Source of the DNA: Macrostomum lignano
Lineage: Eukaryota
NCBI GenBank assembly: GCA_002269645.1
Contig: NIVC01003792.1
Coordinates: 12,593 to 76,592 of the forward strand
Length of the DNA stretch: 64,000 nucleotides
Reading direction: 5' to 3'
The notes under the pieces: generated by a model
Databases searched by the model: none
What the model was told of the DNA's origin: nothing
What the model saw: only the letters and a program-made list of their open reading frames with translations
Shown: piece by piece, positions 1 through 64,000 of the stretch
Layout of the letters: every line of letters starts with the position of its first letter
How positions within the stretch are numbered: the first letter of the stretch is position 1
Program-made: the position numbers and the translations under genes

Positions 1-1657
1 CTCGTTGCATCGCAACGCTTCTACCTAAAAATACGAGTCGCATGTCGTTACAGAGATAACATCAAGGCGCATTCATCCAATGCATTTTCAAATTATGTCA
101 ACAAATTTTTCGGCTGCTAGGCGCCAAAATATTAATTTTCACCTGTTCTGACAGGTAATCAAACAGGTATTAAGACCTGTTAACCTAAGAATCAGTTTTC
201 AAAACTGATTTAGCTGCATAATGCATCCATAGTGCTGTTTTTAGACACCAAACTTGAGTCTCTAGGTCTCGCCAATGCAGAGTTATTAGCAAAAGTATGC
301 TCAAAATTTGCCCAAAAATGGCCTACTCAAAATTCGGAGCCAATTTTCTCAAAAATACGAATTTTCCAGCCATATTGGCGTATGACCGGTGTAACTTTAG
401 CTATTCGACTAAACAATATTGAAAATGCAGAAAAATCGGTGCGCAAAAATTCTTATTTTTCGACTTCAAAGTTTGTACCCCCAAATGGGCCGTTTTTCAC
501 TTAACAGGTAAAAAGTACCTGTTAACAGGGGTTTTTTCATGAGTGTCTTATGTCATTCAAAAGAGCATCCAATAGGCTACAATTTGACACTACACTCGAA
601 AAAATTCGCCCCATTTTAAAAAATTTTCCTTAACAACGTCTGATTTTCTGCAGAGCCCCCGGCCTCTTTTTTCCCTGGTTTCCGGGTCACTGCTCAGCAC
701 AGGTAGGTCCAAATGCTTAGAAAATTCAAGAAAACAAATTTCCATATGTTTGACACGTTGTGTTAAAGTCTCAACACCGTAGCTTAAAACGCTTTCTTAT
801 TTTTTGGGACTACTTTTTAAAAACGTGACCCAGTTTTTCGAAAACGTCGTTTTTAGGCACTCTTTGGCACCTGGGCAAGTTATTAATGGCCCAATCGGCC
901 AGATCTCAATGTTTCCGAATAGAAGACATCCATTTGAGTGATTTGGTGTAGAAATATTAAAAAATAAAGTTTTCCATCTCGACGCCATAGGCCTCACAAA
1001 AGTGCACTAAAAATTTGTACTTTTAAAGTGCAGATAGGCAGCCATGTGAAAAGTACATTTTAGCCCTAAAAACTATAGCGCATCAAACAGCCCCAGGTGT
1101 TATTGACGCTATGAGGCAGCTCAAAGGCCGCGCTATCGCGCGTCCTTTTCGCTGCGGTGAGGCAAAGTTGAAAAAAATGCCGATTTTTCGACCTCAAAAA
1201 ACACGTTTTTTGTACTTTTAGCCTAGACGTTAAAGTACAATCAAAAAATCCATTTCTGATCATTGTAGCGTTCGAATGCCCGCGTTTACTGAGCCAGCCC
1301 GCTAAGCGCTGCCATATTCTCAATCCTTATTTTTTGAGATCAAATTTTTTGACAATGTAGAAAAAACGCAGTTTTTGGTTGCCATGGCAACCAAAACGCG
1401 TTGCCATGGCAACCAACTATTGTGCATCCGATAGCGCTAGGTCTTTGACACATTTTGGCAAAAACTGTTTGTAAATCAGTCGTACCGTTTTTTATTGGCA
1501 GCGTTTAAAAGTTGAAAAACGTCATTTTCCTATGTGACACCGTTGCTACATCTTATCAGGGACGATTTCGCAAAAGTAAGCACCATAGAAAAAAATTCTC
1601 GCTTCGCTCGCCTTTTTTTCTATACTACTTACTGGCTCATCGTCCCACAACTAGGCT
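1..1657. mobile_element. Copy A (left-truncated by the window) of a non-coding ~1.65-kb+ repeat ending in a long hairpin followed by ACAACTAG; tentatively a non-autonomous Helitron/Helentron-like element
   Basis: Direct repeat of 3748-5404 (offset 3747). Terminal imperfect hairpin GGGACGAT...ATCGTCCC at 1559-1646 with loop TCTCGCTTCGCTCGC, then CTAG at 1651-1654. No credible ORF. The class assignment is inference. Confidence 0.6.
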
Positions 1658-1824
1658 AGCTAGACCATAGACCATAGACTGAACTACCCAAGCCCGGACT
1701 AGCTAGTCTGGACTAGTGAATGAAGACGCTGTCGTCTTCAAAGGTGGGACGATGGTTTATATTGTGTCCATTATTGTTTATGGCTATGACATCTATTTAT
1801 TTAACCTAAATTGAGAGCTAAAAA

Positions 1825-3268
1825 GCCCCCACGCCCCTGGCATTAGTTAGTCTAGTGGTATAGTAGGGGGCTGGCCGCCCCCACGCCCCTGGCATTAGTT
1901 AGTCTAGTGGTATAGTAGGGGGCTGGCCGCCCCCACGCCCCTGGCATTTATTAGTCTAGTGGTATAGTGGGGGCTGACCGCCCCCACGCCCCTGGCATTT
2001 ATTAGTCTAGTGGTATAGTGGGGGCTGGCCGCCCCCCACGCCCCTGGCATTAGTTAGTCTAGTGGTATAGTGGTATAGTGGGGGCTGGCCGCCCCCACGC
2101 CCCTGGCATTAGTTAGTCTAGTGGTATAGTGGGGGGCTGGCCGCCCCCCACGCCCCTGGCATTAGTTAGTCTAGTGGTATAGTAGGGGGCTGGCCGCCCC
2201 CACGCCCCTGGCATTAGTTAGTCTAGTGGTATAGTGGGGGCTGGCCGCCCCCCACGCCCCTGGCATTAGTTAATCTAGTGGTATAGTGGGGGGCTGGCCG
2301 CCCCCCACGCCCCTGGCATTAGTTAGTCTAGTGGTATAGTGGTATAGTGGGGGCTGGCCGCCCCCACGCCCCTGGCATTAGTTAGTCTAGTGGTATAGTG
2401 GGGGGCTCGCCGCCCCCCACGCCCCTGGCATTAGTTAGTCTAGTGGTATAGTGGGGGCTGGCCGCCCCCACGCCCCTGGCATTAGTTAGTCTAGTGGTAT
2501 AGTGGGGGGCTGGCCGCCCCCACGCCCCTGGCATTAGTTAATCTAGTGGTATAGTGGGAGGCTGGCCGCCCCCCACGCCCCTGGCATTAGTTAGTCCAGT
2601 GGTATAGTGGTATAGTGGGGGGCTGGCCGCCCCCCACGCCCCTGGCATTAGTTAGTCTAGTGGTATAGTAGGGGGCTGGCCGCCCCCCACGCCCCTGGCA
2701 TTAGTTAGTCTAGTGGTATAGTGGGGGCTGGCCGCCCCCCACGCCCCTGGCATTAGTTAGTCTAGTGGTATAGTGGTATAGTGGGGGCTGGCCGCCCCCA
2801 CGCCCCTGGCATTAGTTAGTCTAGTGGTATAGTGGGGGGCTGGCCGCCCCCACGCCCCTGGCATTAGTTAGTCTAGTGGTATAGTGGGGGCTGGCCGCCC
2901 CCCACGCCCCTGGCATTAGTTAGTCTAGTGGTATAGTGGGGGCTGCATGGCCCCCCCCCACGCCCTGGCATTTATTAGTCTAGTGGTATAGTGGGGGCTC
3001 GCCGCCCCCAGGCCCCTGGCATTAGTTAGTCTAGTGGTATAGTGGGGGCTCGCCGCCCCCACGCCCCTGGCATTAGTTAGTCTAGTGGTATAGTGGGGGC
3101 TGGCCGCCCCCACGCCCCTGGCATTAGTTAGTCTAGTGGTATAGTGGGGGGCTGGCCGCCCCCCACGCCCCTGGCATTAGTTAGTCTAGTGGTATAGTGG
3201 GGGGCTGGCCGCCCCCACGCCCCTGGCATTAGTTAGTCTAGTGGTAAAGGGGGGCTGGCTCCCCCACC
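1825..3268. repeat. Minisatellite, ~52-62-bp unit (CCCCCACGCCCCTGGCATTAGTTAGTCTAGTGGTATAGTGGGGGCTGGCCG), roughly 27 copies
   Basis: Directly visible. Unit length varies through homopolymer G/C runs and duplication of TGGTATAG. It lies between the two copies of the large repeat. Confidence 0.97.
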
Positions 3269-3584
3269 GCTCCACCACCCTCGAGAACTTTTCCCACATC
3301 TAAACACGTCTTTGTAATATGTTACAACTATATTCTAGCCTTCAAACGACCAGACATCAAATACTTGCTTGCCGACATGTATCGTAATATACTTTTTGCA
3401 CTAACAATCATACGTGCCGCACTAAAAGATTCACTGTTACTTTTTAAATACGTATAAAAAGAAAAATAAATTTAAATAAATGTAATTTAATTGTATAAAA
3501 AACATAATAGTTAGAGAAATAAAAATACAAAAAATCTGGATTCTGTTTGCTCTAAAAGAACTTTAAACTAAAAAATTTTTCGGA

Positions 3585-3650
3585 TCTCTTGGGAATCGAA
3601 CCCTGCAGCACTCAATTGTATGGAAACTAACTCTGCCACTGAGCCACAAT
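3585..3650 (-). other. tRNA-derived (Pol III A/B box) fragment, not a functional tRNA
   Basis: Minus strand reads GTGGCTCAGTGGC (A box) ... GGTTCGATTCCC (B box). No clean acceptor stem or anticodon arm could be folded. Confidence 0.6.
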
Positions 3651-3747
3651 TTGCTTACTAAGTTGGCCTATAGTACACGTATTTTATATCGAATATCGCT
3701 AATAGCAGCCATTTCTACCATTTTTGCTGCTTTTTCATACATTTCTG

Positions 3748-5404
3748 CTCGTTGCATCGCAACGCTTCTACCTAAAAATACGAGTCGCATGTCGTTACAG
3801 AGATAACATCAAGGCGCATTCATCCAATGCATTTTCAAATTATGTCAACAAATTTTTCGGCTGCTAGGCGCCAAAATATTAATTTTCACCTGTTCTGACA
3901 GGTAATCAAACAGGTATTAAGACCTGTTAACCTAAGAATCAGTTTTCAAAACTGATTTAGCTGCATAATGCATCCATAGTGCTGTTTTTAGACACCAAAC
4001 TTGAGTCTCTAGGTCTCGCCAATGCAGAGTTATTAGCAAAAGTATGCTCAAAATTTGCCCAAAAATGGCCTACTCAAAATTCGGAGCCAATTTTCTCAAA
4101 AATACGAATTTTCCAGCCATATTGGCGTATGACCGGTGTAACTTTAGCTATTCGACTAAACAATATTGAAAATGCAGAAAAATCGGTGCGCAAAAATTCT
4201 TATTTTTCGACTTCAAAGTTTGTACCCCAAATGGGCCGTTTTTCACTTAACAGGTAAAAAGTACCTGTTAACAGGGGTTTTTTCATGAGTGTCTTATGTC
4301 ATTCAAAAGAGCATCCAATAGGCTACAATTTGACACTACACTCGAAAAAATTCGCCCCATTTTAAAAAATTTTCCTTAACAACGTCTGATTTTCTGCAGA
4401 GCCCCCGGCCTCTTTTTTCCCTGGTTTCCGGGTCACTGCTCAGCACAGGTAGGTCCAAATGCTTAGAAAATTCAAGAAAACAAATTTCCATATGTTTGAC
4501 ACGTTGTGTTAAAGTCTCAACACCGTAGCTTAAAACGCTTTCTTATTTTTTGGGACTACTTTTTAAAAACGTGACCCAGTTTTTCGAAAACGTCGTTTTT
4601 AGGCACTCTTTGGCACCTGGGCAAGTTATTAATGGCCCAATCGGCCCGATCTCAACATTTCCGAATAGAGGACATCCTGTTGAGTGATTTGGTATAGAAA
4701 AAGTAAAAAATAAACTTTTCCATCTCGACGAGATAGGCCTTTCAAAAGTGTTCTAAAAGTTTGTACTTTTAAAGTGCAGATAGGCAGCCATGTGAAAAGT
4801 ACATTTTAGCCCAAAAAACTATAGCGCATCAAACAGCCCCAAGTGTTTTTAAGGCTAGGAGGCAGCTCAAAGGCCGCGCTATCGCGCGTCCTTTTCGCTG
4901 CGGTGAGGCAAAGTTGAAAAAAATGCCAAATTTTCGACCTCAAAAAACACGTTTTTTGTACTTTTAGCCTAGACGTTATAGTACAATCAAAAAATTCATT
5001 TCGGATCATTGTAGCGTTTAAATGCCCGCGTTTACTGAGCCCACTCGCTAAGCGCTGCCATATTTTCCTGCCTCTGTAATTGAGATCAAAGTTTTTGAAA
5101 AAGTTGAAAAAACGCAGTTTTTGGTTGCCATGGCAACCAAAACGCATTGCCATGGCAACCAACTATTGTGCATCCGATAGCGCTAGGTCTTTGACACATT
5201 CTGGCAAAAACTGTTTGTAAATCGGTCGTACCGTTTTTTATTGGCAGCGTTTCAAAGTTGAAAAACGTCATTTTTAGTGTGTCACATCTGTTGCACATCT
5301 TATCAGGGACGATTTCGCAAAAGTAAGCAGTATAGAAAAAAATTCTCGCTTCGCTCGCATTTTTTTCTATACTACTTACTGGCTCATCGTCCCACAACTA
5401 GGCT
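3748..5404. mobile_element. Copy B of the same hairpin-ended repeat (probably extends left to ~3270)
   Basis: Near-identical to 1-~900, then clearly diverged from ~900-1657. Hairpin 5306-5393 with inner stem AGTAAGCAGTATAGAAAAAAAT/ATTTTTTTCTATACTACTTACT; CTAG at 5398-5401. Confidence 0.65.
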
Positions 5405-7378
5405 TTCTGCATACGGCCCTATGTAACTACCGCTCTATTGTAACGGACGCTACTGGTGCTACAAGCGTACGCATTTGACAATTAAAGAATACCAACGACA
5501 AGACCGGGTACAAGTACTTTCAAAATTATGCAGCTGATAACTACCTTAACGATTGTGCTTTTGTGCGCCTCGGAAAACTCTAATTGCGACTAAGAAGCGC
5601 TAGCTTTTAAAGCGTCTCAACAACGCGGCACTTAAGTATGTACTAACTATAACAAAAAGGACATCCGTGTTAACTTAGATTCTGAGTGTTTTGCCTCAGG
5701 AAGCCGATCAAGGCTAAAAAATCAGGCAAGGATAAAAGCAGCTCTAGCTATAGTTAAAGAGGCTGGTTTGCCCAGCAAAAGCAGTTATTGTTTATGCCAA
5801 GAAAAGCGTGGAAAGAACTTTGCCTTTGCCTCTACGTGTGTATGCGGGTACATTGACGGAAAATAGCCAGTAACAACACTGAAAATACGTAACACTGGGT
5901 GTTCTAAATGGATCGATCTGCGATGGCGTTTCTATACTTTTAATTGTTCGAATGACGCAGTACAGAGAGTCAACAAACAGCACCATATACGAGTGTAGCT
6001 TCACTATACCACTTGAATGAATGTATCGATCACGATGGTCTCTGCATTACTCTATCAGTCTCTCTTTCATTGCACTCCGCAATTATTTGCGGACTATTGT
6101 GATGACTCTCGATCTGGAAGGTGAAATCAACGATCAACCAAAATAAGCAAAACTTTATTGGGATGAAAGCCACAAAATATTCGGTATTGCATGGCGCAAA
6201 CTGTTAAATCGAAGCTGTTTCAAAGCAGCTTACGAGCAAGTAGATTCTGTTTGCATTCACCGATTGACACATTTACGAGCATGCCAATTACATTCTCGGA
6301 AAATGTACTTCAAGTCACTGAGTGGGGCTCATTTTTCACACACCGAATCTATTGTTTTAGAAATTCTCAACATAATTTCCGGTAGAATCACGCATCGAAG
6401 CACTCCCTAAGGATTGTTTTTTTCCCAATCGGTGCAGCTCATTCCGCAGAGCATCGACAAGCTCCTCCTTTTTAAAGTCAAAGATCCTCCGCTTAAATTT
6501 CTCCTTCATTCTGAAGAATAGAAGGAAACAGAAAAGCGCCAGGTCAAGGGCAGCAGAGCGGGTTGCATGGTGACTGTTGAACTCCTGTTTTATTCTTTGA
6601 CTTTGAGAGCTAGAGAGCCCATCAGCAGCTCCAGAAACAACTGTGGTAAGCACACCGTACTGTACCATTCAGCCGGCACAGTCGCCACCTGATTGAGCAC
6701 AACGGGCAAAAGGAAAGTTTGCCAATGTTTGAAGCATCCTTTGCGAAACTTGATTGAAGCATCCTCGGCATCGCTGACCCACTGACGGATCTGCTGTTTA
6801 GCCTCAGGGTCATAGAAGTACCTAAGTTTCGCCACCTGTGGGAATTTAATCCACCAAGTTCGATTGCCCTCCATTGAACTTGGCAAGCATGAACTGGGCG
6901 AACTCGACTTTACTCCCCGTTCACTCTGCATTTGGCTGATGTAGCAGATTTTTGTGTAGGATCTTAATAACTGTTGAATCCTACACTCCAAAAAGTGCTA
7001 TAGTTAAAGAATTGCCATACGCTGATCTATGTCCTGTATTTTCCGCTCAACTTTAGCCACTACGGTGCATCATAACGTTGGGACGATTGCGGAGACTTCA
7101 ACTTAATGGCTTTGGTCGAAATTTGATCAATGCCACACAATGCGACGAAGACTATCGCACATAATACTAGCAAATACGAGCGTAGTTAAATCTTTAGAAA
7201 TATAAGAACTTTATTTGGATCGAAAATTTGATTCCATAATTAGTGCCCATAGCCCTGAGGCAGCCATCGTCTTGAAACTGAAGACATGCAACGCTTGAAA
7301 GTTCATTTAGATAAAAGTACACCGCACGCATGCAGTGCTGCAACTGACAGTACATGAAAGCTATCTGCACAGACTTAC

Positions 7379-10300
7379 CATCGGCCTCTTGTTGATTGCT
7401 GAATGATTCGAACAGAGTCGAATTGCCGACGCCACCGACCAGGTCTACTGCACTCGGCGGCTCGCGCTGCGGGCCCTGCAGCTCGGCCTCTTCGGCTTTC
7501 CTCTCCTCTCTCGGACTGTCCGTCAGGCCGCACTCCTCTTCTTCAATTAGCGATTGGCTGGGAAAACAGAATTTTTTCGTCTGATTAGCAGCTATTACTT
7601 TTAGGAGATCGAATCTGCTTTTTGGCGTCGGTAATAATGCCTACTTACTTGAACCGCCCCATCTGTATATTAATTTCTATATACGCTCGCATGGATGGAC
7701 GGATATTTGAAATAAGTGCACGGCCAGCAGTGGGAGACTCAACAGTGGAGTACAAGCTATAGGCTGCAGAAGCAGCAATTAATTCCTCCCTAAAGACAAA
7801 AAATTTGTCTCGCTTAGCTAACTCCCCGCCGAAGCCCGCCGGCCGCTGTAATTAAAGAGAAAGGCAAAGCAGAGAAGAAGAGAGCGGGAAAAAGAGAAAG
7901 TGAGGACGAGTTACTGAGCCGCCGAATTTGTCAGCTTTTCTCACTCTCGCAGGTCGGACTCGCGCGAAAGGGAGCAGGATTTAGGGGGGGAGTGGCAGGT
8001 ATTTACAAATTGCGGGCACGCTGGGCTTGGCACCTGGCGCTGGCCTGGCCTAGACAACTCGGCACGCTCGGCAAGATTTATCTCCTGATGAAATTCAGCA
8101 CAAAGCCGACAAAAATAGTTCGGAAATTCTTTTGGATGTTTTATTTTAGGGATCTTTACAGAAACATATTTACCTGAGGCAAGCCGAGATAAAGTTAGTT
8201 GTCGGCCAATCTTCAGCCAGTGCATCCACGTGGATGTACAACAAGTAACTTAGAAGCCGCTACACTCGCAATTCGTGCGATTGTCTTTTCGACAACTGTG
8301 TTTTGCTTGTTGCCAGATCTATAGACAGCTGAGATATTGTTAATTTTCTGGTGAACGAAAAAATTTCTGTCCTGTTTAAGCAGCTTCAGCGAAAACTGGC
8401 CTTTCAGTTAAAAAAATTTTCACGACTTGCGAGTGTAGCGAATTCCTACTTCAATGGTTCATGGTATGCCCGCCTGTAGTTCTGCACAAGTACCCATCTC
8501 CCCAAGTACCCATCTCCCCAAGTACCCATCTCCCCAAGTACCCATCTCCCCAAGTACCCATCTCCCCAAGTACCCATCTCCCCAAGTACCCATCTCCCCA
8601 AGTACCCATCTCCCCAAGTACCCATCTCCCCAAGTACCCATCTCCCCAAGTACCCATCTCCCCAAGTACCCATCTCCCCAAGTACCCATCTCCCCAAGTA
8701 CCCATCTCCCCAAGTACCCATCTCCCCAAGTACCCATCTCCCCAAGTACCCATCTCCCCAAGTACCCATCTCCCCAAGTACCCATCTCCCCAAGTACCCA
8801 TCTCCCCAAGTACCCATCTCCCCAAGTACCCATCTCCCCAAGTACCCATCTCCCCAAGTACCCATCTCCCCAAGTACCCAGCTGCTCCGATCTGTAAGCA
8901 GCAATTGTCTCTGCATAGTGTAGGACTGATAACCCCCTCTCCATGAACTTGAATGCTTAAAAGCCTATTTTTAGGGTTTCAGAAGAAAACGCAATGATGC
9001 GATTTGACAAGTCTGTCTGGTAGCAAATTGACGCGTCAGCCGCCCATTGTATTGCAGCAGCAGGTTTGCCAGCTCTTTGCATCCGTCATCCTGAGAGCCC
9101 CCCGACTGTTCCCATCAACTCGGTTCTGCAAACGTACTCATTTTGACAGTAGTAAAGAATATTCCTCAAGGCACGCAAGTGGGACGTTTTCATGCCAGGA
9201 AAAATTTTGACAGATAGGAGCAGAGACGCGGCAAGGGCGGGGTCGAGGCGGGGCATCAGCTGCTGCAGAAATTCAGGTACAGCGCGAGGCTCCCCGCGCC
9301 TCATTTCCTGATTCATTCGTGTTGAAAAAGCAACCTCAGACCGTTCTCTACTCAGTTTCCACCCTTGAGTCTACCGGCCTTTCCCTCGGCTGCCATTCTC
9401 TTTGTTCTTTTTCTTTATAGACACAAAATCAAGCCAGAGCATCAGTAGCCGCGCTAACAACCTATCCTTTCTTTCTCGGACTGCTAAGACTGACCGAACA
9501 GCTCAGTCAGATGGAAACATCACATTTTGCATTCATTATACTAGACTGTACAATCTTCAGGTACTCATGTGAAACACCCAGTCGATTCTGTTTGAGCCTG
9601 ATGTCTCATCCAATTCATTGATCTAATCCCAATTACAAGCCGTGCATGGCTGCTCCTCTCATGTCAGCAACATCCGTGATCTTCTATCCTATTATTTTCA
9701 GCTAGCAGCAGAGTGCGGGTTGTTTTATTTAAATAAATTTTCAAAAAGCAAGTATTGCGTCGCATCATTTCGAGCGCTACCATCAGTAAAAGTATCTGTG
9801 AACGGACGAACTAACCAGCTGCAGTAGGTATTGGAGAGCTAAAATTCTAACAAGATTACAGTAGACATCAAATTGTCAGTTTTACTGTGCATATTTTCTG
9901 TTCTGTAGCTCGTATTGATTAGCCTTCGAGCCAAAATGCGAAGGCGTTTTACGGCTGGATAGCAATAAACTAAGGGCTACGAGCTACGAAATTCCTTCCT
10001 AATGCGTCGTCTTAATTTCTACGGCTGGCTTCTACCCTGATAACTGGCAGGGTTCCTTCAAAGCCAAGGAAAAGGAAGCAACGAGAGAGAGGAGACGGAA
10101 AACTATGGGAAATCTTCCCCTTAACTGGGCTGCGACAGATGGCCGACGTTCTTAGTTAAGCCTCGTCATCCTCGCAGAGTTGAGGCAACGGAAGGAACGT
10201 AAAAAATCAGCATCTATCTCTCATGCGGCCTGTAAAAGTTAATTAACAACAGGAACCGTGGGACCGATTTTTGCCCAGTTCAAGGAAACCTTGCAGGCGG

Positions 10301-13300
10301 GAGTTTTCTATTTTCAACTTCGAAAACTCCCAGCTAGTAGGTCAGTTGCGTCAGTTCCGCGACCCCCTGAACGCACTTGCGTGCCCGAACTCTAGCCGGT
10401 AAACAGTCAATACGAGTTTGGAAAGTTCATCTTACATGGGAAACTCAATTTTCATTGATGCTAACCACATTTAATGCCTCTTAAACTGTATTTATAAACT
10501 TTGCTACCCTTCAATCAATTCTCTTAGAGGTCCCACAGTGTTCCAGCTAGCTGCGAAGGCGTAATCAATACAGCTGTAACATTGAGCCTTTCTTAAAAGT
10601 TCATACACTTCCTTGACAGTTTTCATTCCCTTCTCAAAACGTGTCTGCGCACCTTACCTACACTCGTAGCTATCCTAACGGCTTGAACTTTCGTATTGAT
10701 CCAGCTACCTCATGACTCTCCTTTTAAGTGTAACTATTGCTCCTTGTTTCACCTTTTCTGTCTTTCTCTCTCTCCAGTTCAATCAATAGCTAATCTTTTT
10801 TTTTAAAAACGTGACCTAATATTACAGATCAGGTGCCTTTCTGGCTCGTACACTTGGAAATCATACAGTTCTATATCAGGTACTCTGATTGAAGCTGATT
10901 TTTGAAACAAAAATTGTTCTTACCCTCTTTGGTAGGGCTCCATGGTTGAGCAGTCCATCCAGCTTGGTGTCTCGGAGCACGAGAAGCTGTCCAGCTCCTG
11001 CGGGATGGCGGCCGAACTGCCGTAGGCGTACGTACCGCTGTGTTTGCGACTGGAATTGTGTTTGGGAGTTCGGAGACTGGTTGTGAGGCTGCCGTCAAGC
11101 TGAGTACCCGGAGCTCTCTAGACTGCTCAGAGCTGACTTCCTGTCCCAGCTGACAGCTCTTCCTGCCTCCGCTGGCAATTGCTCAATTCGGATGCATACA
11201 GGGATCGTGGCACGTGACTCGGGGGGGGGACTCATGCCCTCAGTTCAGACTGTCACCACTGTCTCTAGCGGCCAGTTAGAACTCAAGCCAAGCCATCCAT
11301 TCATTACGTTCAATAAATATCCATACACTTGTCTTCCAGGTAAGCCCTCCTGAGAAGTGCACTGCCAACAAGACAAATGAGGGACAGAGTTAAACCCTTT
11401 ATCTCGAGCGCAGGCGCGCGTACAAGAGAAGCGAGCTGAAGGGAAAGTCATTTTGCGCGCGAGAGAAGCAGCCCCCTACCCGCGGCATATGTCTGCAAAC
11501 ATGAATACTTCATATTTTCCCCGGAGGCTCAAGATGCTGATTAAAGAGAGTTTCTACCCAACTGTGCATAATTAATCGCCTATCCATCAATTATCAACAG
11601 AGCGCGCGCTTACTGAAGGTTATGAATGATCCCGAAATCCCCCAAAATAAAGGGGATAAAAATAAATTTCTAAGAAACAGCATAGAATGACGGCGAAGGC
11701 GAGTCGCATTTGCAGTCCCGAACTTAGTGCAGCTGTCAGGCATATCGATAGCAGCTTCCTGCATTTCTGAGCCCAGAGAGACTGGCTTCAGTTGGATGAA
11801 TTGAATTTTCTGATTTTCTCCCAGAAGATTTTCTGCGCAATTTCTGTAGCGTCTGTCTGAGCGGGCTTAAAAGCTCGCTAATCTCTCGAATTCTTTCGTC
11901 TTGGCAGTTGATTTTTTTTGCAAGCACAATGCTCCGGGAAATATTCTGAGCAAATATTTATCGTCTAAAATTAATAAATTCTGTCTTGGCCAAGCTAAAC
12001 TGCAAACCTTGGATAACATTATTGAAAAGTGCCAGCAAAGTTAAGCAGCATTGGCCGCGGATAGCACACAGAGAGGCAGATAAAGCTGAGCCTCACAGTT
12101 TATCTGCTGCGGTAGGGTTGCAGCTCTGAGCAATGGGTCCTTTACGAGTGAAATTAGATAAGTTACCAAAATCTACTGGCAAAATTTTAGCATGGATCCT
12201 TTTTTTAGATCATAATAAAAAATGAGTGGCAATTAGGATAAAAGAATGAGGGTAGCAATTAGACAAACTTTGATTATAGACGAATCAAATAATTGATTTG
12301 CGGACAAAGTTCTGACTGAGTCCAGCTTATTTAATTTTTCATTTTATTTACCTACTTTTTTACAATTCGTACCTAATACCGGAAACTGAAGATCGTTAAT
12401 TTTTATTTCATTTTATGCCTTTTATGCAAAGAAGCCCCCCCCCCAACCGCGGCTGTTCATCACTTCAGAGTGTATATTTTTGGTGAATTTAGATTGTATC
12501 CATATTGAACGAAAAATCAACTTCAGCTTATGGAGATATTTGAAAGCAGTATATAGGGATATGGGATCTTGGAATATGGGATATGGGATGTTAGGATATG
12601 GATATGGGATATGAGATATTGGGATATGGGATATTGGGATATGGATATGGGATGTTAGGATATGGGATATGGGATATGGGATATTGGGATAAGGGATATT
12701 GGGATATAGGATATTGGGATATAGGATATTGGGATATTGGGATATGGGATGTTAGAATATTTGATATGGGATATTGGGATATGGGATATGGGATATGGGA
12801 TATGGGATATGGGATATGGGATATAGGGATATGGGATATGAGATATAGGATATGGGATATTAGGATTTGGGATATTGGGGTATGGGATATTGGGATATGG
12901 GATAATGGGATATGGGATATTGGGATATGGGATATTGGGATATGGGATATTGGGATATGGGATATGGGATATGGGATATGGGATATGGGATATGGGATAT
13001 TGGGATATAGGATATTGGGATATTGGGATATGGGATGTTAGAATATTTGATATAGGATATTGGGATATGGGATATGGGATATGGGATATGGGATATGGGA
13101 TATTGGGATATAGGATATTGGGATATGGGATATTGGGATATGGGATATTGGGATATGGGATATTGGGATATGGGATATTGGGATATGGGATATGGGATAT
13201 GGGATATTGGGATATAGGATATTGGGATATGCGATATTGGGATATGGGATATTGGGATATGGGATATTGGGATATGGGATATTGGGATATGGGATATTGG

Positions 13301-13575
13301 GATATGGGATATGAGATGTTAGGATATGGGATATGGGATATGGGATATGGGATATGTGATGTGGGATATTGGCTATTTAAACATGGTGGATCTGCAGTGC
13401 TAAGGCCTGACGCAGCAGGACTCCCCACTCACCCATTCTGGCTGTGGCTTTGGCTGTTAAAGCAGAACTTGCAGACCAGCAGGACGCCCACCACCATGAG
13501 GACACCGCCGAGCACGCCGCCAGCTAGGAACAGCACCATCAGCCAGGGGGTCACGCTGCCTTCCTGAGTGGCCAT
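7379..13575 (-). CDS. Candidate multi-exon gene for a small single-pass membrane protein (incomplete model)
   Basis: Exon 13575-13433 = MATQEGSVTPWLMVLFLAGGVLGGVLMVVGVLLVCKFCFNSQSHSQNG, ending at a phase-2 GTGAGT donor. A candidate exon ends at 10924 (..DCSTMEPYQR, phase-2 GTAAG donor; its acceptor is unresolved). Exon 7557-7379 has acceptor TTTTCCCAG and donor GTAAGT and encodes the acidic QSLIEEEECGLTDSPREERKAEEAEL... Phases are compatible. Family not recognised. Confidence 0.45.
8487..8880. repeat. Tandem repeat, 16-bp unit CAAGTACCCATCTCCC, ~24.6 essentially perfect copies
   Basis: Directly visible. It produces the spurious 16-aa-periodic ORFs on both strands. Confidence 0.98.
12556..13370. 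repeat. Degenerate microsatellite of GGGATAT/GGGATATT units
   Basis: Directly visible mix of 7- and 8-mer units. It explains the GYGI/DMGY and YPIS ORFs. Confidence 0.97.
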
Positions 13576-16500
13576 ATTTGGAGATTGAGAGACAGAAATC
13601 GGGAGTCAGGCCTGTCCTGGTAGGCGGCAGCTCAAAGCTTGGTTAAGAGCTCAGCTTCTCTCTGTGAGCAGCTTTTCTACTCCCAAAAGTGCAGAGAGGC
13701 AGAGAGAGAGAGAAGGGAAGCGACTGTCCAGTGGATAGCTGCCTAGTGTTCTGCTCGTGGGATCTGGATCCCCATTGGCTGGATTAGGAGCGGAGCGTTT
13801 GCAAGCAGATAAAGTGCTCAAGCTCGGTAGCTACGTGTTTGAAAATTTGCCCATCCGTCAGACACAGAGCGAGAAAAGATCTACTCAGTCTTAATCCGAG
13901 TAAGATTTTGCGAAGCTTTGAGTAGCCTCTGAAAGGATGGCTGCTTTGAAGATGGGACTTGCACCAGAATCAGATAATAATTATTTACGAATGCTGGGTA
14001 CTGAAGATCCCCTGATTGTTTTGTTGAGGTGCTCTCTTGGGCACTTGGTTTTTTTCAATGGGTCAGCTGACCTCCTTGACCCCTCCTTGATAAAGGGGCA
14101 GAGCAGTTCAGAGGTAAACTCGTCCAAATATCCTTCTAAGATTCCTGACTCGATCCCGTGCTGAGCCACGTCTATTTGGGCTTTTTGGCCTGGGGTTGTC
14201 CTGCGATTGTCCATGACGGCCAACCCTGACAATTACTCGTAGAAAGTCTGGGCCGTTGTACACCCTGTGTGAGCGTACGTAAGCTCGTACTAGTGCGTGC
14301 CTGTGCTCAGGAGTCAACGGAATGGGTACTGAATATTTATTTTTTTATTTGACCACCGATTGTGTCGATGGGCCAACTAACCCCATTTTAGCCTAGGCCC
14401 TCTTAGCGAAGCCTATTTATTTGAGCTTTGCATTCTTCTCTTTCATAAAAGCTAAATATTGGCAGTTGGCCAAGTTAGAAGCATAAACAAGTGCGCATCA
14501 TCCAAGTCGACAGAAACGGTTCAACTTACGCTGCCAGCGGAGCGGAGAAAAAACGGCCGTGACGAATGCGTCCGAAATCCTGCATGCGGTGCACGGGCCT
14601 GAATTTTCGCAGCGCTTCTATACGGCTCGGTTCCGCGTTGGGGAAGAGAGGCTCGGAAGCGCTGCAAGCTGGGTGAGGGATCCGAAGGCACGTTCTGGCG
14701 GACCCATGCAGCCCAGCGGCCCTGGTAGGAGGCCTCTAAAGCACCCCATCGATGCCTGCGCGCGTCCATGGGAGATTCCCAGAAACCAGTCCGGGCGCTT
14801 CCTCGATCCCCCAAATTCACTTCCTGCTTTTTCAGCCCCCTCTCATCCCCTGAACGCTCCAAAGCTTGCCCGAAATTTTCTTTCCTCATTTTGATACGCG
14901 CTCAGGCCGTGCACTATTCCAATGGAGCAGCGGCTGCAGATGCCTCCGCGTCTTCATGTCCCGCGGCCTTATTTGTGAACCTTTCCTTAGCGAATTCCTC
15001 CAACCAGCTGCCTCTCTGCGACGCCCCCGCTAAGAGGGCGTGGGAAAGTCAGGCCTGCCGCTCCTGCGTCATCAAAGCTGGCACCTTTTCTGTTCTTTTT
15101 CTGCTAATAGTAAAAAAGACAAAATTGATTTTAGCCCATATTTTTTCTGTCGGCAAAAGATCAATACAATAATTTCTATAGGGCCTTTTTTAGCAGCTCT
15201 TGAATAGACAGCTGAATTGGTAAAAAATAGGCCTCTAGTTCCTATTTTTAGGGGGGGGATAGAAAAAGAGTCTGGTTGAGCTCCATCATCAGCTAAGGGA
15301 AATAATACAGGAACTGAGCCCCTTTGGCGGCTCCTGAGTTCCATCTAGATCTTTGATTTCTTATCGTCAAAAGACTGAGTCTTTCACAAACTCCCAGCCA
15401 TCTATTATGGATTGGATGTGAAACATTGAGTTGGTGAAAGCAGTCATGCCTGCTGATCACTGAGCCCGCAAACGCTCACACAGGTTGCACAATGCCCTAA
15501 CTTCCACATCGTCAGACACTTTCTGTGCCTTGGCCGTTGGCCCCTCGTGGTCGAAGAATCTCACAAACCTCGGGCCAATTTTCGTCCACGGGCACCAAAG
15601 AAATCGCCGGAGTCGGACGCATTTACCGCTGAGCTCTGCAAGTGAGTTTCTTGCCCGCGATGCTCTTCATCCTTGGAAATAATTGAGAAATTGAAGAATA
15701 GACAGTTTTCATTTCCTTCGAATAGAACCGATTGAAATTAAATAACAAGGGTGAGCGAGTGCGACAGACAGGGAAGTCAGAGAGAGTGACAGCAATTATG
15801 AAAATCAAACAGCGGGATGTTTCCCACAGCGAGAAGACAGAAAACCGCTTAGCAACCGGGAAGGCCGGGAAGGCGGCTTTCCATTGTGCGCAGATTGGAG
15901 AGCTGGCAAGAGTTCCAGCGCGGAGGTGGATAAAAGCGGGGAGGTGGAGAGCAATTTGCAGCAGACAGGAGGTAAGAATGCCAGAGACTCAACATGAGGA
16001 AGGCGTTTTGCTTCTTCTCAGCTGAAAATTAGTCATGCTGAGAATCTGGGATCCAAGGGGAATCATTTCCACCGAGACCTGTTCGCATCGACCTCTTATA
16101 ATCTTTTTTCTCATCGTACTCACGAAAACAGGCGCTATCTTCTAATGCCTTCTCAGAGTGACGACAGCTCGCCCGAGGCCCGCTGACGACAGCAATTTTC
16201 CACAGCGCAGTGCAAAGCGGCATTTCCCAGTCGCCGAGGAAAAGAGAGAAGATCTTGCCTCTAATTGCGCTTCTGCTGCTGCTTCTGCGTCGCTGCCTTT
16301 TTATTCACCGTCAAGGCACTGCTCAAAGAACAGACTGCCGATAGAGAGACTACATTGGATTCTGGCGTCTCCGCATGAATAGCGAAAATACATCTGCTGC
16401 CGCACTCTTCCACGGATGTAGAATAGTAGAAATCTCAGGCTCACCTATTGTGCCTGGACAATGCCTAACCTGCTCAGCCTTGTCTCGCTCAAACGAAAGA

Positions 16501-16853
16501 CTTTTACAGACAGCATTCAGCTTTGCGGATGCTGGGGCAGATTACTAAGCAGAGATCTAGACCGAGATTTAAAACTCTTGCAGTGTATGCTCTTCGATTT
16601 TACTGCCACTATTAGGCTTGGGCAAAAAAAAAACTTGAATAGTGTAAAATTGAATAGTTAGGCAACATTTCAGAGTCTAATTTCTTCATCAGTAGTTAGT
16701 GTTTTTTAATACTGTATAATGTCGTGCAGTTCAACAAATCAAATCTGGCCCTCTTTCTTTGGCCTAGCCAATCAACAAAAACATTTGCGGATGATATTAC
16801 AGTCAGAATCTTAATCTTCCGGCTATGCATTGATTCTGCCGCTGCCAATGATG

Positions 16854-17206
16854 GTACATTCTGCTTAGACCCACCCCACTCCCTGATTGTACATTCTGCT
16901 TAAACCCACCCACTCCCTGATTGTACATTCTGCTTAAACCCACCCCACTCCCTGATTGTACATCCTGCTTAAACCCATCCCACTCCCTGATTGTACATCC
17001 TGCTTAAACCCACCCCACTCCCTGATTGTACATCCTGCTTAAACCCACCCCACTCCCTGATTGTACATCCTGCTTAAACCCACCCCACTCCCTGATTGTA
17101 CATCCTGCTTAAACCCACCCCACTCCCTGATTGTACATCCTGCTTAAACCCACCTCACTCCCTGATTGTAAATCCTGCTTAAAGCCACCTCACTTCCTAA
17201 TTGTAC
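16854..17206. repeat. Tandem repeat, 35-bp unit TGTACATCCTGCTTAAACCCACCCCACTCCCTGAT, ~10 copies
   Basis: Period of 35 measured (16981 vs 17016). No unique spacers. Lies just 3' of the Phactr stop. Confidence 0.95.
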
Positions 17207-17330
17207 TCTGAACATGGCTACAATTTCATTCATACTTAATAATTGATTCCAGAAATTCAACAAAAATTATCACACGAGTCCAACAGCAACCCAGTTATTT
17301 TAAAGAAAAATTCCAGATAAGGACCGGCGG

Positions 17331-20300
17331 TCAGGATTTGTGGTAGCGGGTGTACTTTCTGCTGTTCTTATGAACTGGCATCTCCTTGGACTTGAACGCA
17401 TTGAGCTCCTTCCTTATCTTCTCCTGCAATGGGTTTGGGGAGAATTTTCCCGGCTTAGCACAGCAGACTCCATAATCTTGAGGATTATTAATCTTCTGGC
17501 GTAATCTATTGACAGTTCAATGTCACCGTTTAATCCCAGATAGAAGGATAATCTTATTTGATACTAAAAATGATTAAAATTTGCACTGTAATTTAGGAAA
17601 TCATCTTCATACTCATATAAATGCGAATGCTAGCATCAAAGTTTTTAATAAGACGCGTTTTGACCGACGCGAACTATTTTTGAAAAACAATGACGAGCAT
17701 GAACTTATGCGTCGAACCAAACGGTTGAGCAAATATGTATGATGTGTGAAATTCAATATTCAAGCCAAGGATTTAATCTTAAGAATGTACAAATGGACAC
17801 TAGCTAATAAAGAAAGGGCAGGGACAAATTTAGAATAGAATGCAGTTTCAAGGCTTCAAGTACATCACTTCCGTTTCATACAATCGAGTTCCATATTGTT
17901 TATTCTTGCACATGTAGATGCTCAATCGTTAGGTCTAAGTAATTGAAGGGGAACACTTTACCGCAGGTAATCTTCAGTTTCTCACCTTGTCCACCTCCGA
18001 GAGGCAGGTCCAAGGCTTGTCAGTCACCCTGTCGTAGTCCTCAGTGCGGGTGACCTCGACGTAGTCGCTGAACTTGATGATCTGCCGGTCGCGCAGCTCC
18101 TCGACAGTCGGCCGGTAGCTCAGCTTCCTGGCTAGCAGGCGGATCTGCTGTCGCCGCTCGGATTCCAGCTGCTGGCTGCCGGTGGAGTGCAGGATGTTGC
18201 GCTCCAGCAGCTGCTCGCTGGTTGGCCTCAGGCTGAGCCGCCGCTCCAGCACAGCGCCGATTCTGTCCCGCTCCGACAGCGGCAGCTGCGAGCGAAGCCG
18301 CTGCAGGCCGGCCCGGCGCTCCTGACGGCGGTTTTCCAGGAAACGCGAGAACGGATCGCGACGTTTGAGAGAATCGAAGTTCTGCCGCTGCTGCTGCTGG
18401 CCCTGATGGGGCTGCTGCTTTGAAGCAAGCTGACCGCTACTGCTGCACTTTTTAATGATGCCCTTGGCTGGCTGGCGACCAAAGTCGGGCTCCTTTAAAG
18501 GGACCTGCTCATAGCCTTCAGGCACCGGCTCCTCTGATTCGGCAGGTTCGCAGGCTTCAACAGCGGTGACAGCCGTTGAGAACTCGGTTTGCCGCTGCTG
18601 GCCCTCGGGGATGAACTGAGACAGCGTCGCGAGCTCTCTCGTGTCCTTGCTTGGTTCGCATTCCACCGCGAGTCTAGAGGTGCAATTTTCTGTGGCTGTG
18701 AAGGCCAAGTCCGCACTGCTGACAGTCTGGACTATTGTTGCCGGGAGAGCCGCGGCAACTGTTCCATTCTGTGCGGCTAATGAGATGGGTTAGATAGATT
18801 AGCAATCCATTCATTAATGATAGCTAATGTAGACCTATATACGAGCAATATTAAGAAAAATAAAGATCGCAGCAGCTTCCGCAATGTTGATAATTGCAGC
18901 GAAACAGTCAGGCACGCAAGAACTGGTCGGATGCTTCCATCTCAAAAGTGACTCTGAAAACCGCTGAAGTAGTGAAAGAGCCCCAGGGAAAAGTTAGCCA
19001 AACGCCTTAAGCCAGACTTCAGCCCTGTGCACGCATGAAATGTTGCCACTTCGTCAAGTGCTAATAGTTCCCGAGGCCCCTGCGGCCCCTCCAATCAATA
19101 TTGACCGGCCGTTAGTCCGTCCATTGGCAAAGCGAAAGCACTGCAGCTCATGAATTATTGATGAGCGGAGGGCAAGAATCAACTGCTAAACTGGGGACGG
19201 CTCTTGAGAAAGCAGTCTTGCCCGAACTGTTTCTTTGTGGAGTTGAGCGTTCTAGAAATTCATCTTTCTTGCTTTATTGACTTGGTTTCAAACTTAGAAA
19301 GTACTCGCCCTCTGGGGGGAATACTGTACAAAAAATACACAAAAGCATTTAAATTCCTCTCAACTGAAAGCCCTCCCTGTTAATACGAGTACAATACCGC
19401 ACCCAGTCCCTTCTGCTAAAATTTCATTTAATGAAGTTTCATCTCAAGCCTTGGAGTCTTGGAGGTTACAAGTCGAATTTAAAGTCGGATCTACCGCGGG
19501 ATGAAATAGATAATTTTTTACGAAGGGTACATGAAAAAAGAAATATTTGCTTATTAGGGAATTATCATTAGGGTTTGTGTGCACCCTGGCGCACTGCACT
19601 TTAAGCGACATTGTCACACAACCGGCAAGAGGCACAACTGCCCATTCCGCCGACTCCCCTGAGCAGGTACACGAGCGCGTGGATACGTACACAGGCACAC
19701 ACGCACACTGGAGTGTACAGCGGCCCTAACTTTATTTATCGTTAGGCATGTACATTTCACTGTGCCTTGGGCGTTGACTCTCAAGAGCGTTAATTGCACG
19801 AGCAGAGCCAAGCCGAGATTCCAATTTAGCCCCAAATTAATGTGACTGTACTTGGGACCGAGCCTGGACCGCTGGGACATCAGAGCGCCGCGCCAGACCA
19901 CTGGGCGACGGCCTCCCTAATGACCTTAGTAATTTTTTGAACGAATTAAAATATGAATCACACAAAAATGATAATAATTTTCGTTCAACTAAGAAAGTGC
20001 GACTGCTGTAAATCGGAGCATTCCAATAAAACTATTCGTCCCATCACCGATGCGCTCCCTGCGTACTCAAGTAGAAGGATGCTGAACTCTCAAACTGTTG
20101 TATCTTAATTCACCAGAACGTGGAAAGCTACCTGGGACGATTTGGAAGTCTAAAAGGTAAGATACTTGTTAGTCACTTGCTAAGAAGGTTGACCTTTCCT
20201 ACCGCTATTAATTCAAGAACAACTTTAGTCAGCCATTGTGGTGAAAAAGTCCTTTTCCTAGTGAACTTCTCAGGACTTGAGAGTGCTTCTATTGAGTAGT

Positions 20301-20590
20301 CCATGGCCTGTCCTCTATTCCCAAGAAATCCAAGAGGCTTCACCCGCTAAGCGACCTCCGCTGTTTCCACGCGTCCTGGCCTCCTGTTCGGACAGCCGAA
20401 GCAGTGATTCCGCGCCGAACTCCGAGCCAATGCGCCGAGTGTAGCGCCGGGCGGTCACCGAGGACAGCGTCGTGACGCTGTCGGATAGATGGCGCCGGCA
20501 GCCGCGTCCGGCTTGCTGCTGGCTCCTGTGGTGCAGCCGCAGTGACTCGCTGCGCCGGCTGGACAGAGGCGTGGACTGGCAGCTGCCCAT
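17331..20590 (-). CDS. phactr: Phosphatase and actin regulator (Phactr) homologue, 3 coding exons, ~376 aa
   Basis: Exons 20590-20344 (starts MGSCQS, phase-1 donor GTGAAG), 18776-17986 (RPEL motifs RRLSLRPTSEQLLERNIL and RKLSYRPTVEELRDRQIIKFSDYVEV, then DYDRVTDKPWT; donor GTGAGA) and 17423-17331 (EKIRKELNAFKSKEMPVHKNSRKYTRYHKS*, matching the Phactr C-terminal PP1-binding tail). The exon lengths sum to 1131 nt in frame. The first coding exon is less certain. Confidence 0.9.
19655..19830 (+). repeat. Old dispersed repeat; related copies at ~50290-50400 (+), ~14220-14320 (-) and ~23060-23155 (-)
   Basis: Shared core CCCCTGAGCA..GGATACGTACA(C/A)AGGCACACAC..CCCT(A/G)ACTTT..TTATCGT..CATGTACA seen by eye between 19.7 kb and 50.3 kb; the minus-strand copies are weaker. 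Confidence 0.5.
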
Positions 20591-21046
20591 CGCTGGACAG
20601 AACAAGTTGGTAGGAGAGAAAATCTCTGTGTCTGTTCTGTAATGTAAGTTCGCGACAAGTCAGAAGTCTCAATCATTTAAGCCCGTCGGTTCGTCCAGTT
20701 CCGCTCCGTTGCTCAGACAGAATGAACGGGAAGCAAAAACTCTTTGCGGTGTCAATTTTTTTGCTTCTGTTCGTGCGCCATGAATTGAATTCACTTGGCT
20801 TCGTTGGACCCTTCCTGCTGCTGTTCCTGTTAACTTATGACCTGAGCAACGCAGAGAGAAAATGTTTGAATAAACCAAAGGACACAATGTTACACAATCG
20901 TGCAACATTCCTACACTAATTAAACAGGTAGGAATGTGTTTCTTACTTTATGCTCTGCTTATTACTTATAGTACCATATGCATGGCTTTAAGCAAGTGAG
21001 TGATTTTAATGTTTCTAAGTGTGTTTCACGCATTCACATGTAAACA

Positions 21047-21350
21047 GGGACTGTAGCCTAGTGGTTAGTGTCGGACACCGGACTAAAAGGTCGCGGATTG
21101 GATTCTGGATCCACTCGGAACAATTTGTGTCCTTAAGCAAGACACTTACCAGTAACTCTGCATTGCTTCAGTTCACCCAGCTGTAAAATGGGTGCCAGCA
21201 TCAGCTGGGGTAATTAAGGCTGTGTGTGGCGACCCCCCGTCCTTGGATTGAACAGTCGTACGCCTCCTTCAGATGCGCCACGCAATAGCTGCGGCTGAGC
21301 TGTCGGTTGCACATCTGCCCATAGGCGCAGGTGCAATCAATTATTATAAC
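21047..21350 (+). mobile_element. tRNA-derived SINE (degenerate)
   Basis: A-box TAGCCTAGTGGTTAG and a degenerate B-box. Central motifs GTGTCCTTAAGCAAGACACTT (21127-21147) and CACCCAGCTGTAAAATGGG resemble conserved central domains of ancient SINE2 families (recalled, not searched). The 3' boundary is approximate. Confidence 0.65.
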
Positions 21351-22158
21351 TGTTATCATCATTCACGCATACATACAGAGAGCTATTGTGAAGATAGACA
21401 AAGAGCGCACGTATTATTGAGATACAATTTTATATCAAAATTATTCCGGAAAACGTTGACACAAGAAACTATCTCTTTCCTGTGTGCAGTGTTCTTACTG
21501 TCTTTTTTGAATTTGAAATCGTTTTTTCCTTGCTTAAAATCTGTAAACTAGTATCTAAACACGGAAAATCTAATGAGCCAGGGCCAGCAACGAGGCAGAT
21601 CATCAGTAAAAAGTATAATACTGGGGTAGAGTTGCTCTCTTAGTAAATAGAATGACAAAGAGAACGACAATGCAAGCATTAGTTTTAATAGCCAACGCGT
21701 TTTGTCAAAGCTGTGGTCAGGATTCTTGAGGCTACGTACATTCGTTTGCACAAGCCATCGTTGAATGTGCAGCTGGCTGGCATGGCAGGGGCATATTATA
21801 TTCATTTTAAAGTCACAAATAGGTCTTATATTCCACATATATGACGAGCGTACACACAGGAATATAATATCTATAGTCTACACGCATGTACTTGTAGATT
21901 TGTTCTCATAAACTTCACGACTAGCTTCGTTTATGGACAAGATCGAGCAAATCTTCGATGAAATATTTAATTAAAAAGCGCTCTCTAATCCAGACACGAT
22001 GCTAGAATATATAGTTTCTGCTCTATTTATAATGTAAGAAGATTATTGAATTGATTAGCATTCTCACGCTTAACAATACAAGTGCATCGCTGGCTGAACA
22101 ATGCAGCCCCGAGCTCAAGTAGAGCTGGACGCGGCGGCGGCCACGGACCTCTCGCCTA

Positions 22159-22590
22159 ATGACGGCTTTGAATACTACGAGACGCAGCTGTTCGACGTCA
22201 AGCATTCTGCGACCATCCCGCTGGCCGCAGATGTCAATCAGGCGCTGCCTCTCCCTGTTCCTAGTGGTCTCGATGAGCAGCACCGTCTCCTCAGCGCTCT
22301 ACTTTGCTCAGTCTCTGCTTCTGATTCTATTCGTGCTCACTCACCTGGTCTCTACCGTGATAGCCATCTTCATCATTGTTGAGATCAGCGTCATCACGCA
22401 GAATCGGCAGCCATTTGACATTCCACTGGCGTTTCGATTTAACAAAAGCTGCAGTACACTGATTGACGTGGCAGACGTGCTCAAGTTCTCCTGTTACTCA
22501 AGCGCCGTGATCTTCTCCGTACTCATGCTGTTTCTAATTATCGCTCTGCTGCTCTGTCTGGACGTCAATCTACATGACAATCTACGATGA
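22159..22590 (+). CDS. Putative small multi-pass membrane protein (143 aa, 3-4 hydrophobic segments)
   Basis: ATG-initiated intronless ORF with coding-like composition and hydrophobic stretches (CLSLFLVVSM.., LLLILFVLTHLVSTVIAIFIIVEI, SAVIFSVLMLFLIIALLLCL). An overlapping ORF 22101-22382 makes the N-terminus uncertain. Confidence 0.5.
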   Translation: MTALNTTRRSCSTSSILRPSRWPQMSIRRCLSLFLVVSMSSTVSSALYFAQSLLLILFVLTHLVSTVIAIFIIVEISVITQNRQPFDIPLAFRFNKSCSTLIDVADVLKFSCYSSAVIFSVLMLFLIIALLLCLDVNLHDNLR

Positions 22591-23637
22591 AACTCGCGCG
22601 GCAGTGCGTCTCAGGGTCTTCACAGCGATATTATAATATTACTCATTACTACGGTTGCAGTTACGAGTTTCACTGCGTTAAACCTCTTTAAGCCATGCAT
22701 GCATTTCAACAGCCAGTAGCTCGTATATCGTTGCTAAAATAATTGCTATCTTGTTACGTCGCGTATACTTAAGCACCGCGGATAGACCATGTACTTTTCG
22801 TCTCTGTACTTTTCGTCTTCCGTCAAGCCTGCAGCACCGGTACAACTTTGTGTACAGTGACACCGAATCTTTCATATTGAATGTACGATATGTACGAGCT
22901 ATGAATCAATAGTTTTCAATTGATTCAATCGATTCATATATAAATGATTCAATATATGAATCAATAGTTTTTTAGCAGAATGTAGGGAGTTTGCGACTAC
23001 AGATAGGTCGTAGGTGCCTACATGTACATTTAATTTTGTATAAATAATATATTGTAGCGTGCACACTGGGTGAGCGTACGCATGTATATACGAGTAGTTA
23101 CTGCATGCCTGCCTGCGAGAATATCCTCGTGCTTGTATGTGCTCAGGAGTGAGTGGATCGCGGAATAAGCAAAGATTGTTCCATCGCTGCGTGTGGGACG
23201 TCATATATGGTGCCAACAGCCCTGCTGCGAACATTCTGTAGTGCTACTCCTCCTCGGGTTCTTGAAGATGTTCCTAGAAATAGAACCCGCTGCTCCTGAA
23301 GTAGCTAGATAGCACCGTTGTACTACCTATCGATTTGCCTGAAATGAACCTAAAACGTTAGCCTTGACTTGGTAGGGTTGCTGCCACCTTGGTGTGCGGA
23401 CTCGACGCGTCGGCAGAGTTGTCTATCCGTCACCTGAAATAAAATAACGAAGTCGCTCAGAGCAAAGGCAAATCTGTAAAATGTCTCGACATGTCTCTTA
23501 GTAGAATGCTGCTCGAACCTGAAAACCTGTAAAACCTGAAATGAGAGAGGAGAGCTCGGAGGCAGAGAGGCAGCTCCGGTCGAGCCCAGACAGGACGACG
23601 CAATCGGTTCCGCGTTGCTCCACGATCTGGAGAAAAA

Positions 23638-24082
23638 TGGCTCGCAGATGCTCCGTATTTATAGCCGAGCGGACCCCCAAAAGTGACGTGAGTTTCATGC
23701 GGTGAGCGCGTGAAACTTCCTTATTTGGTCACTAAAATCATGCGAGCGACGCGTGATTCAAGGCCAACTTCCAAATAAGGCAACCCTGTCACGCAGCAGT
23801 GGCGTGACTCAAGGTCAGTGGCCACGCACAGTGTGCGTGCACAGTCACGTGCTTTTCTGTGCTAAAAATAGAACATGGGCGGATGAGTCATCCTGTTTAC
23901 TCCCTCTAGGCCGCCCTTCACTCCGCGCAGGTGATGAGTCATCCTGCTACGCCTCCTCAGCGCGAGTGGGAAGATATTGAGTGTGGCTGCCCACGCCTGC
24001 TCAGGCGATGAGTCATCGGGCAGTAAACACTTAGGCCCAGCACAGGGTAACTCTCTCTCTCTTGCTCAGGTGGACTGAGTCA
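23638..24082 (-). promoter_or_regulatory. Immediate-early-type promoter/enhancer directing leftward transcription
   Basis: TATAAATA (23663-23656) with Inr-like CCATTTT (A at 23638); TGACGTGA 23684-23691; CArG boxes CCTTATTTGG 23719-23728 and CCAAATAAGG 23771-23780, each overlapped by ACTTCC (Ets); MEF2 CTAAAAATAG 23862-23871; AP-1 TGA(C/G)TCA at 23805, 23884, 23935, 24009 and 24076. Confidence 0.75.
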
Positions 24083-24689
24083 CTGTGCAGCGGACCACAG
24101 CACTCTTGGGAAAGCTAGTGAATGCTGCTGAATAGCCAGTTAGCAGCCAGTCACTACAATTCATATGGATTATTATGCAGACGTTCAAAAAGGGAATAAT
24201 TCAGCTTCTTAAAAATATTTGCATGGTTCGTAGCGTGTTGCGTAATTCTATCGAATACTCGAGTAGTCCATGCTTGTCTCCCTGCGACTGCTGCTTGTTG
24301 ACTATGGGTTGACTGTCCACCTTGATCTGCACTAACAAATATACTATTTGCAAATTCAAACTTGTCACAATAATTCCAAGACGCACGAGCGTACTTAGTT
24401 ACTAGAAGATCGTTAAGCAATCGAAAGTATGAAACGACTAATTGGTAAACTACACTCGTAGTTGTGAGCTTCAAGACAAAGAAAACAACAATGCACGGTG
24501 TGATTTATTTTCACGCGTTTACTATTTTTAAAACAAAGTTTGTTCTCTTTTCAACTCAGATTTCCTCACAAGATTTTCAATGTCCAAGAAAAATGAAGAT
24601 TGCGTTCTCTTGCGCAGATTTAGCAAACAGCAATCATAAAAGAAAAGGCAGCGCAGTTTTTAGAACGAATAAAAAATTGCGCGTCCGAA

Positions 24690-27521
24690 TCAGTTCAGAA
24701 CAAAGCGCTCTTTCAGCATGGCCTTCGGCTTGTGCCGCTTCTCATTGTAGGCCCGGTAGCGCTCCTCTTCGTTCAGCTGCCGCTGTCGTTTCACCTCATT
24801 TTCCATACGGCGAACCCGCGTCTGCCTCTTGATGGCGTCTAGCGGCACCCGGGTGTAGCGCAAGCTGAACGACACGTCCTCTTCCAGCACCGGCACGTTT
24901 GCCACCGGCGACGGGAACCGGTAGGTGCACCGATTGGCGCTCGAGTCCAACGCTTTTTTGGCCGCTTCGGAGTCCATCGCTTTCACCAGCTTCTTGTTCT
25001 TCTCCGGGTAATAATCCACGGGCAGGTAGCTGATGCCCCGGCTTGTAAGGTCCGTTTTGAACTGCTTCTCCACGGCGTACTTTTGCTTGCGGAGCTCGAA
25101 CATGTCGCAGAGTCGATCAGGCGTGCTGTACAGCCATATGAAGTTTTGCCGGAAAACAAGGTCTTCTGGCTTGTAGTAGAACTCCTTGGGTGTGCGCAGC
25201 GCCAGGAAGCTTAAGCCTTTGCGCGTGGCTTCGCACACCAGCGCCAGGCTCTCTACAAGCACACCTGGGATCACTTCACGAATTGTGCGGCTGTTCCAGT
25301 TAACGTTCTCCGTGATGATAGATGGGTTTACTTCCAGCAGCCAAGGCCTGCCACCTTCATCGATACAGATATCCAACGAGAAGACTTGGTAGCAGTTAGC
25401 CTTTTCCTTGATCTGGTCCAGTACGCTGCAACAAATGTTGGACACCATTGAGCGCATGGTGCGAAGGAATGCTTCATTTGTGCTAAAGTGCGTCCATGGG
25501 TCTTGACCTGGCGGCACGTCTGCAGGGTCAAAATCGGCAGCAGGTGCAGCCCCTGTGGCACCGGCAGTCCCAGCAGCACCACTCTCCGAGACAGTCGCAC
25601 CCGCTGAACTAGTTCCAGGGGCCGCGGCAGCACCAGATGTAGAAGCAGGGCTGTTGGCTCCTACACTTGGTGATGCGGAACCACTTGGCTGCACAGTACT
25701 AGTCGAAGTCGCCTGAGCAGTAGCATCTAGATTTTGAGCAGTCTTGTCCTTCTTTTGAGGTTTTGGGTTGAGCTCTGGCGCCTTAGTTGCCATCATGATG
25801 AGTGGTAGATTTTGCTTGTTGCCCTTCAGGCAGCCGTGACGCACAGCAAAGTTGTACTCTTCGCACTCGTCATTGTCAAACTCGCCAGCATAAAAACCAA
25901 CTCGATTAATTGGCTCCAATGGATCCAGTTCGACCGATGGCTTCCTGTTTTTCTTTTTCTTGGCGTTGTTCTGCGTCTGAAGCACGTCCTCAGAGGTGTT
26001 GTCACCCGATGTAGTCGTCGCATTGTTAGCACTGGCCGGTGGCTGGGTGGCTGGATCGATTTTGGGTCCGAAAGTGCGCCAAACTCGAGTACCTGCTAGG
26101 TGCTGTCGAGCTCTGAATTTCTCATTCTTCTGCATTTCCTTGTACGGATCGGGGACTTTTCTGACAAAGCCCGGATGCAGAAATCCCAGGACGCGCTTAA
26201 ACCGAGTAACGATTATCAGCAGGAACATTCGAATATCAAACTTCTGACCGGTGTTGGTGAGCATAGGATTTTTTATGTACCTCTGCACGACGAAATTTTG
26301 TCCCCACATAAATCGGTTGGAAGTCTTCACCTTAAGGAAGGTGCGAAGTTGCTCCGCAGAGGAAAGAATTCGAACGCCACGTCCGCTGCGCATGTACGAC
26401 GGCTTCACAATCCAGTGGGCGTCGGGAGCTGTCCTAGATACATCTTCTATGAACACGTTCTGCTGAAGTGACGACGAAAACACCTTTGTCTCGGGCACAA
26501 AAATTTTGCTCACGAAACACGGGCACATGCTGCCGTCGTGCAGTTTGTCGATTCCGAGCTCGTTTCGTGCCTCCTTTGACATGGTTTCGAAGCAGCCAGG
26601 CTCTGTACAAGGCTCCATGTTGTGTCGAGCGTACTGGTGCGGACACAGCATCTGACACGGAATTCGTTTCCGGGTATGAGGACAGAGATGCTCCTTGAAC
26701 TGTATACCCTTGTGCAGAGTGTTGCTTTGCAAGGTGAAAGCGAGGCTTTGCTTATCCTTTAAATAGATGTCCAACGGCAAACGGTTGACAAAATGGTGCT
26801 CCGGTCGCAGAGTGGGTAGCACCTCGGTGGCCTTGCGCTTGCCCAGCCAGCAGAAAACACGCTCACCCCCGTCCGTCGGCAGATTCTTGATCTTCTCCAT
26901 TTTCATAAAGTCGCAGAAGGCGGTAAAAAGCAGATCAAGGCAGCCCACTCCGTTGTTTTCTGTCTCGATGAAAAACTTTGTATTGTTGCAAAGCAGCTGG
27001 GGATAGCTTTCCTGATACAGGCGATTGTACATAGCCAGATGCTCGCCGAATCTGTACAGCTGTGTGCTGATAGAAAATGCTTTGCGTTCTTCAACCTTTG
27101 GCAACTCAGGCTCACCCTTGCCCTTCTTCTTTTTCTTCTTAGCGTTGCTCTTGTTTTCAATGTCATCGTTGGATGCATTTGTACTGTGCGAGGCCGGCAG
27201 CACCTCAGGAATAACTGCAGCTGTAGTTGCGGGCAGGCTCGTCTCAGCCACCACCACAGTCTCCGCAGCTTCTGGCGCCGTATTCGGCTCCACTACTCGT
27301 GGCACTTGCGAGTTGCTCTGGCTGTTTTGGTGAAAGGAGGACTCCGTGGACATTGGCTTAGCCTTCTTAAGCGACTGTTGGTCCATAGCGAACACATTCT
27401 TTATATCTTCTGTGGTAGCTGTCCCATCGCAATACTCGGAGTAGTTTGCTCGAAGCACTGCCGCATCGGCGCTGTTCGCTTTCTTTTTTAGAGGCATCTG
27501 CACGGGCGCGGCCTCTTGCAT
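24690..27521 (-). CDS. Tubulin-tyrosine-ligase-like (ATP-grasp) protein, most like the TTLL10 polyglycylase; intronless, 943 aa
   Basis: Motifs WIVKPSYMRSGRGV, VVQRYIKNPML, KFDIRMFLL, FSLDICIDEGGRPWLLEVN and EVIPGVLVESLALV (the last resembles TTLL10 EVIPGVVIETLDLV). Contains a large low-complexity insertion. Confidence 0.85.
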   Translation of the reverse strand: MQEAAPVQMPLKKKANSADAAVLRANYSEYCDGTATTEDIKNVFAMDQQSLKKAKPMSTESSFHQNSQSNSQVPRVVEPNTAPEAAETVVVAETSLPATTAAVIPEVLPASHSTNASNDDIENKSNAKKKKKKGKGEPELPKVEERKAFSISTQLYRFGEHLAMYNRLYQESYPQLLCNNTKFFIETENNGVGCLDLLFTAFCDFMKMEKIKNLPTDGGERVFCWLGKRKATEVLPTLRPEHHFVNRLPLDIYLKDKQSLAFTLQSNTLHKGIQFKEHLCPHTRKRIPCQMLCPHQYARHNMEPCTEPGCFETMSKEARNELGIDKLHDGSMCPCFVSKIFVPETKVFSSSLQQNVFIEDVSRTAPDAHWIVKPSYMRSGRGVRILSSAEQLRTFLKVKTSNRFMWGQNFVVQRYIKNPMLTNTGQKFDIRMFLLIIVTRFKRVLGFLHPGFVRKVPDPYKEMQKNEKFRARQHLAGTRVWRTFGPKIDPATQPPASANNATTTSGDNTSEDVLQTQNNAKKKKNRKPSVELDPLEPINRVGFYAGEFDNDECEEYNFAVRHGCLKGNKQNLPLIMMATKAPELNPKPQKKDKTAQNLDATAQATSTSTVQPSGSASPSVGANSPASTSGAAAAPGTSSAGATVSESGAAGTAGATGAAPAADFDPADVPPGQDPWTHFSTNEAFLRTMRSMVSNICCSVLDQIKEKANCYQVFSLDICIDEGGRPWLLEVNPSIITENVNWNSRTIREVIPGVLVESLALVCEATRKGLSFLALRTPKEFYYKPEDLVFRQNFIWLYSTPDRLCDMFELRKQKYAVEKQFKTDLTSRGISYLPVDYYPEKNKKLVKAMDSEAAKKALDSSANRCTYRFPSPVANVPVLEEDVSFSLRYTRVPLDAIKRQTRVRRMENEVKRQRQLNEEERYRAYNEKRHKPKAMLKERFVLN

Positions 27522-28167
27522 CGTGTCGCGTTGTTTACAAAATTATTCCGACACGAAAAGCTGCTCAACTTTCTATTGTAAATTGCGGGGAGCTTAGGCT
27601 CTGCTTGGCTTAACTTGACTTCTGCAAGGTACAGAAATGCGTCTCACTATAGAGATGCTTAAACTTTCGGCCACAGACGACTAGGACTGAAAGTAGGCGT
27701 AGGCTCGGGTTCGATTATCGCTCAAAATAGTCTATGGCATGGACTATTGTACGCAGTCGCTGCTATTTGAAGGATACATCCATCCACTAAACTAAAAATG
27801 AGTTGTCTTTAGAATAACCAGATATGCAACTCGCCAATATGCGCTCAACAACTTGTTTTGTGGTTGTGTAGTTTACATTTTTATTTGGTCATACGAGCGT
27901 ATTAAAAAAGAAAAAACATTCTGATAACTTGAATTCAAAAAATAGGCATCGTATATATGCGATCGCGTATTCATGTAGATTACATCTAGATGCAAAATAG
28001 AACAAAATGAAATGAGTTCACATACTGTTCAAAAAATGTGCGTGATGCGTTTAAGATTTAATTTTAATGACCGACGCACAAAGCAAACTGTTTGTGCTAC
28101 ACTACCGTTCAAAAACTACTGTATAGGTGAAATTCCACGTCTCGGTGTAAAATCCAATCTGCAGGAG

Positions 28168-28746
28168 TCACAGGACCTCGCAGTGAAAAGCTGGTTTTAT
28201 TGGCTTTTTTGGAACCAACACAGCACGAATAGCCTCGTCAAACACGCTCTTCAGCCCTTTCTGAGTCAGGGCTGAACACTCAAGGTACTTCGCAGCGTTA
28301 ATCTCCTTGGCCATTGTCATACCCTGCAGGTGGGTGATGGGGGCCAGCTTCTTTGCTTTTAGCTCTTTAATTGTCTCCTTGTCGTCGCGCAGGTCCATTT
28401 TTGTGCCAACCAGCACGATTGGAGCGTTTGGACAGTGATGGCTCACCTCCGGGTACCACTTGGATCGAACGTTCTCAAAGCTTGTCGGACTGACGAGGGA
28501 AAAGCAGATGATAAACACGTCAGTCTCGGGGTAACTGAGCGGTCGGAGTCGGTCGTAGTCCTCCTGGCCGGCTGTGTCCCACAGGCCCAGGTTAATAGGC
28601 CGGTCATTGGCCACCACGACGGCTGAGTAGTGATCGAACACTGTCGGCACATAGGTGCTGGGAAAGGCGTTCTCAACGTAAGAGATGAGCAGACAGGTCT
28701 TGCCAACTGTTCCGTCGCCAACAAAGACGCACTTTACCGACTGCAT
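28168..28746 (-). CDS. rac: Rac-like Rho GTPase (192 aa, intronless), CAAX = CEVL
   Basis: [52 protein letters not shown]. The true ATG is at 28746; the ORF-track extension to 28824 is a tandem-repeat artefact. Confidence 0.95.
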
Positions 28747-28752
28747 TCTTAG

Positions 28753-28792
28753 GATACTGTGAGATACTGTGAGATACTGTGAGATACTGTGA
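28753..28792 (-). repeat. Four perfect 10-bp units just 5' of the Rac ATG (forward GATACTGTGA; TATCTCACAG-periodic on the minus strand)
   Basis: GATACTGTGA x4 directly visible. Confidence 0.95.
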
Positions 28793-29816
28793 GAATGAAA
28801 TTTCCGAAATTCTGTCTCTCGCAAGCCGTGTCAGCGTCACGCGTTTTATAATATTTGTGGCTTTCGAAATCGCTTATTTTTAGACTATGCCTCACTCAAA
28901 CGATAGAGAAATAACACAGTAAGCTCGTACCTTCTCTGCCCAGTCGCCCTCTCCTCTTCATGCCCTCTCTTATTTTTCATGCTTGCTACAAGCTATTAAT
29001 AGTCAGCTACTGCGTAATTAGTAAGCATGCAAATTCTTTCCATAGCATCCTTGGATATGGAAGTGACAGAAACATTGCCACCTACACGAATCTCAACTGC
29101 TGCACCGGAAAGCAAATAATTAGTTGAATTTGGGGTTCAACTTTTTCTTAGATTCAATGTATCGATTCAATCTAGCAAATTGAAACTGAAAAACAACTTT
29201 ACGGTTTCTTAATGGTACGAATTGATTAGAAACGCTGTGACACCCTGCCATGCATATTAAAATGTTTAGAAATACAGAAAAATCTGTCTATTCTCAAGCA
29301 CATTCATTCGCTAAGGAGGGCAAGGCAAGCAGCATGCATCAACCTTCCCTCTCGAAAGGGTGAAGCTGCATAAACTCTCCACTTGGCCAGCGCTCGCAAC
29401 CTTCTACTCATTTCAGAGCCCGATGCGATGCCCAGAGCAAAAGAGACGATGCCTTTGATGCCATCATCGCCTTCTCTTCTCTGCTGGTATGACTGACTAG
29501 CACGCAGCCTGAAAAAAATTGCAGTGTGCACAGAGCGTGCTTTTGTGCGCGCGCCCCACCCCAACGCCCCCTTGCCTAGCAGTTATCCCGACCCGCAAGT
29601 TTTGTCTGTGCAGACTAGCAATAGTCAGATCTATTTTTGCCAAGTCTACACAGAAACTGGAACTCAGCTATCTATCTACTTGTTTCTTTCATTCCTTTTT
29701 GCATATCGAAGCCTATCTCAGACATAAAAGAAAATTCTTACCAGGCGCAGAAATAGAATTTAGTTAGAAGATACGCTGTAAGCCAGCTCCTCTCTGTTTT
29801 AGACCTTCTGAGCGCG

Positions 29817-30404
29817 ATGCAGGCCATCAAGTGTGTTGTGGTTGGAGATGGAGCTGTTGGAAAAACCTGCCTCCTCATCTCCTACACGACCAACGCCTTT
29901 CCTAACGAGTACATCCCGACCGTGTTCGATAACTACTCGGCGAATATCATGGTGGACAGCAAGCCCATCAACCTGGGCCTGTGGGACACGGCTGGCCAGG
30001 AGGACTATGACCGGCTGAGGCCGCTGAGCTACCCGCAAACTGACGTGTTTCTGGTCTGCTTCTCCCTCATCAGCCCGGCCAGCTATGAGAACGTGCGGGC
30101 CAAGTGGTACCCGGAGGTGAGACACCACTGTCCCAGCGCTCCGGTCGTGCTGGTCGGCACCAAACTGGACCTGCGCGACGATCCAGAAACGATTGAAAAG
30201 CTAAAGGAAAAGAACCAGGCCCCCATCACCCACCTGCAAGGCATGTCGATGGCTAAGGAGATCGGTGCGGAGAAGTACCTGGAATGCTCAGCCCTGACTC
30301 AGAAGGGACTGAAGAACGTGTTCGACGAGTCAATTCGAGCCGTGCTGCGGCCTCCCAAGCCCACACAGAGAGGACGAATTGGTGGGAAATGCAAAATTTT
30401 GTAG
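29817..30404 (+). CDS. rac: Rac1-like GTPase (195 aa, intronless), CAAX = CKIL
   Basis: [60 protein letters not shown]. Confidence 0.97.
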
Positions 30405-31289
30405 TCAAAGCAGATTTTGGCTTTGACTTCACACACCGAGTTGCACGAAATTATATTCAAGATCAGCGCAGTTTTCTATAAGTAATAATAAATACTGCTT
30501 CTAACCTCAGTTTGTTTATGCAAATTAATTCGCGGATCTAAATCAATGCTTTCTAGACGATATTTTTAAGAAGAAGCAACATTAAAGGATGTTAGTTTCG
30601 GAGAACAAAGTTTTGCTCCCTTTCTCGCTTCCAAACAGAAGATTAATCTAAGATGAAAAATGTTTGATACTGCATGTTAATTTTCATATTTTATCCAGTC
30701 TTTGTTGTTTTAATCAAGTGGGCCCAAGCTGATCGAAAAAATTTTCTATTTTTGTTGGCTCAAACATACAGATATTTCAGCTGCGTACGGCTTTAATGCT
30801 GCCTTTTATCCTAGAAATAATATTCTATATGTTTATGCTGCATTATGCAAATTTATGGTCGACATTAAGAGGCCTAGCCTCTATTTCTATTCTCTAGAAG
30901 ACCACAGAAATTGAAGCCAAAATATAGCGGTGTAGAATCTAACAATATGTACAGACTTTTTCTTCATCGTTTAAAAAACGACATTGTAAACAATGTTCAA
31001 AAATGCTATAAATTGATTTTCTACTGTTCTAAAAAGTTATTTTATGGCTATTTTTACTCTTAATTTTTTAGTGCACCCGCTGTGTTTGTATAATATTTAC
31101 TTAGTTTTCTGAAAAATATTGTTCAAACAAATCAATTCAATTTTTATGGTGAATCATTTTAATCATCAAGGAATTTTCGACAATAAACAATATAAACTAC
31201 CTACGTGTATAAATTCTTCGATCTTTTAAGTTTGTTTATCATCCTTAGACAACAATATTTGTCTTTAGACTTCTCTTGAGTTTCAAATT

Positions 31290-31870
31290 TCTGGGCCTGC
31301 AAACGTCGGGTAGAACCGAGTTCGTCCCGAGGTGAGTGATCGAGCCTGGCCCTGTTGGAAAACCGGGCAGTGGCAGATAAAGTGCTCAGCGTTTTCACTG
31401 TCTGAGCGACAAAAGGGGTATCGCTCCTCCGGTACCTGGCCCTGAGATGGCGAGGGTAGCAGCCATGCCCGGAGAGGGCTATGCTAACCGCTCCCTGCTC
31501 CCTGCTAAAAGATCCCTGCGGTTGAGCCGAAGAAGGGTCTATATGCATTAAGGGGAGGGGCAGGGGCGGCAGCATGGGATTGCCTGCAGTTCCGAGTGTC
31601 GTGCCATCTGGGGAGACGCTCGGAGTCAGCCCAGCGACTAACTCGGTCAGAGATTGGGGCACCTGGGCCCCGCCGGCGGAGCAAACCTTGGCCAGCAGGT
31701 CAGCGCACTTGTTGCCGAGGAAACCAGCGTGGCCCGGAATCCATTCGAGCTCCGCCCAGCTGGGTGTTGCAGTCCAGGATAGATTTGTAGCTGGCGGTGC
31801 TACGTACGGCAGAGAGCCCGAAGGGCTGCCTGGCTGTCGGAGTGAACAGACACTCAGAAAAGACTTCGGT
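31290..31870 (-). mobile_element. Degenerate 3' fragment (RNase H / C-terminal region) of a non-LTR retrotransposon related to the 37.5-43 kb element
   Basis: WIPGHAGFLGNKCADLLAK and ALSGHGCY mirror [19 protein letters not shown] and ALSGHGCF of the large element. Frameshifted; boundaries approximate. Confidence 0.8.
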
Positions 31871-32549
31871 TCAGGCACATGCTTGCTACTGAAACATTAA
31901 GTATATGACGTCTTAGTCGAACAAGGACCAGTGCATGCATACAATTATGCTTCAACAAGATTAACCAATGACAAAAATAGGAAATTAGACAACTTTTGGC
32001 CTTCAACTTGGATAATTGTGCCGTACAAGCTCCAATTTTAGTTAGCAATAGAAAAAATAGCACAAAAACAGAACGATAATTAAATTTCAGTTATATCGCG
32101 CGTGTGCATCAGTGCTGCGTGCTTTGATTTGCAAAGTAAGAGATTCATGCATCTTCCTTATCATGGATATGCTTAAACTTAAATGAATACCACGAAGGCC
32201 AGAATAGAACTAGGCTGTCTCCGAAAATATCTGTCAACGAGCAGCAGCTCGATCCACAACCGCTGCACACCAAGACTAGAGCAGCTATCTTAAACGTTGA
32301 CGATTAATTCATAATTCTAAAGGCTTAAAAAGGCATAGCCATACAGCGAACTGCTTATAAACTACCGGCAGTGAAATTTGGCGCGTGCGAGGCACCAAGA
32401 AAGCCAGCCAGGCTTATCTAAACACATAAATAAGGAATCACTGTATCTTCCGTCGTGCATGAATTTCAGGGTAGGCAATTTCACAGAAAGTCATAAGCAG
32501 CCATTTCAGTAGTTCAGCTCAGCTTACCTACTGAAAGATTTGACTGAAC

Positions 32550-33131
32550 ATGCAAACGATCAAGTGCGTTGTGGTTGGCGATGGAGCAGTCGGAAAAACA
32601 TGTCTGCTCATCTCCTATACTACCAACGCGTTTCCTAACGAGTACATCCCGACCGTGTTCGACAATTACTCCGCCAATGTGATGGTGGACGGCAAGCCCA
32701 TCAACCTGGGCCTGTGGGACACGGCTGGCCAGGAGGACTATGACCGGCTGAGGCCGCTGAGCTACCCTCAAACCAACGTGTTCCTTGTCTGCTTCTCCCT
32801 CATCAGCCCAACTAGTTACGAAAATGTTCGATCGAAGTGGTACCCGGAGGTAAGTCACCACTGTCCCAACACTCCGATCGTGCTGGTCGGCACCAAACTG
32901 GACCTGCGAGACGATCCAGAAACTGTTGAAAAGTTGAAGGCCAGGTATCTGGCCCCCATCACGCACCTGCAAGGAATGACAATGGCAAAGGAAATCAACG
33001 CAGTGAAGTACCTGGAGTGCTCAGCTCTGACTCAGAAGGGGCTGAAGACTGTGTTCGATGAAGCTATACAAGCTGTAATGTGCCCGAAGCCGAAGAGCAG
33101 CAAGAAGGGACTCAGCTGCAAACTGCTTTAG
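32550..33131 (+). CDS. rac: Rac1-like GTPase (193 aa, intronless), CAAX = CKLL
   Basis: [42 protein letters not shown]. Confidence 0.97.
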
Positions 33132-34090
33132 ACGGCAGAGTGTGCGATCAAATCAAATCTGTTGTGCAGATTTTTCTACTTAGATATGAATTGAGCTTCA
33201 GGCCTAAAAAACGATAGCTTTTTCTTGGCTAAACAGTGATTTTTATTGTCGGCAATTGTGATTAAAGTTGTTATATCGATTTTGAAACGTAAGTAACATA
33301 CCCCCCTCGTGTCTTGTTTTCTAATGCGAATATGCGTGTTGTCAATGTTTAGTACTTATAATAAATAAACAGTCTCTTGCTTATTCAGATTTTTCACATT
33401 GAATTTGCTGAACACTTCTAATTACTGATTAATGACTACGAGTATCTCAAAATATTATTCATCTCGTTGGATTAGCCTCGTGTGTTAATGAACAATATGT
33501 GCTGAATATATAATGTCACTGCTTGTTATTTCGAGTTTGTAAAGTACGAAGTATTTCTACATAAATATACTCATTTACTTGATTACAAACAGAAAAATGA
33601 AGACGTTAAAAACAGTTATTATCAACGCCGTTTCGGCCGTAATTTTTAACGGAGAGCTTTTCCCATCATCTACACGCTCCATTTTCCATTACCGGTACTT
33701 GTGGCGGTTGTTTATATAGCCGCAAAAGTTTTATACAATTTTTTAAACAGTCACTCATGCCTCCTTGTATACGAGCTAGTTCTCGCCAAGCCAGATCCAC
33801 CTCAAAATTTTGGAGCGTAGGAACGAGGTGGGTGCGATTTAACAAAAGCACGCAATCGAGACTCAATCAATCAAGACATCTCAGTAATCGCGTAAGCCTT
33901 GCATAGGGATGCATGTACACTCAGCAACAGTCCTTGAAGACATGCACAGCCCTGCCAGAGAATTGGCAGAGCGACTGACTTCAGCTCACTACACTGCAAT
34001 AACGCAAGGTTTCGCAACTCTCGCTCAGGCGCACACTTGGTCTAGGGTGGCGGTTTTGACTGTTGCTGAGTGTATGTGCTTTAATTAGAT

Positions 34091-34626
34091 CAGAGCTCGG
34101 CAAACTCCGGCTCACAAGACCACTCAGTCCGGCCCGCGACCCCCTCCTCACCATCTAGCAATGATAAAGTAGTAATGGTAAAGTAGCAGGTTAGCCTGTA
34201 GTCTATACTCTATACTCATTAGGCTAGGCCAGGGCTATCACAAGTGCTGAGAAGAAGGAGAGGTGGAAGCTAAGTAGAGGGCTACGGACGGGAAAGTGGG
34301 GGGGCAGTCACAAACTAAGCTATTCGCGCTTTCAATGTACATTGACTCAACTCTGGTCATGCCGCTATTAAATGATAGCTCGTACATTGCAGTCTCAATG
34401 TACACCGCGTCGCTTTGAGACTCCTTAAAAGCTACGTGAATCTCCCCAAACTAGTATGCTTTCGTTCAGCTTATTTTATCATCTACAGGACTTTTTGAAG
34501 TATCTTAATCTAAGTTTAAAATACAAAAATTTGTGAAAAATTAAGTTTTAACTTGCATAGTCCGGCCCGTGGCTTCTGCCTACCCCTTTATCCGACTCGG
34601 ACAAGTAAAAAGTTTGCCGACCCCTA
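34091..34626. mobile_element. Probable hAT-type non-autonomous element (MITE)
   Basis: Imperfect TIRs CAGAGCTCGGCAAACT (34091) and AGTTTGCCGACCCCTA (34611-34626); subterminal CCGGCCCG motifs at both ends. No convincing 8-bp TSD. Confidence 0.5.
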
Positions 34627-36361
34627 GAAAATAAATGGAAAGTAAAATAGAAAAAAATAGGTAGCTACGTATGCAGCCGAGGCTTGCGTACATTTTGTGC
34701 AGTGCTGACCTCGGGGAATGCTGAGCACAGTCGAGTGATCTGCAGTTCAGCCTAAAATCCTTAACTCGTTCACAGCGGCAGAGGGATGACGCAACACACT
34801 AATCCACCGTTATTAAAGTACTCGTGCTTTTAAACCGCATCCCACACGATTGATATTTTGCGCTTTAAGATTTTTTAATAACCCCTAAAGCAGCAAATCC
34901 TACTTGCAGGATTTTTGATACAACAGCACAAATGCGCTCGTGTTTTGGCGGTAGCATAGTCAAAGACTACTTAATAAGCGACAATTAATCGTCCTTGACC
35001 ATAGCATTCTCAACAGGGGCTTTTATAGCGACAAGATCGCTGGTCGAATGAGCGCACAAGGACCACTGTACGTAGTACAATATAACAGGTTAAACAAAAA
35101 AATCGTGTAAATTTTTTGGAGGAAGGTCAATTTCCAGGAAAAATACACTGCGGAGAGAGCAAAATCATTTTTTCATCACATAATCACTGATTGCATTTGA
35201 TTTGATGCAATGAAGATTACCATTCATTTAGTTAAGCATTCACAACATGTTACTCTGTTGTACTTTTATAGTTGTGCAGTGAAAGGTTCATTTTCATATT
35301 GTTTTATTTTTACTTTATAAGCTGAAGTCAAAGTTGTGTAAATACTCAGAAGTGAGGTTTTTATTTTGTTACTCTGAGTAAAGTAATATTTGGTAATTAA
35401 TTTTTTTGCATCCAGGTGTTCTTCTCAGTCATTTAGTTTCATTGAGATGAAAATATTAGTAGCTATCATTTTTAGTAGGAGTATAATAGGATTAGTAGCA
35501 TTACTCAAGAAACATATTGTGTATTTATCGTATCCAATATACTCAGCAACATCGAAAAGTCGCCAATCGCTATCACAGAAGATTCCGTCTGTGGTCGCCA
35601 CTTTTGAGTTAAAGTCTCTCAATCTTTGCGAGTGACGCAACTCATCTACGCCGCGGCTGACTTCAGTTGAGGCATGAAGTGGGGGGAGCGGTGTGCGAGG
35701 GTTGGACGGATTAAAGCTACCCCGATCAGTTTTCTCGTATCTTTTATTTCAGAATAGTCCAAGAGAAATTGCTCGTGTAGCGACTTTTCAATGTTGCTGA
35801 GTAAATGTACTGATTGACAGAGACAAGTGAATCCTCGCACCGTAAAGCAACCAGTTTTCAACAAAAGAAGTATAAATCGTGTATCGATTTGAATTGAGAA
35901 TATAGCAATAATGGGCTAAACATATGCACACGCAAAACATTTCAAGAAAAATTCTCAAGATTACAAGGAAGGACATTAGGGACATTAGGGATCGCAAGTT
36001 ATTATTCGCAGCACATGACCACCTATTATTAGACTTGCTTCCTGTAGTGCACGCCTCCTCTATGCCTTTACGCTTTCCTCTGACTCTAGAGCTATAGCTT
36101 TCTCGACCAACGTGCACTAGCACTGGCCCCTCCAACTACTCGTATTGCGTAACACTGTAGCTGCACATCGGCAGTGAATCTTTATAACAACTCAAATATA
36201 CGGTCCACAAGACCATGTTATTTCTTAGCGCACAAGCGCCCTTCACTTCTTTTCATACGTTAAAGTTATATACGAAGTAGTTAAAATATTTACCATTAAT
36301 AAAACGAACTTCAAATCTCTAAATTTAACGACTTAACAGTTGAATGCTCAATGAGTTTATT

Positions 36362-37133
36362 TCAAGGTTGGCTCAATGCTCTCGAAGGATCCAAGTAGCA
36401 CTTCTTCGTGAGTCTGGACACTGTTTCCGAGACTGTGCTGAACCGTCGGTGCCCATGCTGTACCGGAGTGTTCTTCAAACGGTAGGCAACACTGGTCATC
36501 ATGCTTAGGATATCGTTGCACTGGTACTCATCTGAAATAACTTTACTAAGAGCCTGGACGTAAAGCGAGCCCTTGCTCTCATCCCGAAAAGTGACGTTTC
36601 CTTCCGTATTAGCAAAGCACATTAGAGTATCGGCGTCACAAGCGCGAGCGGGCACGCTCGATGACTGCGGCGCATCAACTGCTAAGCCTCTGCTCGAACA
36701 CGAATTTTCCTCGATATGCTGGAAAGAAGAATAATTTGGGCTTGTCTCGCAGAGCCTCGCACTCGTTGGCCCGAATCGTGTCGTGATTGAAGAGATTTCC
36801 ACTGGCACGCCTTCTCGATCATAGATCCAGCCGTTACTTCCGTGACCCATCACAAATAAAATAAAGCAGCCAATCTTACTCAGCTCATCCCTCCGGGTGA
36901 GCTCGTCGTTGATAAACTCGAAGATTTCATGGCTCTTTGGGTTAAATTTCTTCACGTCAAAATTAAGTCTGGTAAACAAAGTTGACAAAATTTCAACATC
37001 TATCTCGGATCCGACTCGATCGGAAAATTCAGACTCGCAGTTGTACTTGTGCACATTGATCAAGAGAAAGCGGCGCGTTGGCTGAGTCACTGGGTAGGCT
37101 TCATCCCCTGCTCCAGGATCGAGCATGTGTAAT
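36362..37133 (-). CDS. Caspase-like terminal exon, catalytically dead, with paired compensating frameshifts across the active-site loop
   Basis: p20 features (FLLINVHKY, GSEIDVEIL, FILFVMGHG) and p10 features (DADTLMCFANTEG, GSLYVQAL, VSETVSRLTKKCYL). No QACRG in frame; the alternative frame over ~36771-36690 reads ANECEALRDKPKLFFFPAYRGK. Preceded by a phase-2 acceptor TTTTTAG at 37134. Confidence 0.85.
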
Positions 37134-37499
37134 CTAAAAAAATTGTTTTATTTTTGTAAAACATGGCTTAAGTTGCAGAACCATGTACGAGCTCGTATTT
37201 TTTATATTCAATATCAAATACTTGTAATGCATAAGCTGGGTGCCAAAAATATAGGCTAACATATTTTGTAGCTCGATAAAACATTAATTCCCGTAAGGGC
37301 AACTCCAAAAAGCTCTTTCTCAGCTGTTTGAGAGCCTCGCTTCTCTCGTAAGCATAATAGACGTCATGATACTTTCCAGCGCGTTGTGCGACTCCTCTGG
37401 CGACACCGTGGACAGCTCCAGATATTCCAGCTCCAGTATTCCCTGCGGCAAGTCCGCAGGCTCCGGAGGCAGTCCTCCTGCTTCCCTCAAGGGCCCAGT

Positions 37500-43030
<5,531 letters not shown>

Positions 43031-45242
43031 TGCTAATTGAATATCTTTTGATTTTGTAACTAGAGTTACATTTTCAAAATCGTCCGTTCCTGTACTAGTA
43101 TCGTCTCTAAGGTCCAGCTTAGTGCCATGCAACCAGCAAAATAGATGTCCTTGGACAGCGTTTCAAATGCTATGAGTACATTACTAGTAAGTTTACTTGT
43201 CAATATCATATTCTTAGCTCGTGTTTGCATACACGAAAATTTGAATCAACAAAAAATTTCTGATTGTCCTAGAATATATTATTTCCCTCAAATTTGATTG
43301 TAGCAACCATTGAAATACTTTAGACTTTGCATAAGCTGAAACAATGAAGTAGGCAGCTGAACATAGTTGCAAGTTTCAGTGTCATCTTTTTTCGATTGTA
43401 TTACTATGTTCTATAATTTCATTCGGAATTTTCGGTCCGAAAGTTAGGTCAGAAACCAATCAGAGACAAGAAAATATTCTGAAAGTTTGAATCCATTTGA
43501 TTTCACATAACTAGCTGGCAATCACATTAAAGCAAAATGTCTTTTCACCGTACTCTTTTAAAGCATTCTGTCAGTTCAAAAAATAAAAAGCACGAACATT
43601 GTCTAAACCATAGATTTATGCGGGAAAGTACTTAGCTCTTTTATTAGCAAATTTCATGTTTGAAAGCGATCGAATGTGTGATAATTGTGTCAAACATTTA
43701 CGTAAGTAAATAGACATCGGGGTTAAAATCTTGAGAACCTTATAGTCTTCTCTTTGCAGCAAGGGCCAAAACGGTATGTGGATAATACGAACTGCCTGGG
43801 CCGAAAAGCACGCCCAGCCAAAAAAACCATACAAGTATAACATTTTTTACACATATTTTAACAAGAAACAACTATAAAAATATAACAAAAACATTTATCA
43901 CATACTATCCTTACACTGTAAGGAGACATTGGGTTGAAATCACAGCGACTACAACCAATACTCACGTTCAATCGACAATAGGAGTACGAGTATAACAAAA
44001 TGTATAAATGGATAGTTTCCATAAATACATGTATTCATATTGTTAAAAAAGCCATTGAAGACTTGACTGGGACAGGGGTTACAAATTTTTTTGAAGGCCG
44101 ATTTTTCAAACTGCTGCCATTTTTTTTTCTTTGCAGATAAAGAGCTGATTCTTTCACCAGGTTGTCCAGAATTTATTCCAGTTTTATATAAAATATTAGT
44201 TTGTAGCTTTAAAAGCATTTTTGCGGAATAAAAGTACAGTAGAGACATGTACCCCTAGAAATTCCAAAAGCTACGAAGCTAGGACACTATGAAGATGATC
44301 CTACTGCTCTTTAAAAGTTACTCAAGATGACTAATTACTCAGAACTAGGCATACATTCATTCTCTACACAGTAACAAAAAAACAACGCAAAGACAATCGC
44401 ATCCTGCAGACCTGCTGTAGGAAGCTGTAGCGAAAAGTTTTGTATAAAACTTGAAAGAAATAAACCTAGAGAATAATAAGTGATTTGTATTTACAAACTA
44501 CAATAAACATGTAAATAATAATTTAAAAAATGCAAAACGAAAACTTCTAAAACTTTACAAAAACTGTAAAGCACAAGCTAAACGATCTCTACTACAAGCA
44601 ATAAAGCACAAAATGCAGCTGGCTAATTGCAGCCTGCGATCCTGAACTGAAAAACTGAAAATTCTAAATTGTCAATACTTAAAAACCATCTTTCGCTCAA
44701 TAAATAAAAAAATATGTTTTTCTATGCTACATAGTCGAAGTATTATGCAAAACAAACTCCTAAAACGCACAACAGAGAAAAACAGCACAACGAAACAACC
44801 TAGCTCACACGAACAAAGGAAGGACATAAAGGCCTTGATCTTAAACTAGAAAACACGGAATAGAAATATCAAAAACGCTTAAAAATATAACAAAATACTA
44901 GCGATGTAAGGACCATTTTTGCCACAAGAAAACTGGAAAATGTTGCGAAGGTATTAACTAGTAAAATAGTAACTAGTAACCACAAATAACAGGCTGCTTC
45001 CATAAATATTCATCTGAATCCTGGTCTTGTCATTCCTAGAATTCTGATCCAAACATCTTATTCTCGATCACCTTAACTAAATAACGTAACTAAAGAAACT
45101 GGTTGTAGCGCAGAAACAATAAACTTTAAGCAATTTCAGCGCAATACACTTTAACTGCGCGGGAGTGCTAAAATACATGTAGCGCTACAGTGGCAATTAT
45201 GGCAGAGACCAAGATTAACTTGCATTATAAATACTGAACTAC

Positions 45243-48138
45243 TCAGCCTGAGGGCACAAGCTTTCGCAAGCGCCGCTGACTTGAATCGGGCGGACGTCCA
45301 TCAGCCTGTGACTCGCGTCGCACCAATCCTTTAAAGAAGGTATTTGCTAGACGCCTAGATACGTGGGTCAATTGCCCCGACTGCAGCTGGACATCCATGA
45401 ACGCATCGAAAACAATTAAAAAGACAGACCGGAAGTAGTTGACGCAACGAGGTGTTGCAGCGTTGAAGTAAGCGTAGCATAGGCAAGCAAATACCACCAG
45501 CCACTCAGGAGGGTGACACAGCTTCCCTCGTGAAAGAAGCGAAGTGAATTCACTGCTACAGGCTGGTTCGTAAACCGTAGCAGCCTGACAGTCGAGCTTT
45601 TCCTTAAAGGCCACGTAGCCACTGATAAAATATAGCGCTGCATTCTCCGCGTCAGAAATGTTGTCGGACAGTTGTGGGAGATTGTCAACAATTTTCCAGT
45701 CTCCCTGCGAAATTTCAGCAGAGCAACAGGCCAACGGTTGATGGTCGTCACAGACTAACTCCAATTTACTGTAAAGTTGCATTCGGCGTAGCCGCGCACT
45801 GGCCAAAATTTGATCAACGGATATATAATAACACCCGCCGTGGCCTTGCCGATAAATAGAAAACTCCCCCTCAAGCCGGTCAGTCTGCAGCTCACCTAAA
45901 AATTTTTGAAGTTAGTGCCTGGGTATGCAGGTCATATTTATTGAGTGTCAATTTATTATGGCAATAACAATACCAAAAAATTCCCGTAATGTTACGGGAA
46001 ACAGGGAGTAGTGAATAATACTACGTACCGAGCAACACGTACGAAAACCCTACTTTCATCAGCAAATGTCTAGACAAATCAGCCAGGCCGTTCGCAGTCT
46101 GATGGATAGCCTTGCGTGTCTCAGTAGTCAGCGATCGAGGGCGGCTAGCACCCCTACCACCTGGCATGCGATCAACGACAGCTGCAAAACTGAGCAGCTC
46201 CTGAATTGCACTTGAGTTGGTGCTGCTAATTGGGGCTCGCCGAATGTCATTCAGACGAATGTGGGACTCTGGTGACTTTACGTTTACAACTGTCCAAAAG
46301 TTGAGAACGCGCTCGACGAAGTCGGCAGTCTCAGAATAGCCATTCAGCTGTAATGCTGCAACTGTTTTCTCGTGGAATACATCAAGCACCAGCGAAACTT
46401 TCTGTCTCTCAAGAGGAGAGGGGCGGCACGCGACTGGATTAAGACGTGTCGTCCGTACAATATGATTTCGAGAAGCTTCCTCAAGCCTGGTGATTTCGTT
46501 CCACTTAGCCCGCTTGACTGGCTCTCCAATCACTGGCTGAAAGTCGATCTCACAAAAAGACTGCGTCAGCCAGTTGTTCCGGATGTTCTTCATCAAGTGT
46601 ACTGGGTCGTACAGCAGGAACAGCGGCTGATCGGGATCAGCTGGATTCTTCGCCAACCAGGGAACAGCAGAATCCCCTTGCAACAGTTGGAAGCAGTTGC
46701 GATTGGTGAAGTGGTTGTCACAAATTAGACTGACAACTGTGCCCCCTAGCTGATGTATTAGTTGGACGAGATGCACTACTTGGTCGTACAGGAAGGCTGG
46801 TTGCAAGCTGTAAATGGGTATCAGCCGTGCAACATAAGCGGGACCGCCCATGAACGACTTTACCATCAGCGCCAAAACAGTACGAGCAATTTGACGGGGA
46901 GCATCCTCTGAATACCCAATGGTATGACAGCCACTGAATCGTAGCGACGGCTTGACATACACTTCATCGAATAGAATGATGCAGTACCGCTGCAATGGGC
47001 TACAGTTTTCAAGATGTGACTGCACAATCGACTGGCAGTCACTGTCTGACCCAACACTGCCAAGACCACCAATGTGCCGCTTGAGTGTAGATGGGTGAGG
47101 CAAACAGGTGTACTCTCTCAAAGTTTTATAAGCTCCTCTCCCGGCAAAATAGAACCTGGCTGCAGTCATGATGTCCTCAGAAGTGTATCGGATTCCGTTG
47201 GGATTAAGCGAACTTAGTTTTAGCTGTCTGAGAAGAAACAACTGCTGAGGACTGTAGCTGGTTGAACCAGTAGTAGCTTGCAACGCCTGCAAATGGCTAT
47301 CCAATTCAGCAGACTGAGTAAACTCGGCATGCCTCACCCTATTCAAAACTGCCTCCAACTGGCTGAACCGCTCCATTCGGTGTTGAAAGCCAAGCAGATC
47401 AGAAATGCTGACAGGGGTATTGCGTCGGTGTGCTTCAGCTGCAAAGTTGCTTCTGATGGTAATAGACACCTCGACTGTTCGTTCAGTTACAATCATCAAG
47501 TTCACTCGATCTGACTTTTGCTGCACAAGCCAGTTGTCAGTAACAACACAGGCTAGTTTGGGAACCTGCTCAGTAAAAGTCTGCCATGAACTGATGCGGT
47601 CCTGAGCATTGAATTCTTCTAATTCATCTGGAATAGCAGCTCGCTCGCTCAGAAGCACACAACGTTGAGAAACCTCCCTGGATGATCCTAAATATAAATT
47701 ATGGTTAGTAACAATAGACCCACATCCAAAAGGATATTATTAATGAATAGCATAGCATAAGTCAGATGAATCAGATCTTACTTGGCACAGTTTGGCGTAC
47801 TGCACTGATAGGGACAGATGAAAAGATACTTGGAGGATCAACTGGTCGCAGAAAACGCTTTACTTTTATCATCCGAGCATTTTCAGGCCAGTGTTGGGCA
47901 CAAATCTTTTTTATTGTGGTCACCTATGAAATTTAAATGCACACTTGCTTGACCAAACTTAATAATAGTGCATAAGATAATATATATATTATAACAACAC
48001 ATGTACCTTAACTGAAGTGGGCAAAGCCATCATCCAGGCATCACAATCTGCTTTGTCCTTTGGAAAGCTATAAACAGCAACCTTTGGACCAGTCAAATAG
48101 TTGCCTTTGCAGTTGGGAATGCCGCACTTAAATGGCAT
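45243..48138 (-). mobile_element. THAP-domain P-element-superfamily transposase, 4 exons, apparently intact (~861 aa)
   Basis: Exons 48138-48007 (MPFKCGIPNC..YSFP..W), 47923-47782 (ICAQHW..RPVDPPSIF), 47687-46029 (ILFDEVY, LICDNH, YDPVHLMKNIRNNW) and 45895-45243 (QTDRLEGEFSIYRQGHGG). All junctions are GT-AG and in phase; total 2586 nt. TIRs not identified. Confidence 0.9.
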
Positions 48139-49358
48139 TAACAATGGATAGCTGTAATAATAGGTGATAAGCTGATAAAGATAGGCATAAGCAGTGAGTT
48201 AGATTTCTCAATAGAAGATGCAAAATATAACATTGATTAGGCCTAGAGACTAGGGTGGAGTAGGCCCTAGGATAATTTGGTTAAGGGAAATCTTTGTCCA
48301 GGGAAGAAATGTAAGCAATTGAAATCAATATATACAATATCTATAAATACATAGTTCTTTGAAGTTATGGAATCCAAATGACAACACTTCTGCAATTGAC
48401 TAAAACTACCCTTTTAATTGCAAAAACAAAAGTAGGCTAGCTTATACTACTAGATAGGCCTACCCACCTTACTAGGCCTATATAGGCCCTATTTAATTTT
48501 ATTTAAAAGTTTGAATCTCATTTTTATCTGACAGAGTCACTTAGATTAACATGAACTATTTCCTAAAATGGCATACATAGCTAAGTTTACTTACAAATTT
48601 AAAGTTAAATAGTGGATTATGATTTACAAATCATAAAAGACATTTACATTTAGAAAATTTCATGTGTTTATTCTATCTCTATACAGGGCTTAGACCTTAG
48701 GTTTAATAGCATAGGTGGTACACAGTAGACATGTATTTTGAATGCCTACAACAGCTGTATCAATGAATTTCAGTGGATGAAACCACTTATTAGGGAACTT
48801 GGTTGGAGTATGGATATATAAATATAATTGAGTATGGGCCTATATTATGAATGAGTGTCCATTCTCAAACTTAGCATCTTGTTATCATGTTTGTATGACA
48901 TGAGATATGCTATGGCAATACAAATTTAATTTTTTTATTAGAGAGATTTAATATAGAAGGCCTGATATGCTAGGCCAGGCTGGCTATAGTTTAGCTAGCC
49001 AAAGTGCATATATAGGCCCCCCCTAGTCTATGTAATTTCATGACTACGTCAAAATGTGATAAAACTATATCTATAGAACGTTTTCGCGACTAAAACATAA
49101 TAGAAACCAATAGAACAGGGTCTTAAAAGTAAAATGTTAGATGGGTTTTTTTGAAGCAGGCTTAAATCAATTACAACAGGCTTCTGAATATTAAAAACGT
49201 GAAAATTTGCTATCTCGCCAATGTATTTTGCGGTGAAAATCGGACTTCAAAAAAATTTCCACGAAATCCGAGTGTAACGTCCTCTATCTACTAGTGGTCC
49301 TTGAATTTAGTTTAGTTGTTTAGTTTAAAACTGAATTATTCCAAATTCACTGTTGAGG

Positions 49359-50127
49359 CTACTTTTCTGTGTTCGACTCAAACTCGGAAGCTAGTCCGGG
49401 GTCCAAGAAGCACTTCTTGGATAATCGTGTCAACGTCTCCGACACGACGAATAACCTGTTCCCATCTCTTAGTACTGGGTTTTTCTTGAGACGGTCGTTG
49501 GCAATAGTCAGCATGTCGAGCAGGTGCTCGGTCTTGTGCATCTCTTCAATCACATCGCACACTGTCTGCACGTATGGCGACCCTTCTGTAGGGTTTCTTA
49601 GAGAAGCCTGGCCGCTTGGAGTGGCGAAGCACAACACGAAATCGCTATCCCTCGGGCAGTAATATGCATTAGACACTTGCTGGTCCACCCATGCACCTGG
49701 AATGGTTTCGCAACCCTTTCCTCGGCATGCCTGAATGAAGAAGAGTTTCGGCTTGTTACACAGTCCGGTGCACTCGTTTCCTCGAAACCGTTTAGCGATG
49801 GCCTGGACCTCCCATGCTTCACCATCGATGCCGTAAATGGAGGATTCGTCACCATGAGCCATGATGAAGCATACGAAACAGCCATGGTTAGAAAGGTCCG
49901 GAGAGAGGGCTTTAAGACTTACGATTCGAACGAGTTCATTGCAAGTTAGATCTTCGTGAACCTCGACAATAAAATTTAAGCTGGTAAACAATCTCTTCAC
50001 TCTATCCACGTCTAATTCCGAGCCAATTCTTTCTTCAAATAGCGCGCGATTTCTATATTTTTTTATGTTGATGATCAGACAGAAGCCCTGAGGTGAGGTA
50101 ACTGGATAAATGGCCTCCTTGTTTCGT
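49359..50127 (-). CDS. Caspase catalytic domain exon (p20+p10), active-site residues intact
   Basis: IYPVTSPQGFCLIINIKKY, GSELDVDRV, CFIMAHG (His), KPKLFFIQACRG (Cys), DSDFVLCFAT, GSPYVQ, VSETLTRLSKKCFL. The frame is open upstream of the ORF-track GTG start to a phase-2 acceptor at 50128. Confidence 0.95.
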
Positions 50128-53100
50128 CTGGAATTGTTGAATTACGATTTTGTAGGTCGTAATGTAGCTTCGATATTATTTAAATGCAGTTATTTTAGTC
50201 AGTTCAAAGAGGGCCGTTGAGTACCCCTGCAAAATGAAGGCCTCAAAATAAAGAATCCTGAAGGTAAACAGCAATACCTATTCCTCTAACCCCTGAGCAC
50301 GCGAACGCACACGGATACGTACAAAGGCACACACTCACACAATGTAAGCAACCCTGACTTTCTTATCGTCAAACATGTACACACTCTGTACCTCGGAGAT
50401 TGTCAAGAATAATTTGATAAGCTTGATTTTCTCGCAAAAGCCCAAAGTCACTCGTAATTTGGCTTGGCACGAGAGTCAGACACCTTCCTGCTCACCTACT
50501 TTCACTCAATTCAGACACCATGCTTTGCTAACTGCCAAAATCCGAACATAAAAATTTTTTTTAGTCTAGCGCAAGAGTAAAAGAGTGCATGCACCCAGAG
50601 CTCACCTGTTCAGATCGTTTAACTTTTGTGTCGCAGCTTGGAACGAAACTCTAGGTTCCTGTGAAGGATAAACTTCAGTTTGTTCAGCGGGTCCAGTAGG
50701 TTCCTGTGAAGGATAAACTTCAGTTTGTTCAGCGGGTCCAGTAGGTTCCTGTGAAGGATAAACTTCAGTTTGTTCAGCGGGTCCAGTAGGTTCCTGTGAA
50801 GGATAAACTTCAGTTTGTTCAGCGGGTCCAGTAGGTTCCTGTGAAGGATAAACTTCAGCTTGTTCAGCGGGTCCAGTAGGTTCCTGTGAAGGATAAACTT
50901 CAGTTTGTTCAGCGGGTCCAGTAGGTTCCTGTGAAGGATAAACTTCTGTTTGTTCGATGACTCCTGACTGTGCCTCAGTACTGGAGTTTAATCGACGAAT
51001 ACCTCGCGGCTTTGGAATCGGATGCGGAGGCACAACCGGCGGCTGTGCTTTATGGGGCTTAAATAAACCCTCAGATTGGCCAGAACAAACGTCATATTCC
51101 ACGTCTCTATGGTCGTTGGAGTCGAAACTTTGAGCACTGTTTAAATGTGAGATTCGGTGATCATCTATTGCATGTATACTTTTTAATAGGATATTTCAAG
51201 TTAACTTACGAGGCAAATTCGTTACACTCGTCGAAATCACGGTGAGGCTCATCCAGCTGATCGTGAGGCTCTGAGGCTTCAGTTTTGCTGCTTTCCTTTT
51301 CTTGTATTGAGCCGACTTCCAGAATTTTTCTGTAAAAACAAGACGCAAAATCTAATGGTGGACAAAAGAACCCCCATCATCGTTGAAACTTTACCATAAT
51401 ACGAGCGTAGGAACAACAAAACGATAGTTTCAGCTGTTGCTGTTGCAAAGTTTTTTTGAGATAGATGCTTAAAAAATCTTACTTTTGTTTTTCGAAAGCC
51501 GCTCTTACGGCCGCCTTGAAAAGGCTATCTAGCCCCGATCTTCTCAGAGCCGAGCACTCAATGTACAATTCAGCGCCAATATCTTTGGCCAGAGCTGTCG
51601 CCTGCAAGCTGCTGATGGGAGCAAGCCGCTTTCTGTGCAGTTTCTCCATTTCAACTCTATCGTCGAGCGCATCCATCTTGGTCCCAACCAAAATTATTGG
51701 AGTGTTCGAGCAGTGAAGAGCTATCTCTGGAAGCCATCGGGTGCGCACGCTGTCAAAGGTAGCGGGACTGGCAATGGAGAAGCAGATGAGGACGACGTCT
51801 GTCCCTTCATAGTTTCCCGGCCGCATTCGGTCATAGTCTCTCGAGCCACTGTTATCCCACAGGCCAACGCGAATCGTATATCCATCTACCTGAACCTCTT
51901 TTGATAAGCAGTCGTCGGTCTCAGTAGGAACATACTCAACTGGGCAGAGTCCTTCAGCATAGGCCACGAGCAGACAGGTTTTGCCGACCTTCTCGTCACC
52001 AACGACATTGATTTTTAGTTTCAACGCAGGGACAACGGCAGCTATGTTTTTGTTCCGTTCCTCTTGCTCTGCTTTCATTTGAACCTGTCTCTTTTTTAAC
52101 GCTCTAAAACGATTCGATGTTTGTTGATTTTTAGATGAAAACTAGGATAAAATTATAACGCTTTTATCATTGATTTAGAAGTTTCATGCAAAAAATATGT
52201 ACCTGTCAGGTACTGGAGGCAGAAGCTGTGGTGGTGGCAGAGGTATGTCCTGGGCTTGTGGTAGAGGCCTTCAAAGGTGTAGAAATGTTTAAGTTATATA
52301 GTTGCGTTCAATTATCAGTTAACTGAAGTTGATTAATCGTGTAAAGCACTACAATTAGGTTGAATATTCTTCGATGAAGGCTCAATAATAGGCTTTATAA
52401 TTCAGAATTTACAATAAATTAGCAATAATCTATATAAGGTCGTTGGACTAATAGCTTAGCTCGTACAGAGAAATTGCAACAAAAATAAGCCAATTGTCAA
52501 AGCTTGGTCTTATCCCAGAGGTTGTCAAACTCCGGCCCTCAAAGCCTCTCTTTCCGCCCCTCCAGTCCTTTGAAACTTCACAATCGCAATCCCATCCGCT
52601 CTCTTCTCAGCTCTCTTTTCATTTTCTCTTCTCCTTTCTCATTTCCCCTCTCCCCTCTATCCTCTCTCCCATCCTCTCCTTTCTTTACTTCCTTCTCTTA
52701 TCTCCCCTCTCCACTCTTTACTCATTCTCCTCTCCGGTCTCGTAAGGGATCTTTGGTCTCACAGTCCTTATTGTTTCGCGGGCCAGTTTTTGGTTTGCAA
52801 ATCTAAACTGTGACAGTTGAAATTGTGACTAAACTGTTTATTAAACTTGTGCACTACACACGCTCGTATTAACTATCTAAGGTGCTCTGTGGAGGGAATT
52901 TCAAGGAAGAGCATTGCAAATATATCCAGAAAGACACACTAAGAGAATCTTTCATGCCTACCTCTGACCAAGGTCGTCAGTCTTGAACGGTCTTTGTTGA
53001 ATTGTGTCTTGTTTGTTAGATTCCGATGGCTCATCATCAATAAAGTCGTACACATATTCTTCCTCGGTAGCCTCCATGTTGTAGCAGCTTGCATAAGTCC

Positions 53101-56100
53101 TGCAAATAATCGTTTTAGTGCTTTTATCACGTCGGTTTGATGGTTTGAGTAAAGACCCCAGATACTAAAACTGGGGTCAACTAGTGGGTGACTTCAAAGC
53201 ACAGGGAGATACTGGGCTAACGCACCTGTTTGCTGACTGGCGGCGCGCCTGTCTCCTGTCCTTCTCTCACCCTCCGCAGCCCCTGCTTGGACTCAACCGC
53301 AGGGATATCAGGGCGGTGACAATCCCTCTCGGGCCGTGACTGTTTTGCCAGACATCGCTACCTCCTGGGAAAAATCCGCAGTGAGAGGTATGCCCGTTCT
53401 GCCTCTACGTAAGTCATGTAATTAGTCAAGCTAGCTCGTATTTGTACATTTTAAGAATTTCGGGGTCGCATTCGCCAGTTTGAAATTTCACATCCTGGAA
53501 AAGTCTTATCTGTTACTTTTTTGAAGAGTGAAACTTCACAAGCTCAAATTTTCATATCGCGAAGTTATTTTAAATTTTGGATTGCGGGAGTGACTAGCAC
53601 GGGTTTTCAAAGTTGTGAAATTTCTTGTGAAGCGCCCCTATTATGTTTTATTGCGAGTAGTCAAATGTAGCTCGTAAAATAAAATTTCTTTTTCTCACGG
53701 ATTTGTTGCCTGAACATCCGCCTTCATGTAGCCATGCCGGTTGTATAAATCTATAGACGGACACGTATAGATGTCTGGATCGGCGCCTCCAGTTGCTCCG
53801 GCCAAAGGATAATCAAAATCTCTAGAAATATTTCATTTGAAGAAAACGAATTTTATGTTTAATAACAGGAAGAGTAAAAAACAATTTCTGTTAAGGATCC
53901 AGCCAGACATTTTTGCTACAGTGAAAATTCACAAGGATGGCTAGATTTTTCTCGCACATGGTCAAAGAAGATTCATGTCACTAGCCTTCGAAATCGTCCG
54001 AGATTTCAATGACATTCAATAATAATGATATTCAACAATGATATTCAAAGATATTCAATGATTTTGCCAGAAGGTCCGGATTTTTTCCCTCAGAATGCAT
54101 TCAGTGCACCCCCTAGGCAGAAATTACGAGCAAGCGCTGCAACTCAGTGCGGCCTTGCCAAGCCTTCAAATTTCGTTATTGTCTCTGACTTTAACGGCCT
54201 TCTTCTAGGCGAAACTTCCGGACATTCAGCAGGCATTGGGTGCGAGACTACGTAGGCACCCTATTTCGACATTTTTCAAGCACCGTAACTGATGGGGGAT
54301 CCTCAACTAGGGAAGACCGACTTTTTTTAGAAATAACGAAGAACGCTCATATTTGCAGGAGGGCTGTGGGCACCCTGACGCATCGCTTTGTGTGACGTGG
54401 GAATGTGATGTGCGAAATCGTCCCACAACCCGGCGCTGAGGCAATTCTGATTCCGCTGACTCCTGAACTCATTCTGTACGCAAATTTGTAAAGCGGCCCT
54501 TTGACTTTCTAATTGCCAGGCATGTGCAACTCTCCGTGCCTTGGAGGGGGGGTTGCCCGCAATTTGACTTTCTAATTGCCAAGCATGTGCAACTCTCCGT
54601 GCCTTGGAGGGGGGGGTTGCCCGCAATTTGACTTTCTAATTGCCAGGCATGTGCAACTCTCCGTGCCTTGGAGGGGGGGGTTGCCCGCTCTCCGTGCCTT
54701 GGAGGGGGGGTTGCCCGCAATTTGACTTTCTAATTGCCAGTGCATGTGCAACTCTCCGTGCCTTGGAGGGGGGGGGTTGCCCGCAATTTGACTTTCTAAT
54801 TGCCAGGCATGTGTACTCTCTGTGCTATAGGGGGGGGGGGTTGCCCGCAATTTGACTTTCTAATTGTCAGGCATGTGCACTCTCTGTGCTATAGGGTGGG
54901 GGGGGGGTTGCCCACAAGGGTGTGAAAAGCACGACGAGAATTTACGAGTGCAAGCGCCAAGTTGATGTGGGTGTTCATTTAATCAAATGAGGTACCAGAG
55001 GGAGGTCGCATCGCGAGAGTCAGACGCGTTTTCCGGTGACTCTGTTCCGCCTTTTTTGAACTCCACTTTGGTAAATTTGCTTTTAAACTCTTTTAATCAA
55101 TGGAAAACTACTACTGGCTATTGATAGGTATAAGTCTGTAAATAAATACCGCAGTTGCGGCGCCTCTCATATGAGTGATGGAAAGTAAACGGGAGCTTAA
55201 ATTTTTTTCAGATTTTTTTAAGCAGAGCAGAACAGCATTGTTTTGTCAGCGCACCCAACTGGAGCTTTTGAGTACATGTAGTATGCTAGTAGTATACTGA
55301 GCAAACTTAAACAAGTTGTCGAGATTGAACACCAAAAAATTTTAAGCTTACGGTTCGATTCCTTGATCACGTGTCGCCGCTCGAATCGGATCGGGTTGTA
55401 GATACTCACATTCATCAGTTTTTTGGGCACTATTGAGGAAATATGATTATTTTTTCACGGTTAATTTTTTCTAAGAAAATGATTTTAATTTACTGTTTTG
55501 TTTGCGACAGATAAAGAGAGTATTGACTGTTCGCGCTTTTGCGTTGCTCTTCCTATCATTTTCGTGAAGGTCATCAGTGCAATTTACTGATGAACTTGAG
55601 ACACCAATGACTAAAGGATGCTACAATGGCAAATTGTGAAATCTGCACAGAGAATATTGTCACGCAGTATCAGATAAGATATGGTCGATACTCTCTGAAT
55701 CAAAGACGCAATCAAATGATTCGAGACCAAGAACATCTCGTACACGTAGCCATTCTAATATAAAAGATACCTGTACTCGTTCGAACTCTTAGTTCTTCTC
55801 CAAAAGATGGCTTTTGACGGGAGAATACTTAGTGCCCTGCTGCAATAAAGTTTAAAGGAAACGAATATTAGGAGAGCGTAGTAAAATATTCAGCGTAAGG
55901 CATATCAGACGAAAAGTAATAAAAAGTAAAATGAACACGTACCTTTTGTTTGTTTTTGACAAAGTCTGATTGTACTTCGTGAAAATAATCTCTTCAAAAA
56001 CTTCCCGGACACTCTCAGGATTCAGAGCGGAGCACTCTTTGTAAGTCTCAGCGTTGATAATTTTTCGCAGATCACGGCCTTCGAACTGACTAATCGATGT

Positions 56101-56475
56101 CGAACTGTCTCGCAGGTCCCGCTTGGTTCCAACCAGAATAAAGGACGCCTTGTGGAAGAGCTTTCTGCACCTTTTAAACCATTTTCTTCTCACGTTTTCA
56201 TAGCTCGCTCGGCAATCGATGGCAAAGCAGAGAAGCACAACATTCGCCTTTGGGTAACTCGGCATGTCGACAAAGCATTCGTCCTTACTGGGCGAGTCCC
56301 ACAGTGTGATCTGAAATGTGTGTCCCTCTAAAGTGCTCTCCATGCTGTGTTTCTTAAAGCAGTCAGTGGGGATGTGCATGCGCTGGAATTCTATGCCTAA
56401 TTGGCAGTCAATCAGGCAGGACTTGCCAACCGCTTCGTCGCCGATGGCGAGGCAATTGATCTTGTTTGAACTCAT
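49359..56475 (-). CDS. Predicted tandem Rho-like GTPase - Rho-like GTPase - caspase fusion protein (~925 aa, 7 exons)
   Basis: Exons 56475-55943, 53099-52962, 52268-52203, 52103-51483, 51329-51210, 51136-50606 and 50127-49359. All six introns are GT-AG and phase 2. The exons are open in one frame and sum to 2778 nt. The link across the 2.8-kb intron (55942-53100) is the least certain. Confidence 0.8.
50653..50955 (-). repeat. Coding tandem repeat, 45 bp / 15 aa (EQTEVYPSQEPTGPA), ~6.7 copies, in exon 51136-50606
   Basis: Near-perfect copies visible; unit length is a multiple of 3 and the frame is open. The exon has a TTTAAACAG acceptor and a GTGAGC donor. Confidence 0.95.
51483..52103 (-). 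CDS. Atypical Rho/Rac domain exon (GTPase 1 of the fusion)
   Basis: GDEKVGKT (G12E), YVPTETDD, WDNSGSR (Q61S), TKMD, ECSA; no CAAX. It ends CAA AA|GTAAG, so the ORF-track stop lies inside a donor site. Confidence 0.9.
53183..53406 (+). mobile_element. Degenerate internal fragment of the same LINE family as 37.5-43 kb, lying in an intron
   Basis: Aligns by eye to ~42460-42685 (CTTCAAAGCACAGGGAGA, CTGCTTGGACTCAACCGCAGGGA, GGAAAAATCCGCAGTGAG). Confidence 0.85.
54500..54917. repeat. Tandem repeat, ~63-bp unit (TTTGACTTTCTAATTGCCAGGCATGTGCAACTCTCCGTGCCTTGGAG(G)nTTGCCCGCAA), ~6-7 copies
   Basis: Period of 63 (54500 vs 54563); one internally deleted unit; G-runs lengthen toward the right. Confidence 0.93.
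55943..56475 (-). CDS. Highly divergent Rho-like domain exon (GTPase 2)
   Basis: GDEAVGKS, HIPTDCF, WDSPSKD (G60S, Q61K), TKRD, ECSA. Phase-2 donor AG|GTACGT at 55942; strong acceptor TTTTTTAG at 56527, 51 nt upstream of the ATG. Confidence 0.85.
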
Positions 56476-58165
56476 GCTGCTGCTCTGTCAGCTGCTAGCG
56501 CCAGGCTGTCTATCAACGCTGTATACCTAAAAAACAACTGGGCAAAGTCCCGTCTCATTTTCAAGATTGCATTCAATTTAAGATGGTAATTCTTTGCTCT
56601 GCAGTCTAGTGGATAAAATGCCCTCGGAAACTAACGTTCGTTATTGTTCATGAAGCGTCCATCTTTCAGTTTAAACTGTCTTTATTGCAAGCATAAAACA
56701 CTGGCCCTAATGCTGGGGAGGGGGAGGGAAGAGGGGTATTCATTTGAGCACAATATCATTGATATCAGAAACGCATTGTTCTTCAGGCCAGCTCCATTGA
56801 ATCTGACTCAAGCACCACATTTTGTAGCACATTTTGAGCTGGAGCGAATAAACAAAAAAAAATTCTTTGAAAAAGGGTTTCGAAAAAAATCTGTTTGCAT
56901 ATTGCAGAGTAGAAGCTCGAGCCTGGCTTACGCTGAAGACGTGACGGTGATGCTGCTGAGTGCAACTCTCCTCTCCAATACGACCAAGCAACCTTGGAGC
57001 CAAGAGTAGAGAGAGTAGACAACAGAGAGCTATGGCTCGTATTTGCCTTACTCCGTCTACTTCGTATATTCCGCCAGCACCCAGCCTCTCATGCAAGCAC
57101 TCTGATAACGCTGTAAGCGCCAACCTTGTACTCAAAGAGTGTCTTTCATAAGATACCTCTTTTTGCGACCTTCTCACGCACTTTTAAACGCCGTTTCGGT
57201 GCCATTTTTAATCTGACAATTAATGGATGGCGACCCCGACTGCAAAGCATGATTGACTGTCGTTTGTGAGACGCTTTATTGAAGATGCAGACTTGCTTTA
57301 CTTGTCGACTTTTACATGCATTCGACATTAAATTTAACATACAGTGACATACGTCGTATGCTTAGTACCCTCGTATGCCATGTAATCTTCACTAAAATTC
57401 AGGCCTGGTTTTCAATAAAGCTCATTTCTTTAGGTCTAAAGAAACACGTGCGGCAGCTATCAGAGAGTAGCGGGTAACAAAAAATATTTTATTTAGTCTC
57501 CTTTAATTTCTGCTTAAAGGAGATATTTTGCTCAAAAAGTCACTTAAAGTAGGAAGGCGCAGAAAATATGGATAAATCTAAAAATGGGGCGCTGCATTTG
57601 AATTTGATGAGACCTCAACACACTGCATGATAACAAAAGAAGCAAAGAATCTGTGTGCTACTGATAGTTTTAAGGTGAAAATATGGCAGAAAAATAGCAA
57701 GCCTATTTACAACTGAATATCAAGGGAACTATGTGAATGTGAAAAAATGAGTACGTTAAGAATCAACGGTAATCTAAGAACGGGAGCTGCTCAACAACAC
57801 ATGTGCAATTACAGTGCGCAGTTACTACGACCTAATCCATTAATCTACGCTCGTATCTATCAAGTTACGGGTCCTGCGTAAGCGTCTGCACATATGGTGT
57901 AATGTCATCAAAGACGGACCAAAGCAACTGATGATATTGGCTTACAAGTTATGTTAAAGTTCTTATGAGTCTGGAAATCGAAAGCTACGAGAGTACGAAC
58001 GAAAAACAGCAGGTACTGTGAATTCAGGATCATTTTAATATGGAGCCGAATATGCGTTTAAAATGGTACTGCTAATAGAGGTTGTCATGCACGATTTGTA
58101 TTGAATACAGATTTAGCCCATATTGTCATGAGTGCGTTGGTTTCTTGTATTCAATTTCGATCGAT

Positions 58166-60555
58166 CTACCCGTGATGATTTTTGCTTTCTGTTTTTCTCA
58201 CGGAAGCCAATACCGCCTGTCTAAAGATGTCTTCCACAGCTGTTCTACACAGAGCGGAGCACTCTAGATACACTTCAGCACCGATCTCTTTAGCCAACTG
58301 CTCGCCCTGAGTCACGCTGATTGGAACGAGATTCCTTTCCTCCAGCTTGTCGATGGTCTCTGGGTCATCGCGCAGATCGGAATTCGTTCCGACCAGGATA
58401 AATGGCTTTTCAGGACAATGACGGCTCACTTCCGGGTACCACTTGGCCCGTACATTCTCGAAACTAGCAGAATTGATGAGGGAGAAGCAGATGATAAACA
58501 CATCTGATTGGCGATACCGCAGAGGCCTTAAGCGGTCAAAGGACTCCGCACAGCTCACGTCCCACAAGCGGAGACACAGTTGGCTTCCAGCCAGTGAACC
58601 CTCCACGGCAAAGCAGTCGTCGGTCTCTGTGGGAACATACTCCTGAGGACACTGGTCCTCTGCGAATGCGGTCAGCAGACTGGTCTTGCCAACCGCTTCA
58701 TCTCCAACTATGACGACTTTTAATGTTATTGTGTCACTCTTCGTCTTTGATTCGGCGGTTCGAAACACGACAATAGTTTCCGGATAATCAACTCGAGAAC
58801 TAGGCTCTCTGAGGTTTTCCGAGACTGGCTCTCGCTGAGCACTGGCGGACTCCGTGTCCGAGCTTTCGTCGTCACTTTCTGTTTCGGATGTCGGCTGCTC
58901 GTCTTCGCTGAGCTCGGGACTCACGGCTTCTTGTGTACTGCAAGACATTGTTAAGAGGGAAGATTACGCATTCCCGTAGACAGATAACTGTGTCTGCAAT
59001 CCTTCATAGCTTGAGTTCCAGTTAGAAAAAGCTTACCTCGAAGCAGGCTGTTGGGGCTGATCCAAAACTTCAGCGGATGAAGTGTCCGCTGGCTCGCAAG
59101 TTTCACTCGAAGCTTTGGTTTTCTTATCGTGCGACTTCTGTTGTCTAAAAAATATGAGCATATGGGATACATTTTCCACTGCTCTGGTTTTGGCAAGGAA
59201 TGCTATTATTCTGAATAATTTCAAATTTAAGAAACAGTCGTACGATGCGATATTGTACGAGTATGTTTTCCCAGGGCGTAAACCGCGGAAAAAGGCTTTA
59301 ATCGATGATGGAGATCTGCAAGTTTTTTTAAATAAGCTCGTGCAAAAAACTCGTATTAGTGGCTAATTAAAAAGAATTCTAACAGAATTTTAAAACAAAA
59401 ATTACTCCAGAAGAGGAGCTAGAGTATTTACTTAATGCTCGGCTCATCAGGTGAAGTTTCGGTCTCGGAATCTTTGGTTCCACCATCGGAAAGAACACTT
59501 TGCCTGCAAGGGTTCATTGGAAATCTTGTTGCAAAATATTTTAATGAATATATTTCAGGAATAAAGTGTGCTCCAGCAAATTACTTGATAGACGTTTCAG
59601 AGTTCCTTCTCGACGACGATAGCGAATGAAGGAACGAAACGACTTTCTTGGAATCTCTGAAATTATTGCAAGTTGTTAAGTAGTGTGTGGCGATCTTGTT
59701 TTTGAAAGCGTTCTCGCTCACGCATTTTGATAGCTCGTGCATTTTAAATCTGTGAAAAAACTCGAGAAGTACCCAAGCCAGAATCTAAAGAGCTTTGATT
59801 ATTTTTCAAAGCTCTTTGCTGATAACTTTCACTTCTGTTGGCCCTTTATAAAAGATTCTTGATACACATGTACAACATTTTTAACCTACAAGTGAACTCA
59901 AACAGTGGCTGAAACTATCTTTACGCACCCGTGGTGTTCATTTTTCTTCTTTTTGCCATTGCGAGCGTCAGAAGAGTTAAGAACTAAGCGAGCGGCCTCT
60001 TCGAACACTTCTTTTAATCCTTGCTGAGTAATTGAGGAGCATTCCATGTACTTTGCCGCATTGATTTCCTTGACGAATTCGTTGGCTTGCTCAGCTGTAA
60101 GGTTTTTCTCAGCATCTTCTTCCTTGGTCTCGCTTATTTTCAAACCTGTTCGCATGTCAAGCTTTGTTCCAACCAAAATAATGCGTGCTGAGGGGCAGTG
60201 GTGGCTCAACTCCGGGTACCACTTTGTACGCACATTGCCAAGCACAAGTTCGGCTGACTTGGTCAAGTCAAGGCAGATGATAAACACGTCTGTCTGCGGA
60301 TAGGCGACTGGTCTGAGAGTGTCGTAGCCTTCACTGCCTCCCGTGTCTGTCAGCGCCAGTTCGATAGACTCCGATTCCATGGGCAGCCGAGCTGAGTACG
60401 TTTTGTAAATTGTTGGAATAAACGTGTCTGGCATTGAGCCATTTACGTAGGTCTCAATCATGCAGGTCTTGCCAGCGGTAGAGTCGCCAACAATAACACA
60501 TTTGATCATTCTCATGATTGCTGCTATCAAACTTCCGACAAGTTTTTTTGCAGAG
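58166..60555 (-). CDS. Multi-exon unit encoding two further atypical Rho domains (GTPase 4 - Ser/Glu-rich linker - GTPase 3), ~536 aa if it starts at ATG 60515 and ends at 58166
   Basis: Exons 60555-59929 (GDSTAGKT, FIPT, DTGGSE, TKLD), 59656-59585, 59503-59432, 59144-59037 and 58937-58170 (GDEAVGKT, YVPTETDD, WDVSCAE, TNSD). All junctions are GT-AG, phase 2 and in frame. The 3' end is unresolved (stop at 58166, or donor GTAGAT). Confidence 0.8.
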
Positions 60556-60912
60556 CTGGGTTAACTGCCAAGTCGAAGGAGGCACTAAATAACGTTCTAC
60601 ATCGTTATTTCTCATCCGTGATGTTTCGGGTGTACATATTTGGATAGAAAGGGCCGGAGTTATATTTAGCTCTTACAAAACAGAAGACAGCACAATTCCG
60701 CGATTCTGATAGCACCGTGTACGTCTAGACGGGTAAGCAGGCGAACTACAAAAAAGGCAGAAGAATGAAAAGAGGGCCTCTGAGTTTTCACTGCATTGGG
60801 CGAAGTAGAGAAGTAGACAAAATAGTATCTGTACATCCATCAAGGCCAGCAGGTAAATGTTTGTGTGCTTGAAATTTCTATTTATGTTTAAGAATAAAAG
60901 AGGCCCAGAAAA

Positions 60913-60917
<5 letters not shown>

Positions 60918-60976
<59 letters not shown>
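60918..60976. repeat. (AG)n / (AGAGAC)n microsatellite
   Basis: Directly visible. Confidence 0.97.
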
Positions 60977-61275
60977 TTCAAGTCCCCCCTATGTTTTACA
61001 GAATTATGTATCAAAGAAAATATACTGCAAGTTACTACTCGTACGAGTAGCATACTAAGTGAGCAAGTCTACAACCGTCACGAAGAATGTCGAGTAGTTT
61101 TCTGAAAAAAAACTTTCCGAGGAAAAACTAAAAATTAAACATTTTAATTAAGAGCACCATTAGAATTAAAACTCTTGACCCATTGCTTCGGAGTTGAATT
61201 ACATGAGTCTGCTTTTATTAATTAAGTCTGCTTTTAAACTTAATAGAGTCGAGTCACTGGAGACTGCCATCAAGA

Positions 61276-61848
61276 TCAGCCAGGGGTTGGATTTACATGT
61301 AGAAAGCATTTCTTTGATGACTGCAACGCCGTCTGCGAGACTGCAAAAACTTTGCTGCCTCCTGCCGCAGTCCGGGTTTGAGGCGCTTATTTACATGAGT
61401 CCGCATGTCCGATATGCGCTCTTCCATGCGCCTTCTCGAGGTCGCACATGGCCTGAATAAATTGATCTCATCTCTGAAAGCTATGTAGTCCTCAGTGTTG
61501 GTGTAGCACATCAAGAATTCGCTGTCCATCGAGTAGTTCGGATCGACCAAGTACGTTCTCTAACTTAGTAGCGGCCCAGGATGGATTGAATTTCTAGAGG
61601 CTCGCCGTCACTACCATGGATCCGATCGTGCATTCTGTGAGCCATTATGAAGCAGAAAAAGCATCCGTGATCTTTAATCTTAGAGATGAGTGCGAAGCAG
61701 TTTTTACGTAGTTCAGCAATCTAGTTGCACTTCAAATTCTCGTGCACACGGGCTCTCATGTCTGTGAGCCGTCTCTATTCATTCTGATTGAATTCACAGA
61801 GATTAATAACCAAAGCTCTAGGCCCTGGGGGATGTCACCTGATGGTAC
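61276..61848 (-). pseudogene. Caspase pseudogene exon paralogous to the 49.4-50.1 kb exon
   Basis: Manual translation gives YHQVTSP, ALVIN, VHENLKCN*, DHGCFFCFIMAHRMHDRIHGSDGEPLEIQSI, DSEFLMCYTNTED, DMRTHVNKRLK and VSQTALQSSKKCFL. It has in-frame stops, frameshifts, His-Gly changed to His-Arg, and the QACRG region is missing. Phase-2 acceptor ACAACAG at 61849. Confidence 0.85.
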
Positions 61849-62169
61849 CTGTTGTCAAGTTAATTTAAATACCCCATCGGCAAGGATCTGATTTTGTCTC
61901 AACGGTGCCCGCGTAAGGTAGCTGGGCAAGTAAGGCGAGGCGGCCTCCCAGTGCTTAGACACTATACGAGTAGTAGCATGCAAATGAAATGTTGATTCAT
62001 AGGTTATATAGGAGCTAGCCAGGTTTGCTTGTCAGAAAACTTACGTCTTCTTCTAAAAGCACGGAGTGTGAATAAGAACCCGAACGAATAGTTCGGTAAA
62101 GAGTGGCATAGGGTGAAACGATCGAAGTTTCTAAAATTAAATTTCTAATTCTAACTTTATTCTTTGAGA

Positions 62170-63400
62170 AGCGCTATAGCTAAGACAATCCTTGTGACCT
62201 CCCCGATGAAAACGGTACCCAGGCCAAAAAGCGTCCCGGAGTCTCTTGCGTCGCCCCAGAGTCGTTTCAGACGCGTTGCAGATGACATACAGAGTAGGTC
62301 AAATAGAAAAGAAGTGACTCTAAACGACTCTAAAACGACGACATCTACGGTAAAAGTCGCCAAAAAGTCGTCTAAGAGTCGCCCCAGAATCACTTTGAAA
62401 CTTGTCTGCGGCTTGTCTGCGGCTCTGATTCTGGGGCGACGCAAGTGATTCTGACGCGAATCTAGTGACTCTGGGGCGACGGTATACGAGCCTAACAATT
62501 ATGGGGACGTAGAGTCATATTTGAGGCGTTCCAGAGTTGCATTATAATCGCTGAGTTGTGAATGAAGCGCATTTGCATCGCTTGATGAATTAGACTCACA
62601 TTTCCGGCGGTTCAGCGGCGCTCTGCAGTCGCATTAAAGTCGCAGAAGAAGAGCTTTAGCGTCACTGTAGAATCGTTAGTGCGTCACTTCGTAGGCGTTA
62701 TGGACGCGTTACAGAGTCGTTACTACCGGCCATTTTTGGCGAATAGAAAACGCATGCTCATCGGCTCAGAAGTGATGCGCTCAAGATTCTACAGCGACGC
62801 TGAAGAGCTTCTGCGACTTTTATGCGACTGCAGAACGCCTCTGAAACGCCGGAAATGTGACTCGAAATTAATCTCGTCGTTTTAGAGTCGTTTCGAATCA
62901 CTTCTTTCCTAATTGACCTGTCATCTGCAACACGTCGGAAACGACTCCGAACTCTGGTCGTTTTCCGGGTCGTTTCTTGGCACTTCTTTCCTAATTGACG
63001 AGGAACACAGTCGGAAACGACTCTGAGGCGACGCAAGTGATTCCGGGACACTTCTTGGCCTAGGTACGTTTTCATCGGGCGAGGAACACTCAGTATTAGC
63101 CTAATTGCACTTAAACTAGCCTACTGAGTTGTAGGAACTTAAGCGCCAGCACAACGATTATTGGACGACTTTTTCGCGACTCTTTTACGATTCTAAAACT
63201 CACGTATGCGCTTGTGATGCAACAGTCACCTCTCCGTTCGCAGTTTTAGTTGTTAAAAAGTCACAAGAGTCGCCCCAGACGCACAAGAGTCACTAGTGAG
63301 TTGTTTGCAATGACTCTTTAGCGATTCTTGTCACGGTATCGTTTTCAACGGGCTCTTTTGAAAACACTCTTGAGTCAAACTCTTATAAGTAGTCACACTC
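62170..63400. repeat. Foldback-like non-coding repeat rich in GAGTCG/CGACTC and GTCGCCCCAG motifs
   Basis: Inverted similarity between ~62259-62340 and ~62875-62950; GTCGCCCCAG and CTGGGGCGAC recur in both orientations. Boundaries approximate. Confidence 0.6.
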
Positions 63401-64000
63401 ATAGGTGCGGAGCTCTTAAAATATTTGTTTGATTTTAGTAGCTAATTTTTCCGCTTATCGTCTAGAAATCGGTGTCCACTTCTTTTCTCTCTCCATTTTT
63501 ATTGCGTTGTCTTGTCGCTCTGGAAGTTCTGCTTGGATCCAACCAGAATAACTGGGTTGTTAGGGCTCTATTGCTCAAACAGAGGCTAAATAGGCATCAG
63601 ATATTTTTGTAGAAAGGACGGTGGAAAATTGATTCGTTGCTTAGATGGCTCGCCAGCAACGGTTCACTTCGAGATTGGCATTTTAGCTTGTAGATCAAGA
63701 GCCAAATCGAAACTAAGCAAATCCACACTTAATCATTTCTTAGCCTTAATGGTTGGGGCAACAATTTCTGCGCTGAAACAGTTATGTACACAACGAGTCG
63801 ACTTGACGAACGTACATTCAAGCTTATCGCAACACACCCAAGTGTACTTAAGAATTCAGCTGTGCATGATGCCATGCATTTATACAACTGTTAATGCTCG
63901 CATTTTGTGATAGAGGCATGTAGAAGAGTGAATTCTGTCACCGGAAGTGAGCTGCATGCATGTCTTGGTAAGAGACAAAAATCGATATAGAGTGCTGATG

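Follow-up and report, generated by a model that had tools for sequence, protein, structure and literature searches.

A Macrostomum lignano gene joining two Rho/Rac-like GTPase domains to an intact caspase domain

A ten-exon gene encodes two GTPase domains and a caspase domain

We examined a 64,000-nt stretch of Macrostomum lignano contig NIVC01003792.1 (hereafter the window), which aligned with the GenBank contig as its exact reverse complement (0 mismatches over 24,642 nt). GenBank CDS PAA49772.1 (BOX15_Mlig021837g1, 1015 aa; UniProt A0A267DMJ5; the protein is unnamed in GenBank) exactly spans window positions 56475-49359 on the minus strand, and our ten-exon translation of this interval was identical to it. 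The reading frame runs uninterrupted over 3,048 nt, and all nine introns are GT-AG and phase 2. From the N-terminus, its product, here called Rho-caspase, has a degenerate Rho-like domain and a Rac-like domain joined by one linker, and then a second linker, with ~7 repeats of 15 aa, that leads to a caspase domain. The original prediction that small-GTPase domains and an intact caspase share one gene is thus borne out by an annotated CDS in which His851 and QACRG are present.

Exon 1 (55943-56475; all exons on the minus strand) carries the ATG at 56475 and GTPase 2 (aa 1-177), as assigned by Pfam Ras and alignment. Exon 2 (55771-55839; 69 nt, SRALSILPSKAIFWRRTKSSNEY) has an AG acceptor and a GT donor in phase 2 and is needed to reproduce PAA49772.1 exactly, exon 3 (55352-55429; 78 nt) was placed by the match to PAA49772.1, and exon 4 (53699-53821; 123 nt) contains Met259 (MKADVQATNP). 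An acidic linker (exon 5, 52962-53099; EEEYVYDFIDDEPSE) and a proline-rich linker (exon 6, 52203-52268; PLPQAQDIPLPPPQLLPPVPD) precede GTPase 1, a Rac-like domain with a Rho insert (exon 7, 51483-52103; aa 336-542). A further acidic linker (exon 8, 51210-51329) is followed by exon 9 (50606-51136), a linker with a VEYD motif, a Pro-rich stretch and 45-nt repeats, and by exon 10 (49359-50127), which encodes the caspase p20/p10 domain and the stop codon. Tandem Repeats Finder placed the exon 9 repeat at 50955-50652 (period 45 nt, 6.8 copies, 98% matches); the repeat encodes EQTEVYPSQEPTGPA.

A shorter frame of seven exons and 925 aa, with six GT-AG phase-2 introns, had been proposed for this gene. 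We reproduced its sequence exactly and five of its six junctions were exact; the remaining one (55943 to 53099) skips the three in-frame exons 2 to 4. As the same proposal held, the apparent stops of the separate ORFs lie inside GT donors: no GTPase exon has a stop of its own, and that of GTPase 1 ends in the donor CAAAA/GTAAG at 51483/51482. Between residues 488 and 849, PAA49772.1 has no Met, so the caspase domain could not be translated on its own. Gene models of M. lignano were built from RNA-seq by StringTie/TACO transcript assembly, and their boundaries were defined from trans-splicing and poly(A) reads (PMC5730564). We are highly confident that the gene and the fusion are real, with transcript support provided indirectly, through this published annotation pipeline.

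The caspase domain retains catalytic and specificity residues

The caspase ORF alone (49359-50009) matched Pfam Peptidase_C14 at 1e-37 (130 bits), and PF00656 scored 153.5 bits in the full protein, the cut-off being 21.4 (1e-44; aa 774-975). Alignment with procaspase-7 showed that the catalytic dyad is kept, His851 lying in MAHGD (49862-49848) and Cys894 in QACRG (49733-49719). The Asp-specific S1 pocket is likewise kept in the caspase-7 alignment: R794 (ERIGS vs vRNGT), Q892 and R937 (SLRN vs SWRS). Among solved structures, the best matches included caspase-7 (3.5e-37) and caspase-8 (4e-35), a similarity that by itself does not sort initiator from effector types. Candidate processing sites, as judged from sequence, are D908, D920 and D922 in the p20-p10 linker, together with VEYD (Asp598; 51102-51091) in the prodomain linker as a candidate caspase cleavage site.

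Scanned with Pfam over its whole length of 1015 aa (E up to 1), the protein gave two Ras matches and Peptidase_C14, weaker Roc matches and otherwise noise; CARD, DED and ANK were absent at this threshold, in agreement with the expectation that there is no death-fold prodomain. The closest caspase domains are those of M. lignano proteins with ANK, ANK-kinase or LRAT prodomains, which makes it probable that the prodomain was exchanged during an expansion specific to the lineage. Identity was 40-46% to the ANK-caspases P0092 and P0243 and the ANK-kinase-caspase P0121 (44-46% to ANK-caspases), and a neighbour-joining tree placed the domain among ANK-caspases with bootstrap values of just 59-66%. 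Strong Ank matches were found in P0092, P0134 and P0196 and none in Rho-caspase.

Both GTPase domains keep nucleotide-binding residues and have lost catalytic ones

GTPase 1 (ORF 51479-52078) matched Pfam Ras at 1e-34, and its best solved-structure match was Rac1 (2e-59; Cdc42, 1e-49). Its motifs comprise a GDEKVGKT P-loop (52000-51977), WDNSGS (51859-51842), TKMD (51682-51671) and ECSAL (51559-51545); by alignment, the P-loop, T35, DNSG, TKMD, SAL and the Rho insert mark it as a Rho-family domain. The corresponding motifs of GTPase 2 (ORF 55852-56475) are GDEAVGKS (56442-56419), WDSPSK (56301-56284), TKRD (56127-56116) and CSAL (56034-56023). Here WDSPSK stands where DxxG/DTAGQ is expected, the DxxG glycine is lost, and the alignment has an 11-residue gap at the site of the Rho insert. 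Since GTPase 2 lacks both features and still matches Pfam Ras at 7e-26 (the weakest Pfam score), we consider it Rho-derived and probably non-catalytic. Both domains also matched the Pfam Roc model, with lower scores than for Ras; a COR domain was not found, and membership of the ROCO family was rejected.

Both domains are about 36-49% identical to Rac (50-64% divergence). Residues G10, G15, K16, T35 and D57 are invariant, and TKxD and SAL are kept in both, as is Tyr32 in GTPase 1. The catalytic Gly12 and Gln61 are replaced (G12E and Q61S in GTPase 1; G12E, G60S and Q61K in GTPase 2), the effector loop of GTPase 1 departs from that of Rac (V36E, F37T), and neither domain has a CAAX box, both ending in splice donors. 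The original prediction was of a GTPase-gated caspase. A gate driven by nucleotide cycling is made unlikely by the substitutions at positions 12 and 61, the G60S change and missing Rho insert of GTPase 2, and the lack of CAAX. On the other activation mode of that prediction, sensing of tampering with Rho switches, these sequences are neutral.

Rnd, RhoH and RhoBTB are GTPase-deficient atypical Rho proteins with substitutions equivalent to those at Gly12 and Gln61. By analogy with them, GTP hydrolysis is more likely to have been lost in both domains than to operate a switch, and the domains are more likely to be GTP-locked or nucleotide-independent binding modules. Rnd1-3, RhoH and RhoBTB also keep the P-loop and base-recognition motifs, as Rho-caspase does, and RhoBTB likewise has its Rho domain within a larger multidomain protein. 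In contrast to these proteins, the Rho-caspase domains have Rac1-3 as best matches by similarity, occur in tandem without CAAX or BTB, and are followed by a C-terminal protease.

A second copy and a local cluster of Rac genes

A second genomic copy (L001) yields model PAA63380.1, with the same junctions from GTPase 1 to the caspase. This model is shorter, starting at Met259 of exon 4; a 1-nt insertion in exon 3 of the copy, which may be real or an assembly or long-read indel error, separates off GTPase 2. Divergence between the copies peaks in exon 5, where 10 of 138 nt differ. In one linker exon, 8 nonsynonymous and 2 synonymous differences were counted. The M. lignano assembly contains 180 Mb of duplicated blocks (PMC5730564).

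Upstream on the same strand (58166-60515) lies a separately annotated gene, GTPase A-B (560 aa in GenBank), which encodes two atypical Rho domains and whose reconstructed exons also have phase-2 junctions. All four atypical domains (GTPase 1, 2, A and B) have other residues at positions 12 and 61. An in-frame candidate junction, 58202/56484, could join GTPase A-B to the caspase gene, the arrangement given by UniProt model A0A1I8GCE2. Three canonical, intronless, CAAX-bearing Rac genes, which terminate in CKLL, CKIL and CEVL, lie within 35 kb together with the four atypical Rho-domain exons. The window also holds one decayed caspase pseudogene and one Cys-less caspase.

The domain combination was found in M. 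lignano only

The pairing of Ras with Peptidase_C14 was confirmed and, among the top matches when 1.84 billion representative proteins were scanned with HMMER, a Rho domain combined with a caspase occurred in M. lignano proteins only; no orthologue from another species was among these matches. We found no paper describing a Rho-caspase fusion, as the original prediction had supposed. The protein itself is not new, being deposited as PAA49772.1/A0A267DMJ5 with its second copy as PAA63380.1; it is the domain combination that is apparently undescribed. Non-death-fold caspase prodomains already reported from lophotrochozoans comprise ANK, kinase, PARP and Z-binding types, with no further unusual prodomain detected in platyhelminths (PMC11463336; Genome Biol Evol 2024). 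In platyhelminth ANK-caspases, as in the ANK-protein-kinase-caspase of M. lignano, a long non-death-fold prodomain is likewise joined to a catalytically intact caspase (PMC11463336), and the M. lignano members share with Rho-caspase both the species and the lineage-specific expansion; the prodomain of Rho-caspase differs in having two Rho-family GTPase domains and neither ankyrin repeats nor a kinase.

Other known systems share parts of this design. CARD/DED initiators (caspase-8, -9, -10 and -2) also place a long non-catalytic N-terminus ahead of a QACRG-bearing p20/p10 protease; unlike them, Rho-caspase has no death-fold, and its similarity to caspase-7 is at least that to caspase-8. ROCO proteins (DAPK1, LRRK2) similarly place a Ras-superfamily GTPase inside a big multidomain protein linked to cell death, whereas Rho-caspase has no COR, kinase or death domain by Pfam and its GTPases are of Rho/Rac type with a Rho insert, not Roc. 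Several linker-separated Rho domains also occur in tandem-Rho proteins (Oculina patagonica ACROYT_G016856, with four, and M. lignano GTPase A-B), none of which has the caspase.

Probable origin and proposed activation of Rho-caspase

Caspases are normally recruited and activated via death-fold domains (CARD, DED). The best explanation overall, favoured on a slight balance of probability, is that the locus encodes an expressed ten-exon multidomain caspase with a Rac-derived prodomain as recruitment module. Besides its two Rac-derived GTPase domains, this prodomain includes a pair of long acidic/proline-rich linkers. The gene probably arose when Rac-domain exons of the local Rac cluster, each a single exon and frame-symmetric (phase 2-2), were shuffled onto a caspase of the clade expanded in M. 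lignano, whose other members have ANK, ANK-kinase and LRAT prodomains. The Rho-like domains have kept their nucleotide-binding residues; with Gly12, Gln61 and lipid anchoring lost, they would be permanently 'on' (GTP-locked) or would act as nucleotide-independent, soluble binding modules. They would take the role of CARD or DED by gathering caspase domains on a partner, and the gathered protease would dimerise and become active by self-cleavage at Asp (candidates VEYD598, AWVD908 and CPRD920). Such recruitment followed by proximity-induced dimerisation would be the activation logic of the CARD/DED initiators, and for the Rho domains we propose it tentatively, at somewhat less than an even chance.

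A Rho/Rac-type prodomain adds a conceptually different replacement for the death-fold, because the main switch family of the cytoskeleton and innate immunity is covalently joined to a death protease. If the Rho domains are baits or recruitment modules, the gene would show an alternative route of caspase activation and a clear case of frame-symmetric domain-exon shuffling within a gene cluster. M. lignano is tractable by RNAi, in situ hybridisation and transgenesis.

Alternatively, the gene may be a young, effectively neutral chimera that emerged incidentally as exons were shuffled and duplicated in tandem in a highly redundant genome; it would be transcribed, have no selected function and already be decaying at its N-terminus. 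We regard this as rather unlikely. Restriction of the fusion to M. lignano among the top protein matches would fit such an origin, as would the degenerate GTPase 2, the duplicated blocks of the assembly, and the caspase pseudogene and Cys-less caspase of the window. The exon 3 frameshift of the second copy would fit as well, although the insertion may be a long-read error. Against neutrality, every catalytic and specificity residue of the caspase is intact, the 1015-codon frame is preserved through nine introns, and nucleotide-binding residues are kept in both Rho domains despite their divergence from Rac; with positions 12 and 61 replaced in all four atypical domains, this argues for patterned change and not random decay. 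Even a young neutral chimera would record the birth of such architectures.

A further reading is an integrated decoy, in which Rac-like baits mimic host Rho GTPases, and binding or modification by a pathogen effector aimed at Rho switch regions, or loss of a normal Rho partner, would release or cluster the caspase and set off cell death; we judge this improbable. In the Pyrin inflammasome, RhoA activity is sensed indirectly and caspase-1 is recruited in trans via ASC and CARD. Pyrin/caspase-1 thus shares with the decoy the concept of linking Rho state to caspase activation, and the decoy would compress this indirect guarding into one protein, the Rho-like domain being covalently attached to the caspase; the sequences are unrelated. 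Equally doubtful is a sensor made of a single chain, whose Rac mimics, GTP-locked and unanchored, would bind Rho-targeting pathogen effectors or endogenous active-Rac binders and so directly cluster and fire the caspase. Splicing from the GTPase A-B gene across 58202/56484 may produce a longer isoform with four baits.

Many Rho-modifying toxins target switch-I residues such as Tyr32 and Thr35, and it is these that are kept (Tyr32 in GTPase 1, Thr35 in both) despite the low identity to Rac; yet the domains lack Gln61, which deamidating toxins attack, as well as the cleavage site of CAAX. Loss of CAAX and of catalytic residues is itself expected of baits once signalling is lost, and a lineage-specific, fast-diversifying caspase family with swapped prodomains is a typical immune-gene pattern, to which the predominance of nonsynonymous copy differences in one linker exon may be added. 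However, V36E and F37T set the effector loop apart from the adjoining canonical Rac genes, so that any mimicry would be imperfect, and we know of no related sensor in flatworms, which also weighs against a decoy. Were it true, an animal would possess a caspase-based guard/decoy immune receptor outside the death-fold and NLR systems.

It is highly improbable that caspase and GTPase exons belong to different genes of a polycistronic precursor split by spliced-leader trans-splicing, with no fusion protein made. Multi-gene precursors do account for about 7% of transcriptional units in M. lignano (PMC5730564), GTPase A-B is annotated separately and A0A1I8GCE2 illustrates how readily such exons are over-merged. 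Ahead of the catalytic His, however, neither the linker exons nor the caspase exon offers an in-frame Met, which would leave a caspase mRNA of its own unable to yield a working enzyme. The GTPase exons also lack stops outside GT donors, and a pipeline that cuts at trans-splice and poly(A) sites retained a single gene in two genomic copies.

The presence of several ANK-caspases in a free-living flatworm indicates that the published claim of their restriction to parasitic flatworms needs qualification.

Structure of the fusion gene

The minus strand of the window carries a small-GTPase ORF at 55852-56475 (GTPase 2; Pfam Ras, 7e-26), a second at 51479-52078 (GTPase 1; Pfam Ras, 1e-34), a repeat ORF at 50602-51102 (from the ORF listing) and a caspase-like ORF at 49359-50009 (Pfam Peptidase_C14, 1e-37), which the original prediction had joined into a single Rho-Rho-caspase gene. 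Rebuilt from the DNA, its seven exons and six GT-AG phase-2 introns indeed gave an open 925-codon frame, the quoted donor CAAAA|GTAAG was found at 51483/51482, and the outer coordinates (56475-49359) proved exact, spanning the same interval as the GenBank CDS of PAA49772.1 (BOX15_Mlig021837g1) on NIVC01003792.1, a contig to which the window corresponds exactly in reverse-complement orientation (24,642 nt compared, 0 mismatches). PAA49772.1 shares the start of the 925-aa model and has 90 additional residues after GTPase 2, encoded by three small minus-strand exons (55839-55771, 55429-55352 and 53821-53699). The earlier model was thus reproducible and in frame but missed these exons, and it is superseded by a 10-exon structure whose 1015-aa translation is identical to PAA49772.1. 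All nine introns of this gene are GT-AG and all nine are phase 2; the shorter model stayed in frame because the exons are frame-symmetric (phase 2-2) and skippable. The GenBank annotation rests on transcripts assembled with the genome as guide, by StringTie, TACO and the mapping of a de novo transcriptome, with trans-splicing and poly(A) reads fixing gene ends and TransDecoder calling ORFs (PMC5730564). PAA49772.1 therefore goes back to transcripts and is no ab initio prediction.

We consider it very probable that the gene and its Rho-Rho-caspase fusion are real. No stop codon interrupts the frame in the six short linker exons or in the 531-nt exon that holds the repeats, and the exons of GTPase 1 and GTPase 2 have neither a stop codon of their own nor a CAAX box. 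Methionines occur at positions 1, 33, 45, 71, 259, 276, 345, 429, 479, 488, 849, 956 and 965 of the 1015-aa protein, while the caspase domain starts at about residue 770, with the catalytic His at 851; an mRNA beginning downstream of GTPase 1 therefore cannot encode an intact caspase. A 188-aa junction-spanning query for independent transcript fragments returned ordinary small GTPases only. That the locus is polycistronic or wrongly annotated, with no true fusion, seems very unlikely.

A second genomic copy and other database models

Searching proteins with the spliced product as query gave two Macrostomum lignano entries that have both Ras and caspase domains, the first of which belongs to a cluster that includes PAA49772.1. 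PAA63380.1 (757 aa, one GTPase and a caspase) derives from a second genomic copy on NIVC01001849.1, which is >99% identical to the window copy, contains all ten exons and matches most of them at 99.9-100% identity. Exon 3 of this copy (8391-8469, against 55429-55352 in the window) bears a 1-nt insertion that may be either real or a long-read error; because of it the ORF of PAA63380.1 restarts at Met259 in exon 4, and we rejected this protein as a separate architecture.

The copies also differ in exon 5 (10832-10969 against window 53099-52962), where 10 of 138 nt are changed (8 nonsynonymous, 2 synonymous) beside an unalignable intron stretch (window 53328-53169); this has the look of a local segment that either has a separate ancestry or is changing rapidly. 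Directly downstream of the gene, about 9.5 kb of the second copy (14946-24435) are missing from the window (at about 48995), one copy having gained or lost this stretch.

UniProt A0A1I8GCE2 (1207 aa, four GTPases) joins the fusion gene to its upstream neighbour, the GTPase A-B gene (60515-58166, minus strand), which encodes two further atypical Rho domains and is annotated separately in GenBank (560 aa). We set this model aside as unreliable, since its 15-aa repeats are out of frame and the p20 part is missing. The junction by which it links GTPase B to GTPase 2 (58202|56484) is in frame and phase 0, so that, judged from sequence, splicing there could possibly fuse the GTPase A-B gene to the caspase gene.

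Rho domains predicted to be locked or nucleotide-independent

On the full protein, Pfam found only two Ras domains, an overlapping Roc model and Peptidase_C14; CARD, DED, DD, ANK and COR were absent, in agreement with the earlier view that there is no death-fold prodomain. GTPase 1 is Rac-like, with Rac1 as its best solved-structure match (2e-59), followed by Rac3, Rac2 and then Cdc42, and has a Rho insert that is absent from GTPase 2. An alignment of the locus's four atypical Rho domains with the window's three canonical Rac genes showed G10, G15, K16, T35 and D57 to be invariant; GTPase 1 and GTPase 2 also retain the TKxD and SAL motifs. Gly12 (changed to E or S) and Gln61 (changed to S, A or K) are lost in all four atypical domains, none of which has a CAAX box; GTPase 2 additionally carries G60S, GTPase A carries G12S and Q61S, and GTPase B carries G12E, G60C, Q61A and K116N. 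In Rnd, RhoH and RhoBTB both of these positions are altered and GTP hydrolysis is lost. The atypical Rho domains resemble them in being changed at positions 12 and 61, and on this precedent those of the fusion are predicted to be soluble and either GTP-locked or nucleotide-independent.

The caspase domain and a possible mechanism

For the caspase part, alignments were obtained with procaspase-7 (3.5e-37) and caspase-8 (4e-35). In the procaspase-7 alignment the catalytic His851 and Cys894 (in QACRG) are in place, bearing out the prediction of an intact caspase, and the Asp-pocket residues Arg794, Gln892 and Arg937 are all kept. An assignment to initiator or effector caspases by similarity was dropped, as caspase-7, -8, -3, -9 and -10 score closely. 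The linkers are acidic and proline-rich, and the second contains a 45-nt repeat (6.8 copies, 98% identity) encoding EQTEVYPSQEPTGPA. The protein could cut itself at three candidate sites, VEYD598 in the linker and, between the subunits, AWVD908 and CPRD920.

Because nucleotide-binding residues are kept while catalytic residues and the lipid anchor are lost, we infer that the Rho domains may take the place of a death-fold domain and serve as constitutive binding modules. Their binding would concentrate the protease on a partner, and the concentrated protease could then dimerise and cleave itself. There is a modest chance that the protein is instead a young neutral chimera, and a somewhat smaller one that it is an integrated-decoy sensor of Rho-targeting effectors. 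The G12E and Q61S/K substitutions fit the nucleotide-cycling GTPase gate first proposed less well than any other reading, and the original mechanism needs revision.

Distribution and relatives

We scanned 1.84 billion representative proteins by phmmer with PAA63380.1 and listed the 150 best matches, down to 148 bits. Domain-wise BLAST of all retrieved proteins placed Rho and caspase domains together in only two entries among these 150, both from M. lignano. A Rho-caspase protein of another species should score above 148 bits; a caspase fused to a remoter member of the Ras superfamily could fall below this. A caspase-only search returned matches all of similar length (227-442 aa), none with a Ras domain, and is uninformative on long fusions; the architecture claim therefore rests on the phmmer scan and domain-wise BLAST.

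The best caspase-only matches were all from M. lignano, among the 150 best listed. These relatives comprise ANK-caspases (the P0092 group, P0134, P0196 and P0255), an ANK-protein-kinase-caspase (P0121) and an LRAT-caspase (P0212), and a neighbour-joining tree placed the caspase domain among the ANK-caspases with a bootstrap of only 59-66%. A 2024 survey of lophotrochozoan apoptosis genes reported ANK-caspases and the M. lignano kinase-caspase, stated that it had found no further unusual prodomain among platyhelminths, and described ANK-caspases as confined to parasitic flatworms (PMC11463336). The free-living M. lignano has several ankyrin-prodomain caspases (P0092, P0134, P0196 and P0255; Pfam Ank down to 1e-32).

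No paper on the locus names or on fusions of small GTPases with caspases came up in the literature searches, matching the earlier unfamiliarity with any described Rho-caspase fusion. The protein is already in databases as 'hypothetical', and as far as we searched the literature holds no description of it. The fusion is a further case of a caspase with a non-death-fold prodomain, and so far appears restricted to one species.

Genomic context and origin

Three canonical intronless Rac genes (28168-28824, minus; 29817-30404, plus; 32550-33131, plus), with G12 and Q61 intact and CAAX boxes (CEVL, CKIL and CKLL), are situated 17-28 kb from the fusion gene and probably supplied its Rho-domain exons. 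Together with the GTPase A-B gene, the fusion gene, a caspase-like ORF and a decayed caspase fragment, they fall within 35 kb. The caspase-like ORF (36365-37126, minus; 254 aa with its own Met) stands alone and is 34-36% identical to the fusion's caspase; with the catalytic His (in GHG) kept and QHIEE in place of QACRG, it is either a Cys-less pseudo-caspase or a pseudogene. The decayed fragment (61747-61300, minus) consists of p20 and p10 pieces with in-frame stops, AHR in place of AHG and 35-45% identity. It sits just upstream of the GTPase A-B gene, the contig ending at 64000, and may be a remnant of another array unit.

Each Rho domain of the fusion gene is encoded by one exon with phase-2 introns at its borders. 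The GTPase A-B gene, as we reconstructed it, likewise has one exon per Rho domain, with phase-2 junctions closing the exon of domain A and those of the linkers; a simple 4-exon path gave 512 aa, not the 560 aa of GenBank, and was rejected, and enumeration of GT-AG paths yielded nine alternatives. Duplication, insertion or skipping of frame-symmetric exons leaves the frame intact. Local Rac-gene duplication followed by exon shuffling onto a caspase would be the simplest origin.

Other features of the window

A 64-bp tandem repeat with G8-9 runs (54500-54917; about 6 units, 88-97% identity) lies in the intron that separates exons 3 and 4 of the fusion gene (1.5 kb). Directly downstream of the gene, a 545-aa ORF (46021-47658, minus; Pfam TNP-like RNase H N-terminal domain, 4.6e-9) and, upstream of that ORF, a short one with a Cys-rich start resembling a putative THAP zinc finger (47989-48144, minus) suggest a transposase-derived gene or element. 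The GC-rich interval 37700-42820 (plus; 0.57-0.61) contains long overlapping ORFs and looks like a non-LTR retrotransposon, with reverse-transcriptase- and RNase-H-like motifs recognized by eye. A 943-aa single ORF at 24690-27521 (minus) has a match to the tubulin-tyrosine-ligase family (Pfam TTL, 3.5e-23). Finally, a simple-repeat block (12655-13567) has long ORFs on both strands (PYPNIPY and GYGILGY peptides) and falls at a spike in GC skew (0.42) at 12001-14000.

Follow-up and report, generated by a model that had tools for sequence, protein, structure and literature searches.

What are Rho-type GTPase domains that seem unable to cycle doing beside a caspase, and joined to it? The question is raised by a locus in Macrostomum lignano, where a 64-kb window (the whole stretch of DNA that we analysed) contains four Rho domains on its minus strand, each encoded by a single exon and each substituted at the catalytic positions 12 and 61.

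Two adjacent genes with Rho domains

Two GenBank proteins on contig NIVC01003792.1 could be reconstructed uniquely and exactly from the window sequence by joining 16 exons, and all introns of both genes are GT-AG introns in phase 2. PAA49773.1 (gene A) has 560 amino acids and contains GTPase 4 and GTPase 3 without a caspase (Pfam: Ras twice). PAA49772.1 (gene B) has 1015 amino acids and contains GTPase 2 and GTPase 1, a linker with seven 15-residue repeats, and a caspase-3/7-like domain (Pfam: Ras twice and Peptidase_C14). The GenBank annotation of these genes was built from RNA-seq and transcriptome data (PMC5730564), and we conclude that genes A and B are adjacent, transcribed, lineage-specific genes of M. 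lignano. The original prediction had grouped all four domains with the caspase. This holds for GTPases 2 and 1, which are joined to it, but in the transcript-based annotation GTPases 4 and 3 lie in a separate, caspase-less protein. The features are as follows, with residues numbered as in Rac1.

61300..61750, minus strand: remnant of a decayed caspase, immediately 5' of gene A (45% identity across 60 aa)
59929..60515, minus strand: gene A exon 1, Rho domain GTPase 4 (G12S, A59G, Q61S, F28M)
59037..59656, minus strand: gene A exons 2-5 (59656..59585, 59503..59432, 59315..59244, 59144..59037), linkers, symmetric phase 2-2
58166..58937, minus strand: gene A exon 6, acidic linker and Rho domain GTPase 3 (G12E, T58V, A59S, G60C, Q61A, K116N, F28C)
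55943..56475, minus strand: gene B exon 1, Rho domain GTPase 2 (G12E, T58S, A59P, G60S, Q61K; without the Rho insert)
52203..55839, minus strand: gene B exons 2-6 (55839..55771, 55429..55352, 53821..53699, 53099..52962, 52268..52203), linkers, all phase 2-2
51483..52103, minus strand: gene B exon 7, Rho domain GTPase 1, a symmetric exon of 621 nt (G12E, T58N, A59S, Q61S, F28C)
50606..51329, minus strand: gene B exons 8-9 (51329..51210, 51136..50606), acidic linker and Pro-rich linker
49359..50127, minus strand: gene B exon 10, caspase p20/p10 (Peptidase_C14), with the AHG His, QACRG Cys and aligned Arg intact
36362..37126, minus strand: intact caspase paralogue ORF of 254 aa (36% identical; QACRG replaced)
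28168-28824, minus strand: canonical intronless Rac gene with CAAX box, ending CEVL
29817-30404, plus strand: canonical intronless Rac gene with CAAX box, ending CKIL
32550-33131, plus strand: canonical intronless Rac gene with CAAX box, ending CKLL

The GTPase 4 exon starts with a Rac-like MRMIKC and ends with HHG at a phase-2 donor; reading through this donor would encode CVKI, a possible relic of a CAAX box. Exons 2-5 of gene A are small (72, 72, 72 and 108 nt) and encode acidic, Ser-rich sequence. The Pro-rich linker of gene B comprises about seven copies of the 15-residue unit EQTEVYPSQEPTGPA, corresponding to a 45-bp tandem repeat with 6.8 copies and 98% matches. Within the introns among exons 2-6 of gene B lie a piece of a retrotransposon and a 64-bp tandem repeat, and transposons abound in the region as a whole.

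The window is 99% identical to a second M. lignano contig, NIVC01001849.1. In the second, almost identical copy of the locus, the annotated product of gene B has 757 residues and GTPase 1 as its only Rho domain, since exon 3 carries a homopolymer insertion of 1 nt that disrupts the frame; the link between GTPase 2 and GTPase 1 is thus supported by one copy only. The difference between the copies in exon 3 is either a real mutation or a PacBio error.

A computational WormBase/UniProt model (A0A1I8GCE2, 1207 aa) suggests that the four Rho domains and the caspase might form one polypeptide, at least as an alternative isoform. Several observations are compatible with this: both genes use phase 2 for all their exons, splicing from an internal GTPase 3 donor (TCC/GTGAGA) to an acceptor just 5' of the GTPase 2 ATG would preserve the frame, the ab initio model joins both genes, and several genes can share one M. 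lignano transcriptional unit (PMC5730564). We nevertheless consider it unlikely. The transcript-based annotation of contig NIVC01003792.1 has two genes; the donor-like site at the end of GTPase 3 (GG/GTAGAT) is weak and is overlapped by the TAG stop codon; and the sole strong acceptor upstream of GTPase 2 (ttgttttttag) precedes in-frame stops, among them a TGA 12 nt 5' of the ATG. In addition, the 1207-residue model reads the repeat exon in a shifted frame and cuts the caspase short.

Catalytic residues and ancestry of the Rho domains

We aligned the domains to human Rac1 and the three neighbouring Racs, with the human sequences (Rac1, Rnd3 and RhoH) entered by hand. Both the residue table and the alignment agree exactly with the original prediction that Gly12 and Gln61 are substituted in all four. 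Gly60 is also replaced in GTPases 3 and 2, Lys116 in GTPase 3, and Phe28 in three of the four (M, C and C), so none has the residue set of a canonical cycling Rac. The motifs are GDSTAGKT and DTGGS in GTPase 4; GDEAVGKT, DVSCA and TNSD in GTPase 3; GDEAVGKS and DSPSK in GTPase 2; and GDEKVGKT and DNSGS in GTPase 1. Equally correct was the claim that every domain keeps the P-loop GK[ST], Thr35 and CS[AS] and has no CAAX box. G10, G15, K16, P34-T35, D57, T115, D118 and C157-S158 are present throughout, and inspection of the sequence ends found a CAAX box on none of the four domains and in neither protein, the G exons ending in splice donors or in HHG followed by a stop. Switch I is altered, with PTETDDC common to GTPases 1 and 3, the two domains in which Tyr32 is present. 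The Rho insert helix (Rac1 residues ~123-135) occurs in GTPases 4, 3 and 1 and is deleted from GTPase 2. All four domains match Pfam Ras (PF00071; E = 7e-26 to 4e-37), and the AlphaFold model of GTPase 2 is a Rho GTPase fold (pLDDT 85; TM 0.82-0.86 to Rac1, RhoA and RhoG).

Could these simply be neutrally drifting Rac pseudogenes, with the fused models being chimeric transcript assemblies? The region is transposon-rich, the genome is recently duplicated, exon 3 of gene B is frameshifted in one copy, and a genuine dead caspase relic adjoins gene A. However, that relic shows what real decay looks like locally (stops and frameshifts), whereas all four Rho exons are open at 42-48% nucleotide divergence from Rac; under neutral substitution the chance of remaining stop-free is 0.0007-0.0017 per exon (P ~0.001 each). 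The 16 exons join by canonical GT-AG introns in a single consistent phase, the gene models are derived from RNA-seq (PMC5730564), and residues of the nucleotide pocket are preferentially retained (10-12 of 14 nucleotide-contact residues, versus 38-53% overall identity). Saturated dS against a dN of 0.41-0.80 points to constraint, although the saturation makes dN/dS values between the paralogues unreliable. We therefore reject the scenario of decaying, unexpressed duplicates that had been put forward as the refutation of a functional reading, on the grounds of open exons, transcript-based models and retained pocket residues; we give pseudogenes or an annotation artefact almost no credence.

GTPases 4, 3 and 1 are nearest to Rac (47-52% identity), as is GTPase 2 at 36-37%, and the best match to a solved structure is Rac1 (E = 2e-59, GTPase 1 against the PDB). 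In the identity matrix, values for Rnd3 and RhoH (28-42%) are below those for Rac. A small neighbour-joining tree that included the hand-entered human sequences pairs GTPase 1 with GTPase 3 (97% bootstrap), the sole supported clade among the domains, and the two have in common a set of derived states that fall mainly in the P-loop and the switches (G12E, F28C, V36E, F37T, an added Cys and A59S). A phylogeny with the neighbouring Racs, Rnd and RhoH had been proposed as a check; by tree and identity the domains are Rac-derived and not relatives of Rnd or RhoH. Each G domain is one exon, as in the three bona fide Racs, which sit 19-32 kb away in the same window. The four Rho exons are likely, from these sequence comparisons, to have arisen by whole-gene duplication of the nearby intronless Racs. 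All of the copies have lost the CAAX/stop end, and three of the four now terminate in a used phase-2 splice donor at a homologous place, while the fourth, GTPase 3, retains only a donor-like sequence that its stop codon overlaps. Rac1 gives the best match by sequence (with GTPase 1) and, together with RhoA and RhoG, is among the top structural matches to the GTPase 2 model, and three of the domains keep the Rho insert. What sets the domains apart from Rac1/2/3 is the change or loss of Gly12 and Gln61, of Phe28 in three of them, of the VFDNY effector loop and of the polybasic-CAAX tail.

Substitutions at position 12 render Rnd and RhoH constitutively active and GTPase-deficient (reviewed in PMC13236570), and the pattern seen here is, as had been pointed out, the one that makes those proteins GTPase-deficient. 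Like Rnd1-3 (RhoE) and RhoH, the flatworm domains have non-Gly at 12 and non-Gln at 61, with substitutions at 12, 59 and 61. For example, GDS..GKT and DTSGS in the hand-entered Rnd3 sequence correspond to GDSTAGKT and DTGGS in GTPase 4, and the second of these motifs reads DNSGS in GTPase 1. Constitutive GTP loading and freedom from GAP control would be expected in both groups (PMC13236570). As the domains are Rac-derived, the likeness is convergent. They also differ from Rnd and RhoH in having no CAAX box or farnesylation, in lying within multi-domain proteins, and in that two of the four lack the DxxG Gly60.

With Glu or Ser at position 12 and Ser, Ala or Lys at 61, both intrinsic and GAP-stimulated hydrolysis should be lost, and the loss of Phe28 from three modules and Lys116 from one is expected to speed nucleotide exchange. 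Because their DxxG is intact and Rnd-like (DTGGS, DNSGS), GTPases 4 and 1 are probably permanently GTP-loaded. GTPases 3 and 2, with Gly60 replaced, are probably frozen, non-switching pseudoGTPases, though they may hold nucleotide poorly instead. The earlier description of GTP-bound or pseudo-GTPase modules captures a real pattern of hydrolysis residues, but GTPases 3 and 2 lack Gly60 and GTPase 3 also lacks the Lys of NKxD, so these may not be simply GTP-locked.

The caspase and its neighbours

The caspase domain of gene B (PF00656, E = 1e-44) is closest to caspase-7, -8 and -3, with caspase-7 the best match. In the caspase-7 alignment AHG, QACRG and the Arg in RIGSELD and SLRNP are all present, and the domain is apparently catalytically competent, judged by these residues. 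Pfam detects no CARD or DED prodomain in PAA49772.1, only the two Ras domains upstream of the caspase. The relic beside gene A has in-frame stops, is fragmented across three frames, and has AHR instead of AHG. In the paralogue at 36362..37126 the replacement of QACRG removes the catalytic Cys, making it a pseudo-caspase.

The nearest caspases have other N-terminal modules, ANK or ANK plus kinase, and some of them are recorded as M. lignano; prodomain swapping is thus recurrent in this caspase clade. A search of 1.84 billion representatives gave no second protein combining Rho and caspase domains among its 150 best matches.

Possible roles of the Rho modules

Our favoured reading, in which we place about as much belief as doubt, is that non-cycling, non-prenylated Rho modules form the prodomain of a caspase, with a prodomain-only paralogue upstream. 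By established GTPase biochemistry all four modules would be unable to cycle, and none would be prenylated; they could then bind other proteins constitutively, presenting a switch face that has been remodelled. As the prodomain of a caspase-3/7-like protease they would take the role of the CARD or DED of initiator caspases, either recruiting the zymogen to a partner or platform, or restraining it until the linker is cleaved. Against this reading, Rho domains are not known to act as oligomerisation modules through which a caspase would be activated. Gene A could be a prodomain-only paralogue that competes for the same partner, comparable to the CARD-only proteins COP, INCA and ICEBERG, which adjoin CASP1. 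GTP binding, lost hydrolysis, caspase activity and the binding partner are all things that we infer.

Initiator caspases (caspase-2, -8 and -9, with CARD or DED) and flatworm ANK-caspases likewise have a long prodomain of interaction modules and a flexible linker before the catalytic domain, and in the related caspases ANK or ANK plus kinase sits where the Rho modules sit here. Unlike in initiator caspases, the prodomain consists of a pair of Rho-like G domains and lacks a death-fold, and the catalytic domain is nearest to the effector caspases-7 and -3. The parallel with CARD-only genes lies in the position of prodomain-only gene A immediately beside full-length gene B, and in GTPase 3 of gene A being the sister of GTPase 1 of gene B; the fold is a different one, and a regulatory role is suggested purely by analogy.

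The Rho modules might instead be the payload. Caspase-cleaved ROCK1 and the cell rounding caused by Rnd proteins offer an analogy: the activated caspase would cleave the Asp-rich linkers and free permanently active Rho-like modules, independent of GEFs and GAPs, which would make the dying cell round up or its cytoskeleton collapse. The linkers are indeed long, acidic and Asp-rich (DQLD, FDSND, VEYD and others), the modules look constitutively on and unregulated as far as their residues can tell, and switch II of GTPase 1 is Rnd-like (DxSGS). But the effector loop is neither Rac- nor Rho-like, which makes the known cytoskeletal effectors unlikely partners, unprenylated modules would miss membranes, and caspase-less gene A fits poorly, so that we think this improbable. 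We attach similarly little probability to an integrated decoy or guard, in which toxin modification of host-mimicking Rho modules at Thr35 or Tyr32 releases or activates the attached caspase. In favour of it, the modules share the fold of Rho proteins and GTPases 2 and 1 are part of one chain with a caspase that appears active, every module has Thr35 and GTPases 1 and 3 also have Tyr32, related caspases have sensor-like ANK or kinase N-termini, and the fast-evolving cluster, with its duplicates, pseudo-caspase and dead relic, has features that immune loci often have. Thr35 is, however, required for Mg/GTP binding across the Ras superfamily, so its retention is non-specific. Identity to the Racs is 36-52% where mimicry of the guarded target is expected, and switch I is rewritten relative to the adjacent Racs (TVFDNY to TETDDC, TIYKTY or TDCFKK). 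None of the modules retains Gln61, the equivalent of Asn39 or the prenylated CAAX Cys, at which deamidases, ADP-ribosyltransferases and YopT-type proteases act; two of the four modules belong to a protein without a caspase, and these data point to no toxin or pathogen of M. lignano. On present evidence the decoy reading is somewhat disfavoured.

Conceptually, the pyrin-RhoA guard, plant NLR integrated decoys and the NLRP1/CARD8 tripwires couple an element resembling a pathogen target to a death protease in a way that the decoy arrangement would resemble, although pyrin has no Rho domain and senses RhoA activity indirectly, and the candidate decoy here is far diverged from the Racs. In its full form, which we likewise judge a long shot, hydrolysis-dead, GTP-shaped Rho modules would bait Rho-modifying effectors of bacteria or parasites and so unleash the fused caspase, with the gene A protein as a sponge or co-sensor. 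If true, this would be a single-polypeptide animal counterpart of pyrin-RhoA guarding and of plant NLR integrated decoys.

Several Rho-type G domains per chain are also found in proteins of other eukaryotes (P0295, with TM and three Rho domains; P0211, with four; P0212; P0214; RhoBTB; Miro), often with substitutions at 12 and 61 (G12T/S/A and Q61K/Q/L in P0295). Unlike the M. lignano locus these tandem-Rho proteins have no caspase, are 27-44% identical and come from uncharacterised assemblies; they are probably independent inventions. The combination of Rho and caspase domains seen in M. lignano had no second instance among the best matches in the databases searched.

Four Rho domains in two neighboring genes

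We aligned the four Rho-type G domains, GTPases 4, 3, 2 and 1, with human Rac1 and with the three canonical Racs of the window, a stretch of eukaryotic DNA from the flatworm Macrostomum lignano. Each G domain is a single exon on the minus strand, between positions 60515 and 51483, and each matches Pfam Ras (E-values from 7e-26 to 4e-37). Substitutions are given relative to Rac1, in Rac1 numbering.

Rho-type G domains and canonical Rac genes of the window
60515..59929, minus strand: GTPase 4; G12S, A59G, Q61S
58937..58166, minus strand: GTPase 3; G12E, T58V, A59S, G60C, Q61A, K116N
56475..55943, minus strand: GTPase 2; G12E, T58S, A59P, G60S, Q61K; Rho insert deleted
52103..51483, minus strand: GTPase 1; G12E, T58N, A59S, Q61S
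28168-28824, minus strand: intronless Rac gene, CAAX tail CEVL
29817-30404, plus strand: intronless Rac gene, CAAX tail CKIL
32550-33131, plus strand: intronless Rac gene, CAAX tail CKLL

The G12/Q61-type substitutions listed in the original prediction are correct, and the alignment adds further changes to them. Phe28 is replaced by Met in GTPase 4 and by Cys in GTPases 3 and 1, and switch I is altered–for example, in GTPases 1 and 3 the PTVFDNY of Rac has become PTETDDC. The alignment also bears out the claim that the P-loop, Thr35 and the CS motif are kept in all four: G10, G15, K16, P34, T35, D57, T115, D118, C157 and S158 do not vary among the seven flatworm sequences and Rac1. As predicted, none of the four G domains has a CAAX box, compared to three of three neighboring Racs.

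The four domains are divided between two genes. In gene A (PAA49773.1, BOX15_Mlig030969g2; 560 amino acids), GTPase 4 is the first and GTPase 3 the last of six exons, with small exons of 72, 72, 72 and 108 nt between them. Gene B (PAA49772.1, BOX15_Mlig021837g1; 1015 amino acids) has ten: it opens with GTPase 2, and after five small exons come GTPase 1 (621 nt), an acidic exon (120 nt), a repeat exon (531 nt) and the caspase (769 nt). Both GenBank proteins are annotated on contig NIVC01003792.1, and we rebuilt each of them from the window residue for residue, as a unique solution with GT-AG introns. Pfam finds two Ras domains in gene A, and two Ras domains plus Peptidase_C14 in gene B. All four G exons end at a phase-2 GT in a homologous place, the start of the Rac hypervariable/CAAX tail, and the TAG stop codon of gene A overlaps a donor-like GG/GTAGAT at the end of GTPase 3. 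Because all introns are in phase 2, the internal exons of both genes are symmetric, and duplicates of symmetric exons can be inserted without disrupting the frame. The 531-nt exon contains about seven copies of a 15-residue unit, EQTEVYPSQEPTGPA, encoded by a 45-bp tandem repeat at 50652-50955 (6.8 copies, 98% matches). Intron 3 of gene B contains a 64-bp tandem repeat array (54500-54917), and its intron 4 a short plus-strand fragment (53184-53339) resembling the C-terminal ORF of the retrotransposon at 37700-42820.

The GenBank annotation of this assembly was built from RNA-seq data with StringTie, a de novo transcriptome and TransDecoder, and used trans-splicing and poly(A) evidence (PMC5730564). 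The models of genes A and B therefore mirror transcripts and not an ab initio prediction. In a UniProt/WormBase model, A0A1I8GCE2 (1207 amino acids), the four Rho domains are all joined to a portion of the caspase, but its repeat exon is frameshifted and its caspase truncated, so we regard it as a computational merge. Upstream of GTPase 2, in-frame stops come after the strongest acceptor, one of them a TGA 12 nt before the ATG; this arrangement fits a separate start for gene B. With two GenBank proteins rebuilt exactly, we rejected a single caspase gene with all four domains as the main model. The proposed tie between the four Rho domains and the caspase thus holds for GTPases 2 and 1 but not for GTPases 4 and 3, which lie in the caspase-less gene A. 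The Rho-Rho and Rho-Rho-caspase genes are a real, expressed and lineage-restricted pair, with some uncertainty about isoforms.

A second genomic copy, on contig NIVC01001849.1, is 99.1-99.6% identical to the window over about 15 kb. It is annotated with proteins of 244 amino acids (GTPase 4 only) and 757 amino acids (GTPase 1 and the caspase). The shorter gene B model results from a 1-nt insertion in an A-run of exon 3 (A6 to A7, window position 55425) that breaks the frame between GTPase 2 and GTPase 1; the insertion is a genuine mutation or else a homopolymer error of long-read sequencing. Differences between the copies are few and cluster at 52-54 kb and 60-61 kb; exon 5 of gene B (53099..52962) is unusually divergent, with 10 differences in about 140 nt, and the G exons have none. 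Because the differences are clustered in copies so nearly identical, their absence from the G exons is uninformative, and we dropped an inference of selection from this comparison.

Descent from Rac, and constraint

GTPases 4, 3 and 1 are 47-52% identical to Rac1 and the local Racs, and GTPase 2 is 36-37% identical to them, whereas identity of the four domains to Rnd3 or RhoH is 28-42%. The window Racs have 74-83% identity to human Rac1, with dS of 0.7-1.8 and dN/dS of 0.09-0.16 among themselves. The top solved-structure matches of GTPase 1 are Rac1, Rac3 and Rac2 (E about 2e-59). In a small neighbor-joining tree the only supported clade is GTPase 1 with GTPase 3 (97% of 200 bootstraps). The identity values and the tree place the domains nearest to Rac and lead us to reject orthology to Rnd or RhoH, with which the original prediction had compared them; judged from these sequences, the likeness to Rnd and RhoH is convergent. 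Each G domain occupies one exon, matching the intronless state of the window Racs. If the frame is continued past the GTPase 4 donor (59913-59928, minus strand), a polybasic GKKKK is followed by Cys-Val-Lys-Ile; this tetrapeptide may be what is left of the CAAX box of the ancestral Rac, with the donor GT having arisen one base before the Cys codon. The simplest history is that whole Rac genes were tandemly duplicated, lost the end carrying the CAAX box and stop codon, and were captured as exons upstream of a caspase.

The domains could instead be decaying duplicates, the scenario named at the outset as the one that would overturn the prediction. Between the G domains and Rac, and among the G domains, dN is 0.41-0.80 and synonymous sites are saturated (dS of 1.8 or more, or undefined). 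The paralog dN/dS values of 0.13-0.37 are therefore only a rough, upper-level indication. We simulated neutral evolution by random substitution in a local Rac coding sequence up to the observed 42-48% nucleotide divergence. A stop-free frame survived in 0.07-0.17% of trials per exon; the real exons are open in four cases of four, and their gene models are transcript-based. Residues that contact the nucleotide or Mg are retained at 10-12 of 14 positions, compared to an overall identity of 38-53%. The sisters GTPase 1 and GTPase 3 share derived states that lie mostly in the P-loop and switches (G12E, F28C, V36E, F37T, an extra Cys, and A59S), and thus both retain a remodeled switch face. For GTPase 2, which has diverged most, an AlphaFold2 model has a pLDDT of 85 and a pTM of 0.85 and superposes on Rac1, RhoA and RhoG with TM-scores of 0.82-0.86; its confidence is lower solely at switch I, switch II and the deleted insert. 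Real decay is seen just upstream of gene A, where a caspase relic (61300-61750, minus strand; 45% identity over 60 amino acids, AHG changed to AHR) contains in-frame stops and lies in pieces in three frames, in contrast to the open G exons. The relic suggests a former tandem copy of a caspase unit that has since died. We reject decay because the frames are open, the contact residues are kept, a Rho fold is modeled, and the nearby relic shows what decay looks like.

The caspase and the rarity of the fusion

The gene B caspase has its nearest matches in other Macrostomum caspases, at 41-44% identity; the solved structures closest to it are those of caspase-7, -8 and -3. It keeps the His of AHG, the Cys of QACRG and the Arg residues that align with caspase-7, and from these residues it looks catalytically competent. 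Its closest relatives in our searches have N-terminal ANK repeats, alone or with a protein kinase domain; they are among P0127, P0128 and P0161, which are M. lignano proteins by name, and P0297, P0324 and P0399, from the representative library. Tapeworms also have ANK-caspases (P0144, P0155). Prodomain swapping is recurrent in this clade, and flatworm caspases seem to have recruited unusual N-terminal modules repeatedly. The window contains another caspase paralog, separated from gene B by transposon sequence.

Other elements of the window
36362-37126, minus strand: intact 254-residue caspase paralog, 36% identical to the gene B caspase (Pfam E-value 5e-25); QACRG replaced and the catalytic Cys lost, His kept; looks like a pseudo-caspase by its residues
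37700-42820, plus strand: non-LTR-type retrotransposon, RVT_1 split over two ORFs, then RNase H
46021-47658, minus strand: 545-residue ORF with a TNP-like transposase RNase H domain
24690-27521, minus strand: single-exon gene of 943 residues, tubulin-tyrosine-ligase-like (PF03133), with long low-complexity inserts
17974-18708, minus strand: ORF with RPEL repeats (actin-binding motif)
8446-8946 and 12598-13567: long minisatellite-like arrays open in several frames, e.g. GEMGTWGDGYLGRWVL and GYWDMGY repeats; probably non-coding tandem repeats

A Rho-caspase query was run against 5.8 billion proteins clustered at 90%, and the 757-residue protein against 1.84 billion representatives clustered at 50%. 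In the first search, and among the best 150 matches of the second, the only proteins combining Rho and caspase were M. lignano's own, and no ortholog with this combination was found outside the species. Long matches with several aligned stretches were tandem caspases, DED- or ANK-caspases, or tandem Rho proteins. Rho-only arrays of two to four tandem Rho-like domains, many substituted at positions 12 and 61, occur in other eukaryotic assemblies: P0295 (a transmembrane segment and three Rho domains), P0211 (four), P0212 and P0214. P0295 has its membrane anchor at the N terminus, and P0211 (ENA ERZ25067590) is clustered with other Ras-domain genes. The literature searched contained no relevant description of a Rho-caspase fusion or a flatworm caspase prodomain, and the transcript identifiers Mlig021837, Mlig030969 and Mlig000293 are absent from the full texts and the M. 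lignano supplements searched. GenBank and UniProt already list both genes as hypothetical proteins, and their architecture is apparently undescribed. The pair combines two known kinds of protein, atypical GTPase-deficient Rho proteins and prodomain-bearing caspases.

Proposed working of the Rho modules

Hydrolysis, both intrinsic and GAP-stimulated, is lost with any residue other than Gly at position 12 and with most substitutions of Gln61. Replacement of Phe28 (as in F28L) or of the NKxD Lys (as in Ras K117N) speeds nucleotide exchange and favors spontaneous GTP loading, and replacement of Gly60 (as in Ras G60A) blocks the GTP-driven change in switch II. A Rho protein without a CAAX box has neither membrane anchoring nor GDI control. 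Given this biochemistry, the changes at positions 12, 61, 28, 116 and 60 and the CAAX loss indicate that GTPases 4 and 1 are probably Rnd-like modules with GTP permanently bound, and GTPases 3 and 2 probably frozen pseudoGTPases. The original reading, constitutively GTP-bound or pseudo-GTPase, thus divides between the domains; its observations stand, and its interpretation is supported in part. Rnd and RhoH are constitutively active through such substitutions at positions 12 and 61 (PMC13236570).

Modules of this kind cannot work as switches; they can serve as stable, nucleotide-shaped binding surfaces. Caspases are usually recruited to activating platforms by death-fold prodomains (CARD, DED); we hypothesize that the Rho modules form a new type of caspase prodomain that serves in recruitment, tethering or autoinhibition, and whose hold on the caspase could be relieved by cleavage of the long Asp-rich linkers. 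Gene A would be a prodomain-only paralog, analogous to the CARD-only proteins beside CASP1. This is the account we favor overall, with confidence and doubt about evenly balanced.

The original prediction offered, as one creative possibility, an integrated decoy coupled to the caspase, and two of the four domains are indeed fused to it. The case made for a decoy is weak, however: the retention of Thr35 is non-specific, since it is needed for Mg/GTP binding in every Ras-like protein, the other classic toxin targets (Gln61, the Asn39 equivalent and the prenyl-Cys) are all lost, the effector loop has diverged far from the adjacent Racs, and the other two domains have no caspase attached. We consider a decoy improbable, and about as improbable a payload, in which the caspase would free always-on Rho modules. 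Knock-down studies in M. lignano have been published. Transgenesis is also established in the species (PMC5730564), so the prodomain, payload and decoy models are directly testable.

The case shows a route to gene fusion in which duplicates of intronless genes become symmetric exons. If the favored prodomain account is true, paired non-cycling Rho-like domains would be a new wiring of a small-GTPase surface to cell death, and they would be natural 'always on' or pseudo-GTPases of the Rnd/RhoH type that arose independently from Rac.

Follow-up and report, generated by a model that had tools for sequence, protein, structure and literature searches.

A predicted Macrostomum lignano gene that may join two Rac-derived GTPase domains in one protein

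On the minus strand of Macrostomum lignano contig NIVC01003792.1, five GT..AG-bounded exons splice into a 1611-nt open reading frame encoding 536 amino acids with two Rac-like domains, here termed D1 and D2. The gene model, in which D1 is connected to D2 through a linker, is plausible from its sequence, and the chances that both domains belong to one gene with one tandem-Rho mRNA are judged to be about even; the points against it are the non-coding score of exon 2, the departure of three of the four donors from the consensus, the lack of a GenBank gene and the presence of rival in-frame ATGs. The locus is part of a Rho gene cluster in a window of 64,000 nt (the whole stretch of DNA that was analysed), which contains three canonical intronless Racs, four divergent CAAX-less Rho domains and one caspase. 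All coordinates are those of the window; adding 12592 gives the record coordinate on the contig, where the D1-D2 locus occupies 70758-73107.

An earlier note on this DNA had described five exons separated by phase-2 introns, including small exons of 72, 72 and 108 nt open in phase 2-2, and all of these elements were confirmed at their minus-strand positions. Exon 1 (60515..59929, 587 nt) encodes D1 as residues 1-196, beginning with an ATG at the ancestral Met position and ending ..KKKKNEHHG at the phase-2 donor GG/GTGCGT (the slash marks the splice boundary). This donor, which opens putative intron 1 (59928..59657, 272 nt, GC 0.364), sits exactly where canonical Racs have the Cys codon of their CAAX box, and reading through it yields CVKIVSATV followed by TGA at 59900..59898. 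Exon 2 (59656..59585, 72 nt, encoding DSKKVVSFLHSLSSSRRNSETSIK) is open in frame between the boundaries TTTCAG/A and A/GTAATT; intron 2 (59584..59504) leads to exon 3 (59503..59432, 72 nt, encoding QSVLSDGGTKDSETETSPDEPSIK), and intron 3 (59431..59145) to exon 4 (59144..59037, 108 nt, encoding QQKSHDKKTKASSETCEPADTSSAEVLDQPQQPAS), whose donor is the consensus GAG/GTAAGC. Beyond intron 4 (59036..58938), exon 5 (58937..58166, 772 nt including the TAG stop at 58168..58166) is entered in phase 2 at the acceptor TTGCAG/T and encodes a 71-aa acidic, Ser/Thr-rich, Met-less extension, then D2, which ends ..KNHHG before the stop.

All four introns are bounded by GT..AG, have YAG acceptors and are in phase 2, and the uniformity of phase previously remarked upon extends to every junction that can be drawn in the D1-D2 gene and its paralogue; at a phase-2 boundary, read-through of a consensus GTRA donor always gives TAA or TGA. 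The predicted product measures 512-536 aa, without or with the frame-neutral exon 2, and contains an acidic linker of ~155 aa. A single gene predicts the junction peptides ..NEHHGDSKK.. or ..NEHHGQSVLSDGGTK.., and a stand-alone D1 predicts the C-terminus ..HHGCVKIVSATV. The proposal that exon skipping would change the number of GTPase domains does not apply to this gene, in which D1 comes first, D2 comes last and skipping of the 72-, 72- or 108-nt exons alters only the length of the linker; a frame-preserving exon that contains a whole G domain does occur in the neighbouring paralogue (621 nt, phase 2-2).

The gap between D1 and D2 contains ~10 open symmetric AG..GT segments, hence the mere existence of such exons is not significant. 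Exons 3 and 4 are nevertheless the only candidates in the 1-kb gap, scanned in all phases, which pass a combined splice-site and codon-usage filter whose thresholds were chosen after the data were seen. Among 1000 Markov-simulated gaps, 4 yielded at least two such exons, and just one segment passed in 9.9 kb of control non-coding sequence. The codon usage of both exons stands out from that of stop-free non-coding windows (p=0.04 for exon 3 and p=0.016 for exon 4), their lengths are multiples of 3, and they read open in the single phase by which D1 and D2 can be linked. Exons 3 and 4 thus exceed chance moderately. The N-terminal extension of D2 has a strong coding score, reached by no null window, and GC content is 0.43-0.53 in the exons and 0.32-0.41 in the putative introns. 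Exon 2, by comparison, scores as non-coding and does not exceed chance (codon log-likelihood ratio -7.3; -2.3 under an earlier background, p=0.31 against stop-free non-coding windows); of the five exons it is the least well supported, and it may be used only alternatively or not be an exon at all.

Three of the four donors (GTGCG, GTAAT and GTAAA) depart from GT[G/A]AG, the species motif found in ~65% of M. lignano donor regions (PMC8629364), and one matches it. Donor quality was tried as a discriminator and dropped, since its estimated likelihood ratio for real against random sites is ~1. No significant similarity was detected between the linker exons of the D1-D2 gene and those of the paralogue (p>0.2); the resemblance of exon 4 to the exon following the second paralogous domain (p=0.03) was lost under multiple testing, and a tblastn search with the linker gave no match.

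Pfam assigns two Ras-family domains to the 536-aa protein (E=3.5e-73), and Rac1 is the best solved-structure match in phmmer of both D1 (E=4e-57, over the whole domain) and D2 (E=4e-59). Each is 48-52% identical to Rac1, and they are 35% identical to each other. In alignment, D1 retains GKT, T35, DTGG, TKLD and ECS, with the substitutions G12S and Q61S and no CAAX; D2 retains G1, T35 and G5, with G12E and Q61A, and its G3 and G4 motifs are degraded, DTAG having become DVSC (G60C) and TKLD having become TNSD (K116N). The catalytic Gly12 and Gln61 are replaced in both. Alignment with Rac1, Cdc42 and RhoA places the Rho insert helix between G4 and G5 in each domain, diverged in D1 and reading DDPETIDKLEERNL in D2, and both thus combine a Ras-fold G domain with the insert that characterizes the Rho family. 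As judged from these sequences, D1 and D2 are of Rac ancestry. Despite ~50% divergence from Rac, their open reading frames are intact and G motifs are kept, a point in favour of long-term selection.

A CAAX prenylation box is absent from the protein: the CVKI relic beyond the D1 donor is not C-terminal, and D2 stops after ..HHG, so that the chain ends in the hydrophilic sequence ..RKTESKNHHG. Pfam detected no BTB domain at E<=0.01 and no EF hand or TM segment; it found no COR domain either, and its Roc matches are overlapped by stronger Ras matches, which sets the protein apart from ROCO (Roc-COR) proteins. A single-sequence AlphaFold2 prediction of the 536-aa protein was uninformative (mean pLDDT 35).

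Each GTPase domain occupies one exon and lies near the three intronless canonical Racs. All three carry a CAAX box and are called in GenBank, at 28746..28168 on the minus strand and at 29817..30404 and 32550..33131 on the plus strand, the plus-strand calls being of 195 and 193 aa. The minus-strand call covers 649 nt for 212 aa, which is not what a simple single-exon model would give; in all three genes, which together span 28168..33131, the G domain lies within one open reading frame. The three are probably the source family. The homeologous contig NIVC01003617.1 stops 7.9 kb beyond Rac B, far short of the D1-D2 locus.

The remaining two divergent domains, D1' and D2', lie next door on the same strand. 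D1' (55943..56475) begins with an ATG of its own at the ancestral position, preceded by an in-frame TGA 15 nt upstream and a T-rich TAG acceptor ~50 nt upstream. It lacks a CAAX, and its domain ends without a stop at a phase-2 donor AG/GTACGT, beyond which lie 103 nt of T-rich, intron-like sequence. Its Rho insert is deleted. D2' (51483..52103) is the 621-nt exon of phase 2-2, with the acceptor TTTTAG/A and the donor AA/GTAAGA; it shares the switch-I variant YVPTETDDC with D2, and its junctions in and out are also used by database model P0269. In a neighbour-joining tree the four domains form a clade of their own beside Rac/Cdc42, with no orthology to Rnd, RhoH or RhoBTB, and group as ((D1,D1'),(D2,D2')), a topology consistent with duplication of a D1+D2 unit. 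The exon shuffling proposed in the earlier note is only partly borne out, and its capture of intronless Rac-like sequences as whole-domain exons is a conjecture.

Both pairs exhibit the same twofold asymmetry: in D1 and D1' the ancestral Met is still there and a GT, not a stop, occupies the position of the CAAX box; D2 and D2' have lost this Met, and an open extension and an acceptor lie upstream. Such an asymmetry, seen in the sequences of both pairs, is expected of a two-domain gene. The 3' ends of the D1 and D2 exons also share AAAAAT(GAA)CAYCACGG/GT, a stretch whose nucleotide conservation equals that of the core motifs DVFIIC and KWYPE, where the overall figure is 48%. The common CAY CAC GG/GT ending (..HHG) was previously described as lying at a phase-2 GT in both exons. 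The sequence is indeed present in each, yet after D2 the GT is merely the G preceding the TAG stop, a trivial coincidence, as a stop following any G creates one.

The linker exons through which D1 and D2 were proposed to be joined are open and in frame, and against the junction stand the weakness of exon 2, the off-motif GTGCGT donor and in-frame ATGs that could start a D2-only cistron. A possible, though somewhat unlikely, alternative is that D1 and D2 are separate cistrons, possibly in an operon, with D1 a 205-aa CAAX-less Rho stopping at 59898 and D2 its own gene, maybe SL trans-spliced. The off-consensus D1 donor fits this organization, and so does an acceptor-like U-rich CAG, TTTTTTCACAG (59740..59750, minus strand), which lies 148 nt past the D1 read-through stop and 7 nt before an in-frame ATG at 59742..59740; the extension opened by this ATG continues through the exon-2 donor into exons 3, 4 and D2, and has a codon log-likelihood ratio of +4.9. 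The 148-nt gap is in keeping with operon spacing in M. lignano, which has a mode of ~100 bp, in a species where 15% of genes are in operons and 30% are trans-spliced (PMC8629364). Further candidate starts are an ATG a few codons ahead of exon 3 (MNPCR before the junction), one at 59161 (MLIFFR before exon 4) and, 11 nt ahead of the acceptor of exon 5, one at 58948..58950 on the minus strand (MSCS..). An AUG supplied by a spliced leader could not start exons 2-5, since phase 0 runs into stops.

Separate cistrons leave unexplained the conserved 3' ends of D1 and D2, and they conflict with the missing stop of D1 and missing Met of D2, a pattern that recurs in the neighbouring pair. Between D1 and the candidate starts there is ATTAAA, at 59545 and 59302, but no AATAAA, and the simple single-ORF products are likewise missing from the protein collection: exact look-ups found only two canonical Racs there, and neither D1', D2', the 536-aa model, the read-through ORF of D1 nor the ORF from MSCS through D2. 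It also counts in favour of two cistrons that 'double-Rac' entries elsewhere are mostly predictor fusions of tandem genes, with a CAAX stranded in the chain; models from Ostrea, Mytilus and Mercenaria (P0001-P0005) have internal CAAX boxes or truncated domains at the join. At the present locus these signs of artefact are absent, as there is no functional CAAX or stop before the D1 donor and D2 has no start Met.

Whether the locus is expressed at all also has to be considered. Its domains might be silent or decaying relics of tandem duplication whose 'exons' are chance features, which is regarded as quite unlikely. The transcriptome-derived GenBank annotation of NIVC01003792.1, which holds the Rac genes, has no protein at least 90% identical to linker plus D2 or to the caspase, the G3 motifs of D2 and D1' are badly degraded, and the model from another assembly discussed below has a frameshifted stretch in D1. 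That frameshift, located in a CCCC run, could stem from an assembly error, however, and decay is at odds with intact reading frames of 196 and 257 codons that retain G1, G4 and G5 after such divergence, with the coding signal of the D2 extension and with the score of exons 3 and 4 above null expectation.

Word-index homologue searches with the full protein, linker plus D2 and the caspase returned no near-identical protein, their matches being apparently limited in length relative to the query (inferred from the returned ranges). An exhaustive search did recover UniProt A0A1I8GCE2, an automated 1207-aa 'CASPASE_P10 domain-containing protein' that corresponds to the D1-D2 locus, with identical junctions from exon 1 to 3, 4 and 5. 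It skips exon 2, has the frameshifted stretch in D1, includes an 'intron' of 22 nt, and runs four G domains and part of the caspase together; its exon e4' is only 85% identical, which points to another assembly or copy. It is a poor model, and shows only that the predictor saw identical signals. The one very long gene which it implies, D1-D2-D1'-D2'-caspase with the double-Rho protein as its N-terminal part, agrees with the window at every residue of D2, D1', D2', exons 3-4 and D1 outside the frameshifted stretch, and has phase-compatible boundaries throughout, yet is most improbable, given the in-frame TAG that ends D2 (whose last 11 residues the model must drop), the phase-0 splice into the 5' leader of D1', a 1.7-kb gap from D2 to D1' without any exon-quality segment, the start, TGA and acceptor of D1' itself, and the loss of the catalytic part of the caspase alongside the 22-nt intron.

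The paralogous pair raises a separate question, as D2' is followed on the minus strand by a Ser/Glu-rich exon (51329..51210), an exon of 6.8 repeats of 15 aa (51136..50606) and an exon with a complete caspase domain (50127..49359, Peptidase_C14 E=9e-45), all entered in phase 2. The first two lack an in-frame Met, as does the caspase exon ahead of 'FIMAHGD'. The idea that the caspase is necessarily translated from the D2' exon was weakened by two ATG-first mini-exons with phase-2 GTGAG donors, at 50521 and 50376 in the intron preceding the caspase exon (~0.8 expected by chance on a rough estimate), from which a stand-alone caspase may be predicted to start. CARD or DED is the usual caspase prodomain, and cFLIP and CARD-only proteins act as caspase decoys or regulators. 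The two genes could encode paired proteins, a D1'-D2'-linker-repeats-caspase chain of ~974 aa in which GTP-locked or pseudo-GTPase Rho domains replace the CARD/DED prodomain for recruitment and activation, and a caspase-less D1-D2 protein acting as decoy or regulator in the manner of cFLIP or CARD-only proteins, with phase-2 boundaries permitting truncated or domain-number variants by intron retention or exon skipping; this scheme is considered doubtful. No Ras-domain neighbours of caspase homologues were found in other assemblies, and no combination of Ras and caspase occurs among the matches listed with Pfam domains for the caspase and Rho homologues. Literature searches gave nothing specific on Rho-caspase or M. 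lignano caspase architectures; the couplings described in the papers examined involve ROC/AP-GTPase and STAND NTPase, not Rho.

Should the single tandem-Rho gene be real, it would be a lineage-specific atypical Rho gene whose mRNA joins two Rac-derived G domains into a cytosolic protein of 512-536 aa, in the order D1 (first coding exon), two or three small Ser/Glu/Thr-rich linker exons and D2 (last exon). With GKT, T35, DxxG and TKLD kept and G12S and Q61S substituted, D1 would be expected to bind GTP and hydrolyse it poorly, and by analogy with Rnd, RhoH or RhoBTB could be constitutively 'on'. D2 is probably a weak binder or pseudo-GTPase serving as an interaction module, as its motifs suggest. 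Lacking prenylation, the protein would have no membrane anchor, and its control may be exerted through expression and phosphorylation of the acidic linker, where exon 2 contributes an RRNS site and S/T-x-x-D/E sites are numerous, and possibly through the inclusion or skipping of frame-neutral linker exons. As to its origin, an intronless Rac tandem array would have diverged, and the D1+D2 unit would then have been duplicated to give D1'+D2' next door. In the first-position domains a splice donor would have replaced the CAAX Cys codon, and in the second-position domains the initiator Met would have been lost to an upstream extension of the reading frame entered via an acceptor.

A real mRNA would thus represent a tandem of two Rac-derived domains, one GTP-locked and one degenerate, without a lipid anchor, an architecture so far uncharacterised among Rho GTPases. 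Such an mRNA would furthermore illustrate cleanly how a domain becomes internal, with its start codon lost and a donor replacing the CAAX cysteine codon, and together with the neighbouring gene it offers the testable possibility of Rho domains as a caspase prodomain. Two cistrons, on the other hand, would mean that atypical Rho genes have expanded in this lineage in an ordinary way, within a genome rich in operons, and would be a warning about fused gene models.

Compared to known systems, the locus is closest to the Rac subfamily, represented by human Rac1 and the three Racs of the window, with which it shares full-length Rac-like G domains with a Rho insert, each in one exon. It differs from them in having no CAAX, in the replacement of G12 and Q61, in the loss from D2 of the DxxG glycine and the G4 lysine, and perhaps in carrying two domains per chain. 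In the D1-D2 protein, as in Rnd1-3, RhoH and RhoBTB, substitutions at Gly12/Gln61 predict constitutive GTP binding and GAP insensitivity, and regulation would then be exerted through expression or phosphorylation instead of GEF/GAP cycling. Rnd and RhoH are single-domain, prenylated proteins, and RhoBTB adds BTB domains, whereas Pfam gives only two Ras-family domains here. Miro likewise has two GTPase domains per polypeptide, of which the second is diverged, yet it carries two EF-hand pairs between them and a C-terminal membrane anchor, and its C-terminal GTPase is not Rho-like and has no Rho insert (PMC7600811). In the D1-D2 protein, both domains are Rac-derived, the linker is disordered and acidic, and EF hands and TM segments are lacking.

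Literature searches gave nothing specific on tandem-Rho proteins, and the claim that they are rare holds in that they are uncommon; they are not unique, as the locus is already fused in UniProt and uninterrupted ORFs with 3-4 Rho-like domains exist. The ORFs of eukaryotic ENA contigs P0006 (four domains), P0011 (three) and P0270 (TM plus three) have tandem CAAX-less Rho-like domains, and P0270 has Ser/Pro/Glu-rich linkers, as in the D1-D2 protein. They are not orthologues of it (27-43% identity), and differ in their abutting domains with short linkers and in having no introns. P0006 and P0011 are uninterrupted ORFs, and tandem-Rho proteins are thus real in at least one organism.

The minus strand was read from 61000 to 57800 and spliced, which bore out the exons, introns and open reading frame that an earlier note had drawn for a gene with two Rac-like GTPase domains, D1 and D2. 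Exon 1 (60515..59929, 587 nt) begins with ATG and carries D1; it is followed by exon 2 (59656..59585, 72 nt), exon 3 (59503..59432, 72 nt), exon 4 (59144..59037, 108 nt) and exon 5 (58937..58166, 772 nt, TAG stop included), which carries D2. All four introns are GT..AG and in phase 2, and the spliced frame of 1611 nt encodes 536 aa, in which Pfam recognizes the Ras family twice, as D1 (residues 1-196) and D2 (about 350-530), the two being 35% identical. The whole-domain GTPase exons and uniform phase 2 had been correctly observed in the note. Its statement that both GTPase exons end at a phase-2 GT holds for the sites themselves, since CAY CAC GG/GT (..HHG) closes both D1 and D2, but the GT of D2 is a by-product of the stop codon, involving the G that precedes TAG. 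Read through past its GT, D1 continues as CVKIVSATV and then meets TGA. A (CT)n microsatellite lies upstream of D1, at about 60900-60990.

Open symmetric AG..GT segments are frequent, with about 10 in the 1-kb D1-D2 gap. Candidates were filtered on a combination of donor and acceptor scores and the log-likelihood of codon usage, with thresholds picked after the data had been seen, a codon table trained on the confident domains and the TTL gene, and a background taken from non-coding stretches that neither gene model covers. In this gap, exons 3 and 4 alone passed, and with every phase and length permitted they were still its sole physical candidates; their lengths are multiples of 3, and they are open in the one phase linking D1 to D2. 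Of 1000 first-order Markov simulations, 4 yielded at least two passing exons, and a 9.9-kb control sequence gave one only. Against stop-free non-coding windows from an earlier background, p was 0.016 for exon 4, 0.04 for exon 3 and 0.31 for exon 2, and no null window reached the score of the D2 N-terminal extension. GC content alternates between 0.43-0.53 in exons and 0.32-0.41 in introns. Given the filter result, the null comparisons and this alternation, exons 3 and 4 are probably real coding exons joined to D2; exon 2 is doubtful as a coding exon.

The D1-D2 locus is already in UniProt, in fused form. An exhaustive HMMER search recovered UniRef100_A0A1I8GCE2 (P0269; 1207 aa, E=0), a M. lignano 'CASPASE_P10 domain-containing protein' whose residues are those of the window across D2, across D1' and D2' (the matching domains of a neighbouring paralogous gene), and across D1 except for one stretch. 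Its junctions are exactly those of exons 1, 3, 4 and 5, with exon 2 left out, and beyond D2 it continues via D1', D2' and a repeat exon to the C-terminus of the caspase. The model is automated and of low quality: D1 has a frameshifted stretch at a CCCC run, the repeat exon is interrupted by a 22-nt 'intron', and the catalytic half of the caspase is missing. One exon is only 85% identical to the window, so that the model derives from a different assembly or copy. The same signals were thus recognised by a gene predictor independently of the earlier note, the mRNA being still putative.

On these sequence signals, the proposal that D1 and D2 are joined in one mRNA is evenly poised. In its favour, D1 and D1' keep the ancestral initiator Met, aligned with M1 of Rac1, and both have a phase-2 GT, not a stop, at the position of the CAAX Cys codon of canonical Racs; D2 and D2' are without this Met, and open extensions entered via acceptors precede both. 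The asymmetry between first and second domains, seen twice, also counts for one gene, as does the AAAAAT(GAA)CAYCACGG/GT common to the 3' ends of D1 and D2, tails whose conservation equals that of the DVFIIC and KWYPE cores, at an overall nucleotide identity of 48%. A neighbour-joining tree gives ((D1,D1'),(D2,D2')) beside Rac/Cdc42, which fits duplication of a two-domain unit, with D1/D1' long-branch attraction possible. The one-gene reading is disfavoured by the donors: GT[G/A]AG, the cis donor motif of M. lignano, present in ~65% of donor regions (PMC8629364), is found in intron 4 only, introns 1-3 having GTGCG, GTAAT and GTAAA. It is also disfavoured by the linker exons, which show no significant similarity between the D1-D2 gene and its paralogue, and by in-frame ATGs upstream of every one of exons 2-5; that at 59742, 7 nt past a TTTTTTCACAG acceptor and 148 nt past the D1 read-through stop, opens an ORF extension with a codon score of +4.9. 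D1 and D2 may thus be two cistrons, a reading that we hold only tentatively. Also in favour of one gene, the M. lignano spliced leader has an AUG at its end (PMC8629364), which would impose phase 0 and stops at each acceptor, so that the leader is unable to start D2. Where a donor has the consensus GTRA, read-through of a phase-2 boundary always runs into TAA or TGA; every exon end here thus also serves as a clean stop, and the one-gene and several-gene readings are hard to tell apart from sequence alone. It is improbable that the two domains are silent relics, and membership in a giant gene of the UniProt type is very improbable.

The neighbouring gene has two divergent, CAAX-less Rho domains on the minus strand, D1' (56475..55943) and D2' (52103..51483), between which an analogous chain can be drawn via four small exons, one alone (e4') being common to the UniProt model. 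Within the 3.9-kb gap between them, 54500-54917 is taken up by a satellite-like tandem array (64-nt unit) that has poly-G/C runs, probably repeats inserted into an intron or between genes. The D2' exon (621 nt, phase 2-2) has the donor AA/GTAAGA, and past it come two further phase-2 introns, whose donors, GTAAG and GTGAG, are perfect. The exons 3' of D2' are a Ser/Glu-rich exon, an exon of 6.8 45-nt repeats and a caspase exon, the last reachable from D2' across three phase-2 introns, each with a consensus donor; joined to D1' and D2', they make up a 974-aa ORF. The 45-nt repeat (50652-50955, 98% identity, within a coding-like exon) encodes TEVYPSQEPTGPAEQ x7 and has no stop in two or more reading frames, the frame of the UniProt model differing from that used here. 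The caspase domain, in the minus-strand region 49359-52103, is complete at 50127..49359 (Peptidase_C14, QACRG and HG intact). The caspase exon has no in-frame Met ahead of FIMAHGD, and the two exons that precede it have none at all, which suggests a D1'-D2'-caspase fusion. A stand-alone short-prodomain caspase could instead start from either of two mini-exons in the preceding intron that open with ATG and have a phase-2 GTGAG donor, at ATG 50521 (good Kozak context) and ATG 50376; caspase homologues of other assemblies are stand-alone, and no Ras-domain neighbours of them were found there. Just downstream, a 545-aa ORF (46021-47658, minus strand) matches the RNase H N-terminal domain of TNP-like (P-element/THAP9-type) transposases (E=4.6e-9) and is probably a transposon remnant.

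The window is the final 64 kb of NIVC01003792.1 (GCA_002269645.1), record positions being window positions plus 12592. Its Rho cluster comprises three Rac genes with CAAX at 28-33 kb, the G domain of each in a single open reading frame, and, on the minus strand, the four divergent domains D1, D2, D1' and D2'. By exact look-up, one canonical Rac ORF clusters with M. lignano PAA50517.1 (BOX15_Mlig003766g1). The third Rac-like gene (28168-28816, minus strand; L001 5619-6267) has a GenBank model of 212 aa over 649 nt, at odds with the 192 aa that a plain single-exon ORF gives from MQSVKC, and a tiny intron or alternative start may lie inside it. The GenBank record annotates the Racs as well as a TTL gene, with none from 33 to 43 kb, and GC is 0.57-0.61 at 38000-42000 against about 0.45 elsewhere. 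No protein at least 90% identical to linker plus D2 or to the caspase was found in the 90%-clustered database, the simple single ORFs of the locus have no exact match in the protein collection, and we conclude that the half of the contig carrying D1-D2 and the caspase is without annotation in the protein database. The Logan assemblies are not a listed source even for the canonical Racs, so that absence there is uninformative on expression. Tandem arrays occupy 1825-3267 (52 nt x 27), 8487-8880 (perfect 16 nt x 25), 12551-13372 (7/15-nt ATATGGG, the cause of a GC-skew spike at 12-14 kb) and 16849-17206 (35 nt x 10).

Both D1 and D2 have Rac1 as best structure match over the full length, Rho insert included (E=4e-57 for D1, 4e-59 for D2). 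In the alignment, the P-loop is GDSTAGKT in D1 (G12S) and GDEAVGKT in D2 (G12E); T35 of Switch I is retained in both, with a 1-aa insertion right after it in D2; G3 is DTGGSE (Q61S) and DVSCAE (G60C and Q61A), G4 is TKLD, as retained in D1, and TNSD (K116N), G5 is ECSS and ECSA, and a CAAX box is absent from both. Rnd, RhoH and RhoBTB bind GTP but hydrolyse it poorly, and D1 should behave likewise; D2 probably binds weakly or is a pseudo-GTPase. The linker, about 155 aa long and rich in Ser and Thr, is acidic and has RRNS in exon 2 and numerous CK2-type sites. If D1 and D2 are joined in one mRNA, the protein could serve as a cytosolic tandem-Rho scaffold, constitutively 'on' and controlled via its abundance, linker phosphorylation and optional linker exons. 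Single-sequence structure prediction of the 536 aa was uninformative (mean pLDDT 35).

The whole-domain exons in uniform phase 2 had been taken as captured Rac-like sequences and as a substrate for exon shuffling or skipping that would change the number of GTPase domains, an interpretation that finds partial support. The skipping part does not hold for the D1-D2 gene, where loss of the symmetric exons leaves the number fixed; such a change would be possible only in the neighbouring gene, through its D2' exon. Capture by exon shuffling is conjectural, and the observations are consistent with local tandem duplication and divergence, a donor replacing the CAAX box. Together with the origin of the D2 GT in a stop codon, these points weaken the exon-shuffling interpretation.

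By predicted fold, motifs and insert, the D1-D2 protein is a Rho-family member, yet it departs from classical Rho proteins in the absence of a CAAX box and in its catalytic residues, from RhoBTB in the absence of a BTB domain, from Miro in the absence of EF hands and TM and in its Rac-like second domain, and from ROCO in the absence of COR. In many 'double-Rac' database entries, gene prediction has fused tandem genes and left CAAX boxes at internal positions. Uninterrupted ORFs with four and with three Rho-like domains are found in the ENA sample ERZ25067590, and a further multi-Rho ORF (P0270) encodes a protein with TM and triple Rho. The former include a eukaryotic contig with a cluster of Rho-like ORFs (L003; ctg30500, locus 1909-11196), in which four tandem domains occupy one 2223-nt ORF and two overlapping Ras-domain ORFs lie upstream. 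Tandem Rho domains in one chain, described as rare in the earlier note, are thus uncommon but not unique, and D1-D2 would be a variant of this known architecture only if its mRNA is real.
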